DNA from: Yuukianura sp. NJ FZ-2021
Lineage: Eukaryota
Direction of reading: 5' to 3'
NCBI GenBank assembly: GCA_046563655.1
Contig: CM102289.1
Coordinates: 2,728,001 to 2,792,000 of the forward strand
DNA length: 64,000 nt
Program-made: the position numbers and the translations under genes
The notes under the pieces: model-generated
Told to the model about the DNA's origin: nothing
Databases searched by the model: none
What the model saw: only the letters and a program-made list of their open reading frames with translations
In this document: in pieces, positions 1 to 64,000 of the stretch
Layout: every line of letters starts with the position of its first letter
Numbering within the stretch: position 1 is the first letter of the stretch

Positions 1-195
1 GAAATTATCCCAGACGGATTCCAGGATTTGACAAAAGTTACAGCGTCGGACAAGAAAACGTTGACGAGGGAATTTCATCTTCAGAGTGGAAATTACGTTA
101 TTGTGCCCCACACAGCTTCATCTGGCGTCGAGTACGAATTTTCTCTGCGTGTTTTGAGCTTTGAATCAAACGAAAAAATTGAAGAATTACTGTGA
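1..195 (+). CDS. C-terminal end of a calpain-family protein (domain III / C2-like), truncated by window edge
   Basis: Frame 1 reads EIIPDGFQDLTKVTASDKKTLTREFHLQSGNYVIVPHTASSGVEYEFSLRVLSFESNEKIEELL* (TGA 193-195), matching the calpain III pattern R-F-L-x-x-G-x-YVIVP-x-T...F-x-LRV. Confidence 0.7.
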   Translation, partial: EIIPDGFQDLTKVTASDKKTLTREFHLQSGNYVIVPHTASSGVEYEFSLRVLSFESNEKIEELL

Positions 196-850
196 ATCCT
201 ATTTGGTATTGATTTACAACAGGAACCATTGTGTGACACGTTACTTGTATTGAAGATTGGCTACGAAATTAAATTTTTGGTGGTATGGTGATTCAAATCC
301 TCTTTGCACCATAAATTTTCAACTTATGAGGACTTATTTTTTTAAACAAGCGGTGTACGTAAAAGGTAGTAGTCTCGTTGAATAGTATGAAATATTTCAT
401 ATTTAGATGAAAAAAAAAACCTTAGACACCTTAACGCCGCTCTATGCTCGTTATCCGATTTTGAAATTTTGCTCGCAAAGAACTGAATACTCGTACAGCG
501 TATGACGGACGAACTTTGTTTTTGCGTGCTTATCCTAATCCTAATAAATCAGGTAAGTTTAATAAAAAGGGAAAGGTGAGAAATACTGGTAGTATTTAAT
601 GCTGACGTTGATGATAAAAAGAAACCTTACGGCATCATCGAGTACCAAGTGAGAATACTATTCACATCAAACACTGAAAAATTTAAGGTGTTGCCCACAT
701 CAAATCGTTTCACAATTTCAAATTTTCCGTAAATTTTCTATGAGTAGCAGTTAGGGCTTTACAAGCACCTAGTAACTGAGCCATGGAGCAGAGATCCGCA
801 GAGCGTACAACTTTATTAGAAGTGGTGGCTGGTAAAAAAAACAGACTCCC

Positions 851-2703
851 CTAGTTTTCTTCTTCGGGGCTTTTCACCTTGTGAATGACAACGTCCGTGT
901 TTTCAAGTTTTGTCCGAATGTAACTTGTACAATAACTAGACAGCTGAAAATTAAAAAAAAAATAATTGGAGACATTGCGAAATTGACCACAATGACCTTG
1001 CACACTTACCTTCCGATTACCACGCAAAGATAACTTTTCCAGCCAATTCATTTTCGCCAAACCAAAATACGCAGTGGGATCGAGTGAGCCTTCACCTTGA
1101 AGAATGATACTAAGCGTCCTCAAACCTATTTGACGAGAAAATTTGATATTCCTTATTCAAATAACTCAATTGTTTGAAAATTTTGAGGTTACCTGTTAGG
1201 TTCAAAATGGAGTTAGCGGAATGTACGACTTCAATTGTTTCTACTTTCGTGGGAGCCAAGTACCTCTGTAAATGTCTCAGAGTGGGTTCGGTAATGCCCA
1301 ACAAGCCCATGTTGACATCATCGTCGCCAGGTTGAGGCTTGAGCCAAATATCCAGTGTTTTCAACGAGCTCCAAGCCCACAAGGGTTCAAATTCACAAAC
1401 TATTTTTCCTTTGAGACTAACAGTTTCTGGGAAGCACTGCGCCAGCGCTGCTATGAGTTCTCCACTGGCACCAAAGTATCCCAATGTAATCTTCGTTTCC
1501 GGTTCTCTCTCAATACGAATTCCGCCAGTTGAAGTCTTACAGAATCGAATTGGATGTACTCCACCAACAAACCGAGAGAGGTTACACTCAAATCGTGGTA
1601 AAAGTTTAATGACCTTCAATCCATCAAAGTACTCTCTGCGCAGAAACCAACTTGCATCGTGTGGTCTAAAATCGTAAGCATCAACGACGTGTCTGAAATC
1701 GTAACCACCCAAATCAAGTCCATAGATATGCAGTTCCTCTAGCGTCGGAGGGCGACTTTTCATCAAATTAGTCAGACCAATACGACAAGCGTCTGCTTCT
1801 TCTTGTTTAACCCAGTAATAGAACAGTTTCAAAATTTTAAGCCCGCGTGCCTTTGTAACTACTGATTGAAGTGCGGTTAGCCCAGCAGCATCCATATCTC
1901 CGGCTGTCTCTAAACGCGTTAAGTTTGGGGCGAATTGAGAATTGTCAAGTGCTTCTAAGGCTGATGACGGCCCTGAAACTCCAATTCCCTCGATTGTAAT
2001 TTCATGAAGTTGTGGCGTATTTTGAAACAGTTCGGTGAAGAATTCTTTGAGTTCCTTCTGGGAATGATTGAAAAACGTATAAGATCCACGCGAATTCAGA
2101 ATCTGTAGAAATCTGTGCAAGTAGCCAATCAGACGGAGTGTTTTGAGCTTTGGGAAAAGTATTTCAGAATCCGCGGAACTCAAGTTTGTGATTGGGTACT
2201 GTGAGGTGGGAAGTGGCATCGTGCATCTGACCAAATTCTGTCCAAGTTCTTTGAAGATGTAAAGCATTTGGTCAAAAGTGATTTCCACTTCGTCGTGCAT
2301 CTCTTCGAGGTGCAACTCAGTTAACCGATAGGCGGAACACACATCGGCGATGAGTTTTGGCATTGATGGTTCCATAATTTCCCCCAGGCGTAGGACGAGA
2401 GAAGAAAAGAAAATGCTGTTTGTATATACATAATGTTCAAGCAGGTGGGAAAGGTCGTTACTGATTCCAGTAGACGATTCTACAGTGACCTTGGAGGTCA
2501 AAACTAACTTCGATTGGAACACGGAATCCCATGAGGAACAAACTAGCCGACAACGTTTTAGTTCTGAGTAATCCAAGATGTTTGCGAGAGATTTCAGCAC
2601 CTGAAAATTACAATGCATTAAAACCTAGTGTTTTAATTTAGAATTTCAAAAATTGTGCTTCAGTACTCACTGGAGTCAGCAATAATGGATTCTGTTGTGC
2701 CAT
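851..2703 (-). CDS. F-box / LRR-like protein, 4 exons (2703-2671, 2600-1193, 1125-1010, 943-851)
   Basis: Phase-consistent GT-AG introns. N-terminus MAQQNPLLLTP|VLKSLANILDYSELKRCRLVCSSW is F-box-like; LxxLxL repeats follow (LKTLRL, LKILKL, LEELHI, LKTLDI). Confidence 0.8.
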
Positions 2704-3308
2704 GGTGTTATCCGCTAGATGTTAGACGTAAACCTCAAAATTCCGGTTTGTTTAAATCCACATGAAAACGGCGACAAAACTTTCGTTAAATAAATCTAAA
2801 TGCTAGATTCGCCAAGAAGGGTTTGATAATTTACAATCAGCCCCATTTAAATTAAATGTAGCAAAACAAAACATTTTCGCGATTTTGCAACTGAGGATTA
2901 GATTTATCAAACAATCTGTGCACGTTGCCGGCGGCTGAATAACATATGATATCACCCAAAATGATTCATACGATTTCAATCTAACATGATCTCCTAATAT
3001 GGATTTTTTTGCAAATATTTTTCTTGCTTGTGAGTTTTCCATGCCCACACAACCAAATATGATTTATTAAGTTTCCCTGCAGTAATTCCTGGCATTCAAA
3101 ATGTATATCCAAATAAATTTTTTTGTCGTGTCAATCAAAAAAATTTACAAATCAAAATTTGCTTCCAAAATTTTTGCCTAAATAGTTAGGTAAAGCAACA
3201 GCACGATGACCTTTCGGTAGCGAATACAAATACTCAAAAAATATGTCATGTGCGAAGTACGGTTTTCGTTTTTGTTATGATTAAATAAACCGTAGTAAAC
3301 GCCGTACG

Positions 3309-4484
3309 TAAGTAGCGAAAGGGAGATAGAGCACACAATCCGGAAATTGTGCACTTCCGGTCAAACCGGAACCGTATTAATCACGCCCAGGCTATGACAA
3401 ACCGATTTACGAAGACAGATTGCAAATCGGTCCAGGGTTTCGGAGGTACAGTTATAGTGCAGACAGGCAGACAAGCAGACGGACAGACACACAGCCAGAC
3501 TCGGGAGAAACATAAAGTAGGTCATGCTTCCCCAAGTAGGACGAGGGACGCAATTTTGCAACTTCTATCGTCTGTATCTCTGTAACCGTAGATCAAAGGT
3601 CAAGGTCACCTTTACAAAAGTTGTTCAGCCCAATGAGATAAACAACTTTTGTAGAAGTCATTTTTTCGATTTCCGTAAATAAAGTATTTGACCTTGACCT
3701 TTGACCTGGACATGGACAACTTCCGGTCAAGCTGGACACTGATTAGACACCCCTGGAATATGTGAAACGCAAATGTGGAAACAGATTGAAAATCGGTCCA
3801 GTGGTTCTGGAGTTATAGACGCGAATAGCATGGGCGACGCCATTATGCAACTTCCAAGGTGTATATCTTCAGAACCCTAGGTCAAAGGTCAAGGTCACCT
3901 GTACAAAAGTTGCTCGTCTCGATGAAATGAACAACTTTTGTAAAGGTCATTTTCCCGATTTCTGTCAAAATTGTATTTGACCTTGACCTTTGACCCGGAC
4001 CTGGACAACATCCGGTCAAGCTGGATACTGATTAGACACTCCTGGAATATGTGAAGTAGAAATGTGAAGACAGATTGAAAATCGCTGCAGTGGTTCTGGA
4101 GTTATAGACGCGAATAGCACGAGCGACCCCATTATGCAACTCTTAAGGTCTATATCTCCAGAACCCCAGGTCAAAGGTCAAGGTCACCTATACAAAAGTT
4201 GTTCAGTTCGATGAGATGAACAACATTTGCAGAGGTCATTTTCTCGATTTCTGTCACAAATGTATTTGACCTTGACCTTTGACCCTTAAGGGGTCTACTT
4301 CCAGTCAAACGGGTCACCGATTGTTCACCCCCAGACGATGTCAAGTTCATCTGTAAAGACAGATTGAAAATCGGTTCAGCGGTTCCAGAGCTAGCTTGAC
4401 CAGCAGACGGACGGACAGACGGACAGACGGACAGACAGACAGACTCGGGGAAAAACATAAAGTAGCTCATACTTTCGCTACTTA
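3309..4484. mobile_element. Non-autonomous Helentron/DINE-1-like element with internal ~289-bp tandem repeats
   Basis: 13-bp inverted repeat TAAGTAGCGAAAG (3309-3321) / CTTTCGCTACTTA (4472-4484); short hairpin AGTAGC..GCTACT at the right end; (CAGA/CGGA)n microsatellites near 3460-3500 and 4403-4444; three ~289-bp units each with GGTCAAAGGTCAAGGTC-like (3591, 3880, 4169) and GACCTTGACCTTTGACC (3690, 3979, 4268). Exact termini uncertain. Confidence 0.6.
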
Positions 4485-4848
4485 ATAAGTAGATAGAAAA
4501 GTTTTGGAAGTTTCACTTTGTCATCAAACAGTTACTTAACATTCTTGCATAATTTTTTTTAGTACAAACCACTGAAATTTAAATAATCAAATTTTGCGGC
4601 ATGTTCACTCTAAGTAGTTTATAAGTCTAAAAAATTTTAGCAAAAAAATATTATCTGGAAATATTAAATAAGTTAGACACACTTTAGCGGTTAAACATTG
4701 ATGATTTGCGGTCGTGTTGGTTTTGTGTCTGTTTTTAATCGCTGGATTAGTTATAATTGTAACTCCATGTTAACATAGAGAAAAACAGGGCTCATTGCTA
4801 GGTTTAACGCAGTTTTTCAAATAAATTGCTTATTTTAACTGTTGAAAA

Positions 4849-6146
4849 ATGGGGTTAGCTGAACATACTATTGTTGTTGACGAAGGAAGTTGCTGGGTTA
4901 GAGCTGGAATTTCAGGTGAACATTTTCCGACTCATGTATTTTCTGCGAAGGAATTCCAGCAAAACGAAGGTTCGTATGTTGGCGGGAGAGAGAAAGTCTG
5001 GACACATATTTTCGACAATGTTATGAAACTGGATCCCAGCGAAACTTCTCTCTTTCTCACAGAATCACCAATGGAATCTAAAGAAAACAGGAATAAAGTG
5101 GCAGAGGTAATGTGTGGAGAAATTTTTATGAAAAATTTATACCTATGAGTAGAAATCTTTGCATCTATATTTTGAAATTTTAAGATTTTGTTTGAAGAAT
5201 TTGGCGTACCAGCTCTGGTTACAGGAAACAGAGCAGTTCTGTCTCTGCTTCATGGTGGATGTGTCACTGGAGTAGTTCTGCATTGCGGACATGAGCGTTC
5301 CTATGCTGTCCCAATTTATCAAAGTAAGACAAAGACTATATTTTTAGATTATGTATTTATGTGTGACAGACAATTTGTGAGTTTTTTGTGCAAACATAGA
5401 GTTGTGTTTTGATGTTTTAATTTCTAAAATCCAGGCGCCGCCATTCCAAACTCAACATTTGAAATCTCTTTGGCGGGAAATGAGTTAACAAAAAGACTTC
5501 GAGAAGCCCTTGTTCAGCGTGGCTACACTTTGAAGTTTCCCGCCGATGAGGAGCAAGTTCGGTTGGCCAAGGAAAAGCTGTGCTACGTTGCAACAGATTT
5601 TGAAGAACAAATGAAATTGGATGTCATTGAGCAGAAGCGGACACATAAACTGTCCGACGGCCAATTCGTGACAATTGACAAAGAACGATTCTGCGTACCC
5701 GAGGTTCTTTTTAGTTCTAAAGAACTGCAGCCAAGTATAGATGGCAGCATAGTTAAGCTTCCTGAGTTGTGTGCGAAAGCAGTATCATCGACAGGGGAAG
5801 AGTTGCAAAACGTAAGGCAAAATCATATTCTTCAATAATTTTTATATAAAATATGGAATGAAAAAAAAACAAGTTTTTAAATTTTTAGGTTATGTATCGT
5901 AACGTTGTTTTGAGTGGAGGTACGACAATGCTTCCAGGATTTGCTGATCGAATGGAATCAGATCTTCGAAAACTTGTTTCTCCTAAATGTTCAAAAGTGA
6001 AAGTAATCAGTCAGGAGGATCGAAATCATTCCAGTTGGATTGGCGGATCGACGCTCACTGCAGTTCATGCTTTTCAAAATCTTTGGATTACAAAGGCTGA
6101 CTATGAAGAAACGGGTCATAGAGTTGCGAGTTACAAATGCTTCTGA
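4849..6146 (+). CDS. Divergent actin-related protein, 343 aa, 4 exons (4849-5106, 5185-5323, 5435-5811, 5889-6146)
   Basis: Actin motifs IVVDEGS..RAG, LFLTESP, FEEFGVPAL, KEKLCYVATDFEEQM, LSDGQFVTIDKERFCVPEVLF, NVVLSGGTTMLPG, SSWIGGS and C-terminal KCF; phase-consistent GT-AG introns. Confidence 0.9.
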
Positions 6147-6897
6147 AGAAAACCCGCTTCGTTTCCACATAATTCCATTTGTCACTGCAAAATTCTTCAA
6201 ACTTTTCAATGTGTTACACTTGTTTCAAAAATTATGTGCATTAATCGTTGTTGGCTTTAGTAAAAAAAATTTAAGTCATTTGTTTGTCGTAAGCTCATCA
6301 ATGATTACATGTGATACTGATGACGGGAAAGTCGGAAAGTTGACAGAAAAAAATTCACAACACTTTAGGTTCCCTGAATAGATAGGTGTCATTTTTCACA
6401 TAAAAATTATACCAAATCACATAAGCGTACAATTGTTTCGTTCCCGTGTAAATATTTGTTAAGTCTAATTGAATCTAATGAGTAATTTCAGTTTATTTGA
6501 TTAACACAATGCTTCAATTTAGAAAAAAAAAGTGACAAACTTTGTGCGTAAATCAGCTACTAATTACTAAATCCTCATTTATTCCGATCTTTTCGTCTTT
6601 TTTTTCCTAGAATTGATTTTACTGTTTGTTTGCCTAAAATAACTGTAAATCCTGATTGGCCTTTATGTCGCTTTATCAATTTCAGAACGAAAAACGAAAA
6701 CCGAAAGCAGATTATATTGTATTACAATGACTAAACCTCATCAACTGATACCAAAGTAATATTTATCAACAGAAGTTGTAACAAATAAGCTGTATAAAAC
6801 TAGGTGCAGATCAAAGCATTTTAATAAACCATTTTTACAACCATTTCTCAAAAGTGTTTTGCATTTAATAGCACTAGCATTTGTCTCGTAGGTGAAA

Positions 6898-7712
6898 ATG
6901 TCACCAGTTTACTTTTTCCTTGCGTTGTTTTGCATCTGTGGAGTAGCAATCGCTCAGTACAATCCTACTGCAAAGTTGTATAATGCATCCAACTGCGGCG
7001 ACGCATTTGTCAAAATTCCACAAAACAACTACGTTCCTGACCTAAGTCAAATTGCATTCGACAACAAAGCTCAGTCTGTCTTCCTACGTGGACCGTAAGA
7101 TTTTATTTAAGAAACTACTTCATTCTCAGCATTCTGCAAAATTCCCTCAACTTTAGAAATTTTAATTTGAAAACACATTCACTCATTAGAAAATATTTCA
7201 GGTGGATGTTCTATGACTTGCAAAACTACAACTACGCACAGGATGCTCTGATGGAGTACATTTTCGAATCGAGCGAACGCTGCGTAAATTTCATTGACAT
7301 CGGTGGGTATTCGTCATCAGTCAAATATGCTGGACACAGCGGTGACTACCGCGTAGACACCATAACGTTCTACGAGTACACATATTTCCAAGCTGCAGAA
7401 GAATTAGTTCAGTACGACATGCCAAACCTGGCTCTTCATGGACGCATTGCCTCCCTCATTGTGACTGGAACCTCTGCATGGACCATTTATGACATGCCCA
7501 GCTATGGTGGCAACGCTATTTGTCTAGAAATTGAACCTTCGCCGAACTACGAACCTGCATTCGTTCCAAATACGGCGCTCCTTGACCCGACGGTTCCGCG
7601 TGGGGCAATTGCGTCAGTTCAGAAAGGCTGCCACACTAAAAACATCCTCAAAGTCAAACGTAGCAAGACTTCCGTACATAACAAGAGTGTCGATCTCAAA
7701 ATTTCATTTTGA
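6898..7712 (+). CDS. Secreted beta/gamma-crystallin-domain protein, copy 1 (exons 6898-7094, 7202-7712)
   Basis: Signal peptide MSPVYFFLALFCICGVAIA; Greek-key-like motifs FDNKAQSV..GPWMFYD..NY, ITFYEYTYFQ and IASLIVTG..AWTIYD.PSYGG..ICL; phase-2 intron joins GP|WMFY. Confidence 0.7.
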
Positions 7713-8800
7713 ATTAACTTGAATTTATAAGTGCTCATTAACTAAAAAAGCATTGTCAAATAATGTTAATTGTTTATTTAATATGAATAATCCTGAACAA
7801 TTGAATAAGCATTGAGGATAAATCTATAATTTAGAACTATACACGGCAGGAGAAACGTAAAATTGCCTTCTGACAACAAAATTTGAACTTGATTAAAATA
7901 AAATTCAGTTTTTTTTTGTCACAGGAATAAAAAATGTCGGATTGGAATAAATTTTTGAATTACAGCACGACATTTAAAACCAAGATAATGTTGCCGAGGA
8001 ATGAGCGCCAAATCGACAGCACACTATAAATTCCCAACTTACCATGCATTTATTTATTTTAAGAAACGTTGGTTACGTAAGAGGTAGTATTTTAGTAGCA
8101 TGGTACAAAATATTTTATATTTTGTTGAAAAAAACTTTGGACATTATACGAAATCGACGATACGTGCACCTTATTGACTGCTGAAGTGCTGAAACATTAC
8201 TCGCAAATTTCATGCTCACAAATTAAAGACAGAGACTAGGCCGAATCTGAACAAACCGCGGTTGATGAGGTTGATTAACAAGCTGAAGACGGAGGTGACA
8301 GAGGAGATGGCGATTACTCGGATGTAGAAGACGACTACGAATGGAAAATTAACGATCACAATGCCTAATGGGAAGCATGGGACGAGTCTTGTGCTGGGCT
8401 TCCGTTTTAATTTTACGTCAAAACTTAGATTTGGAACGGCAGAAAATTGCTCGTTTGCGTCTACACTTGTGACAGTGCCAAATGAATTCATGGAAGTCAC
8501 GCTTACTCCATTCCAAAAAACTGGAAAATGTTTCCAGTGTTTGTGGTTTGAAACGATGCCAAGCACTTCTAAAGTCCGCAATGGTATTGAAACTAAGTCA
8601 TTGGAACACTGGAACGCACGTATTTGCTTGACCTACTCTAAACATATTCGTTCCGCATATATAAATGCCGTTTCGGTGAATCTAAACAATTTAATATACA
8701 TTTTGATACTCCGGTTTTAAGCTGTTAAAGCTATACAACGCATTTACAAGTATTTATTTACTAATTTGTTCATAACCCAATCTTTGTAGCCAAAAGAACT

Positions 8801-10009
8801 ATGTTTTCGATTGCAGCTACATTGACATTGCTGCAAATAATTGTAACTGCGACAGCCAGAGTCTCAAATCTACAACATAAGGTAAACAATAGAACCCTCA
8901 ATAATCGCATGACCTTTCAACTATTGAAGTGTTTCGCAATGGTTACTTGTTTATAAATTAAGACTCCAATTCTCCAATTTGTGGCAATTTTAGGGTTGTT
9001 GATCCAGCAATCTCAAGTTCAGATCACTGTTCAGATCGAATAAGAAACCGCAAAAACACCTGCACGTCGTCATGTGCTTTTTTCCCATAAGAAAAGAAAA
9101 GCTACTCACTCCTTCCTTCCTTCCCTGAGAAAAGAGGAAAGATTTTTTTTGACAGCTAAAAAGAAGAGAATTAGATATTGCGCGGCATGAAGGTGTTATC
9201 TCTAGAAACTATTTTTTTTGTGAGTTCTTCCTTTAGAAAAAAATCATTTGTTGGCGGTAACACCTGCAAGCCGCGCAACTTGAAATTCTCTTCTTTTTCG
9301 CTGTCAAAAAAGAATCTTCCCTCTTTTCTCAGGGAAGGAAGGCAGGAATTATTAGCTTTTTTGTTCTTAAGGGAAAAAAGCACATGACGACGTGCAGGTG
9401 TTTTTGCGGTTTCTTTTTTGATCTGAACAGTATGCATCCGAAAATCTTCTCAACTTTTTAAATTCGAATCGCACGTAACATATAACTTTTTGAAAATTAC
9501 TTTTACAGGTTGGGTCGAAAGGGAATGTAACAAACCACGCTGAATCAAACCTTGTCTTACACGACGGGGAAGCCGATTTTGACAAAGGTAAAGGCTTGAT
9601 TCAAAGTCCGCTAATTTTTGTCTTGGCATAATGTATTTTTTACATACGCTTTTTGAGCCTTATTTGGACCAACATGGAGGAAGTTTTATGTATTTATTAT
9701 GGCTCAGGTTCAGATTTTGGTATCTACATTCCGCTTCCAGGCTTTCCTATTCCGAACTGTACCACACCCAGCGTTTGTTGCAAAACGCAGTGTGAATTCA
9801 CCGCCCAAGGTGGATCTTGTATGCCAACGGGAACGCCTATCGATACGTGCAAACCAAGCGGTGCAAATGCAATGACGGGCACTCCCTGTCTCAACACTCA
9901 AACATGCCCACAATGTCGGAATTTCTTATGCCAAGCGCCGTATCCGGTGTCAACAACAGGATTAATCTGCGACAATCCATCAGTCTTACGTCTAATTTGC
10001 CCAGCTTAA
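8801..10009 (+). CDS. Small secreted cysteine-rich protein of unknown family (exons 8801-8881, 9509-9587, 9708 or 9714-10009)
   Basis: Signal-like MFSIAATLTLLQIIVTATA, donor AAG|GTAAAC, middle exon VGSKGNVTNHAESNLVLHDGEADFDK, phase-1 junction into a 12-Cys exon; TATATAAA at ~8658. Confidence 0.65.
9026..9431. mobile_element. ~406-bp fold-back MITE (possibly Tc1/mariner-type, TA target) in an intron
   Basis: Long imperfect inverted arms ACTGTTCAGATC..AAGAAACCGCAAAAACACCTGCACGTCGTCATGTGCTTTTTTCCC / reverse complement ending GATCTGAACAGT; TA on the right, CA on the left. Confidence 0.8.
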
Positions 10010-11970
10010 CGTTGGAACCACGTTGGCTTACTGAAAATACAAGCCTTCATCCATGTCGGATGCAGTAGAAAATGAAATATACCTTTCGTTTTGCAATTGA
10101 GTAGATTTGTGTATAACAGTAAAATAAAAATACAACATACAAGTCAAAAAAAAAGCTGCAAATAATATCCTTACATAAAAATTTAAATGCATTTTTGAAA
10201 TATTTTTTTTCACTGCTTCAAGCTTTCCTGTTGCCGATCACGTAAGGTGATGGCGACCTAGTAACGAAAGCAAATGCGTTGCAATTGTTTCAGTATTATT
10301 CCCGCCACCTTGGATTAATTTTTTGATTTTTTTCAATTTTCTGCGGGTGCATGTCCTGTGAAATTGAAATTGTACTAGCCTCTGTCTCAGTTTTTGGGCT
10401 GCCTGTATATCATTTTTAGACCTGGTATAAATGTTTTTTTTAGAAATTAAATATTTTTTTATTTAAAAAAAGTATTTCGCTATTTTAAAAAAATGTTTAC
10501 ATTTTTTTAAAATAGCGAAATATATTTTTAAAATATATATATATATAAAAAATGTAAACATTTTTTTAAATTTCTGCGTATCAGAGGTTCTTTTTAGTTC
10601 TAAAGAACAGCAGCCAGGTATAAATGGGATCACCGACAACCTTCCTGAGTTGTGTGCTAAAACAATATCATCAACGGAGGAAGAGCTGCAAAATGTAATG
10701 ATTTTAAAATCAAATATCAAATGAAAAATAATGTTTCATCACAACATTTTCCACTTACCCGTTGAAAATATAAAGTAAATTCTTAAAAAAAAAAACTAAG
10801 TCAAAAACCAAAATTAGCTCACCATAATATATGCTCATATGACAAAAAAGTAAATCAAATCGAAAGTATGCTAAATTTAGAACAGGTAGATATTTTATGT
10901 CTTTTTGAAACTTGGTTGAAAGAAGGTGGAGGGGTCATTGTGCCAAAAGGTTTTCATTTCTACAGTAAACCTAGAGTACAAAAAAGAGGAGGGGGGGTTG
11001 GAATTCTGTGTAGGAAAAACTTAAAAATAAACGATTTGTATATAGATGAAACTGAATTTAAAGTTCCTTTCTCATTAGAATATATGTGCAAAAAGGTGCA
11101 ACTTGGATTTAACAAAACAATTGTGGTTGTAGTGGTTTATATCCCAGACAAAAAATTAAATGATGCGGATTTGTTCAATTTGGAGCAGTTGTTTTTGCAA
11201 CTAATGCGATCAAATAGAGTATGTTTTGTATTGGGTGATTTAATCAGCGATTTTTTCAAAGTTGATAAATACACAAAGATACACAAATGAAACGTCTTTT
11301 TGAAAAATTAAATTTGAGTCAATTAGTGAAAGATAAAACGAGAAATCTTGCGCTGTTAGATTATATTGTCACCAATGATGTGACAGTAACAGAAGCTCAA
11401 GTCCACGAATTTGGTATTTCTGATCACGTTCTCAGTATTGTAGAATATAAAGTCAAAAATGTTAAAAAGAAAATGATAATTGAAGAGAAAAGAAACTTTT
11501 CTGAAATTGATCTAATTGAGCTAAATTTAATAATGGAAAATGCCGTCCTTATCCTTGGTAACGAATAGCCAAGTGAAATGTTGTTTAACAAATTCACTAA
11601 ACAAATTAATAAATTAATGACATTTTTAAAAAAAAGAAGACGAGTTAAGGAAAATTTAAGTCGTAATGTTGATCTTAATCCTGAATTGGAAGCCTTGTAT
11701 AAAGAGGCTAATGATTTGAGGAAAAAGTTCTGCAAAGCGAAAGTTGATTGTTTAAAGTTTGAGTTAAAAAAAATCAAGAAGGAAATCAAAGTCAAATTAA
11801 AGAAAACCATTTCTGAGAAGGTTTTAAAGCTTTTAAAGAAGAATAACGTGTGGGACGTTTTAAAAACTGAATTTCAATTTGATGTTGATGGCAAATTTAA
11901 ATGTGATAACGAAAACAATTTTGATCCTGAGGAACTAAATGAGTTTTATGTGAAAAATTCATTTGAACTT

Positions 11971-12126
11971 TTTTTTTTTTTTTTTGTGTTTTTGTGTCTT
12001 TTATTTAACAACACTTACACCCACAAAATGTGGGTTGAAAAAGTTATTGAAAATTCTGAGATTATAGTAGAAACACTTCTGTGAGATGATGTCCGGTGGG
12101 AAGGGTACCAAGAACGGAGGCTGGTA
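11971..12126 (-). mobile_element. 5'-truncated copy of the CRE-type RLE retrotransposon, with poly(A) tail and 10-bp TSD
   Basis: 12011-12123 matches 24670-24782 (6 mismatches in 113 bp by eye); poly(T) 11969-11985; TTTATT near 12000; TSD ATTTGAACTT at 11961-11970 and 12127-12136. Confidence 0.9.
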
Positions 12127-12584
12127 ATTTGAACTTGATGTTGAACCTTATGACACAAATCTAACCTCGAAAGTATTGCAAATTGTATAAAGTCTGATGA
12201 ATTGTTTTCTGTTGAAGAAGTCTCAACTGAAGATATTAAAATAAAAGGAAAATAATGAAGAGGAAAAATTCGGAAGTGGAAATTCTTGGTGTCAGTAAAA
12301 GAATGTTTAATGTTTTAATGAACTTTCACAATTTCGTCGAATTTTTGAGAACCTTTTGTGAAATCATTTTTGTAAAAGGCTGTATACCTCCTCAACTAAA
12401 AGTGACAAAAATTATTCCTATCCCAAAGATAAAGAATCCGAAAAGGCCTAAAGATCTGAGACCAATTGGAATTTCGCATTTTATAATGATTTTTCTTGAA
12501 AAGATATTTGTGAAAAAAGTGATTGAACATATTAACAAGAACAATTTTCTGAGTGACTACCAGTTTGGCTGTAGAAAAAAAAAT

Positions 12585-13094
12585 TTTTGCCAAAAACGGA
12601 AACGAAACGGAACGGTATTTCACAACACGGAAACGGAAACGGTCGAAACCAGGATAAACGAAAACGAAACGGAAACGGTTCAAGAAAAACGGTTAAGAAA
12701 CGGGAAAACCGTTGACGGTATCAGCTGTGGGGTCAATCATTTATACCATGACTAACATACTGCGGTACCAATAACCTAAGCCTCGCAATCATTGAAACCA
12801 TTTGACAATGATTACACATTGGCCTAATCACTCCCATTAGTCAAATCTGGGCATATTAAGTTGACAGGATCATAATTTTATGATTTTGCCAGCTTTATAA
12901 CATAAAAAAATGGTTTTTTGTGCATTCCGTGTTTCCCGTTTTTGATTTTGGTTGCCGTTTATTTTCCGTTTCGTATTACGGAGAAATGGAAAACGGAACG
13001 AATACAACCGCTTTCAAAATTTTTTAAAACGAAAACGGAAAAACCGGATTTGCCGTTTTGTTTCCCGTTTTAAACAAAAACGGCGGCACCCCTA
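12585..13094. mobile_element. One-ended hAT-like non-autonomous element rich in AAACGG subterminal motifs
   Basis: Many AAACGG/CCGTTT motifs in both orientations; right end CGGCACCCCTA (= TAGGGGTGCCG), similar to hAT TAGGG.. termini; left TIR not found; interrupts the LINE RT. Confidence 0.55.
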
Positions 13095-14340
13095 TTTAAA
13101 ATTTCTGACTTTTGGCTTCGTGACTACTTTAGTAATAGATTCCAATTTGTTGAGATGTTAAATAGAAAGTCGAAACTCATTAAAAATCCAACTGGTTTAA
13201 TTCAAGGGAGTGTCCTGGGACCAGTTTTCTTCACATATTTCATTAATGACATTCAATTGGTTATTAAAAATGGAAAGTTGATTATTTTTGTGGATGACAC
13301 TAGCATCATTTTTGTTTGCGACAAGAATGAAATTGGTGAAATGGTCGAAATAATAAATCAGGATATGAACAACTTAATAAAGTGGATTAAAAGTAACAAA
13401 CTGATGCTTAATGAAGAAAAAACAAAGCTTTTGGTATTTGGGTGTAAATATGGATTACTTAAAAATGCGATTTCTTTAAATGGAATTTTGGTCAATCAAA
13501 GTGAAAGTGTGAAAATGCTCGGGCTAATAGTAAATTCGAACCTAAAGTGGGATGAACAAGTTAATAGTGTTGTTCAAAAATGTTATGGAGTTATGGGATG
13601 CATTTATAAATATAAAGAATATTTCCCCCTAAAATCTAGACGTATTGTGTTAGAAGCCTTAGTGCTGTCTGTAATACAATATATGATGGTCGTTTGGGGT
13701 GAAACGACAAAGAAAAACTTAAAGAAAGTGGAAAAAGTCATAAGAACAATGGCAAGAATGGCACTCGATAACCCAGTTTCTGAAGATATGACAAAAGAAT
13801 TAAATTGGTTATATCCCGAGTCACTATTTAAGTATAAAGTATTAATATTGATGTACAAGTTAATGAATGAAAACTGTATAGCTGTACTTAATGATTATTA
13901 TAAAAAAAGTGGTGAAATTCACAGATATCCAACATCAAATGCATGTAATAAGACTAGAATTAGTTAAGGCAACTCGAATACAAAGGGAAAATATGGTAGC
14001 ATAACTTTTCAAACAAGATCGACACAATTATGGAATGAGCTAAAACAGGAAATACGTGAAGCTAAAAGTGTAACACAGTTTAAGCGTCTATTAAAAACTG
14101 AGCTAATTAGGATTCAGCTTGAGAAATATACTTAATTAGGTTAAATTTTAGCGAGGTATTAATTAGTATTTATATATTTTTGTATAGTATTAGGGTAAAG
14201 TAGGTTAGATTAGAATTAATATTTAACTTAACAACCAACAAAACTCGATTCTAAACTGCGTAAGGCAACTCCGGTGGGGGTAGTTAGAATATTGTATGGA
14301 AATGAAATAATGATCGTAAAATAAATCAACTTAAAATATA

Positions 14341-15683
14341 GGGTCAGTGCACCTAAGTGTGATCGTTTTTTCTGAGTTTCGACTTTGAGCACCAAAATCT
14401 CTCAATCTAAACGGATTTTGACAAATCCAAAGCCTCCGTTCTGAAGTACAACTTGTCCCCAATGAGATTAACTATTTTTTTATTTAAATTTTACAGCCTA
14501 ACTTTGTTCTAGCGAATTTTAAAAAAACTTGAACAGCCGATCACACTTTCCCCCAAAATGGGGCAAGTGTGATTTTTTTGTGGGAAAGTGTGATCTAATT
14601 GAAAAGCATGTGTATTCAAGTTTTTTAATTTTACACTAATACAAAACATTGCAGTTCACACATTTAAGTATTTTCTAGGCTGTATGATTCACTGGAATTT
14701 CCAGTCTAGTATTGAATATTCCGCGTTTCTCGAATCCTTTTTTGATAATGTCCGGACTTATTGCGCTCCATGTTTTACGGAAGATATTGACACAAACTGA
14801 CTTTGGTAGTAACGTTCCATAGTTATGTCGTGCCCATTCCGCAGTAACCCTAACTTAACTTATCGAAAAATTGTAACGTCGAGCGGTTGGAGAATATGCG
14901 AAGTGTGAGGTGGCAATTTCAAAATTGTAACATTGACAACTTCTTCCTTCCGAGTCCAAATCCCCATTTGCTCATCGTTTTCAGCACGTCCGAAAGTTCT
15001 TTCTCCTTGTCAATTGAATTGCTGGCCATTTTGCCTCCTCCACATACGCTTTCGACTGCTGACTTCCTGCCTTTCCCACCTTTCGTTTTCAATAAGAGTG
15101 CTGTTTTTTGGTAGGCCGAATTTGGAAGCGGCTTTAGCAATTGGGAGTGCATTTGGTATTGCTTCATGTGTCCGTCCAGGCACCTCCACATCCCCTGTTT
15201 GTCTTTTGTGCGTAATTTCGTACCATTTTAGTACAGAATCCCAAGTTAGTTTGATCAGTTTTCCCTTCTGGTTTCGCTAATCACACTTCCCCCTCTTTTT
15301 GAAAAATCGGGGGGAAAGTGTGATTCCAGTATTGTTAAGCACTGGACTATCGTAACACCCGAAACTCGACGTACATTGTTACATAGCGCTTTGGAGAAGA
15401 GGATTGTTGGAACAGCTGATTCCTGACCTCGAGATTTGACCTTTTAAATTCCAACTCTCTTTGGAAAATGAGAATTAGAAAGAAAAGTTTAGAGTTGGTC
15501 CACAAATAAAACCCACGTTTTCTTATATGCAAATTAGCTGATAAAATCACACGAGCACTAAATCTTGTAGCACATTACCCCCTGAATAACGTGTACTTTT
15601 TAGAATTTTAAAATTCATTGCCCCAGTGATGCTATAAGCTGCGATCACAATTGCCCCGCAATCACACTTAGGTGCACTGACCC
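14341..15683 (-). mobile_element. pogo/Tigger-like (Tc1/mariner superfamily) DNA transposon, internally deleted and degenerate
   Basis: Perfect 23-bp TIR GGGTCAGTGCACCTAAGTGTGAT (14341-14363 / 15661-15683) with TA on both sides; subterminal GGGGAAAGTGTGAT-like repeats; frameshifted N-terminus from ATG 15226: MVRNYAQKTNRG..., AKAASKFGLPKNSTL (HTH-psq-like), EKELSDVLKTMSKWGFGL (CENP-B HTH-like). Confidence 0.85.
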
Positions 15684-16717
15684 TAAACAAAAACGAATTG
15701 GAATTCAAATTTTAGGTTTTTAAAAGTTCAAGTTTTTAAATTTTTAGGTAATGCACCGCAACGGTGTTTTGAGTGGAGGTACGACAATGCTTCCTGGATT
15801 TGCTAATCGAATGGAATCAGATCTTCGCAAACTTGTTTCTCCAAAATGTTCAAAAGTGAAAGTAATCGCTCAAGAGCATTGAAATCATTCCAGTTGGATC
15901 GGCGGATCGACGCTCACTGTAGTTAATGCTTTTCATGCGAGTTACAAATGCTTCTAAGGAAAATCCACTTCGATTCACCATAATTCCATCTGTGACTATA
16001 AAATTCTTCAAACTTTTCAACGTGTTGTACAAATATTGCCCAAAATTATGTGCATTAGTTGTTATTAGCTATAATGAAAAAAAAATTAAGTCCATTTGTT
16101 TGTCTTAATATATTATTGATTACACGTGACAACTGATGACGGGAAAGCTGACAGAAAAAATTCACAACAGCAACATCATGCTTCTTGAATAGGTAGATGC
16201 TATCATTTTCTACACGAAAATTATACCAAATCACATAAGCGTACTATTGTTTCGTTCCCGTGTAAATATTTGTTAAGTCTAATTGAATCTAATGAGTAAT
16301 TTCAGTTTATTGGAACACTTTAATCAACGCAATTATTCAATTTACAAAAACAGTGAAAAAGTTTGTGCGTAAATCAGCTACTAATTACTAAATCCTCATT
16401 TATTCCGATCTCTTCGTGTTTTTTTCCTAGAATTGATTTTACTGTTTGGTTGCCTAAAATAACTGTAAATCCTGATTGGCCTTTATGTCGCTTTATCAAT
16501 TTCAGAACGAAAAACGAAAACCGAAAGCAGATTATATTGTATTACAATGACTAAACCTCATCAACTGATACCAAAGTAATATTTATCAACAGAAGTTGTA
16601 ACAAATAAGCTGTATAAAACTAAGTGCAGATCAAAGCATTTTAATAAAACATTTTTACAACCATTTCTCAAAAGTGTTTTGCATTTAATAGCACTAGCAT
16701 TCGTCTCGTAGGTGAAA

Positions 16718-17861
16718 ATGTCACCAGTGTAGAAAGTGGCTACGTAACTTTAATTTAGTGTTTATTCTAAGATTCGTTTAGAGTTATAACGCCATCTCTT
16801 GCCGAGTTTGGCACCTTTTTTCCTCGTTATGTTAGATGAAAATATTGCTAGAGAAAAAAGGAAGTGTGCGTGCATATATATACAATTTAAGAAAAAAGAG
16901 AACATTGTTAGTAGTAAGAAGATCATCGAAAAATTAAATAACTACTAAAAAACACTTCAACTTTTAGCATCACTACAAATCATTTTTCACAAAGGACAAC
17001 TGGTATTCGAGTAGTGTTCTCTAAACGGGTAGTTTTGACGGCACTCTCAACACCAGTTTACTTTTTCCTTGCGTTGTTTTGCATCTGTGGAGTAGCAATC
17101 GCTCAGTACAATCCTACTGCAAAGTTGTATAATGCATCCAACTGCGGCGGCGCATTTGTCAAAATTCCACAAAACAACTACGTTCCTGACCTAAGTCAAA
17201 TTGCATTCGACAACAAAGCTCAGTCTGTCTTCCTACGTGGACCGTAAGATTTTATTTAAGAAACTACTTCATTCTCAGCATTCTGCAAAATTCCCTCAAC
17301 TTTAGAAATTTTAATTTGAAAACACATTCACTCATTAGAAAATATTTCAGGTGGATGTTCTATGACTTGCAAAACTACAACTACGCACAGGATGCTCTGA
17401 TGGAGTACATTTTCGAATCGAGCGAACGCTGCGTAAATTTTATTGACATCGGTGGGTATTCGTCCTCAGTCAAATATGCTGGACATAGCGGCGACTACCG
17501 CGTAGACACCATTACGTTCTACGAGTACACCTATTTCCAAGCTGCAGAAGAATTAGTTCAATACGACATGCCAAACCTGGCTCTTCATGGACGCATTGCC
17601 TCCCTCATTGTGACTGGAACTTCTGCCTGGACCATCTATGACATGCCCAGCTATGGTGGCAACGCTATTTGTCTAGAAATGGAACCTTCGCCGAACTACG
17701 AACCTGCATTCGTTCCAAACACGGCGCTCCTTGACCCGACGGTTCCGCGTGGGGCAATTGCGTCAGTTCAGAAAGGCTGCCACACTAAAAACATCCTCAA
17801 AGTCAAACGTAGCAAGACTTCCGTACATAACAAGAGTGTCGATCTCAAAATTTCATTTTGA
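16718..17861 (+). pseudogene. Secreted beta/gamma-crystallin-domain gene, copy 2, disrupted by a 329-bp insertion just after the ATG
   Basis: ATG TCA CCA GTG TAG gives MSPV*. The remainder (17051-17243, 17351-17861) is otherwise intact and differs from copy 1 by 2 amino acids. Confidence 0.7.
16729..17057. mobile_element. 329-bp non-coding insertion flanked by a 7-bp direct repeat CACCAGT, with an imperfect terminal inverted repeat
   Basis: Empty site in copy 1 (6902-6908) has one CACCAGT; copy 2 has it at 16722-16728 and 17051-17057; GTGTAGAAAGTG / CACTCTCAACAC form a 10/12 inverted repeat. Confidence 0.75.
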
Positions 17862-18280
17862 ATTAACTTGAATTTATAAGTGCTCATTAACTAAAAAAGC
17901 ATTGTCAAATAATGTTAATTGTTTATTTAATATGAATAATCCTGAACAATTGAATAAGCATTGAGGATAAATCTATAATTTAGAACTTTACAAACACGGC
18001 ATACGAATCGTAAAGTTGCCTTCTGACAACAAAATTTGAATTTGATTAAAATAAAATTCAGTTTTTGTATTATTACAGCATTAACAAATGTCGGATTGGA
18101 ATAAATTTTTGAATTGCAGCACGACATGCAAAACAAAGATAATTTTTTGGGGGAATTAAGTTCAACGATAAGTTTTGCATAGAGGTATATATTGCATGTT
18201 TAGGCTAAATCAAACGTTTTTTTTTAAAGTTGTGTACTTATTTGGAGCGGCCATAGCTTAAGGCTGTTCTGACATTCCTG

Positions 18281-21200
18281 TCACCAATTATATTTACTTC
18301 TTCCATGTCTATTTCGCGATCTCCTTCGAACGTTCGTTCTTCCAGCTTTACTTCCAGTGCTTTCTGCTGAGGTTGATGCTTTTTCCGACTTCCACTGCTT
18401 GCGAAAGGTTTTACCCGACCTGGACTTACCTCTTCCTGCTGCTTTCGACGTTCCGCGAGAAGTTCCTCCAGAATTTCGTTCAGCATTTTCGTAAGAATTT
18501 AACACTTCATAGTCCGAATCATAATCGTTTCTAAATACTTGTGAATTCCTTTCCGAAGCTTTTCCAGAACGTTTTGCAGAAGTAGATGCTTTTCCAGATT
18601 TGTTATTTGTTTTCGACGACATCGATTGATCACCTCCTGGTGTTTTTCGCCTTCCTTCAGGAGCGCCCTCAAAATTTTTATCCGCATCGGAATTTCCTTC
18701 AAAGCTACTCGTATAAGTGCCTTTAGAATTACTTGCAGTAGTTTTAGAGGGTCCTTCAGAATTTCTTCCAGAATTGGATGCTGTTTTTGATTTTGCATTC
18801 GTATTTGACGATGTTGTGCTGGAATTAGGTTGACCACGTCTTGTCGACTTTGAGGTTCCCATAGATGTAGCTTCCGAATTTCTTTCAAAGTTATTGTCAG
18901 GATTTGAATTCTCTCCAGAAGCTATTTTAGAGCGTCTTCTTTCAGAAGTGGATGCATTTTTTGATTTAGAACTCGACTTTGACGTGATTCTGCCAGAAGT
19001 GGATTGACCACGACTTTCTGATGTCGTAGTTTTGGATTTGGAGCCTTTCCTTTTGATCTCCGTATTTCCGGTTTCGTCGGTCACCTCTGCAGGTTTTTTC
19101 GAATTCGTGTCATCTTCAGGGTAAGTGTAGTAGTACACAACTTCATCGTCGCTGGGATATGCTTCATCATCTACCTGACTTTTACTGCTGGAAGCGTCAG
19201 ATGCGCTTTGGCTTTTCGGCTTATGTTTGATGGTACTTTTGTAGCCTTCAGATTCATCTTCTTGGACATAATCATCCCTTGAAGTTGATTTTGTTTCATC
19301 ACCGGTTGTGTCACTCTGATACTCATTGTATTCGTCATCGGAATCAAATTCACCTTTATCCGGTTTGTCAAATTCGCGTCTTTGGTAGGTTTTACTAGTC
19401 GTGAATTTCCCGCCCCTCTGACCTCTGTTCGGCCGACGTGAGTTGGATTGACGTCTATCGGGCTTGTTTTCTGGAGAGTTTCGGCCGCCCGTGTGATCAG
19501 ATTTGTAATACTGACGGCTTATTTGTGATTTACCGTTTTGCCTGGTGCCGTACCGTTCTCTACCGGATCGATCATCTTTCCGCAGGTTTTCACTTCGATC
19601 AGTGGCACGACGGTTTTTCGGTTCAATCTCTTCTTCGGGAGTTTCACTTTCACCTCTGCGAGAAACATTTTTGGAGTTTCCCTGCCGGACTCTTGTGCTC
19701 CTTTTTTCAGACTCTGTGGTTTCTGTATCTCCACTTTCTTCGCGTTTTCTGTCGGACGTATTCCAATTTCGCGGTTTTTTACTTCGACCTGGAGCTCCAC
19801 GGTTTTCCGGTTCATTCTCGTCTTCAACAATTTCACGGCTGCGGGAGACATCTTTCGAGTTTCCTTGCCGGATTCTTTCGCTTCTTTTTTCAGACTCTGC
19901 CATTTCTGTCTCTTCAACTTCTTCATCTTCACGTACTGTGGAACCTCTAACAGTATTTGGCCGCTTCGGTTTGCCACCTTGCGGGGCCTTTCGTTTTGGT
20001 GCCTCGGAATATTCGGAAGTTTCAGTGTTTTTAGTGGACGTACTCGCAGAATCTCCGGTGTTCTCTGTGTCTTCGCTTTGCAATTTTGAGTTATCCTCAG
20101 GTTTCTTCGTGGAATTTTGTCCATTTGTATTGTTTTTGAGAGATTCTGCTACAATCAATTTAACAATCTCTTCCCATTTTTTATACGACTCAGTGTCACT
20201 TGTTGCGTTCGGATTATCTTTTCCGGACGTTCCCGAACTTGCCTTTGCGTCAGGTACGGAATCCTTTTCGGTTTTGTCATCGGAACTGCCGGCAGCCTCA
20301 ATCTGCTCTTCATTGGTTGAAGTTCGATTTGCAGTGTCGTTTGTGCTTCCATTTTTCTCAGAAATTATCTTACCGGACGCAGATTTCGAACTTGGAGACT
20401 CAGATTTTGAAGCTGTTTGATTCTCGCTCGTTGTGTCACGCGCAACGCTGCCATTCATGTTGTTGTCCTTTTCTTCCTGTGAGGCGCCATTACTTTCACT
20501 TTCTGATCCAGTTTTACCGCCGTTTGACTCGTCTGCAGTGCTGGATTTGCCTGAACCGGAAGAAGAGCCATTCGCTTCCGTTTCCGTCTGTTTTTTAGTT
20601 TTAGTCTCTACCGTTTCAGTTTTCTTTGTGAAGCGTCCCGACTGTCCGGAATTCGCAGTGTCCGATTTGGTTACCTTTGGTTTCGGTTCAGGTTGAGCTT
20701 TAGTGTCATTTGACTGCGTGTGTGTATCGGTACGACTTTTGCCTTGTTTGGTGGTTTCAGTTTCTTGATTTGCTGCGGCTGAGTCACTTGTTGCTGGTGC
20801 TTCATCATCACCATTTTGACCTTGAACAGTTGAGGCTCCGAACGACTTTGGCCGGGATTGGTCCGAACTTTGTCCTGAGGCGACAGATTCAGCATTTGAT
20901 GGAGTTCTTGTAGATTTAGCACGTCCAGGTCCGCTAGATTCTGTTTCAGTCACAGTTTCGGATTCAGTTTCCACTTGAGAAACAGAAGTTTCTTCAAAAT
21001 CCTGTTCATCTTCAGACACTACTTTAACGACTTTCTCAAATTGTCCGGATTCTGGTAAATCTGGTGGATTTGAAGCGTCAGGCTCAGTTTCATTTTGATC
21101 ATCTTCGTCAGATTCAGATTCAGTGTCAATTAGGTACATGATGACACCTTTTCTACCAAGTCCCTTAAGGCCCCTGTGTTCCATTTCTTCTGCTTCTGCG

Positions 21201-22171
21201 TCATTCCGAGTCATAAACATTGTCTTCCACTGGCTATATGTAAGGCTCTTCGGATATGATTTGAAATATTTCTTTTTGAAACGGATTTCAGATAATTTTC
21301 CAGCGCGTTCGTCTTCTAAGCAATATTTTGCAAAGTCTGCACTTGAGGTAACTCTTTTCAACCGCCCTGTATCGCGATTCTGTTTGTTTTTAGTAGAGTA
21401 CTTGCTGCGAAGTGGAAACACAAAGTAGGCTCTTCGGACATAACGGATTTTACCTTTAGCGCGATACCATCTTACCACATAACGAATTCTGACTCGGAAA
21501 GTTCGTTTTTCAATGAACGTTTTCCGTTGGCCAGATTTTGATTTGTAGCTATACGTATACGTCCGCGTAATGAAACGCGGAATAGGTGTACATTCTTCTG
21601 CGCCGTTGCCATCTCTCCTGGATGAACTGTAGTTTTTGTATCTAGAGGTTGAAGTGGTCGTGGTCTTCACTTTTGACTTGTGCTTCCGTCTATGGGAATG
21701 GTCATCATCATCATCATCATAATCATTTCCATCTCCTCCTCCTCCTCCTCCACCTCCACCTCCTCCTCCTCTTCCGGAAGATCTGAAACTCTCGTAGGAA
21801 TCCGGCGTCAATTCCAATACTAAATTCAAAATTCATCGTTTTATGAAAAATGTAATTGAATTCCTTTTTCAAATTAATTGAATTCAATTTGATTAAAAAT
21901 TGCGAATTTAATTAAGTATAATTTTTACAAAACGATTTTAAACTTACTGGGAAGTTTCTTAGTCAAACCAGCTTTGAATCCCAGGGCGCGCAACGATGAA
22001 ATTCTGCCGTTGTCGTTTCTGTCCCTGCCAGCCACCTACAAAACAAAAACGTGGTTATGTATTATTATAATATTTATGTATTAATATAAGTAAAAATATT
22101 TTCAGGTTTACAGTAATTTGTAAGTCCAAGTTAAGAATTATGATCAGAAACAACCCCAAAGAAATGTCCAT
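18281..22171 (-). CDS. ~1228-aa secreted low-complexity charged/Ser-Thr-rich protein (exons 22171-22112, 22035-21948, 21819-18281)
   Basis: Signal-like exon MDISLGLFLIIILNLDLQIT; exon VAGRDRNDNGRISSLRALGFKAGLTKKLP; phase-consistent GT-AG junctions into a 3.5-kb open exon. Confidence 0.75.
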
Positions 22172-22787
22172 TTTGAATTTAGAAGCCAGAAATTCGTATG
22201 GAATTCCTGAGGCTCATAATGAAAAACATGAAATCGTCTTGAAAAAATGTTCAAGGTTGAGACCTCAAAGTGACGATTATTTTAATTCACAAAGTGATGC
22301 GTGTCATCCTCTATTGTCTCCAATTTCAAAACGCGGCAGTTCATTGTCTTTGTTAAGGTATAAACAAGTTACATAGATTTATGTGAGTATGACGTATGAA
22401 GAAAAAAACAAATTCAATAAAACGTTGTAAAAGCCGTATGGAAGTAGCGAAGCGGATATAGAGATATGTAGATAAGAAGCGGTTCATCCAAGGTTTTGGC
22501 ATTATTGGCATTAGCGTGACGGAGAACGCTATCACATACAATGTATTGGCATGGGTATTTGGGAGAACGCAGTCACCTACGAAAAAAAAGCAACATGAGG
22601 TAGCGCATGCTTTCGCAAATGGTCAGCCCTTTTACGCTTCCCTTCTAATTACGACCATCACGCAAGTTCAACACCAACAACGAGCTTTCTGTTTTCTGAC
22701 AATTCAGGGAAATGTTGTCTCCAAAAACAACTCTGAATGTGTCGGTGGAAAAAGTTTGCTGAGATCAACGGTTGGGGTAAGCTTTAA

Positions 22788-22996
22788 CGACCGTCATTGT
22801 AGCCGCACAGTGTAGCCGCTCCGCCATTTTTTGTGGCTACAATGGGTGGCTACACTGTGTGGCAAGTTATGTTGCCACTTTAGGTTAGGTTAGGTTAGGT
22901 TAAAGAGGCTACTTAAGTTGCCGCTCAGGTGTAGCCACCCATTGTAGCCACAAAAAATGGCGGAGCGGCTACACTGTGCGGCTACAATGACGGTCG
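22788..22996. mobile_element. MITE with 68-bp perfect TIRs and an internal (TTAGG)4
   Basis: CGACCGTCATTGTAGCCGC...GGCTACAC (22788-22855) is the reverse complement of 22929-22996; TTAGG x4 at 22880-22899. Confidence 0.85.
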
Positions 22997-23240
22997 CTAA
23001 TCCTTACCTTGACCGATCAATCCAACCGAGTTAATTTTACCGTCGTCTGTCTTCTCTTATCTCGATCACCTTTTTTGATTGATTTTACGGAAATTATCAG
23101 CTGATTTGCTTTTACTATCGTAAGTCGTAGTGTCGTATGAGTTTTACTAACCAGCTTGTAACATAAACACCACGTATTTTTTTTTAGCTCGTAAACTGTA
23201 TTTACAAGGTTTTTCTTTTATATTCCGCAGTTTTCAAAAC

Positions 23241-23943
23241 ATGGCTGTGTCAGCAGATCAAATCAATGAATGGAAACTAATGGACAACATTTATTTGGCA
23301 AGTCGGAAACTGGAAGAGGCCACAAAAGCTGTATTTCGTGATCGTGATCTTTATTTAAGAAGTATTACCACCGCGGCAAAAACGAAACCCACCGTACTTC
23401 AAGAACCGGAAACCGGTTCGAGTGGAATCTTCGGTAAGGCTTGTACCAAAGTCCTCATGGTATTTGGTGTGCTAAATAGTGCATTTTAATAGTTCACTTC
23501 ACGATGGAAAAAAATTTGATATACATTAGAGAGTAAACATTCGACAAGAAGTCAAATTTTTTTCTCTAAATCAGCACAACTCGTCAGTTTAAATGCGCTT
23601 TTATAAATCTGACTTTTTTACAGGATATTTACCAAGCAAAAAAACTGTTGCGATTGGGGCCGCCGTTGGAGTTACAGCGGTGTTGGCAACTCCATTGCTA
23701 ATTTCTGCCGTTGGATTTGGAGCTGCTGGGGTAACTGCTGGGTCATATGCTGCCGGTTATCAAGCAACATTGGGAGGAGTTATTGTTGCCGGAAGTAAAT
23801 TTTCATTGCTTCAAAGTGCCGGTGTTGTTGGTACTGCCTTAACTACCAAGACAATGATCGGTGTGGGCGGAGCAGCCGTTGGAGCAGGCACATCTGCTGC
23901 TGTGGATAAAATCCGCGGAGGTCCTCTGAAGGCCAAGTACTGA
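23241..23943 (+). CDS. IFI6/IFI27-like (ISG12-motif) protein, 170 aa (exons 23241-23433, 23624-23943)
   Basis: ISG12 motif AVGFGAAGVTAGSYAAGYQATLGGVIVAGSKFSLLQSAG; phase-1 GT-AG intron. Confidence 0.85.
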
Positions 23944-24646
23944 TCCATCTCTACGGATTAATGTTTAACCTATTAAGTACATTCCTGCAAGTGCAATGTC
24001 AAAATTTTTGTTTCGATTTCATACTATGTCTAATACACTACTACATAAATTAACTTAACAAGTAAGTACAAATTGTACATTGTAATTTGCCACTTCTTTA
24101 AACCTTTTCTAAAATCTTTTTTTTAAACAATTTCTGATCTTGTACGCCACAAAATCCTAATATAGTGCCTAGTGCGTCTGCTGTTTCTTAATGACTGTAA
24201 CATTACTGAAGCTGATGATAGTTCCTACTCGGATGAAAATCGAACTACCACTCTCAAGAACTTGTGAATTGATATTAAATTAACACGACTTCAAGTTGTT
24301 TTTGCATTCAAATTCAAGTTGTGGATACAGTTAAAATTTTCAAGTTGTTTTGTATACAGCTTTGTTTATAGTAAAATAAGTTGGGGATACGACATTTTCT
24401 GAATCTGAAATTTTCAAAATTGCCCAAAATCTGCAAATTATTTTATTTTATTCTAATGGTTTCCTATGTTAATTGTTCCGCTTTTCATTTTCAATTTAGT
24501 CGCTGCGCCCATGTTGGCTACTAATCCAAAATTTAAGTAGATAGTATATAACATGTGCTAAATTTTTATAACTTTGGTATTTCACCTATTGCTACCATCT
24601 TTCAGCTAGTGCTCTAAATACGTAAACTGGAAAATTTAAGATGAAA

Positions 24647-27600
24647 CGACTCAATTTATTCATTTGACTACACTTACACCCACCAAATGTGGGTTGAAAA
24701 GGTTATAGAAAAATCTGAGATTATAGTAGAAACACTTCTGTGAGATGATGTCCAGTGGGAAGGGTACCAAGAACGGAAGCTGCATTTCCGCGTTGGGTGG
24801 CAATGCTGAGGCGCTGGAATAAATAAGAGGTTGATTTCTTTTCGCCCGTGGTTTTCATGATCCTTGAACCGATTTCGCGAATGAATTTAACTGCGTCTTT
24901 CCCGAAAACACCAGTAGTCTCGATTGCAACTGCTACGAAGATGTAGTTATTTGAAAGGCTGCTGTAATGTGATTTCTTCCGAGTTTCGGCTTGGTGTGCG
25001 GCGTAACCGGCGTTGGAGGAAGAGTGTTGGACATATGAAGGTGCATAGGTGTCGACACAAGTAAAATCCCAGATTAACGACTTTCCGTTTTTCCAAGGCA
25101 CAAGCGTAAGACCATCAGGATGGCGCCCATCGTGTCTTGAGAGTCCAGGGGGTTCGCGAATACAAGGAGTGTCAGCTGTCCGCAGAGCGCGAAGGATGAG
25201 GTCATTGCAACTAGAATGTCTACAGGATCTTCCGGCACTCTTGGGACAATGGAGACCATGGAGGCCTAGAGAAGTAACTTCCTGACCGCAGTGACAAAGA
25301 TGAGGTTCACAGATGGTGCAACCCAGACGTAATCCGACAGAAATCTGGAAGGCCACATCATCTAAGTGAGTCCCAAGTTGTCTGGCTGGAAGAGCTTGTA
25401 GCCATGCGCCGGAATGTTTTTCTAGGCATGCTTTCAATCTTGCAGAGGACTCCAGCGAGGTTGAATTTTGTATGAGATTCTTGATTTTCTGCTGGAAAAA
25501 TGGTTCAACCCAGGCGTTTTGTGAGTTCAAGTTGGTAGAGATAGGTATTGTGTTTTGCTGGAGGCACCACATTTGACAAGCATCATTGAAAGCTGTATCT
25601 GAGTCGGCAACATGGCTTGGAACTAATTGACGGATAAGATTGCTACTGGAACAGAACGAGGCACAGAAGCAGGGCAGGGCAATTTCGGAAGCTTGATTGA
25701 TCCCGAGACCGCCAAGGTTGACGGGCAGAGAGGATTGAGCCCAGGAATCGGTGGATAAGTTGCAGTTTAAAGTGACTTCCAAACACTGTTTCAAGGCTGT
25801 GTCATAATCCAGGAGATGAGAAGAATGTTTCCACATGGGTGAGCTTCTTAGGAAGTAGACAAGTCGAGGGGTTGAGACCGAAGCACGTAGTAAAAAGAAG
25901 GCGGAATGAGAAGAGATTGACGTTAGCTTCTGAGATAGGTGCTTAAACTCGTCAGTTTTTGTCTTGAGAATCATCTTGGCTGAATCTTCTCCTAAAGCCG
26001 CTCCTAGAAGGGTGACTTCATTGGTAGAAATAATTTTAAGACCGGGAAGAAGATGTTTAAAATCGTCGACGAAGTGAGGCGTATGGTCATTCGTCCCCAA
26101 AATTGACAACTCGCATTTAGAAGAATTTAGTTCGAGTCCTAAATCCCCGGCGGCGGTGATGATAAAGTCTAGAGTTGAGATGACATCACTAGGATCTCCA
26201 CCGATTGTTCCATCGTCCAGAAACCAAAGATTCAATTCGGTTTTAATTTGCGTCACAATCTCGTGGATTGTTAAAGCGAAAAGAGCTGGACCCAAGTTAT
26301 CGCCTTGTTGGACACCTCGTCTAGATTTGATGACGTTCACGCCATGGTAAAGATTCGAGTCGAACTGATATGATTGTGACACGTAAGAAAAAATTGAGGG
26401 ATGATAAATCTTCACCGCATGAAGCAATTTGTCACGACGAAGTTCATTGAAGGCGTTTTTAAAATCCAACTTTAGTAAAACTCTGGAAGAATCATGTGTC
26501 GCGTTACAGTACATCCGGGCTGCGTGGGCTGCGGCTTCGGCGCCTCCGGGGATTCCGACACCCAGTTGGTTTGGGCTAAGGAGAGAACGTAATTCGCCGA
26601 TTATGCCATTTGAGATGACTTTAGAGGTTAGACGTCTCCAGATGTTTCCGATGGCAATCGGGCGTATCCCTCCATCCTTCTTCTTGATACCGATGAGTGA
26701 CGCTCCGAAGAAAATAGGTCTTATCGAATCCGGTAGAGGAGTAGTGGCGACAAAAGCAATGAAGGAGGTAATTTGCTTTAACAAATCTTGACCGGCATCT
26801 CCTGTGGAACTTGAAATTAAGTCCTTAAGGATCTGAGGACGAAGACCGTCAAGGCCACCTGCAGAGCCTGGGCGAAACGATGAAATGGCTTTGGAGACTG
26901 CTGGAGAAGAGATAAAGCCGAGGAAGAGAGAAGACGATTCAGGTGGATCAGGGAAACACGTAGGAGAAGGATGTGCAGGATGCTTTTGTTGTAGACTATT
27001 CAAGGTGTCTGAGTCCTCAGCAGCGACTGTGTCCTCTGATAGTAGTAGACGAAGGGCACCATGAATATCACCATCAGCGAGTTTTGCTTCAACTTTCTTT
27101 CCAACGAATTCTGGACTTGGAGAAGTAGACTTGGTGTTTTGCCTGGTAACAGGAAAATGACCCGCTTGACCCCGCATGCAGTCTGAGATTCTGGATTTGG
27201 TCCAGCTTGTTAAGTTTCCAGCGAAATCTTTTGATGGTAGGCTCAATACTTTGAAAGGCAGAGTAAACAGGTCTTCCCAAGATTGAACAGAGTTTTCGGT
27301 TTGTATTCTGTGAAGAGTGGTGGACAACAAAGATGACAGTTGTACTCTTGCGCCCTTAGGGCATCTTCTGAGGCAAGGGGTAGAGCGTTTCATTGTAGCC
27401 AATCGCAGTCCCAGATCTTCAGTAGAAGACATCTTGGAAGACCAAATGATTCCATAATGATTAAATCCGGATCCTAGACGAACTGGAGCTTTCCTGGTGG
27501 TGACTTCTGGGAAGCATCTTTTCAACAGTTTGCCGAGTGTCAGAGTAGATACGGGAGTAAGTTCGTTATCATGACAAAACGATTTGTACGTATTTTGTAA

Positions 27601-28314
27601 GTCCGTTCTTGATATGAAACAATCTGGAGTAGACGCAACGATGGATGAGGTCAGCCAAACAGTTGTCGTCGATGAAGGAGGAGTATGGGTACTGTCGTGT
27701 TCCAACCCGCATCCGTCGTTTGGACCGGCTCCGGAACACTCCACAGTGGCTGTGTTTACAGGCTGGCTTGATTTTTCAAGTGAAGCTGTTGAAGTTCCGG
27801 CGCAGGAAGGGCAAAACCAAGGACCAGTTGGAGCAGCAGATAAACCAACACAATTGAGATGAAACCATTCGATTTCGCAAAAGTCTCCGTTTTCACATCC
27901 GATCAATACTTGGTTTTCATCCAAACTGTTGTTGTCTTGACAAAAACAAAATTTTTTATTTTTATGACACGCTACTTTTTTGCGAGGCATCCTGGATTTT
28001 CGTGGATATTCTGATTGGTTGACTTGGAGACGGAACTTGATGGTGGCAATGTTTGTTTTTCAGTTGTGTAACTTGTGACGAACCGATGAGACTTCTAGTG
28101 GACGTTTTCGATGACAAAATCGGGCCAGTTGAAGGGGACCGAAAGAGTGACAGGTCCAAAAATCACCTCAAAAGATCCGCAACAATACGAGCAACAAGAT
28201 GAAACAAGCAAAAGTCGACAAAACTGAAACCTCCAACGCCAAAAGATCGAAAAGATCGGAGCCAATATTTGCGTGTTTTTGCTTTTTAATTTAATAATTT
28301 TTTAGATGAAAAGT
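24647..28314 (-). mobile_element. Full-length RLE-type (CRE-clade-like) non-LTR retrotransposon
   Basis: Single intact ORF; short 3' UTR with hairpin ACCCAC..GTGGGT (24678-24694) and AATAAA (24655-24660); candidate TSD TTTAAGATGAAA at 24635-24646 and 28315-28326. Ends are tentative. Confidence 0.85.
24721..27990 (-). CDS. PHD + RFX-like winged helix + reverse transcriptase + zinc knuckle + restriction-like endonuclease, 1089 aa
   Basis: PHD C15-C63 (FCFC..LIGCENGDFCEIEWFHLNCVGL..PTGPWFCPSC); wHTH W112-W183; RT motifs SAGGLDG, GGIRPIAIG, QLGVG, LDFKNAFN, GVQQGD, WFLDD; CHC..HGLHC; RH, HPDG..WD..AIET; CRE-like C-terminus QRLSIATQRGNAASVLGT. Confidence 0.92.
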   Translation of the reverse strand: MPRKKVACHKNKKFCFCQDNNSLDENQVLIGCENGDFCEIEWFHLNCVGLSAAPTGPWFCPSCAGTSTASLEKSSQPVNTATVECSGAGPNDGCGLEHDSTHTPPSSTTTVWLTSSIVASTPDCFISRTDLQNTYKSFCHDNELTPVSTLTLGKLLKRCFPEVTTRKAPVRLGSGFNHYGIIWSSKMSSTEDLGLRLATMKRSTPCLRRCPKGARVQLSSLLSTTLHRIQTENSVQSWEDLFTLPFKVLSLPSKDFAGNLTSWTKSRISDCMRGQAGHFPVTRQNTKSTSPSPEFVGKKVEAKLADGDIHGALRLLLSEDTVAAEDSDTLNSLQQKHPAHPSPTCFPDPPESSSLFLGFISSPAVSKAISSFRPGSAGGLDGLRPQILKDLISSSTGDAGQDLLKQITSFIAFVATTPLPDSIRPIFFGASLIGIKKKDGGIRPIAIGNIWRRLTSKVISNGIIGELRSLLSPNQLGVGIPGGAEAAAHAARMYCNATHDSSRVLLKLDFKNAFNELRRDKLLHAVKIYHPSIFSYVSQSYQFDSNLYHGVNVIKSRRGVQQGDNLGPALFALTIHEIVTQIKTELNLWFLDDGTIGGDPSDVISTLDFIITAAGDLGLELNSSKCELSILGTNDHTPHFVDDFKHLLPGLKIISTNEVTLLGAALGEDSAKMILKTKTDEFKHLSQKLTSISSHSAFFLLRASVSTPRLVYFLRSSPMWKHSSHLLDYDTALKQCLEVTLNCNLSTDSWAQSSLPVNLGGLGINQASEIALPCFCASFCSSSNLIRQLVPSHVADSDTAFNDACQMWCLQQNTIPISTNLNSQNAWVEPFFQQKIKNLIQNSTSLESSARLKACLEKHSGAWLQALPARQLGTHLDDVAFQISVGLRLGCTICEPHLCHCGQEVTSLGLHGLHCPKSAGRSCRHSSCNDLILRALRTADTPCIREPPGLSRHDGRHPDGLTLVPWKNGKSLIWDFTCVDTYAPSYVQHSSSNAGYAAHQAETRKKSHYSSLSNNYIFVAVAIETTGVFGKDAVKFIREIGSRIMKTTGEKKSTSYLFQRLSIATQRGNAASVLGTLPTGHHLTEVFLL

Positions 28315-28377
28315 TTTAAGATGAAAAGTTTTTTTTTTGCGTATTGTTCCGCTTTTATTTTCGGATATGCCTCGCGT

Positions 28378-29986
28378 TTAGTTGATTACCGTCACATTGC
28401 CTATTTGGAAGAAACGAACTGCTCTTCCGTTGAGTGGTTGAACAGGTCGAAAGTTGAAACTGGACGATTTTCCAGTAAGTCGTATGTGAAGAAACTCGTT
28501 CATCTGAAAAGTGAAACAAAAATTGAAACATTTGACAGTAGGTACTATAACCGATATGTTTCAATTGGAACCGAAATGACAACTCTTGAGCAAATTTTGA
28601 TGTTATTTACCTAGTTTTCTTCACTTTCAGGTTTTGTTTCAGCGGTGATAAAATGCTTGTGGAATATGAATATGGAATAAAATGTAACTTACTTGACGCA
28701 CGGAGATCGGTACTGTAGGTAAGAAAACCGTCCAGACGACTTTTTCGTCACAACCTGGTGTTGTAAGGGATCCCATGTATCGTGCAAAACCTGTTCGTTT
28801 TGGTAAGAAACTGAACATGTTGATTGGAAGGTTGTTGAATTCGACGACTGGACCTGGAATTTTTAACTTCTGCAGTGTAGTAACTACTGAATTCAATCTG
28901 GCATTGTCATACTCCGCAAGCTGGAATTAAAAAAATAAACAAAGTTTTAAGTTTTAAGCTCAAATTTCATTTCTTTAAAGAAGAATGCGCGAGTTACGTC
29001 GAAAAAAACACCAATGACATGAAGTGCATCTGCGTCACTAGAACGAGAAGCTTCTGTAAGCGACTTAAATTTTTCCTTGTAGTGAACAATATGTAGCTCC
29101 AATGGAAAAGCACGGTGACAAATATTGTGCTCAGATCCTGTTCCATTATGGACGCCTGCTCCCCAGTGGAAGTGGAACTGCGCGACAAAGTAGCACGAAC
29201 TCAATCCCAATCCACACATGCGCATGTCACTTGTGGCCTCAGATTTATTTGTAAAGACGTATTGCACTAAAGTATAAAAACAATCAACAACAAAATTTAA
29301 GCAGAATAATTTGCGTTTACTCTGTGTCCCAAAATCCTGGCGATCTTCGATGCAGCCGAATCTAAAAATCTAAAAATTTGACATTTTGAAAACCCATTAG
29401 AGAAACTGAATATTCTGTGTCATTTTCTTTAAAACTCTCGTTTCCGAAAAAAAAAATCAGAGGTGAATTGACGGGAAAACAAAAGGTTACGTGGAACACC
29501 CAGTAAAATTGTTTCGACTTTTCTGAATTTAATAACCAAATCTGAGTTTGGAATTAAATATTTTGTGTTGCTACTAACCTGTATGCCTGTTGTTTTGTCC
29601 GTATAAAGTGATGGTCTTATCGTTATAATACTGGGAATTTAGTTTCAATTCCAATGGTTCAAATTTTTGATTTTTTGGAACGTTAATGTCAATTGGAGAC
29701 TGCTTCTTTCCCGTTTGGCAAGATCCTCCCCAACTTGAACTTTTTGGACCACACTCAGGCTTGTCGTAGCAAAACGAATGGGCTTGAAAAAAATATATAA
29801 TTTGTAAAACATTTTTTTTTCAATTATTTTTTTAAATTTATAAGAAAGATGTAAATTTAAATTGATTTTGCTATGACTAATCTAGAGTTTGTTACATGCA
29901 GTATCAACATGGCCTGCGGCATCTACTTGCGCCAATATGACAAATCCCAGTGCCAAGAGTAGTTGAAGTTGCATTAAGTGTTTCAT
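28378..29986 (-). CDS. Secreted alpha-carbonic anhydrase A (exons 29986-29896, 29782-29579, 29266-28998, 28920-28693, 28503-28378)
   Basis: Signal peptide; QSPIDI, NNRHT, QFHFHWG, GSEH, ELHIVH, YMGSLTTPGC, NFRPVQPLNGR. Confidence 0.92.
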
Positions 29987-30740
29987 TTTGTCACGGAAAA
30001 AAACTAACAACCAAAGTTTAACACTGCTTAAATTTAAAAAAAAATGAAAATTTGCTTTAATCCAATTTGTAATACCTAGCGCGCGACTTTTTATATTCAG
30101 AATTTCAATAGTACGTCAAAAAATTTTCGACAGTTCCAGTAAGTTCATCAAACTCTTTAGCAAAGCATAGGACAACTCCCAATTGTTCCAAATTATTCAT
30201 AATGTCGATGAACTTACAAACGAAAATCCAAAGTTTTGGAACCTCTTGACTGAAGTATTATTTTGTAGTTTCAGGTTAAATTTAGGCCAAAAGTTCGGCA
30301 ACAAAAAAAGGCATGTTCAAGAGACTTTTGTTTTTTTAACAAAAAATCCAAATGTCAAAACTTTTTGAATGATGTATTCTATTGTGCGTTCAAATTAAAA
30401 AACTAAAAGTTGATGCTAGAGCGATTCCCATCCTTTTGAAATCTATAGCGAAAACTCTCACTTTTTTTTATTCTGTTGTTTTCAATTAGTAAATAGTAGC
30501 GAATTTTGTATTTCTAACGGTTCTTTTCTCCAAAAGTTTCCGTTTGAGTTTATTGTGAATCACGATTAATTTAAACTAATACTCCTTATTTCAATCCCGG
30601 CAGCAAATTGTCTTCGTAGGGAATAAGTTTTACTTCTATACACTGCAAAGCACTTACCTTTTTTGAAGAAAAATCTACTTCCTTGTTCGTTTTAGACAGC
30701 AAAAAATACCAAAAAAAATCATCAATTGCATGTACGACAA

Positions 30741-32348
30741 TCACGTATTCGTCGCCTCAGACAATATAAAATCCGCCGCCTTATAAAATGCAATTTGTCT
30801 TCCGTTGAGAGACTGAGTTGGTCGAAAGTTAAAATCAGAAACGCCCTCATCATTCCGCACTTGCCGAAATTTCTTCATCTAAAAACAGGTTTTTTTTTAC
30901 AAAATTTTTGCAAAATTTTGAATTTAGAGTAAGCTTTTGCAAAGCAATAACAGTCCAGAACTTACTTGATTTTCAGAAATAGGAAACGTGGAGAGAAACA
31001 CAGTCCAAACAACTTTTTCGTCACAAGTAGGTGTCGTAAGTGATCCAAAGTATCTTGCAAAGTCTTTGTGTTTCGGATACAAATTTGACACTTTCAGGGG
31101 TAAGTAAAAGTCCAAAACTTTTGCTGGAGTGCGCAAACTCTGCAAGGCCAAGACAATTGAGTCCAACCGAGGGTTGTCCAATTCGCTAATCTAGGTTTAG
31201 GAAATTAAGAAATTTAAAAAATTAGTAATTAAAGTTAATTACACACTGAATTGCAAAACCGCGTAAACCGAAAATCCGAAGGGTCTTGGTCAAACCACAT
31301 TCCTCAACAAACCAAAAACGCTTCCGTGTTCATATTTTAAAAGTGGTATACCATTTCGCTCTACATTGAACTAAAATCACTTTTTTTTTTTAAAATCCGC
31401 TAGATGTTAGAAAATTTCAGCCCTCTCGATGTTACATTTGTGAAATTTCGTTAAGTTTAATAAATTAAAAACAATTTACTTGAAAAAGCACGGCCATGAC
31501 TGCCACAGCATCTTTTTCTTCTGAGGAAAGAGCATCTGCAAGGGAAGTGTATTTTTCTTTGTAGTGAACAAGATGCAATTCCATTGGAAATCTTTTTCCA
31601 TTGATTGTGTGTTCGGATCCATCCGAGTCAACTTTGTCCCAATGAAAATGAAACTGGGCAAAGCGGTAGCAACTGGTCAATCCACCTCCGCACAAACTCA
31701 AATTGCTGTGCAGATTAGACGTGTTCCGGTTCAGTTCAAATTGCGCTGAAACAGAACAATAAATTTGAAATCCTCAATCCTCAAACTCCGTGGTGACGTG
31801 GAACGAAAAAATTTCAATTTTGATTTTCGGAATCTCTCATCTTTTTTTAATTCCATTAATATTTGATTCAGAATTTTTATCATTTTTTGAATCTTCAGTT
31901 TCGCTGTATTTGAGTTGTAAAAAAAATGTAATTTCTACTTTTTTAATCAAACTTTTTTTTTGAAAACTTACCTGTGTGCCCATTGTTCTGACCAAAAAAG
32001 TGGTGCATCCTTTCTTGTAAATAGTGGTCATTCATTTCAAATTGTGCGTATTTGAAGTTGACATCGGCCGTTTTAACTGTAATGTCAATCGGAGACTGAC
32101 GCTTGCCGTAGCCACAAATTCCTGGCCAAGTGGAAGGGCCACAAGTCGGATCATCGTAGCAAAAACTGTGGGCTAAAATATATTACAATAAAATTTGAAC
32201 TTTTATAAATGCTATATTTTCATAAATTAATTGTAAAATGAAGCCCGGTCTAGAAATAATACTTACCTGCTACGTTGGGATGTTCAACACCTTGAATACA
32301 AGGTAATGCAATTGAAATCAAGATGACCAAAAGGGTTAACGTTTCCAT
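30741..32348 (-). CDS. Secreted alpha-carbonic anhydrase B (exons 32348-32267, 32172-31972, 31745-31480, 31190-30966, 30878-30741)
   Basis: Signal peptide; QSPIDI, NNGHT, QFHFHW, GSEH, ELHLVH, YFGSLTTPTC, NFRPTQSLNGR; same intron positions as CA-A. Confidence 0.92.
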
Positions 32349-33261
32349 GATTTTGGCTTGCACCTTCTAGTAACTAACTGAGACTCAAAATTAAGAATGC
32401 TGCTTCTGCTGACTTTCGTGACGCTAATTCTAGTTATTTTGGAACTATGCAATTTGCAATTTTATGTAATCCTTGTATAATGCAGTACTGTACTAACCCT
32501 TAAACTCAGGGAAGATTTGTTAAACTCCAACTACTAATTATGGAGAAACTAACACTGGTTTCAATGTCGGTACGACTATGTTGGAGGTCAGTTGACAATG
32601 AGTTGGGGGTTGGAGGTCAAGAACCAATTTAAAGTAATGTTTTTAAAGCTATTTCTAAAATAGCATCACTTCAACTTGTCTTCATCCTAGCCGCGGAAAC
32701 CACAAAAGCCTCAAGATAGGGCGGAATCAACGAAGATTTTTAGTAATAATGAAGATGCTATCGATACTTGTTCTTAAGTTAGGCAGAAGTTAACTAAAAA
32801 ATAATCTAACCGTTAAGGAATTATCTAATCAACAAATTAGTTTCAATTACTTTGAATACAGTTACTAATTGCTTTAGTTTTATCTGTTGAAAGGAGCAAA
32901 AGCTGCGGTTAGAACTTTTATAATCAATTTACATTTCAATTAAAATTAAGTTAACAATTAAGACGCGACCTTGAGTCTAACATTATTCCAATTTTCGGGT
33001 TTTACCAACCTATTTAACATAACGAGTTCTTTCGCCTTGCTACGACTTTCAAAACCAACTTACACAAAGTAGTAAAAACTAAAAGTTTTTCTAGCTTTAT
33101 CAAAATTTTCGTAATTTCATAACTACAAAGATTCCTTTTACAAAACTAATTCTAATCTAACTTCTTCATCGTATTCATAACGTAACCTCTCTACTTTGCG
33201 CTAGTCCTTCAAAATGTAAAGTTTTGAGATGTGAAGAAGTAGTCTTTTGCGAATGTCAACG

Positions 33262-35788
33262 TCAACGTCGGACGAACAGCGAAGTGCAATGAGTCACAAA
33301 ATTGTGCTAAAAGTTAAAAACGGAAACATTTTCATTATGATAATGAAATTTCAAGTTTAAGCAAGTTTTAACACTGACCAGAATAGCAATTCTGTTGGCT
33401 TCACGAATATTTGTTAAGTTGTTTGTCATTCCCCTTGCCCTCCTCATCTGAGCGCGTGAACAATATCCTGGGACTAGAGTTTGGTTACGACTCATTTTAC
33501 TAAAAAAAATTTAAAAAATTTTTTTTAAAGAAACTTTGAAACGTTTTTTGACTGGACTGAGGTAAAAAATTTCAAAACTTACTGGAGCTTCTTGATCCTT
33601 CTCAAAGCGAAGATTCTCTCCATCAGACAATACTCTGCGCATGGCATCTCAAACGTCGTGGCGTCAAATTTTAGCGCCGTAATTTTTTCTTCTTCTCGTG
33701 AAGCGTTTTTATCCATTTGTACAGAAATTATCTGTTGATTCGTAACTTCACTTATGTATTGGAGGGGCGTTGTGTACAAAAAATTTGTAACATTTTCAAG
33801 TGAACGTGACGCAATTTGTTTATAAAACATTTCGAAACTTGTCGCAGCATCTTCAGTGTCCAAATCAAATATTTTCCTGGCTAGTCCACCTTTTGTATCA
33901 GACGAAATGTTTCTGCAAAGTCCAAAATCCGCTTCGGATCCAAATGCTAATGAGTAAATTGGAATTTGACTTCCAGGATTCTTGGCTTTCACTCTGGCTC
34001 TAATTAAATCTGGATTGATTATTCCAGAAGTGGCTTCTCCATCCGTAACAAAAAACAAAATAGATTTGGCTTTTAGATTGAGATTTTCCGTTTTTCGGGC
34101 TAAACCAATTCCTGCTTCCAACGCTGCAAGAATATTCGTGGATCCGTCTGCTGTTAGGTTTTGAATAAAATTCAAAGCCAATTCTTTGAATGGGTCGCTT
34201 AGAGGATGTAGTACCGTGGTATTTCGAAGTGGAGACCAAACCTGGTACAATTTTTTTTTATTTCAAAAAAGTCAAAACACTTTAATTTTGGTTTTCGAAG
34301 TTTTTAGTTTAAATTTTCTGAATAGATTACCTCAACTTTGTTTGAAAACGCAACAATGTCGATGAAGTTCGAAGTATTCTTGTAGTCAAGAGTTGATTCC
34401 ATTAAATTCAGGATTTTAGTCATACCCAGTTTGAGTTGTTTCATACGATGACCCTCCATTGACCCGGAAACATCCAGAATGAAAACCACGTGACGCGGTA
34501 ACAGCTCGTGTTTAAATTTCAGAGGATTTTCAGTCATATCCCAGCTACTGTCATCCAAATATGTCAAATAGCCATCCCGAACCTATCACGTACAAATACA
34601 AATGTCGTCTTGGCATAACCCACTTCTGATTTTTGTATCCACAAAATTTGGGTTATGTGTAGCTTACTACAACAGTCCGATCTGTTTCGTTTTGCCATGG
34701 AACAATATCGTACATGACGCTGACTTCGCCCAAAACCTCTTCTACAATCAGTTCCTGGAGCTCAGTGCTATTTGGACTCCATGATACTTGCCAACTGTTT
34801 TCGCCAAGTTTGAATGCAGCTTGTTTTATGACAATCAGTTTAGACGGGGTTCGTTTGCCCAGAATATTCGCAAGCCGAGGTGGCGACATTCGCGTCTCGT
34901 CTATGTTCACTTTTACTTCAAAAGATTTTAGTTTCAAAACCTAAGTACATAATAGTTTTTACAAAATTTTTTTTAAAATGTTTTTTATTGTTTGTTAGGT
35001 TTACCTGTTCCGGCTTGATGTTGACGTTGTAATGTAATAGAATGTTGTTTCCTGAAACTTTGTGTATGAGACCTTCGTACACAAAGGTGACCTCCACTGT
35101 CTGACTGCCTGGCAAGTAAATAGTCATCTTGTATGTGTCAAATTGAGTACTAGATGCTCCAGATGCCTCATTTAGTTCAACGACTCCAAGGAGGCGATTT
35201 GCCCTCGCGCTTTGGTTCAAGTATTTGTTTTGACCAGTATCGGTGACCTCCGCTTTTCCTTTGAAATGGGCACCATTTCGTTCTCTAGTCAAAATCAAGC
35301 GTTAAATTTCTGAAATGTGCTCAACTAATTAAAAATTATTTCAATATAGTTGAATTTACATGGTAAATTCCGTGACAAATTCGTTCTTGGGAATTTGAAT
35401 GTAGAATATGGCAGTTCTCTGTGCAGGACCATTGTTAGTAAGTTGCGTTAAAATGCGTGTGCGAACGTATCGATAGTGTATGTGTGAGTAAACATGAAGG
35501 TAGTTAACTTCTACAGCGTCAATTTCACGATTCGTTGAATTTTTTCCCGCCTAAAGCAAAACAAATAGCGTAAAATTACATAAATTTTTACGCAAAATTC
35601 CATAAAATTACAAAAGTCTTTAACATTGTCAATAGTGTAAGCGTTTTTGTTACTATTTGTACTTCAGAAGTTTGTACACTGCTATGCAGGAAGCGTTCCT
35701 TTGTGTCAACTACTGCTGCCGAAGTTACAAAACCTAATGACACAAGAATCGTCACAAACTTCACTTCGATGGACTGTAACTTACACAT
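33262..35788 (-). CDS. Inter-alpha-trypsin inhibitor heavy chain-like protein (signal + VIT + vWA), multi-exon
   Basis: VIT-like YLHVYSHIHYRYVRTRI..NN..AIFYIQIPKNEFVTEFT; vWA LPRHVVFILDVSGSMEG, GSTNI, FVTDGE, IPIYSLAFG; C-terminal MERIFALRRIKKL and HNFVTHCTSLFV resemble ITIH ERLWAYLTI / FVTPLTS. Some exon borders uncertain. Confidence 0.85.
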
Positions 35789-36594
35789 TGCTAGTTATTT
35801 AACTTTTGCAGAAACGTAAATTCGTTCCAAATTTTTACTTTCACTTTGAAATATTTGAAGTACATGGTGACTCAAGCGCTAATTTTGTCCAGACGCTTCA
35901 AAATGTAATGATTAACTGATCTCCTGAAATTGAAAGTTTCTCCGCACTATTAGATTTGTATTTGTAAAGGAAGTAAACGCTTCAGTCTCGAGTGTTAAAT
36001 TAATCAAATACTTGGAAAAAGTAAACGTAAAGTAGGGCTGTTGTGTTCTTCACAAAATTTTATAGTCTGTGTAAGATTATGGCATTGAATTGAACTGAAA
36101 ATGAAGTTTCAAATCGCAGCATTTTGGTGATTAAAATGTAAATGTAGGTTCTTAAGTCAACAAACTTTAAAAGTTTAACAAACTATTAACCTAGTTAAGA
36201 TAAGAAAGATCTACGCAGACGTCATGACTTTTGAAGTGTTTTTAATTAGTAATGTAATCAATCATATTGTCTCCTTTTCACTAACATCCGCTGACGCTTA
36301 TTGCCAAATACAAATTCTGATGTCAACAATTAGTATCGTTTGGCGTGACTCAATACATGCATCATCATATGTCATATCATTTTTCAAAATAATATTTTAT
36401 TTTACAATAAAATGAGGTTAAGGAGATAAATTTCAGATAAAAATTTGTGATCTTCTTCGTCTTGTGCTACTTTACAAAATTGTTGTATCAGTTTAATGTA
36501 CAGAATAAGTTAACAGGTCATCGACATCAATAAATCAAAGACTAAATATGATAATTTAATCTATTCTATATATTAAGTTTTCATGAAATTTAAT

Positions 36595-39500
36595 CTAAAG
36601 TTTTGTTTCAAACGGAAGTCCAGACTTTTCGGATTCGGAGGATAACATTATCGTGTTCTCTCCAACCTAAACAAAATCATCAGGAATTTGGTCAAATTTT
36701 AGTGAAATATTGTTAAAATAAGATATACATAAAAATGTAAATAATATGTTATTAACTAACTCGTGAGTTTCTGACACTTGTGGACATCGTTGTGTTGCTC
36801 TGTTCGGCTGATCCGTCCGTCAGTCCCACCGAAGGTTCCGAACGTCGGTTGACCTCGTTTCGTCCGACTTTTGTGTTGTCGGCTGAAAGAAACGTGGAGT
36901 GCCATGCTGTGACACGGCGTGTAAGCACTACGCGTACTTGTTTGTTCATCCAGCAGTGAAATATAAAAATAAATATTCCCTAAAAACAGAAGAAAAAAAT
37001 TAAAATATAGTAATAATGTTTGAGTTTCACTTCAAAGTTATTTACCTGTGATGCATTGAGAATAGTAAAAATATATGCTCCAATTATTGCAGCAGTATAA
37101 TTGTTAATTGTTAATAGGAATCCAAATATCCAAGTTACTCCCAGCAAACAGGTCAATGATAGAGTTCCTACGATCATTACTCTAAAAGAAACAAAAATTA
37201 GTTAATCTTTAATTAATTTTTGAATTGCCGTTTTTCAAATTTTAATTCTTGGGGAAAAAATTTTTTTGAACCTGGTTTGCTTTGCTGCTTGCTTCGATGA
37301 CGGCATTTTCTTTTTGAAAGCTGTCTCTAGCGCAATTACTAGGATGAAAATGTTTGCCTGTTTCAAAATTTCAACAAAAAATTTAGCATTTTACAAGGTT
37401 TTTTTTTGAGTTTTTTGTATAAATTTTGTATAAATGCACGTACGATACAAATAAGCATGACAGGTAAGATGAAACTCCAAATGTAATTTCCCTGTAACCA
37501 GCAACTGAAATGCAATAAAATATAAAATAATAAGTAAAAACAGATTCAACAAACAAATTGACTTTTTAAGTAAATTTTTACTTGTGACTTACTATAATTC
37601 GCCACCATAAGTGGATCCTTCCGTTGAAACGTGGATGATCAGAAATGTTAAAACAATGGAGAGTGGAACTCCATAAGCCAGGAGGCGCAATTTAATTTTA
37701 TTTTCGGCGCCAGATTCGAAAACATCCACAACCATTTTGTACACAATGAAACCTTCAATTCCCATCCACGTAAATGCGGCGAGGAATGCAAAATGCGATA
37801 CCATTCCCACAAAGGCACACAATCCCTGCAAAAAAAAAAGTATACAATAAGTTTGTTACATAATAAAAAATTTCAATCGCTATGATTCCCTTGCGGGAAA
37901 ATTTTTGACAAAATTTGTTTACAATTATAAAACTGGCTATCAGCTTACGTGTGGAAGCGGAAAGTTGTCTCTATCCATAAGTGTGAGGATAAGAATGTTT
38001 CCAATGAGGAGGCAAAAACAAAGATGAATGGTAACACTTGACCTCGGGTTTCGCACGGAGTGAAGTCGCTTGAAAATTATAATTGTGGCCAACAGGCACA
38101 AACACGAAATTGTGCAGAAAAGTCTTGTCAGTACAATGATTCCTATATCTTTTCCCTAAAATTAAGACCAAAATTTACATAAAGTCCCCAATATTTTGAA
38201 AATCATTTTAGCACAAATTTTAAATCGTACGACATAGTGATGAACGTCCATCAAAACAGCGAATGAAGACAAATGCATGCATTCACATGTGGAGTGCGTC
38301 CTCCCCGATTCAACCAATCGGCAGCCTTCAGAAGACCAATTTCTAAAAAAATAAGTCAATAGTGGATTATAAAATTAGTGTTTCAAACATTCCGAAATTT
38401 TGAAATCAAAATGGAGAATTTCGAAAACTTCAAGTTTATACATACAGCGTTTCCGTGTCCCAGTAAACGCAAACTGCACTGCCAAGTACTACTGTGGATG
38501 GTTCGTCAGCATGGAGTCTGCGCGGAATATTGACTGGCCCCTCACTGCCGTCTTCCTCGTGTGGAAAGGTGATGCGAATTCCTTTTCCTGTGTATTAGCA
38601 CAAAAAAGTTGAGTTTTTACATTTGTGTTAGAAAGACGAACTCCAAAATCTAATACCTTTGAAATTTAATTTTGTCGCCGCAGAACCATTTCTGTTTGAT
38701 ACGCTGAACGTTGCTAATTTACTGTTGACGCGTTTCGGCTGATCCACTTCTGCGCCGTTTGGAATTATGTTGTGAACACACTGAGGCGCCATGTTCATCT
38801 GCACAAAATGAATCTCGTCATCGTCAGCATCAGCATCCGGAAGAATTTGATTGGTCCACCCGCTCGGCAGTGTTATCACTGGATCTTTTGGACGTTGGCC
38901 TAAAATCTCTAGTTGGTCGCCATTTGCCAATGATTTTCGAAGTGAGCCAACACGAACTGCCACGTTTTCGGAATGAAAGAATGATTTTTCATAATTTGGA
39001 ATTCCCGCCTTTCTTCCAGTCTTGGCCAAGCGGAACATTGTGGCCTCCAAAGTATTTATCAATTGAGTTCCAGCTGCAGCACGTTCTTGCTAAATGAGGT
39101 CAAAAATAAATTTCAAAATTTTCAATTTTGTTTATTTGTTTTTGTTTTTTGTAAAACTTTACTTACAACCTGCAGTTGGTTCCACGTAGTTGACTCACTG
39201 GCGATTGTATCCAGAATTGAAACAGAAGATGACACAAGCGATTCCGCCGTTTCCAGTTCGTTTGTGTCCAGCATTTGGTTGACCCGGTCAACCAAAGTCA
39301 GAATTCCCGGAATTTCATGTCCAAAGTAGTGCGTACCCCCGTTAGATTTGACATGTTTTAAAACTATTTCTGTCGTTCTGAAGCCACCGTCCCCACCACG
39401 TTGCTTTGGATTCTGAAAAGTAAAATAACAATGACAAGAAATTTTTGAATTTCTTTCAGGTTCAGATTGGAAAATTTAGAAAAATGTAAGCTTTTGAACC

Positions 39501-40716
39501 TTGAGAATTGAAATTTCCGCCTCAGAAATCCATGTCGAGTGGCACTCGGAGTACATTGGGTGAGGTTGGACAAAATGACCGTTGGCCCCACACTGCCAAA
39601 CGACACTTCCTTGAGCGTCGCCTGGACATTCGCGGAAGCCCGTCCCACCTAAACACACTTCCCAATGAGTTCCATACAGGTCAGTCGATGCACATTTTCG
39701 TTCACAAGAAGAATGACTGTCGCTTATTTTGTGTTGTGCCAATTTTGAATTATTGCTTTCAGCAGTAAGGCGTTCGATGGATGAAGAATCGCTTGATTTG
39801 TCTTCGGCAGGTAAAGTACTACTTTCATGTTCAATCAACACGGTAGCGGTAACTTTGCTTTGTGGTTCAGATTCCAGACTCTCGGTAGTAGTTGGCTTCC
39901 AAGGTTCATATTCACCCTTGTCTGGAAAATCCGGCAATTCGTAGGATTCGTCCGGATCTCTTGAACTTGTACTTGGTTGCGCCTGCGTAACTTCTTCATG
40001 TTCAGTTGAATATGGATGGATCACTGAAATTTCTACTGAGTCAATTTGTCGAAGTGAGGAAGTTTCTGGACCTGTTTTACCAATTTGAAAACAAAATTGA
40101 AAAATTGACTTGATATGTTAGTTGAAGTCGATGCAATGTTATTTTAAAGAAATCTTTTTTTTTTTGACATTACGTGAAGAATTTGAGCTGCGGATTTCTT
40201 TTCTGCATGACGATAATTTATTTTTGCCAATAGCGACAATGGCATTTTCATCTTCGCTGACTTCGCCTTTGCACTTTGGTTGACGGTACAACTTGATGCA
40301 ATTTGCAGAAACGTGGATTGAATTGAAGTCCAGATAACTCAGTTCCAGGCAAATCTGCTGGTTTACATGGGCATCATCGTAGCCTGAATCACGCAAAAGC
40401 GCAAGAGATTCACTGGTTTCTAAAACTCTTCTCTCAACTGCTTCTGGAGAAGCAGATCCGCTTTCTAAAAGAAATTACGCAGTTGAATAAACGAATTTTC
40501 CATTTTCAGACATATCAATGCCAAACATGAAAAATTCATGACTTCTGGGAAGTCAAAAAAATTATAGCGACAGTTTTAAAATTCAAAAAAAAGAGTCTCG
40601 AATTCATTTACTCAACTGTATTGGCCATGCCCAGGAAAATTTGGTTCAACAAGCCTCGCCTTCGCTACAGTGACAGCAAGAAGCATCCCCAGCACTATTG
40701 AGATCGGAAGCAACAT
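36595..40716 (-). CDS. Latrophilin/Cirl-like adhesion GPCR (HormR, GAIN/GPS, secretin-type 7TM), multi-exon
   Basis: Signal-like [20 protein letters not shown]; HormR-like [61 protein letters not shown] motifs [38 protein letters not shown]. Start codon tentative. Confidence 0.88.
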
Positions 40717-42226
40717 TGTCCAATTAGGCGTCACCGTTTTATCACTTTTTATTGCAGGACGGAAACGTAGAATATTGTTCACAATCGCCTACACATTTTG
40801 CTTATGCGAAGTTGGGAAACAGTTACACCAAAACACGAAAATTCGAACACACACAAGGAAAAACTCAAAAACTCGGATTCAGGAATCCACACTCCGCTTG
40901 AAACTCTTTGCACTGATTGCAAAATTTTGAATTTTGAGTCCGGTGCATATACACACAATGTTAGTTTTTCTACTTCCAAGAAATTAGCTTATGTTAACTT
41001 TTATCACATTTCCGTCCACTTTTATCACCTGTAACTCAGCGGAGGAACAAATATTTGATCAACGTGAGTTGGCGTCTGTTCCTGTCTCAATCACTTTTCA
41101 CAGAAGAACTTCACGGTCATGGCATGGCATTGGCAACTGAAAAAAAAGTCAAACAAGATGAGGGGGATGATGATGAGAAGACGACACTTTCCAGAAGTCA
41201 CAAAATCTCACTTAGGAGTTTCAAATTGTGAATTCAGCGCCTAAATGTTGAACTTTAAACGATACGCTAATGACAACTTGCAGATATGAACTAATCATGA
41301 CTATAACTACTACTCTACAGATTAAAATTTTCGACTGATGCAGCAGAATTGTAAATAGAACTGAAGTAATAGCAACTGTAACAAATGGAGATTAGAATTT
41401 ATAAAAAGACTGCTGCTGCTTCTGTTCTTTTAACTCAAAACACACCGATGATATGTTAAGCAAACGTGGTTGCAGATCCCTCGTTTTCTCTGTACTTGAA
41501 AATACAACCTGGACTATAGGGGTTGATATTTTTTTTTGCAAAGTTTTATTGCTTAAAAGCTGCTTCGTAATGCACAAGTGATCAGAGAGTGAAAGATGAC
41601 TTTAGGCGATAATCATACTAGCCTTGCCAAAAACACACACGATTGTTTAAGTTCCTGAAACTGCAATGTACATACTTCCATTCCCTTTTAATTCACCCTG
41701 CACACATCAGCATCAGCGTCACTCTAAACTTTTAGCAATAAAGCGGAGGTCATAAAGACTTTTGCTCCACTTGATTATTATTAGGACTAGAATTCATTGT
41801 GTAAATAAACAATGAGTAATTTACTACTACATGGAAAATGTGTAACCAAGTACAAAATGGAAAAGTTTTGGCAACACTTGCTGCTGCGCCCTTGTTCTAT
41901 CCCAGATAGTTTTACGACGGCCATTTGGTGAAAAATTTTCAACAACAAAATGACGAATTTGGTTAAATGTGAAAACGAAGACTAATATGTTTTCGGCTAG
42001 TATTTGATTAACTTAACGATTATGATTTTTTTTTCATTGGGTCACTTCACTCGATATCTGGAAGGATGCATAGAGATGCAAAAATTGACATTGTGAAATT
42101 TTTTGGATCCTTAAGAAACTTTTGTCACAAGTTTTCAGGAGTTCGTTCGGGTACGAAATTAGATGCATAAAATTTAAAAAAAAACAATTTTTTTATGAAT
42201 TATTAATAACAGTTGATTATTTTATA

Positions 42227-42946
42227 GGTTCCAGGTCATAACCGACAATCCAAAAATCGACAATCCAATAATCGACAATCAATAATCGACAATTCCAAAA
42301 ATCGACAATCCTTCAAGCGACAATCCTAAAATCGACAATTTCCAAAATCGACAATTTCAGAAATCGACAATTCCAAAATCGACAATTCTAAAATCGACAA
42401 TGTCAAAAATCGACAATCCTAAAACCGACAATTCCAATATTGATAGAAACCAGAAAGCAGTCTAACGGAAAAATTTTACTATCGCGGTGCTGAACACGAA
42501 TATGCAATCAGATTTGTGCAGTTTCGCCAGACAACATGGTTATGATTTTTTGAAATTTTGAAATTTTCCTAACCCAGACTTATGTAGACAATAAACCCTA
42601 CAGACGTAATTACTATTGTCTGCTTTACCAAACCTAACGCCGCGCCTTCGGCGCGGTACCGCATGCTAAGCTAGCCACACTTCATCAGTACTGCCAGTTG
42701 TGTCACTATAGCCAAACTTATAGAATACAACCTTCAACATACCGCGGACGATAGTAAAATTTTTCCGTTTTTTATCGATTTTTGACATTGTCGATTTTAG
42801 AACTGTCGATTTCTGAAATTGTCGATTTTTGAAATTGTCGATTTTAGGATTGTCGCTTAAAGGATTGTCGATTTTTGGAATTGTCGATTATTGATTGTCG
42901 ATTATTGGATTGTCGATTTTTGGATTGTCGGTTATGACCTGCTACG
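42227..42946. mobile_element. Fold-back (MULE-like) MITE with arrays of AATCGACAAT subrepeats in its TIRs
   Basis: CAGGTCATAACCGACAATCC.. (42232) / ..GGATTGTCGGTTATGACCTG (42941); 8-bp TSD ATTTTATA at 42219-42226 and 42947-42954; absent from the paralogous site near 45760. Confidence 0.85.
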
Positions 42947-43003
42947 ATTTTATATTGCTAAAAATCTTCAATTTTCTACGGTTAAAAATGAGCTGCCTTA
43001 ACT

Positions 43004-45032
43004 CTATCGTTTGAATTCGTTGATGAACTCCACCTTGTCATGGTACTTGCAAATAGCCTTTCCTGCGACACTTTTGTTGACGTACTTGAGGCCACGACAC
43101 TGAAAACAAACACATCTTCTATGTTAATTTCACAATATTTAATTCAAGTTTAATTGTCATTTCAAATATTAATGCTACGATTCATAATTATATTTTATTG
43201 AATATGCGAACATACATGCTCGTTGTGTTTCTTGAAAATGAGATGTGGTAGTCTTTGTAGCCTTCCTGTCGCGGATGCATACAAAGCGCCGTTCATGTCG
43301 TCAACTCGAAAATCAATCTCCAGACATCTCAATTCTAAAATTTTAATTTTTTTTATGAATTTGTGCATGTTAGGCATAAAATTAAAAAAATGTCTAACTT
43401 TTAAATTACAGCGTAATTTAGCTTATAATAGCGTAAATTACTTGTCAGTTCCCAGATTGGACTCTTCACGACACCCGTTTTCTCGTCAAAATTTTCAACC
43501 TTTTGCAGTACATAATTAAGCGTGTCTGTACTTCGTGGAGGAGGTTCAACAGTCAAAACTTCCCACGAGCTTCCCGTTAGCCTCAAATATTCCAGATTAG
43601 GTAAACTGGGCATCAAGGCCCGAAAATCTTCAAATTGTTGGGACAGCGATATCTGTGGATATTGTTCCAAATTCGAGCTTAAGCGTACAGTAAGTTTCCT
43701 TACATTTGGGAACAGCAAATGCTCATTGTTTGAAGTTATGCCTGTGACACGAGTCAAGCGTAGTTGGTGGACGGTGTAGAATGGATTCGTTGGTAAATCC
43801 GGAATGTCAGCATAGTGACTACATTCATGAAAAAATTTAAGTTTGTAGAGAGGCAACGTTTGAATCCAGTTCCAAAGTGGAGCTTTGAGTGCTTGATCAA
43901 GTTCAGGCGGAAGGGAAACGGCAAGAGCAACAATCCTCGGTTGAGGATCCAAGGTTACGAGTTGATTGAAAACATTCTGAAATGCATTGGTGATGATTCC
44001 AAGACGAAGTTTAACTTTTGTATAAGGTGAGTGCAAGAGGCGTAGATAATTGGGTAGTTTTTGCAATTCTGCTGAAAGCATTGTGCGTTCCATGGGGTTG
44101 TTTTCGGTCCCGACAAACTCTCCTGGATTTCCAGGTCGATCGTAAGCAATTGAACAGAAGTATGGATAGTACCGTAGAGACAGGACTTCCAGACGACGGG
44201 AATGCATGATTACCTTTTCCAACCATGTATGAGTAAGGTTGAAAGGAATTGTGTATTTGCTAAGTATAAACTTTATTTTGAACTTTTTTGGAAACGTTTC
44301 CACATTGCTTGAATCGTAGGCGCCGGGAATAGCAAATTCGTAGTGGACCAGGAGTGACAATGATGTCAAATTTGCAGTGTTCAACAAAAATAGGCGAAGT
44401 GTTTGAGCATAGTCGGCACTCCACATAACGCCTTTTTTTAGAATCCAACTTGAAATTTTATAACTCAATTTTTTTCGAAAACTAAACTGAATCCTTAGTT
44501 CACCCACGTCTGCACCATAATTTTTCAGGAACGTTTCGATTGTTTCTGTCGTTGTGTCATGGTCAAAATAGAAAGAAAATTTCGAGAATGGAATTTTTGT
44601 TCCTGGAGTTGTGCGCATGAGCCACAAGAAATATTTGATTTCCTTGTCACTTCGGAAGATGATCGGTTTGCATTTAGTTCTTAGAGTCAGCAATGTAGCT
44701 ACGCTGTTCCTCCAAGCACTGCAAACTAAGCGACATGCCAAAATGTCAGTGGCAGCAAGTGTCGAATATATCTGCACGAAAATCTACATATAAACCAAGG
44801 TTACTATAGCAACCAATCTACAAATAGTCTACAAGAATAAACAATTTGTTTTTTTTTTGTTTACCCACCTTGATATAAACAACAACAAAAGTTATAACTT
44901 TTAATTTTAAAAACTAATTAATTGCGATTAATAAAATTTCACCTCGGGTGGAAGCTGATTAATTAAACTCTCTTGCTGTTTGGATACTTCTAATGCTTCA
45001 CTTTCTTCCATCTTTTGTATTGTTGCAGACAT
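43004..45032 (-). CDS. F-box / LRR-like protein, tandem paralog A (4 exons)
   Basis: LINQLPPE|IFVQIYSTLAATDILACRLVCSAWR F-box; exons 45032-44943, 44783-43442, ~43334-43216, ~43099-43004. Confidence 0.85.
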
Positions 45033-45813
45033 GACTATTACGCGGATAATAAAATAATATGCTTTATTTCTAGTAAGACTTTTATTTGAAATACTTTTAG
45101 TGATCTTTTTTATTCGATTGAATTCGTTGAAGAGAGAAAGAAGTGACTATACTCGCTAGTTCAAGTGTCAGAAAGAAAAAGCGAGATCAAGGGACACTTC
45201 TCAAAAGACGTCACAAAAGTAGACCCTTCAAGGGACCCTTATTAGACCTTGAAAAACAATCTTAACTGAAAAGGAAGTCTGTGTTTTTGAGAGAAGGGAC
45301 GAAGGGAGTGTAACTGTGATATTGGACTATTGCTTGTTGGCGAATATCAAAAAAAAAATTCAAAAACTGAATTTCGAAAAACAGAATGAACAATAAGTAC
45401 AAAATGGAAAAGGTTTGGCAAAACTTGCTCCTCTGCCCTTGTTCTAGCTCAGATAGTTTTATGATAGCCATGTGGTGAAAAATTTTCAAAAACGAAATGA
45501 CGAATAATTTGGTTAAATATGAAAATGTGGACTAATTTTTCGGTTTGAATCTGAGTATGACGTGATTTTTTTCATTGTGTCACTTTTGACTGGTATCAAG
45601 ATACAGCAAAAATTAACATTGTGTTTTTTGGATCTTACAAAAACTTTTGTCACAAGTTTTCAGGAGCTCTTTATTGGTATGGAATTAAATGCTTAAATTT
45701 TATTTAGAATTTAGATGCTTAAAATTAAGACAAAAAATTTATTTTTTAGGATTATTATTTTTTAGTGACAAAAATATGAAATTTTGTACAGTTAAAAATG
45801 AGCTGCCTTAAAT

Positions 45814-47748
45814 CTATCGTTTGAATTCGTTGATGAACTCCACCTTGTCATGGTATTTGCATATAGCCTTTGCTGCAACACTTTCTTTGAAGTACTTTGG
45901 CTCCGCACGCTGAAAACAAATTCATCTCAATGTCATTAATTTGGCAAAATTTAAGTCAAGTTTAACTGTTATTCAAAACATTAGTGTTTCGAATTACAGT
46001 TATAATTTATTGAACATCTGAACGTACATGCTCATCGGCTTTCTTAAAAATGAGATGAGGTAGTCGTTGGAGTTTTCCCGTTCCGGATGCATACAAAGCA
46101 CCGAACATGTCGTCAATTCGCAAATCAATCTCCAAGCATCTCAATTCTAAAATTTTAATTTAAAAAAATTTGCATGTAAGGCTGTAAAATTTCTATTTAA
46201 AAAAATGTGTAACTTTTTTGTTTAACTTACTTTTCAGTTCCCAGATTGGACTCTTAGCTGCACACTTTCCTTCCTCAAAATTTTCAATTTGTTGAAGCAC
46301 ATAGTTAAGCGTATCCGTACTAAGTTCGTCTCTAGGACGTTCAAGAGCTAAAACTTCCCACGACTTTCCAGTTAGCCTCAAATATTCCACATTAGGTAAA
46401 CTAAGTATCAAGGCCTGAAAATCTTGAAATTGCTGGGAGAGCGATTGCGGTAGACGTAGTTCTATGTTGCAGTATAAGCGCACTGTAAGTCTTTTGACAT
46501 TGGGAAACAGCAAATGGGCGTTGTTCGAAGTTATGCCTGTGACACAAGTCAAGCGTAGTTGGTGGACGGTGTAAAAAGGATTGGTTGGTAAATCCGGAAT
46601 GTCAGCATAGTGACTATAGTCATGAAAAAATTTGAGTTTGTAGAGAGGCAACGTTTGAATCCATTTCCAGATTGGAGTTTTGAGTGCCAAATCAAGTTCA
46701 GGCGGAAGTGAAATGGCGAGTGCAACAATCCTGGGTTGTGGATCCAAGGCTACAAGTTGACTGAAAACATTCTGGAATTTATTAGTGATGATTCCAAGAC
46801 GCAGTTTAACTTTTGTAGAAGATGAGCGCAGGAGGCGGAGAAAGCTAGGAAGTTTTTCTAATTCGGTTGTCAGCATTGTAAGCTCCATTGGGTTGGTGTA
46901 CGACGTGATAAACAATCCTGGATTTCCAGGTCGATCGTACGCAATTGAGCAGAAGTAAGGATAGTAATGCAGAGATAAGACTTGCAGACGATGAGCATTC
47001 TTGATGACTTTTTCAAACAATGTAAGCTGGTCAGTAGGTTTGAGCCGAGGTTCGTATTTGCTAAGCATGAACTTTAGTTTGAACTTTTTTAGATTTGGAA
47101 AAGTTGCGGAGTTGTTTGATTCGGTGGTGTCTGGAATGACCAACTCGTTGAGTACCAAGAGTGACAGTGATGTCAAATTTGCAGTGTTGAAGAACAGTAG
47201 GCGAATTGCTTGAGCATAATCGACTCCCCACGTAGTGCCTTTTTTCATAATCCAACTTGAAATTTTATAATCCAATATCTTCAGAAAACTAAACTGAATG
47301 CTGAGTTTACAAACTTCTGCACCACAATTTTCCAGAAACTCTTCAATTATTTCTACAGTCGTGTCGTGCTCAAAGTAGAATGTAAATTTCGAGAATGGAA
47401 TTTTTGTTCCTGGAGTTGTGCGCATGAGCCACAAGAAGTATTTGATGTCATTGTCACTTCGGAATATGATCGGTTTGCATTTAGTTCTTAGAGTCAAAAG
47501 TGTAGCTGCGCTGTCTCTCCAAGCACTACAAACCAGGCGACATGTCAATATATCATTAGCAGTCAGTGTAGAGAATATCTCTATCAAAATCTACAAAAAA
47601 AAAACAACAAAAGAAGTTATTAACTTAAATTTAAGAAAGTAATTAACTGCAAATAATAGAATCTCACCTCGGGTGGAAGCCGATTCATTAAATTTTCTTG
47701 CTGTATTGGTTTGTCTAAAGTTTTAGTATTTCCTTCCATGTTGTCCAT
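45814..47748 (-). CDS. F-box / LRR-like protein, tandem paralog B (4 exons)
   Basis: LMNRLPPE|ILIEIFSTLTANDILTCRLVCSAWR; colinear with paralog A including 3' flank (41848 vs 45396) and terminal KYHDKVEFINEFKR*. Confidence 0.85.
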
Positions 47749-48198
47749 TCTTGAGCCTCACACAAACAATGTGCTTTCGACTGTTGCTTGCCAGAAAATA
47801 CGAGCAGAAATTCTAAAACTCAATTTCAAAAAAGAAAATGGTTTGACAAAGGGACAAAAAAAAGAAAGGAAAAAAGCGAGTTATTTTTGAAATCGAAATA
47901 AAAGAAGGTATTCTACTCGGAGTATGGTGGTCAGAAAAAGGATTGGGCTTTGCTCTTTTCCTAATACAAGACACTGCGCTTCTACATAAATTATTTTTCT
48001 AAATTTAAAAACGTGTGAGAAAAGAAAATGAAAAATGTTTACTTCAATTCTACATTTACCCCAAGATCTTACAAGGTAGAGATTTTTTTCAAAGTCGAGA
48101 TCAACTATGAACGTATAAGAAAACGAGTCACATACTGCAGTTTATTTAATGTAAAAATAGATTACTGCTTGATTTCCATTAAATTAGGTTAACCTATC

Positions 48199-49346
48199 CT
48201 AGTTACTCCCTGCGTCATACGCAATTGTTTCCACTGCATGATTCACTTTGAAACCAAGCGCTTTGTGCATTGCATTAGAAGTAGCATTGGATTTGTGTAC
48301 AGCCGAACATGGAACAAAACCCGACTTTCCTGCAGCAATAATTAGACTCTTCATTGCCAATGTTCCCAGTTTCTTGCGTCTGAATTCTGGAAGTGTGGCA
48401 AGCATGTCTACAAATCCATTTGCATCTAAAACAACACCGCTGACGATTTCATCGTCTACAATTACTCCGACAGACGGATTGTTTTTAACAACTTTGCCCA
48501 CATGCATATATGTTCCTTCTTTAGCATATTTCCAATTTTTAGTTAAGAATTCAATTCCTGTGAGAGAATGAATGCCCTTGACCTCTGCACTTTTCAGCTC
48601 CTTTTTTGTCTTGATTTGTTTCAGCAGTTCCTCTGCTTCAATATCCTCTACATCATCAATGTCCATGAAGTAGAAATAGTCTGGGAAAACTTGTGTAATG
48701 TTTTCATTGATTCTGCAACTCAGTTCAAAAAATACTTGGGAAATAGACAGCTCCAGGGCTATGATAAAATAACTTTGCTTCCAGTTTATGACAGATGATG
48801 TCAGAAGTACGTTTTGGAGGGTAGTGGGCGTGATTCGTCTAAACGGATCTTTGGGAGCGGATACCGCTACTTCCTGCCCGTAATCCTGTAAAAAATTATA
48901 GAAAAGTTTGAAACTACGAGAAATCTGCGAAAAACTTGAAATATTCCTGAACATATTTTCAAATTTTATAGTGTTGACCTTTCTGTGATAAACTGCGATG
49001 ATCCAAGAATCCTCGCCAACTTTCGACGGGCTTTTTGTTCGATCAGGATTTTCAGAGTCTTGCTTGCGTGGATCCAAAAAGTAAAAATTCATGTCTTTTT
49101 GGAATTTGGAATGAGAGAGAGCCATGTTGTAAATCTATAAAGACTTTTTCAATTTGTAAATGATTTTGGGCATCGTTTTTTTTTTTTCAATTTTTCAACT
49201 TTGAAAAAGGTAGTAGAAAATCATTTGTTATAAAATCTTACATTTGCAGATTTTGGGAGTCGAGCCATGAGGACGTCCATGACGATAGTTGTGTCCGCGA
49301 CGGTTTGAAATTGCGGCAGATTTTGAACATGAGAAACTTTTGCCAT
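48199..49346 (-). CDS. GNAT acetyltransferase (glycine N-acyltransferase / FR47-like); exons 49346-49242, 49134-48979, 48885-48199
   Basis: Acyl-CoA motif MLATLPEFRRKKLGT and NATSNAMHKALGF; phase-0 GT-AG introns. Confidence 0.8.
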
Positions 49347-50487
49347 TTTGAATATGTGGTTTCAGTTCTGATTATATTTTTTGAATAGCAAAGAAAGAGT
49401 TAACTTTTACTTTACTTACGATAAGTTCCTAGCTACTATTGAGATTGTGAGGTTGATGTTGTAAAATGTGGCAAAATGATGAACATAGGAAATATGTTAG
49501 TAATGTGCGAGATTACTTTGTCCATGATGCAACTGGTTCAAGAAGAACCAGTTTTTGGTAGGAACCAGTTTCCAGACGACAGACGCAATTATCAGCACAC
49601 GAAATAAACATTTTCACAGTTCAATTTTTATGCAACCGAACTTCCTCCTAATGTGGCTTCAAAATTATCAAAGTATACCACAAAATTAAGAAATTTTTCT
49701 GCCATTTGATTTTACTTTTAACCCAAATTTCATGTGGTGAATTTGAACCGCCATTAATAAACTCAATGTTGCAAAAGTAAAAAAAATTAAAAAAAACATC
49801 TTATGACATATTTGAATTAAAGAATCAAAATTTGCTTTCAATGCATTGCTTTTCAATATTTTTTTGATTATTTCTGCGGTTAAAAAATTATATCCACGTT
49901 CTGAAGCATTTTGATTTCGTTTTTTGACTAAATAGGATGGTAGAAGACATTTCCACTTGAGTACAAAAAGCAAAAATTGAATTTACATGTAAAAATTTTT
50001 AAGTTAGATAGGTTCACTTATCTAAAAGAATTAATTAACTAAGATGAAACTAGAACGAACCAAATTCACCTTCAGCTACAAAATCGTTTTAAATGTTATG
50101 ATAATAACACTTGAAAATGAATTGTTTTTAACACTGATGAGACGTTGACCTTTGACCCGGACATGGACATGTCTGACTTTAACAACCGTAGGACAATGAG
50201 AAATGTGACAAAGAATTGAGTGAATGTACTACAATAACGCTATTGAATTAAAAAAAAATATTCCAATTTTTTCAAAATATTTTGATTCTATACAAAACTT
50301 TGAAAAGTTTGAACTCAAATTCAAAAATATACAGGATTTCAATTTCAAAAAGAACGTGACGAACTGATCTCTGTTTATAGAAATTATTTAGTAAAACCTT
50401 TCATGTGTTAAAATAAGCTAACTAATAAAATTCCTCTAAAACCAAAAGCACGAAACTTTAAATTCTCCCGAAGACTCATGACATTTT

Positions 50488-52190
50488 CTAGTTTCTGGAT
50501 TCTAGGTGGAGCCACATTCCGTTTTTTGGTTTCAGAAATCCCTTGGCACTGAATTTCGGCGGGATTTCTGTTTTCTTTCCCGGGGAAATTTTGAAATTCA
50601 AAATCAAGTGCGCCACGGCAGCTTTTCCCTCCATCCAAGCAAATCGATTGGCAATGCATGATCGTGGTCCAAGGCCAAATGGCAAGTATGCGTATGGATG
50701 TCGACTGGCTTTTGCTTCGGCGTTGAATCGCTCGGGGTCAAATTTTTGTGGTTCGGGGTAAATTTCGGGGTCATGATGAATTGCATAAGTTGGAACAATG
50801 ATATGCGTCCCTTTTTGAATAATAAATTTGTCATATGGAACTTGGTAGTCCTTGTTGCACTTTCGTTCTGACCGGACTCCTGTGTGAGCATTTCCCGGGT
50901 ATTTCCTCAAAGTTTCTAAAAACCGAAATTGTAGATTAAGATTTGACTTTGAAGTGAAACAACAGCTTTTTTGCTCATTTTTCAAGTAAAAAAACCAATG
51001 ACCTTTGACCTCACCTGAAATAACCATGTCCAAATATTCAACATTGTTGACTGCATCGTAGTTCAACTCTTCTTTGTTTCGATTGAAAGCCAATCGGAGA
51101 GCAGCGTAAAGTTTTTCTTGAATTTGCGGCGCAACTGCTAATTCGTAACAGGCCCACATCAGCAGCGACTCAGTCGTGTCAAATCCAGCGACAAAGAATA
51201 AATTGCACTGTGCAATTAACATATCATCGTCCAATTTAACCTTGTTAACTTTCTTCAAATCCAATTGAGCATCAACGTCATACTGATTTTGCGTCTCTGT
51301 AACTTCTAGGCCTGTGCCATTCTCTCCTCCCAGAGATTGATCTTGCGCGTCCAGCATCAGTTGCAAAAATCTTTCCGCTTCTCACCAAGTTCCTTGCGAC
51401 GTCGAATGCTATCTCGTACCACCGATTCTAAAAAGTTGAACGCATCTTGATTAACAATAGCCAATTTCCATTTTTTGGCAAGTTTCGGGAACAAAATCAT
51501 GAACATAAATTTGAACATGACGAATTTTCGGAAATTGTCTTGCAATCCATGAGCCTTGACAGCAAAAGCGGAGTTGGCGTCTTTAAAATTTTGAGTGTCA
51601 ACACAAAATGCTGCTGATGCAATGACATCCATTGTGTATCGACCACAAATTCCGCGCAGCTCAACTTCTCCACCGTTGCGTTCAATTTCTTTGTTTAAAA
51701 AGTTGACCATTTTGTTCCCACTTTCGTTGAAAACGCCAAACATTCTTTTGATTTTGCTGGTGGTGAAGGTGGGGCTCATGGTGGCTCTCAAGTCTTTCCA
51801 GTCTTGACCCACCATGTTGAACAACATTTTGTCCAATTTGACATCCGATAATTCAATTCCACGTCGGTTGACGAAATGGTCAAAATCTTTGAGCAGAATG
51901 TTTTTGGCCAAGTCGAGATCCAGTATGTACAGCATAGGATGTCTGAAGAGTGTTGTACCTCCAAATTTCAAGCCGGGTTGTTGTTTTTTTAATGCAGTGT
52001 AAATTGCTAAATCGATAGCTTGAAATGGAATTCGAAACAGAAATCGATCTGGAATGCTAAAAAGCGACGCGGCGCTGACATGGAAAACGCCGCGTCTTGT
52101 CCAGTAGTCTTGGTTACCGTCGACATATTTGTAGACTAACCAAAGTACTATGTACATCAATAGCACTGTTGCTGCTAGCGCGAAAAGCAT
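50488..52190 (-). pseudogene. Cytochrome P450, CYP3 clan (CYP6/9-like), with a single 1-bp frameshift (true pseudogene or homopolymer error)
   Basis: N-terminal TM, ILLKDFDHFVNR, WKDLRATMSPTFT, FFVAGFDTT, ETLR, FDPERF, PFGLGPRSCIA; intron 51014-50916; A5 run at 51365-51369 is one base short of RKDFLQLM. Confidence 0.85.
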
Positions 52191-52424
52191 TTTTGAAATT
52201 TCAGAAAATGTTGTTCTTTTCAAAAACTGATTAAATGAAGTTTTACTGTTTGTCCACTTGTGTTCTAACAACTGTGCAAAGTAAGTCTGTCCAGAAAAAG
52301 TTGAATACTCTCACTCTCTAAGATATATAGCAATTTGCCTCATCCAAAAATCAGTTTAGCTGTTCATGCAAACATGTTTGTTTGCACTTTGGACTTGATA
52401 AAGTTTACTTAATTGATGCGGTCA

Positions 52425-52434
52425 ATGACTCTGC
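52425..52434 (+). promoter_or_regulatory. Possible CncC/Maf (ARE-type) site upstream of the P450
   Basis: ATGACTCTGC fits RTGAYnnnGC, ~100 bp upstream of a TATATA element (52323-52329, minus strand). Short motif that could be chance. Confidence 0.25.
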
Positions 52435-52763
52435 GTGTGTTGTCTTACTCTGGTAGTACTCCAAGGTTCTGTGACAATCATTTAAAGTAGTCAACTTTCC
52501 TTCGAAGTAGGCCTATTTGTAAACTCTAATTTGTAATTTGTATGAAATTTGCAGTTTACCAATTGGCAAATTGATTGATGAGCAAGAATAATTCGAAGCT
52601 AATGTAACACAAATTAGAATTATTAGCAAATTAATAATTAATTTATTTTAATTGGTACAAATGTATGCAATATACAACCATTTTAGTGGAGAGATTTAGG
52701 CTTAAATACTTCGTTTTGTCGCTTTTCGTAGTTTCAAACAGACGTAGTCGGTTGCAAACAAAA

Positions 52764-53785
52764 ATGAAACTTGTATCAACTCTGAGTCGTTTCATTACGT
52801 CGGTAATTTTGGTAGCAGTTTTTGTGGTAATTACAAATGGAACTATTGAAGAATATTTTGACAGCCACGCTTCAATAAGCAATTTGACCCGAGATTTTAT
52901 AAATCCACGATGTACAATGTGTGGCTGCATGGCAGAGTTTGAGTCTGTTCCACTTGACTCCATCACAAAGTTGTTGGCAAAACGGCGTCGCCCTTTATTT
53001 GAGAGCCAACTCCTATATAGTTTCAATTCAATGTTGTCCAAGGGCTCACTCTGGGAACACGGAGAAGATGTTGACCTCGTTCTCTGTGAATCAATATTTC
53101 GGTCAAAGGTCAAAGGGAAGAAAACGCATGATTTAGAATGGACCAGAAACAATCGCATCATGAAAATCAAATGCAAGCAGGATGGGTTCATACAGTACTG
53201 CCGAATTAAATCTTGGACAGGGCGCAAGGTTTGTAAACAAGGAAATAGTTTGACTTCAATAGGTTAGGCAATAACTCGGACTTTTTATATTTTGTTAAAA
53301 AATTAGCAAAACTTGGTTCACATTGCATTGATTTAGATGTAATCAGATGAGATTGGAGGAAAAAATTGTTTGGGGCGAAGTTTTTTGAAAACAGTTAGTG
53401 CCTGACTTGTTACAAAAAAACTATTTTGTTGCTATAGGAACCTTGGACGGGAGGGTTTCAAACCGATGAAAGTCAACAAAATGAAACACTTGTTGACGAG
53501 AGTCCATGGAAAACGGATAATGTCAAAGCTCGCTTTGGATTTGAATACACGGTGCATGTAGTTTGGGCAGATGCCACAACAGAATTAGCTGTATTGTGCA
53601 TGGGGTCAGAAGGTCACGCAACGTGGTCAGTCACTTCAACGAAATTGAGCTTAGAAAGAAAGCAGATGAGAACGATCAAAAAGAAACTGAAAGAACTCGG
53701 GTTTTCTACTAAGAAAATGATGAATCTACGTCAACGTTGTAAAAAATTCAAAAACCAAAAGGTAACACACGGTGCAAGTTTGTAA
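52764..53785 (+). CDS. Secreted divergent lipocalin-like protein, 270 aa (exons 52764-53228, 53438-53785)
   Basis: Signal peptide; phase-0 intron; C-terminal VHVVWAD...VLC...WSVTS...L...IKKKLKELGF...QRC follows the lipocalin strand F-H / helix / terminal Cys layout. Confidence 0.55.
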
Positions 53786-53822
53786 CCAAGTAATTGTGCC
53801 AAAAAATAAACCAATCTATGGT

Positions 53823-54131
53823 GGCCCCAGAGTGCTAATGCTGTTTTTCTCTTTTTCTAATTCAAAAAGCATTTTCGAATGTATTTTCAATTGAATTTCA
53901 TGTTGAAGAGCATTTTCAAATGTGTTTTCAAATTGCTTTTCATTTCAAAAAGCATTTTCAATTGCATTTCACTTCAAAAAGCATTTTCAATTGTATTTCA
54001 ATTTCAATTTCAAAATGAAAATGCACTTGGCACTTCAGGGCTCCTAATTCAAATTCAATTTGAAAATGACAATGCATTTGGCACTTCTGGGCTTCTTATT
54101 CAAAAACTACGCTTTTTGAATAAGGAGCCCA
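53823..54131. repeat. Degenerate MITE-like repeat with (GCATTTTCAATTG)-type subrepeats and inverted ends
   Basis: CCCAGAGTGCTAATGC is inverted relative to GCATTTGGCACTTCTGGG; repeated TTCAAAAAGCATTTTC; hairpin GGGCTTCTTATTCAAAAA..TTTTTGAATAAGGAGCCC (~54089-54130). Confidence 0.55.
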
Positions 54132-54686
54132 GATGACGTGTGTGAATAATTCAAAATTCAGCATTAATGGAACACTACAAAATTCTTTTTGTTTTAATAT
54201 TAAAACAAAGTTAGTTAAATTTTGGAATAATTAAACACCCAATTGTCACTTATCAATGATGTTAAATGATGTATGACGGACCGTCATACATCAATTAACA
54301 TTAACATTAACATTATCGTCGTTGACGGTAAATAGGAATGTATGGTGCATATGAAGATATGTTATGATTACTTATGAAAAATAAAATTTTAATCCAAACA
54401 ATATCAAATAATTATTATGTAACTAGTACTTGTTTTTAGAATGTGAGTAGCCAATGTGGATTCAGCTGACACAACATCCATATTTTGGGAAAATCAAAGG
54501 TCAACCAACACTTGAGACGAACAGTTTTTGAAGTAATCTGATGCTGATAAATCACCAATCCAATCTAATTTAGTCCACGCTTGATCAATTTTCCACAAAA
54601 AGGGGTTACAAAACCTGCAGCGAAAAAGGGAATACTGATTTCTGAAAGTTTCAATTCAAATTTTTTTGCAAATTCAAAATTTTGGA

Positions 54687-55778
54687 ATGCAGCGCCTTTG
54701 CATCTTGCTACTCACAGCAGTTGTGGCAGTGTCCACTTACGAAATTGAAGTTATTTGGTCCAAAGCATTTCGTCTGGCCGAATCTCCACATTGGGACGGC
54801 AACAAGCAGGAACTCTATTTTGTAGACAATAAAGCAAGCAAAGTCCATCGCTACATTCCTTCGTCCAAACAGCTTTACGAAGTCGCTCTTGGTGAGTTCA
54901 TCAAAGTTAAAAATTAATTTACAGCACAAGTAATTAATATTGAATAAATCCTTGTAGAAGGAAGCGTATCTCCGGTTATCCCAGTGGCGGGGTCACCGAA
55001 TGAGTACTTTGTTGGAGTCGACCAAGAATTTACAATTCTTGAGTGGGATGGAATTTCGCCAGAACCGACAAACCTTACGACAATTGAGGTCGTCAATGAA
55101 GGACGAACGACGAACCTCAACGACGGAAAGTGTGACGCCAGTGGCCGAATCCTCATCGGAACGTACGACGCAATTCTAAGCTCCTTGGCGAATTTTTACC
55201 GGTTTGACTCCGACGGTACTCTTACTCTTCTCCAAGATCAAATCACCATTTCCAACGGACTTGCATGGAGTGCTGACAACAAAACATTGTACTACATTGA
55301 CTCTCCCACGCTGCATGTAGATGCGTTTGACTACGACGTTGTCACCGGCTCAATTTCAAATCGTCGCTCCGTTTTCTACTTGCCTGATCACGGCAAAAAC
55401 GAAGGCACGCCGGATGGCATGACGATTGACTCTGACGGCAACCTGTGGGTGGCCGTATTCGGTGGATGGGAAGTAAGTTAATGCGCAGAGGCGGCAAACA
55501 ATTAAGTTTTCTGCGCATGCTTGCTAACTTAACTTAACCTATTTTAGGTTCTGCACATCAATCCTCTGACAGGAGAGTTGCTGAGTGTGATTGACTTTCA
55601 TGATTATGCTTCCCAAATCACTTCGGTTGCATTCGGAGGACCGAGCTTGGACGTTTTGTATGTCACGAGTGGTGATTTGCTTGTCAACGATCCATTTTCT
55701 GGAAGTCTGTTTGCTGTCAAGGATTTGGGAGTGACAGGAGCTGGCCCAGGCGTTCCTTTCATCAAAAATTTTGGTTAA
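54687..55778 (+). CDS. Regucalcin/SMP-30 (gluconolactonase) family protein with signal peptide (exons 54687-54891, 54958-55472, 55548-55778)
   Basis: LAESPHWD, LNDGKCD..GR, ISNGLAWS, LYYIDS, PDGMTIDSDGNLWVA, TSVAFGGPSLDVLYVTS. Confidence 0.92.
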
Positions 55779-57216
55779 AAAGGTTTATTTAGGTAAGTGG
55801 GAGGTTTAGTTTTCTCCAAAACGTGTTTTGTTCAAATAGCTTTGGAAATTGTTAACTACACTTTGGCAGCCATCTTGGTTTAAATTTGCAATGTGATATT
55901 TAGACTTACGCCGAGAATAAAATTTTATCAAAACTTCTTTCATCATTAGCAGTCAAAAACAATGACCAACTAAATTTTTAAGGGAAGTTTCGCTGTTCAG
56001 GAAATTGACGTTCTCGCACTCACTCGTACGATTAAAAAATCCAATCATTTAGAATGGTAGAGATTCATCAAATTTTGAAAACTGAAAATGAGTAAGCGAG
56101 GCTTACTTCATGACAATGCAATTTTTCATTCCGCCATTTTCTTGTTTTAGTTATCGAATGTTTATCGCCTGCTTAAAATAACTGTGGCTCGAAAATAATT
56201 ACATTTGAAATTTTTTGTTGTTTAAACCTCCCTGTTGACGCGAATTATATTCTTTTGCTATAAATCATCATTTCTACGTCTATTTTCAAAAACATTTTGA
56301 ATTTCAATTTAGAATTTTTTTTAACGGTACAATGAACTCGAAAGTCTTTTTCTCAATTCTCAACTGCACGTCGGTAGTATTTTTTCACCATTTCATTTCA
56401 ACCAGAAGAAGCTTTGTCTAGAATATCAACGCCCAATTTCCCGTCGAAGGCAAAATTTTGAAAAATTTTTGAATTGTCTAATTAAAACTCGGTTTTTGTT
56501 TCTCCTTTTTGCAAATTTTCAAAACTCTACGGGCATGTTGACGGGCATGTACGAACTATGCAGAAGGCGAGAGGCTGGTAAAAACAACCATCAACATTTC
56601 ACTCCTTGTTCTTGCCAAATTATTATTTTTGAGAAACAATGACGATCTGGCAAATTTTGTCACGCAGTTACTTCGTACCAAAAAAAAATTCAGAGTAAAA
56701 GTGAGTCATATTCTAAATTTCAAAGTATAAGATTTCATAATTTTGTTATTTTGAATTTTGTAAACAGTCGTCCCCGGATGCAATTTTATCGAAATTTGGA
56801 AGTTCCTGAAGCAATTCCTCATGCTGTTTGTTGTAGCTATTGTAGTCGCTCACTTCATCAGTATTGCTGCAATCTTTCATTTCATTTCATTTATTCTCCT
56901 GTTTCTGGCAGGCTTTTCAGAATAAGTACTAAAGATAGTTTTAATGGTATGTAATTAATATTAGCAAATAGGTTTAGTGTAAATGTAGCAGTTGTGATTT
57001 AAAGAACGTTATGTTAATAGTTACTAGGATTATAGTTGAGAAGTGACTTTTCTAAGAATTAATTTTTTAAAAATGCTCCAATCGTTACTTTAAAATTAAA
57101 AAATTTAAGATTTATGATTTAGGGTGGCTTAATTATAATTATAATTATTATTAGTATTATTATTTTTAAATCTTTCATTTATAAAATAGCTATATTGCAA
57201 TAAGTATGTTCAATTG

Positions 57217-60060
57217 CTACTCTTCTTCGTCTACCTCAATTCGGCGTTCGAGTTCTTTGTGTTGGGCTTCCAGAAAATGGTCCTTAAGTTTCATTTTTAG
57301 TGCCGTCGGATTGGTAAGACGTCGGACATCTTCTTTCGTCTCCATCCACTTACGGAAACCACTTGCTTTGAAGGATTGAGGATGAATTTTTCGGTTTAGG
57401 TTTGCGACGTGAGTTTTCTTTCTAGTTGTTGTGCTTGATTGTGTAGACTGGACTTCATTGAAGTAATTCTTAAAGTAATTTGGACAGTTTTCTGAAACGA
57501 TAGTCGAAACTAACCATGTAGTACGGAAATCAGCTAGGTGTTTGGGAAAAAGCCATTTCAATTCGGACGTAATCTGCGTTTTCACCGGATCATATTTCTT
57601 TACGTTGAGTACGAATCTTCCCGCAGAACGAATAACTTTTTCCACAGTTTTGAGGTTTTGCTTGTTTGCTTTTCCCCAGATCTCGCACATATATGTAACG
57701 TAAGCTTCCATCATAGTTTTCCGGTTTTTCATATTAAGAAATCTTTGTAGAGGATAGAGTGAAGCTATGACACTGCGTGTTTTCTTAGAAATTGATGTAA
57801 TGTGAGCGTCCCATTTCATTGAATTGTCAATGATTAATCCTAAGCTGGTAATTTCTTTACTTGACTGAACATTTTCTCCGCAAATTAGAAAGTTCATTTC
57901 GCCGACACTTTTTAGGATACTGGGTTTGGCGCATAATAGAATTGCACTTTTTGTTGGGTTAATGATCAACTGATTTTCACTCATCCACTTAACGACAAAT
58001 TCCACACTTTCTTCTACTTCTTGTTTAAATTGTTGAAGGGTGCTTGGGTCACCTGTAACGACCATAGTGTTGTCGTCAGCAAACATGATGAGGAGATTTT
58101 TGCTAAATTTTTGGAATTGCAGTAGGAGATCATTGACCATGATGGTGAAAAGTAGAGGTGAAAGTATTCCGCCTTGTGGAGTTCCAAGTTTAATTTCTAT
58201 GTTTGCGGATTTTTCCCCGCCCAATGAGACGAATTGTTTCCGTGAAGATAGATAAGAGGAAAACCATTTGCGTTCGATTTCGTACCATGACAGCTTTTCA
58301 AGTAAAATCTTCTGGTTGACCGTATCGAAAGCTTTGGATAAATCTAGTGTTATGACGGCGCAGACTTTGTTTTTATGAAAGCCATCGTATAAGGCATCGG
58401 TTACTGCGAGTTGGGCGTGAACTGTTGAACTTCCTTTGATAAACCCGAATTGATTTTCGTGTATTACATTATTATGTTCCAAATGTTTCAGCAGTTGAGA
58501 TTTTGCGCTCTTTTCAATGATTTTAGAAAGTACAGGAAGAATTGATATGGGTCTGTAATCCTTTAGACCACAGGACTTCCGGCATTTGGGAATTGGAATA
58601 ATTTGCGCTTGCTTAAGAGAGTCTGGAACCACTGACGATTTGAAACTTTCGTTGATTATGTCTGTCACACTGTTGAGTATGTTAGGGGCCCGTAAAGTTA
58701 GTTCAATCATGTATGCGCATAGTCCAGTAGTGTCGGTTGTAGTTGAATTCTTTTTTTTCATATTGTTCCATGATGTAGCGACCTCTCGTGTTGTGACGTT
58801 TTTAAATTGAAACTTTTCCTTAATTGTTGGCAGACATTCGGGTTTATTTGGAGTTGGCGAGTCGTTAGGCCAGTTTGTAGGGAGGGATGCAAAAAAGTTG
58901 TTCAATTGGTCTGCATTAATTTTGGTTTCGTTTTGTTGTAGTTGCTTCTGGTTAACTTGGCAAAATTTGTTAACGGCTTTATGGATTCCGAAATGTTTTA
59001 TTTCGTTATTTAAATGATTTGTTGTGTCCGTTCTCACTGCGGAATTGACCAGCTTTTTGAAGGCCTTTAGCTTTTGGTTGTAGAATGGTTCCCCCAGCAT
59101 GTAGCGTTTGAAGTGGTCTCTCCTTTTCATCAGATCTCGGGTTGACTGGGTGAGCAAGCACTTATTTGGTCGTTCCCTGATTACAATTTTTCGAATTGGG
59201 GCATAAACATCAAAAATGTGTAATAATTTTGATGTAAGGAATTCTAGTTTCGAGTTGGCAGTACTGAGCGATGAAGTTTCTGGAATGTTGACGATAGAAC
59301 TCGCCAGTTGCTCGTAATTAATTTTCTTCAAATTACGAGAGAGAATAGTTGATCTCAGTTTCTGTGGCTTGCAACAGTGAATCTCAGCAAGAAGTAGGTC
59401 ATGGTCGGAAATGTTGCATTCAGTAACTTTGCAGGAAGCAATTGAAGTGGGTGAATTGGTCAGAAACAGATCAAGCATATTCACACCTCGAGTAGGTTCA
59501 TTGATTAGTTGTTTAAATGAATATATTTTTGCAATTCTTGACAGTTCTTTGTATTCCGAAACTGCTGGAAGGTTGAAATCACCAATTATGTAATGAGGAG
59601 AACCACCATTTTGAATATTTGCCATAAGGTTTTCAATTTTATTGAAATCATCATGTAGCACTTGGGTGAGTTTAGTGGGTGGGCGATAAGCACATGACAC
59701 TACAAAACTTTTGTTGAAGTTCACTTGTAGTTTTAATGTAATGGATTCTAGCGAATGATCTGTTGTAGAAGGGGATTTGGATTCACTTAGCACTTTAATA
59801 GTATTTTTAATTAAGATTCCAACGCCGCCACCACGTTTATGGATGCGATCATTTCTATAGAGAAGGAATCCTGGAGGTATGATTGCTTGGATACTTGCGT
59901 TTAGCCAGGTTTCACTTAGGCACAGAATGTCAATCTGATGTTCATCTAGAAGATTACAGATTTGGGGTAATTTATTTGAGAATGAGCGTATGTTGAGATG
60001 GCCTATTTTTAAGTGGAATTTGACTTTTACGTGTTTCTGTTGAGAAGTGTGCTGAGATAG
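57217..60060 (-). CDS. LINE ORF2 (APE endonuclease + RT), 947 codons open from the ORF1 stop, no AUG until codon 146
   Basis: Frame is open upstream of the track's GTG start: LSQHTSQQKHVKVKFHLKIGHLNIRS..IDILCLSETWL..RNDR..RGGGVGI; then YRPP, GDFN, SDH, DYRPIS, DLSKAFD, GTPQGG, FADD. Confidence 0.9.
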   Translation of the reverse strand, partial: LSQHTSQQKHVKVKFHLKIGHLNIRSFSNKLPQICNLLDEHQIDILCLSETWLNASIQAIIPPGFLLYRNDRIHKRGGGVGILIKNTIKVLSESKSPSTTDHSLESITLKLQVNFNKSFVVSCAYRPPTKLTQVLHDDFNKIENLMANIQNGGSPHYIIGDFNLPAVSEYKELSRIAKIYSFKQLINEPTRGVNMLDLFLTNSPTSIASCKVTECNISDHDLLLAEIHCCKPQKLRSTILSRNLKKINYEQLASSIVNIPETSSLSTANSKLEFLTSKLLHIFDVYAPIRKIVIRERPNKCLLTQSTRDLMKRRDHFKRYMLGEPFYNQKLKAFKKLVNSAVRTDTTNHLNNEIKHFGIHKAVNKFCQVNQKQLQQNETKINADQLNNFFASLPTNWPNDSPTPNKPECLPTIKEKFQFKNVTTREVATSWNNMKKKNSTTTDTTGLCAYMIELTLRAPNILNSVTDIINESFKSSVVPDSLKQAQIIPIPKCRKSCGLKDYRPISILPVLSKIIEKSAKSQLLKHLEHNNVIHENQFGFIKGSSTVHAQLAVTDALYDGFHKNKVCAVITLDLSKAFDTVNQKILLEKLSWYEIERKWFSSYLSSRKQFVSLGGEKSANIEIKLGTPQGGILSPLLFTIMVNDLLLQFQKFSKNLLIMFADDNTMVVTGDPSTLQQFKQEVEESVEFVVKWMSENQLIINPTKSAILLCAKPSILKSVGEMNFLICGENVQSSKEITSLGLIIDNSMKWDAHITSISKKTRSVIASLYPLQRFLNMKNRKTMMEAYVTYMCEIWGKANKQNLKTVEKVIRSAGRFVLNVKKYDPVKTQITSELKWLFPKHLADFRTTWLVSTIVSENCPNYFKNYFNEVQSTQSSTTTRKKTHVANLNRKIHPQSFKASGFRKWMETKEDVRRLTNPTALKMKLKDHFLEAQHKELERRIEVDEEE

Positions 60061-60906
60061 TCAGAATGACGAGGGCAGACTACTTGCACCCGGGTTTGCT
60101 TGTCGATTAGTCGGCCTCGGAGGGGAACGTAATGTTAAACTGCTTCGCGAGAAACCGGAAGTGCCATCGTAAGTTGTAGTTGGGACTGAAGCAGGAGTCG
60201 ATGTTCTTTGGGTAGGGTTGGTCATCGGTGGGATTGTTTCCGTAAGCTGTCTACGTGCGGCAATTTTCTTTCGCGTGGCTAGTGGTAAATCCTGTGTGAT
60301 ATTGATGTTTGGAATAATACTTTTGATAGTATTTTTGGCTTTCCATATGGCATTACGGGCTTCCAGTGATTTGAATGTCATCTTTATGGGCTTCGACGGA
60401 TTTTGTGTAGTCGGACGTCCTAGACGATAAAGATCATCGATTATTGGGTAAGTGAGCATTGGCACCGCTTGTGAGAAGATCCTTTCCATTTCTGCTTTAA
60501 CAGATTCCATTGTCTCATTGTTTGAATGTAGAAGACCGTGTATAATCAGGTTGCTTTTGTTGATAGTAATTTGGATTCTTTCCAGATCATCTTCATGCGT
60601 GTGGATTTGATTAACGAGCAATTTTTGTTGGTCTTCGGTAGCATAAACTCTGTCTTTAATATGCGATACTTCGGCACTCAGAGATTGGAATTGTTGAGTC
60701 AGTTCCGTATGATTCGCAGTAACAGTGTCGTTCAGGGTCGATACTTGGTCGGCGAGTTTGTTTACAGTTTGATTGAGGGTGTTTAAAGCTGCTAGGATGG
60801 ATGCTGATTCTGTTTCTCCCATTTTCAGTGACTTATTTGAAGGTGAATCTTCGTTTTTGGACTTCCGTTTCTTTCCACGAGTCTTCGGTTCGTCGACTGA
60901 GGTCAT
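60061..60906 (-). CDS. LINE ORF1 (coiled coil + RRM-like + CTD), 281 aa
   Basis: Basic N-terminus, heptad-rich LNTLNQTVNKLADQVSTLNDTV..., NLIIHGL, YRLGRP..KPIKMTF, INITQDLP. Confidence 0.88.
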   Translation of the reverse strand: MTSVDEPKTRGKKRKSKNEDSPSNKSLKMGETESASILAALNTLNQTVNKLADQVSTLNDTVTANHTELTQQFQSLSAEVSHIKDRVYATEDQQKLLVNQIHTHEDDLERIQITINKSNLIIHGLLHSNNETMESVKAEMERIFSQAVPMLTYPIIDDLYRLGRPTTQNPSKPIKMTFKSLEARNAIWKAKNTIKSIIPNINITQDLPLATRKKIAARRQLTETIPPMTNPTQRTSTPASVPTTTYDGTSGFSRSSLTLRSPPRPTNRQANPGASSLPSSF

Positions 60907-61530
60907 TAGTCGTCATCAATTGACTGGTTCTAGATATATACGAAATTGGGTGCCAGTATCTTTTTTTACTTCATAGATAACATGAGTTATAGCTCCTTCG
61001 GGCTCACATTTACTATAAGTAAGAAGGAACTTACTTCTGTTTGGTTTGTCAGCTGATTGTTCAGTTTCTGTTCTTTAGTAGCTCCAGCAATCCAGTTAGT
61101 TGTTGGATGGATCAAAGGCTCCAGCAATCCAATTAGTTGCCGGCCTCTGTGTCAGTCAGTGTTGTATCACTTCGATTGTATCACAAAAAAGCTACAATTT
61201 CTTAGAAAATGTGAAAGGTTGAAGTATGTGTCTTGACTCAAAATTGTCCAAAATTTTCTCTAGCTTTCCAAATTTTCGGCTCTAAATTTGCGTTCCCTGG
61301 AAAAATGGAGGCTCTTTTAGATGCATATTCTTACATGAACTATCATGCAATAGCCTTCCAACTTTTTTCATTTACCTCATGTACTTGCTGACCACTCGAA
61401 AGGAATTGGACTTTTATCGTCAAAGGTAAGTAAATATATTATACTTTATAATTATAAATATAAGTCCATTACTAGTATATTACATATTATATTAAATTAA
61501 ATAACATATTATACATATTAGGTATAAGTA

Positions 61531-63420
61531 AGGTTGATAGTAACCAAATGTATTGCTACAAGAGGTTGTTCCATACCTCCGGGGTTTATAAAAATTGAGT
61601 GCAAACCAAGGTAAATAGAATACTATAAGGTACGGTTGCTTAGAATTGTTTTTTCAAAACGTGGTTGCCACGTCAAAAATTTAAAAAAAATTAAAAGATG
61701 ACGTCATCCCGAGAGTAGGCGTGGCTTATTAACACTATTCCGATTGGCTTCTTATTTTAAAATTCTCAACTAATTGCTCAAATCGCCTAATCTTTGAAAA
61801 TAATTTTATTTTATACACAGAAATGCTAAATATAATTAGGCTATTGTTGTTTTGGTGCTGCTCTGAGGAAGTGGTTAGCTTTCTTAAAACTATATTTGCT
61901 CTTAGCGCTGATGTTGAGCTCCTTCAGACGAATCCGTTAGGCTAGGTAATCCGAACCCGGGAATGCACGAATGGCTCAACGATTCTTTTCTCAAAATCTG
62001 GAAATTCTTGAAGCACAGCGTCCACTCAGTTCTTGGTGACATTCGGGAGCATAATGCCATCCGACATTACCTTTAGGAACACATTCTCACATTTCAGAAC
62101 CACATTCGTAACGTAATCATTCGGAAGAAGGAGTCCTCCTCTTGAAAGCTGCATAATCCAGCTAGTTTCAGAATCTGGAAGTGCAAATGTTGAAGAAGGA
62201 ATGCCAAAAGTTCCGATTCCTTGTCTCTTCAACTTCCACGCTAGGTATCATTCGATTGATAGTAAACGTCTTCATCAGCAATTTACGTTTCAAATTGAGT
62301 AAACTCTGCTCAAGCTTATGGATTTTGAGTTCTAGAGATTAAAAAATATATATAATAGAACCAAAAAATCTCATATCATTTTAATTTCGTTGTCAGAATT
62401 CACCATTGTCCGGAGTCTTGGTTTGCGTACACGCATGCGCACAGAATACCCGGAATTCCACAAACGCAGCTGGTGACTCGACTTCCATTTCTTCTGGCGT
62501 AGGAGATTCACTTGTTTGTTGTTCTAGAAAATCCAAACCGATTGAACTCTCAAAATCTAATTAGTAAAAGAACACTGGAAAAGGAATGCAGTGCCTAATT
62601 GTATCTGTAACGTACTTGTATGGATTTCTTCTTCCAGCAATGTTTTTATGATTTGCGCATGCTCCTTCCGTTTCATTCGTGCGTCTCGTTCATTCGTAGT
62701 GTTGGTAGTTGGATTTGACTGGGGGACAGCGTCACGCTTCAGCTTCTTCCGGAGTGGAAGCCCCAGCAATTCGTGTTTCAAATCCCGTTCGTAATCGTCT
62801 TCGGCAAAGTGTGCTGAGCATACTCTGTGAGTCACTGGGCGAAATATTTGTCGGGACGTCTATGGCACTTTTCAATCCATCGACTGCGAACCATCTTCAC
62901 ATTTGGAAACTCGTGAAACACAATTCCAGATCCAGCACATGCTTCAGAATTGTTCGTACACGTTGGGAATGCGCAGTAGTTCGGCATAATGTGCCAAGAT
63001 AACTCCCCAAAGCGAAAACTCTCGAACTGTACTGACAACTGAACTTAAACTACTAACTGGGTTAACTAAATTGTAACGATTAACTTAAATATGAGCAATT
63101 AATCGGTCTAAACGTGAGGAATACAATGGAACTTAATTGGATTTCCTAGCCACGCCCCCTCTACCGCTCTCGGAATGACGTCACGTTTTTTTTCGTTGTT
63201 TATTTTTGAAAAATCGGTTTTGGTCGCTAGGGCACTTTTGCCGCTAGCTGAGTGCAAACAACTTTTTGCCCCAATTTTGCGCCAATTCCGCTACTACAAA
63301 TCATTACCATAGTAAGGCACGGTGAAGCAAGTTTTGCAAAGTATTTAACAAAATTAAAAAACGTCGAGTTAATGAATAACCTCTTGTAGCAATCAACAAT
63401 CTGCTTGTTTACCCACCTTG
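61531..63420 (-). mobile_element. Internally deleted P-element-superfamily (THAP9-like) transposon
   Basis: TSD ATAAGTA at 61524-61530 and 63421-63427; right end ..ACCTTG; subterminal IR ATTGCTACAAGAGGTT (61552-61567 / 63378-63393); frameshifted THAP from ATG 62987 (MPNYCAFPTC..FHEFP..W..C / VCSAHF..DLKHELLG..LKRDAVP); C-terminal SWIMQLSRGGLLLP; catalytic core absent. Confidence 0.8.
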
Positions 63421-64000
63421 ATAAGTACTGTACATAAGTAAATATTTACAATATAAATATTATTTTAATTCCTTAGCACATTGTGTATTGATGGCAACGT
63501 GACCACATACCGCCAACTGACTGTGCTCAACACTTTGTTCAACAGTTGGTTTGCACCCACCTACACACCTACCCTCGTCGGACTCCTGGCAGTCTTCTGG
63601 GTTCGCAGCATCTACATCGCTATCCGGGCAGCTTCGGTTTTGCCCCCAGGCGAATACTATGTGTATTTGACTATTCTAATTGGAAACAGCATAGTTTCGC
63701 TGGTGACTTGCTCAATGACAAGTGCGATCCAGCACAACGCTGAAACTCTCCTGCAACACTGGCATCGGTCAAAGCAACTCAAAACCCCTAAAGAACACCG
63801 TCTTCTGAAAAGTGTACATCCATTTGGAGTGCGCGTTGCACGCCTCTACGTCATTGGTCATGGAACGAAGGTCACGTTACTTCGATACGTCTTTGACGCT
63901 ACAGTGAACGTACTCGTGGGGATAGAGTGAGTCCAAGCTTCACAGTAAGCTTTAGTAGTAATAGCGGGTTAGCTAAATTGGCGTATATTAAACTAATACC

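Follow-up and report, generated by a model that had tools for sequence, protein, structure and literature searches.

What kind of mobile element interrupts the window (the whole 64,000-nucleotide stretch of Yuukianura sp. NJ FZ-2021 analyzed here), and what might the PHD finger and winged helix at the start of its protein contribute to the choice of insertion sites? An earlier note on this DNA had described an intact 1089-residue reading frame, and the frame at 24721..27990 on the minus strand is indeed open throughout in the standard code, encoding, in order, an ING-type PHD finger, a disordered linker, an RFX-type winged helix, a reverse transcriptase, a CCHC knuckle and a restriction-like endonuclease. 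The residue ranges that had been assigned to the first two domains map exactly onto the DNA (residues 14-63 to 27951-27802; residues 111-183 to 27660-27442). The features of the locus are as follows.

24635..24646, minus strand: target-site duplication, downstream copy TTTCATCTTAAA, 12/12 identical; empty-site joint at 24646
24647..28314, minus strand: whole inserted element, 3,668 bp, defined by an empty-site contig, ends refined from the flanks
24647..24720, minus strand: short 3' UTR to ~24662, then a 15-nt private tail, GAATAAATTGAGTCG
24721..27990, minus strand: single intact ORF, 1089 aa plus stop
24901..25221, minus strand: putative restriction-like PD-(D/E)xK-type endonuclease (RH 924-925, D959, D975, K1005, Y1009, E1024)
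25246..25296, minus strand: CCHC zinc knuckle (C899, C901, H911, C915)
26002..26688, minus strand: reverse transcriptase (RVT_1), residues 435-663, FLDDG at 590-594
26689..27405, minus strand: family-specific helical region and pre-RT motifs, residues 196-434
27442..27669, minus strand: RFX-type winged-helix DNA-binding domain, residues 108-183
27670..27801, minus strand: Ser/Thr/Pro-rich linker, residues 64-107, predicted disordered (pLDDT <50)
27802..27951, minus strand: ING-type PHD finger, residues 14-63
27991..28280, minus strand: 5' UTR common to other copies, ~290 nt
28281..28314, minus strand: ~34 additional 5'-junction bases private to the window copy, their start resembling the target (ACTTTTCATCTAAA...)
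28315..28326, minus strand: target-site duplication, upstream copy TTTCATCTTAAA; single copy in the empty-site contig
11971..12123, minus strand: second, 5'-truncated copy (last 19 codons, 3' UTR, A-rich tail), 92.7% identity over 124 bp
12127..12136, minus strand: 10-bp target-site duplication of the truncated copy, AAGTTCAAAT, its second copy at 11961-11970

The enzymatic part of the protein places the element. RVT_1 covers residues 435-663 with an E-value of 1e-20, and in a 25-sequence family alignment C899, H911 and C915 of the knuckle are invariant and C901 nearly so, while RH 924-925, D959 of the PD motif, D975 and K1005 of the nuclease are invariant and Y1009 is invariant or nearly invariant. 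In avian R2 proteins, including R2Tg, these residues have aligned counterparts in the zinc knuckle and nuclease, in agreement with the knuckle and PD-(D/E)xK-type nuclease proposed previously. The family profile aligns collinearly with R2Tg and another solved R2 protein from the pre-RT region to the nuclease (E 2e-24, beginning at profile position 288) and matches the LINE-1 reverse transcriptase at E 1.5e-9; the single window protein reaches the solved R2 proteins at only E 2e-3. A Foldseek search with the full-length model (pLDDT 84.6) returned R2Tg, R2Bm and turtle R2 as best matches (E 4.5e-22 to 2e-20), with LINE-1 ORF2p trailing at E 3e-15, and a search of the 1089-residue protein for an APE domain found none. 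The region at residues 196-434, with its motifs LRRCPKGAR, KKVEAKLADGD and GSAGGLDGLRPQ, is conserved across the family regardless of the type of N-terminal module. Sequence and model thus identify a single-ORF R2-type non-LTR retrotransposon, an assignment whose sequence references were solved R2 proteins only, with the nuclease assigned by motif and predicted fold. With the target-site duplications described below, the polymerase, knuckle and C-terminal nuclease uphold the RLE-type retrotransposon of the earlier note, whose title term "integrase-like" is a misnomer, since the enzyme combines target-primed reverse transcription with a restriction-like nuclease.

The element is mobile and young. 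Public contigs from runs of one sample contain both the exact empty site, in which 24646 is joined to 28330/28331 with two letters between, and the filled junctions, and the filled 5' junction was found also in a run from a second study; some chromosomes of the sampled population still lack the insertion. For X1, 113 contigs matched, their likeness ranging from 99+% down to under 90%, with loose ends leading into different flanks. Contigs of other copies diverge from the window past 28277-28280 (three loose ends: X1, 28280; X4, 28277 and 28279), and their 3' ends lie at 24662-24674, the fragment near 12 kb stopping at the same point. Other copies also differ in the linker, where the four length changes listed amount to three in-frame variants (3, 1+2 and 3 bases) at 27670 and 27769/27771. 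An ORF search and an Rfam search of the 5' UTR gave no ORF and no match, no ribozyme was detected in the element, and a small hairpin in the 3' UTR was not significant (z -1.1).

Duplications of 12 and 10 bp, 5' truncation and extra bases at the 5' junctions, of which the truncated copy has three (TAC), are marks of target-primed reverse transcription (TPRT). We note that the first AA of the truncated copy's duplication may be part of its A tail. Two convergent genes flank the intact copy, which lies ~65 bp beyond the stop codon of a carbonic-anhydrase-like gene; the truncated copy lies within another LINE. Both readable sites (n=2) are AT-rich and neither is an obvious promoter; nor is either a place where H3K4me3 would be expected, which counts against targeting by chromatin marks. 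Other full-length and 5'-truncated copies sit at unrelated sites, and the element, whose flanks differ among copies, is not specific for a single site.

The N-terminal finger had been called ING-like, and the comparisons bear this out. A phmmer search of residues 1-200 against PDB sequences matched the PHD fingers of ING3, ING1, ING4, ING2 and ING5 (E 3e-12 to 6e-10), followed by yeast Yng1, Yng2 and Pho23 and by TAF3, and all Cys4-His-Cys3 ligands align to ING3 (E 3e-12). The generic Pfam PHD model scores residues 1-70 alone at 22.6 bits, just below its cut-off of 24. An AlphaFold model of residues 1-200, built from a 13-row alignment with pLDDT of ~90 in both domains and <50 in the linker, retrieved the ING1-5 PHD fingers in Foldseek (E 2e-3 to 6e-3, TM ~0.78); these closest structures are ING fingers solved with H3K4me3 peptides. 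Residues 14-63 are a genuine ING-type PHD finger. The H3K4me3 cage of ING fingers is formed by Y, M and W, and the alignments to ING3 and ING1 place F14, L29 and W42 at these positions, as had been noted. A five-residue insertion follows the first Cys pair, in the loop that carries the Ser/Met contacts of ING. F at the first cage position recurs in the ING-like cellular match P0172, and among relatives this position is variable (T in P0009, H in P0002 and P0005, I in P0022). The window copy, P0009, P0129 and P0134 all retain the ING signature, its Trp ahead of [FY]H included, and P0129 has the full Y/M/W cage.

For the second domain, Pfam RFX_DNA_binding scores 44.8 bits on the whole protein and 50.4 bits on the domain alone (cut-off 27), and sequence matches include the RFX1 DNA-binding domain (1dp7, E 7e-5) and RFX5 (E 2e-3). 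In Foldseek the model of residues 1-200 matched RFX5 (E 1.6e-5, TM 0.85) and the RFX1 domain (E 1.8e-5, TM 0.88; target-based TM values), and both superpose with an rmsd of 1.9 Å. A winged helix of the D5/P4-primase type, which the earlier note had set against the RFX assignment, was rejected by profile (Pox_D5 E 0.09 versus 3.5e-13 for RFX) and by fold (phage P4 origin-binding domain, 1ka8, E 0.37, and ASFV PrimPol, 8iqh, E 0.22, versus 1.6e-5). Residues 108-183 are thus a genuine RFX-type, not a D5/P4-type, winged helix. Helix 3 keeps its GK, and the [HY]YG[IL] strand is likewise retained. The wing has diverged as described, reading TTRKAPVRLGSGFNHYGI in the window and RTRRLGTRGNSKYHYYGL in RFX1, and an X-box-like specificity is doubtful because it differs from RFX1's RRLGTRGNSKYHYYG.

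Is this pairing peculiar to one copy? Among 121 family proteins, RFX occurs in 12, PHD in 20 and both in 5, and the architecture recurs in four other full-length proteins of 39-45% identity, one from a springtail genome, as well as in two N-terminal fragments. By Pfam, the only proteins to combine PHD with RFX among the best 20 matches of the N-terminal search are two short N-terminal fragments of retroelement-like character. A core-protein tree was built from 97 of the 121 proteins, the 24 truncated ones, including the RFX-bearing P0118, being left out. In this tree (FastTree, local support values only, midpoint-rooted) all 11 RFX-bearing rows fall in one 21-row clade with local support of 98, whose basal pair carries PHD and RFX, even though these RFX-bearing proteins share only 40-50% core identity with the window's protein. 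Sister lineages carry C2H2, OTU plus C2H2, PHD alone or a Cys/His motif at the N-terminus. PHD and RFX can be aligned across relatives, the linker cannot, and the module changes faster than the core (24-30% versus 45-60% identity). As judged from these sequences, the module is a heritable feature of a lineage, not a one-off chimera, the outcome that would have undone the earlier reading. Since the family swaps N-terminal modules freely, the suggestion that this lineage replaced its targeting module fits the tree.

R2 is the best sequence-profile and structural match of the window protein, and R2Bm and R2Tg, known from solved TPRT complexes (8gh6, 9nl3, 9dou), have the same single ORF and domain order: N-terminal nucleic-acid-binding module, pre-RT, RT, linker, CCHC knuckle and restriction-like endonuclease. 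Unlike the R2 clade proper, the window protein has neither C2H2 nor Myb domains, Pfam finding PHD and RFX only at its N-terminus, and unlike R2 the element lies outside 28S rDNA, at many different sites and with 10-12 bp duplications. In R2 proteins, C2H2 and Myb domains at the same N-terminal position bind the target DNA; it is this position that the lineage's PHD and RFX domains occupy. The CRE clade (CRE1/2, SLACS, CZAR), to which the earlier note likened the RT, and NeSL/Utopia, R4 and Hero share the RLE-type enzyme; known members of CRE and other RLE clades insert into spliced-leader genes or other repeats and rely on zinc fingers, and we know of no member of these clades with PHD or RFX. 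A search of the full-text literature, with Repbase and Dfam outside its scope, returned no RFX domain in a retrotransposon, no PHD finger in an endonuclease-type LINE and no published description of this architecture, as the earlier note had supposed; as far as that search reaches, this is the first RFX-type domain in a retrotransposon protein.

Partial precedents exist. The BLAG elements of cockroach are R2-like and non-site-specific, with dispersed insertions as here, and vary in N-terminal finger number, which is attributed to recombination between elements (PMC7650587). They carry C2H2 fingers and a 'Blag' motif pair, without PHD or RFX (PMC7650587); neither motif is visible by eye in the window protein. 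Accessory PHD fingers encoded by transposons, as in the window element, are described in ORF1 of CR1-like LINEs and as insertions in Chlamys Penelope-like elements and DNA transposons, that is, in a separate ORF1 of APE-type LINEs or inside RT/EN (PMC8557442). In the window element, the finger is instead fused N-terminally to an RLE-type RT protein, as the partner of an RFX domain. Cellular ING proteins and RFX factors share domain families and folds with this module, but ING proteins carry the finger C-terminally in proteins of ~240-420 residues (N-terminal search matches), and RFX factors lack PHD and RT. Among LTR elements, integration is tethered to chromatin by the chromodomain integrases of chromoviruses, by Ty5-Sir4 and by HIV-LEDGF. 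Should the PHD finger read a histone mark, the element would resemble these in having a reader fused to, or recruited by, its integration enzyme; it differs in using a TPRT enzyme rather than a DDE integrase, and its chromatin reading is our proposal.

That PHD and RFX stand in place of zinc fingers suggests that insertion sites may be picked by chromatin. The reading we lean towards, with modest conviction, is that of an R2-type element whose inherited PHD and RFX domains would dock its ribonucleoprotein on chromatin for site choice. The protein would bind its own RNA, and the N-terminal module would dock the complex, winged helix on DNA and PHD finger on the tail of histone H3, which would most likely be methylated at K4. 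The nuclease would nick one strand, the RT would prime cDNA on the nick, and the duplication would arise from a second nick 10-12 bp away. Site choice would then be set by nucleosome or chromatin context with at most a loose DNA preference, and not by a fixed sequence as for R2. The stricter proposal, a nucleosome-guided LINE in which the winged helix sits on nucleosomal DNA, the finger reads H3K4me2/3, and nicking and reverse transcription occur beside marked nucleosomes, we regard as tentative and rather doubtful.

An alternative of low, although appreciable, probability is that RFX alone does the targeting, loosely preferring AT-rich DNA or some DNA structure, while the PHD finger, rather than reading methyl-lysine, would be a zinc module of structural use, read unmodified H3 or contact another protein. 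Several clade members (P0006, P0014, P0016) begin directly with RFX, so that PHD is dispensable for the lineage; the variable first cage residue and the two AT-rich insertion sites away from promoters point the same way, and PMC8557442 presents PHD as a common accessory of many transposons, its targeting role not shown. The retained ING signature and Trp of the window finger, the full cage of P0129 and the H3K4me3-bound closest structures speak instead for a histone reader. It is unlikely that the two domains act outside integration, for instance in nuclear import or retention, in control of the element's promoter, or in recruiting or evading chromatin factors of the host. The basic N-terminus before the PHD finger, PRKKVACHKNKK, would suit such a role, and chromatin restructuring is proposed for PHD fingers of other transposons in PMC8557442, but the module lies exactly where R2 has its target-DNA-binding domains, and sister lineages exchange it with classical DNA-binding fingers. 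One might suspect a fusion with host ING and RFX exons confined to this copy, an artefact of assembly or a domesticated host gene, as the PHD finger is closer to human ING fingers (39-55% identity) than to the fingers of the element's relatives (12-14 of 50 residues). Such a reading is already contradicted, and hardly credible, given the same architecture in relatives, the target-site duplication, the empty-site allele, the many copies with different flanks, the truncated copy in the window and the filled-junction contigs from two studies.

R2-type enzymes, the model of site-specific target-primed reverse transcription, are now being adapted for inserting genes, and the N-terminal DNA-binding module sets their aim. 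The present lineage displays a natural exchange of C2H2, OTU plus C2H2, PHD alone and PHD plus RFX on one conserved enzyme core, and the window copy, intact and recently active, combines a histone-reader-like finger with a winged helix of the transcription-factor type. If this module steers integration, the targeting of a LINE would be tied to chromatin state, much as chromodomains tie that of LTR elements, and chromatin reading by a LINE would become testable with two small, well-behaved domains. If the nucleosome-guided version is true, the element would provide the first case in nature of target-primed reverse transcription directed by a histone mark, along with a ready-made model for re-aiming R2-type gene-writing enzymes through exchange of their N-terminal module.

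The minus-strand ORF at 24721..27990 comprises 1089 open codons, in which Pfam places a reverse transcriptase (RVT_1) at residues 435-663 (E 1e-20) and an RFX DNA-binding domain at residues 108-181, the latter with 44.8 bits in the whole protein and 50.4 bits when scanned alone (curated cut-off 27). The generic PHD model of Pfam reached 22.6 bits, slightly under its 24-bit cut-off. Compared with PDB sequences, residues 12-68 match the PHD fingers of ING3, ING1, ING4, ING2 and ING5 (E 3e-12 to 6e-10), followed by those of yeast ING homologues and TAF3. Alignments with ING PHDs confirm the earlier note's reading that F/L/W stand in the window protein where ING proteins carry Y/M/W; its residue-to-base mapping is exact. 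The window PHD further has a 5-residue insertion behind the first Cys pair.

An AlphaFold model of residues 1-200, for which 13 aligned relatives served as input, consists of two confident domains (pLDDT ~86-97) with a disordered Ser/Thr/Pro-rich linker between them. Its top PDB fold matches are the DNA-binding domains of RFX5 and RFX1 (E 1.6e-5 and 1.8e-5; TM 0.85 and 0.88 on the target; rmsd 1.9 A), and the second rank is taken by the PHD fingers of ING1-5 (E 2e-3 to 6e-3, TM ~0.78), most of whose matched structures were solved with H3K4me3 peptides. The earlier note had left room for a winged helix of the D5/P4 type. Because both fold and Pfam scores are far better for RFX, the domain is settled as RFX: against the E values of 1.6e-5 and 1.8e-5 for RFX5 and RFX1, the origin-binding domain of phage P4 and the winged helix of ASFV PrimPol reached E 0.2-0.4 only, and Pox_D5 matched the N-terminal winged helix at E 0.09 only.

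Used as a single query, the part from the RT to the C-terminus matched R2 and LINE-1 proteins weakly (E ~2e-3). A 25-member family profile matches solved R2 proteins, including zebra-finch R2Tg, at E 2e-24, in a single collinear stretch that runs from the pre-RT motifs through the RT, the linker and the CCHC knuckle to the nuclease. Invariant in the family alignment are C899, H911, C915, R924-H925, D959 (of PD), D975, K1005, Y1009 and E1024, with C901 almost invariant. For the full-length model (pLDDT 84.6, pTM 0.77), Foldseek ranks R2Tg, R2Bm and a turtle R2 highest (E 4.5e-22 to 2e-20, TM ~0.5-0.64), with LINE-1 ORF2p (E 3e-15) and Prp8 behind them. Judged by the profile match, the invariant residues and the Foldseek ranking, the window protein is an R2-type, restriction-like-endonuclease (RLE) LINE protein. 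The architecture and lineage claims of the earlier note were right, and its observation is borne out in full; its CRE-like label for the RT is a putative one.

A word-indexed search over 5.8 billion proteins returned 131 relatives, 120 of which were listed; the closest among the matches listed share only 45-49% identity with the window protein. Among 49 proteins scanned with Pfam (the window protein and the first 48 listed relatives), RFX reached the cut-off in 7 and scored weakly in 2 more. Scored with family-specific HMMs, 12 of all 121 proteins have RFX and 20 have an N-terminal PHD; the 5 with both domains are the window protein, P0002, P0005 (assigned by its name to the springtail Folsomia candida), P0009 and P0022. 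When residues 1-190 were queried exhaustively with HMMER against 1.84 billion representatives, 2,715 matches appeared at E <=0.001 but only 21 at E <=1e-10. Most of the 2,715 resemble ING-type proteins with a C-terminal PHD; Pfam recognized PHD and RFX in two further short N-terminal fragments, P0129 and P0134, among the best 20. Clusters combining PHD and RVT_1 in the ESM Atlas (scores 0.89-0.90) are leads only. Six proteins of ~930-1090 aa retrieved by the N-terminal query (P0125, P0126, P0131, P0135, P0144, P0254) contain 4-5 RFX DNA-binding domains in tandem and, weak Pox_D5 or Cdc6_C winged-helix matches aside, nothing else that Pfam recognizes.

On a midpoint-rooted FastTree of the core (97 proteins after exclusion of 24 truncated rows; support values are local only), every RFX-bearing row falls within one 21-row clade with support 98. 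The PHD-RFX module is not a one-off chimera. The basal pair of this clade has PHD and RFX, one subclade has C2H2 fingers instead, and in several members RFX stands at the very start. An OTU protease and C2H2 fingers are found in the sister clade, and more distant clades have PHD alone or a CxxC...HG...CxG motif. Many relatives (e.g. P0034, P0037, P0050, P0089, P0097-P0102) have a short N-terminal Cys/His motif, CxxC...(L)xxHG(P)...CxGS...P, which matches no Pfam family at E <=0.01 among the 49 proteins scanned. Relatives with this motif, or with OTU and C2H2, share the same core enzyme. The distribution of N-terminal modules on the tree argues that the PHD-RFX module is inherited, old relative to the 40-50% divergence of the core, and one of several interchangeable modules.

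Four runs, three of one sample and one of another study, supplied the public contigs that were aligned to 23800-29000. Two contigs, one of them 13.9 kb long, connect 24646 directly with 28330/28331, only two letters intervening, and represent the empty site; in the same sample, both filled junctions are spanned by further contigs with no mismatch, and a contig of the second study also crosses the filled 5' junction. As read in the flanks, the insert measures 3,668 bp (28314 to 24647) and has a perfect copy of TTTCATCTTAAA on either side. Since the copy is intact and both empty and filled sites occur, it was recently active; the element is mobile and young. A 14-bp exact repeat, AAAAGCGGAACAAT (28343-28356 and 24472-24485, minus strand), was ruled out as the target-site duplication by the empty-site contig. 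One copy is 17 bp upstream of the insertion point and the other ~150 bp downstream, so that the repeat flanks the empty site; it extends to 20/21 with one indel and is found in the window at these two places only; at least 2 matches at <=2 mismatches occurred in 7 of 100 shuffles.

Contigs of other copies depart from the window sequence at 28277-28280 and 24662-24674, which we therefore take as the common ends of the family; the ~34 bases at the 5' junction and the 15-base tail at the 3' end are private to the window copy. The flanks into which these contigs depart differ, and there is no single target sequence. Run X1 yielded 113 matched contigs, with likeness of >=99% in 45, 95-99% in 33, 90-95% in 30 and <90% in 5. 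Those length differences in the PHD-RFX linker that are listed for other copies are in frame (3, 1+2 and 3 bases). Summed contig depth, which cannot be read as copy number, is greater across the element than in its flanks and peaks at 24670-24843, a pattern consistent with many 3' fragments. Within the window, a second copy runs from 12123 down to ~11971 (92.7% identity over 124 bp); it retains just the final 19 codons, the 3' UTR and an A-rich tail, and is bounded by a 10-bp duplication, AAGTTCAAAT. Rfam gave no match in 24300-28600 at E <=1, thus no HDV-like ribozyme as in R2, and a 3' UTR hairpin was no better than shuffles (z -1.1). In run X4, the loose end at 28279 belongs to another copy whose upstream flank ends in ...CAACCCTAACCTA, which looks like a TTAGG-type telomeric repeat read on the opposite strand. 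Such a telomere-like flank end (CCCTAACCTA) is no evidence of telomere targeting, since only 30 letters are visible.

The features around the two insertion sites are as follows.

~28380-28960, minus strand: final exons of an alpha-carbonic-anhydrase-like gene (...YMGSLTTPGCDEKVVW..., ...NFRPVQPLNGRAV...)
23241-23943, plus strand: a convergent gene, represented by two ORFs
10787-13967, plus strand: decayed APE-type LINE with endonuclease-like and RT-like ORFs broken across frames, hosting the second copy at ~12 kb

The intact element sits between convergent genes. The carbonic-anhydrase-like gene has its stop near 28380 and an AATAAA at ~28355-28360, and the element lies in the same orientation, ~65 bp beyond the stop codon and directly past the probable poly(A) site. 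The second ORF of the convergent gene (116 aa, Gly/Ala-rich, hydrophobic) ends ~700 bp from the element's 3' end. The 2-kb composition profile of the window has strong negative AT skew at 18001-22000 (-0.27 to -0.31) and 56001-62000 (~-0.13 to -0.15).

Full-text searches of the literature, in which papers on RFX and non-LTR elements were judged by title, found no description of a transposon-encoded RFX domain, nor of a PHD in an RLE-type LINE; the literature on site-specific LINEs and their engineering served as background only and described no PHD/RFX architecture. The combination may sit unremarked in published sets or in Repbase/Dfam. The RFX domain of the family is visible to annotation pipelines, as one springtail relative is automatically named "RFX-type winged-helix domain-containing". 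According to PMC8557442, PHD fingers occur in ORF1 of CR1, in Chlamys Penelope-like elements and in a number of DNA transposons. BLAG elements are presented in PMC7650587 as dispersed, R2-like and equipped with C2H2 fingers; the published BLAG motifs were not seen in the window protein by eye.

Solved R2 complexes suggest how the element might insert: the protein would bind its own RNA, the N-terminal module would position it on the target, the nuclease would nick, the RT would start priming there, and the duplication would arise from a second nick 10-12 bp off. R2 has DNA-binding fingers and a Myb domain at the position where the window protein carries PHD and RFX, and because it occupies their place we take the PHD-RFX module as the docking module, with RFX on DNA and PHD on an H3 tail; by this analogy, docking by the module is reasonably probable. 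Site choice guided by H3K4me is a more tentative and rather doubtful proposition. In favour of H3K4me reading, the window copy keeps the ING signature and the cage Trp, as do P0009, P0129 and P0134, with a complete Y/M/W cage in P0129; the window PHD also resembles human ING PHDs more closely than it does those of its relatives. Against H3K4me reading, the first cage position varies among relatives, the window PHD has its loop insertion, some clade members are without a PHD, and the two readable insertion sites, past the carbonic-anhydrase-like stop and inside another LINE, are neither of them a likely H3K4me3 site. The family represents an R2-type LINE lineage with PHD and RFX as its putative targeting module, present here as an intact, polymorphic copy.
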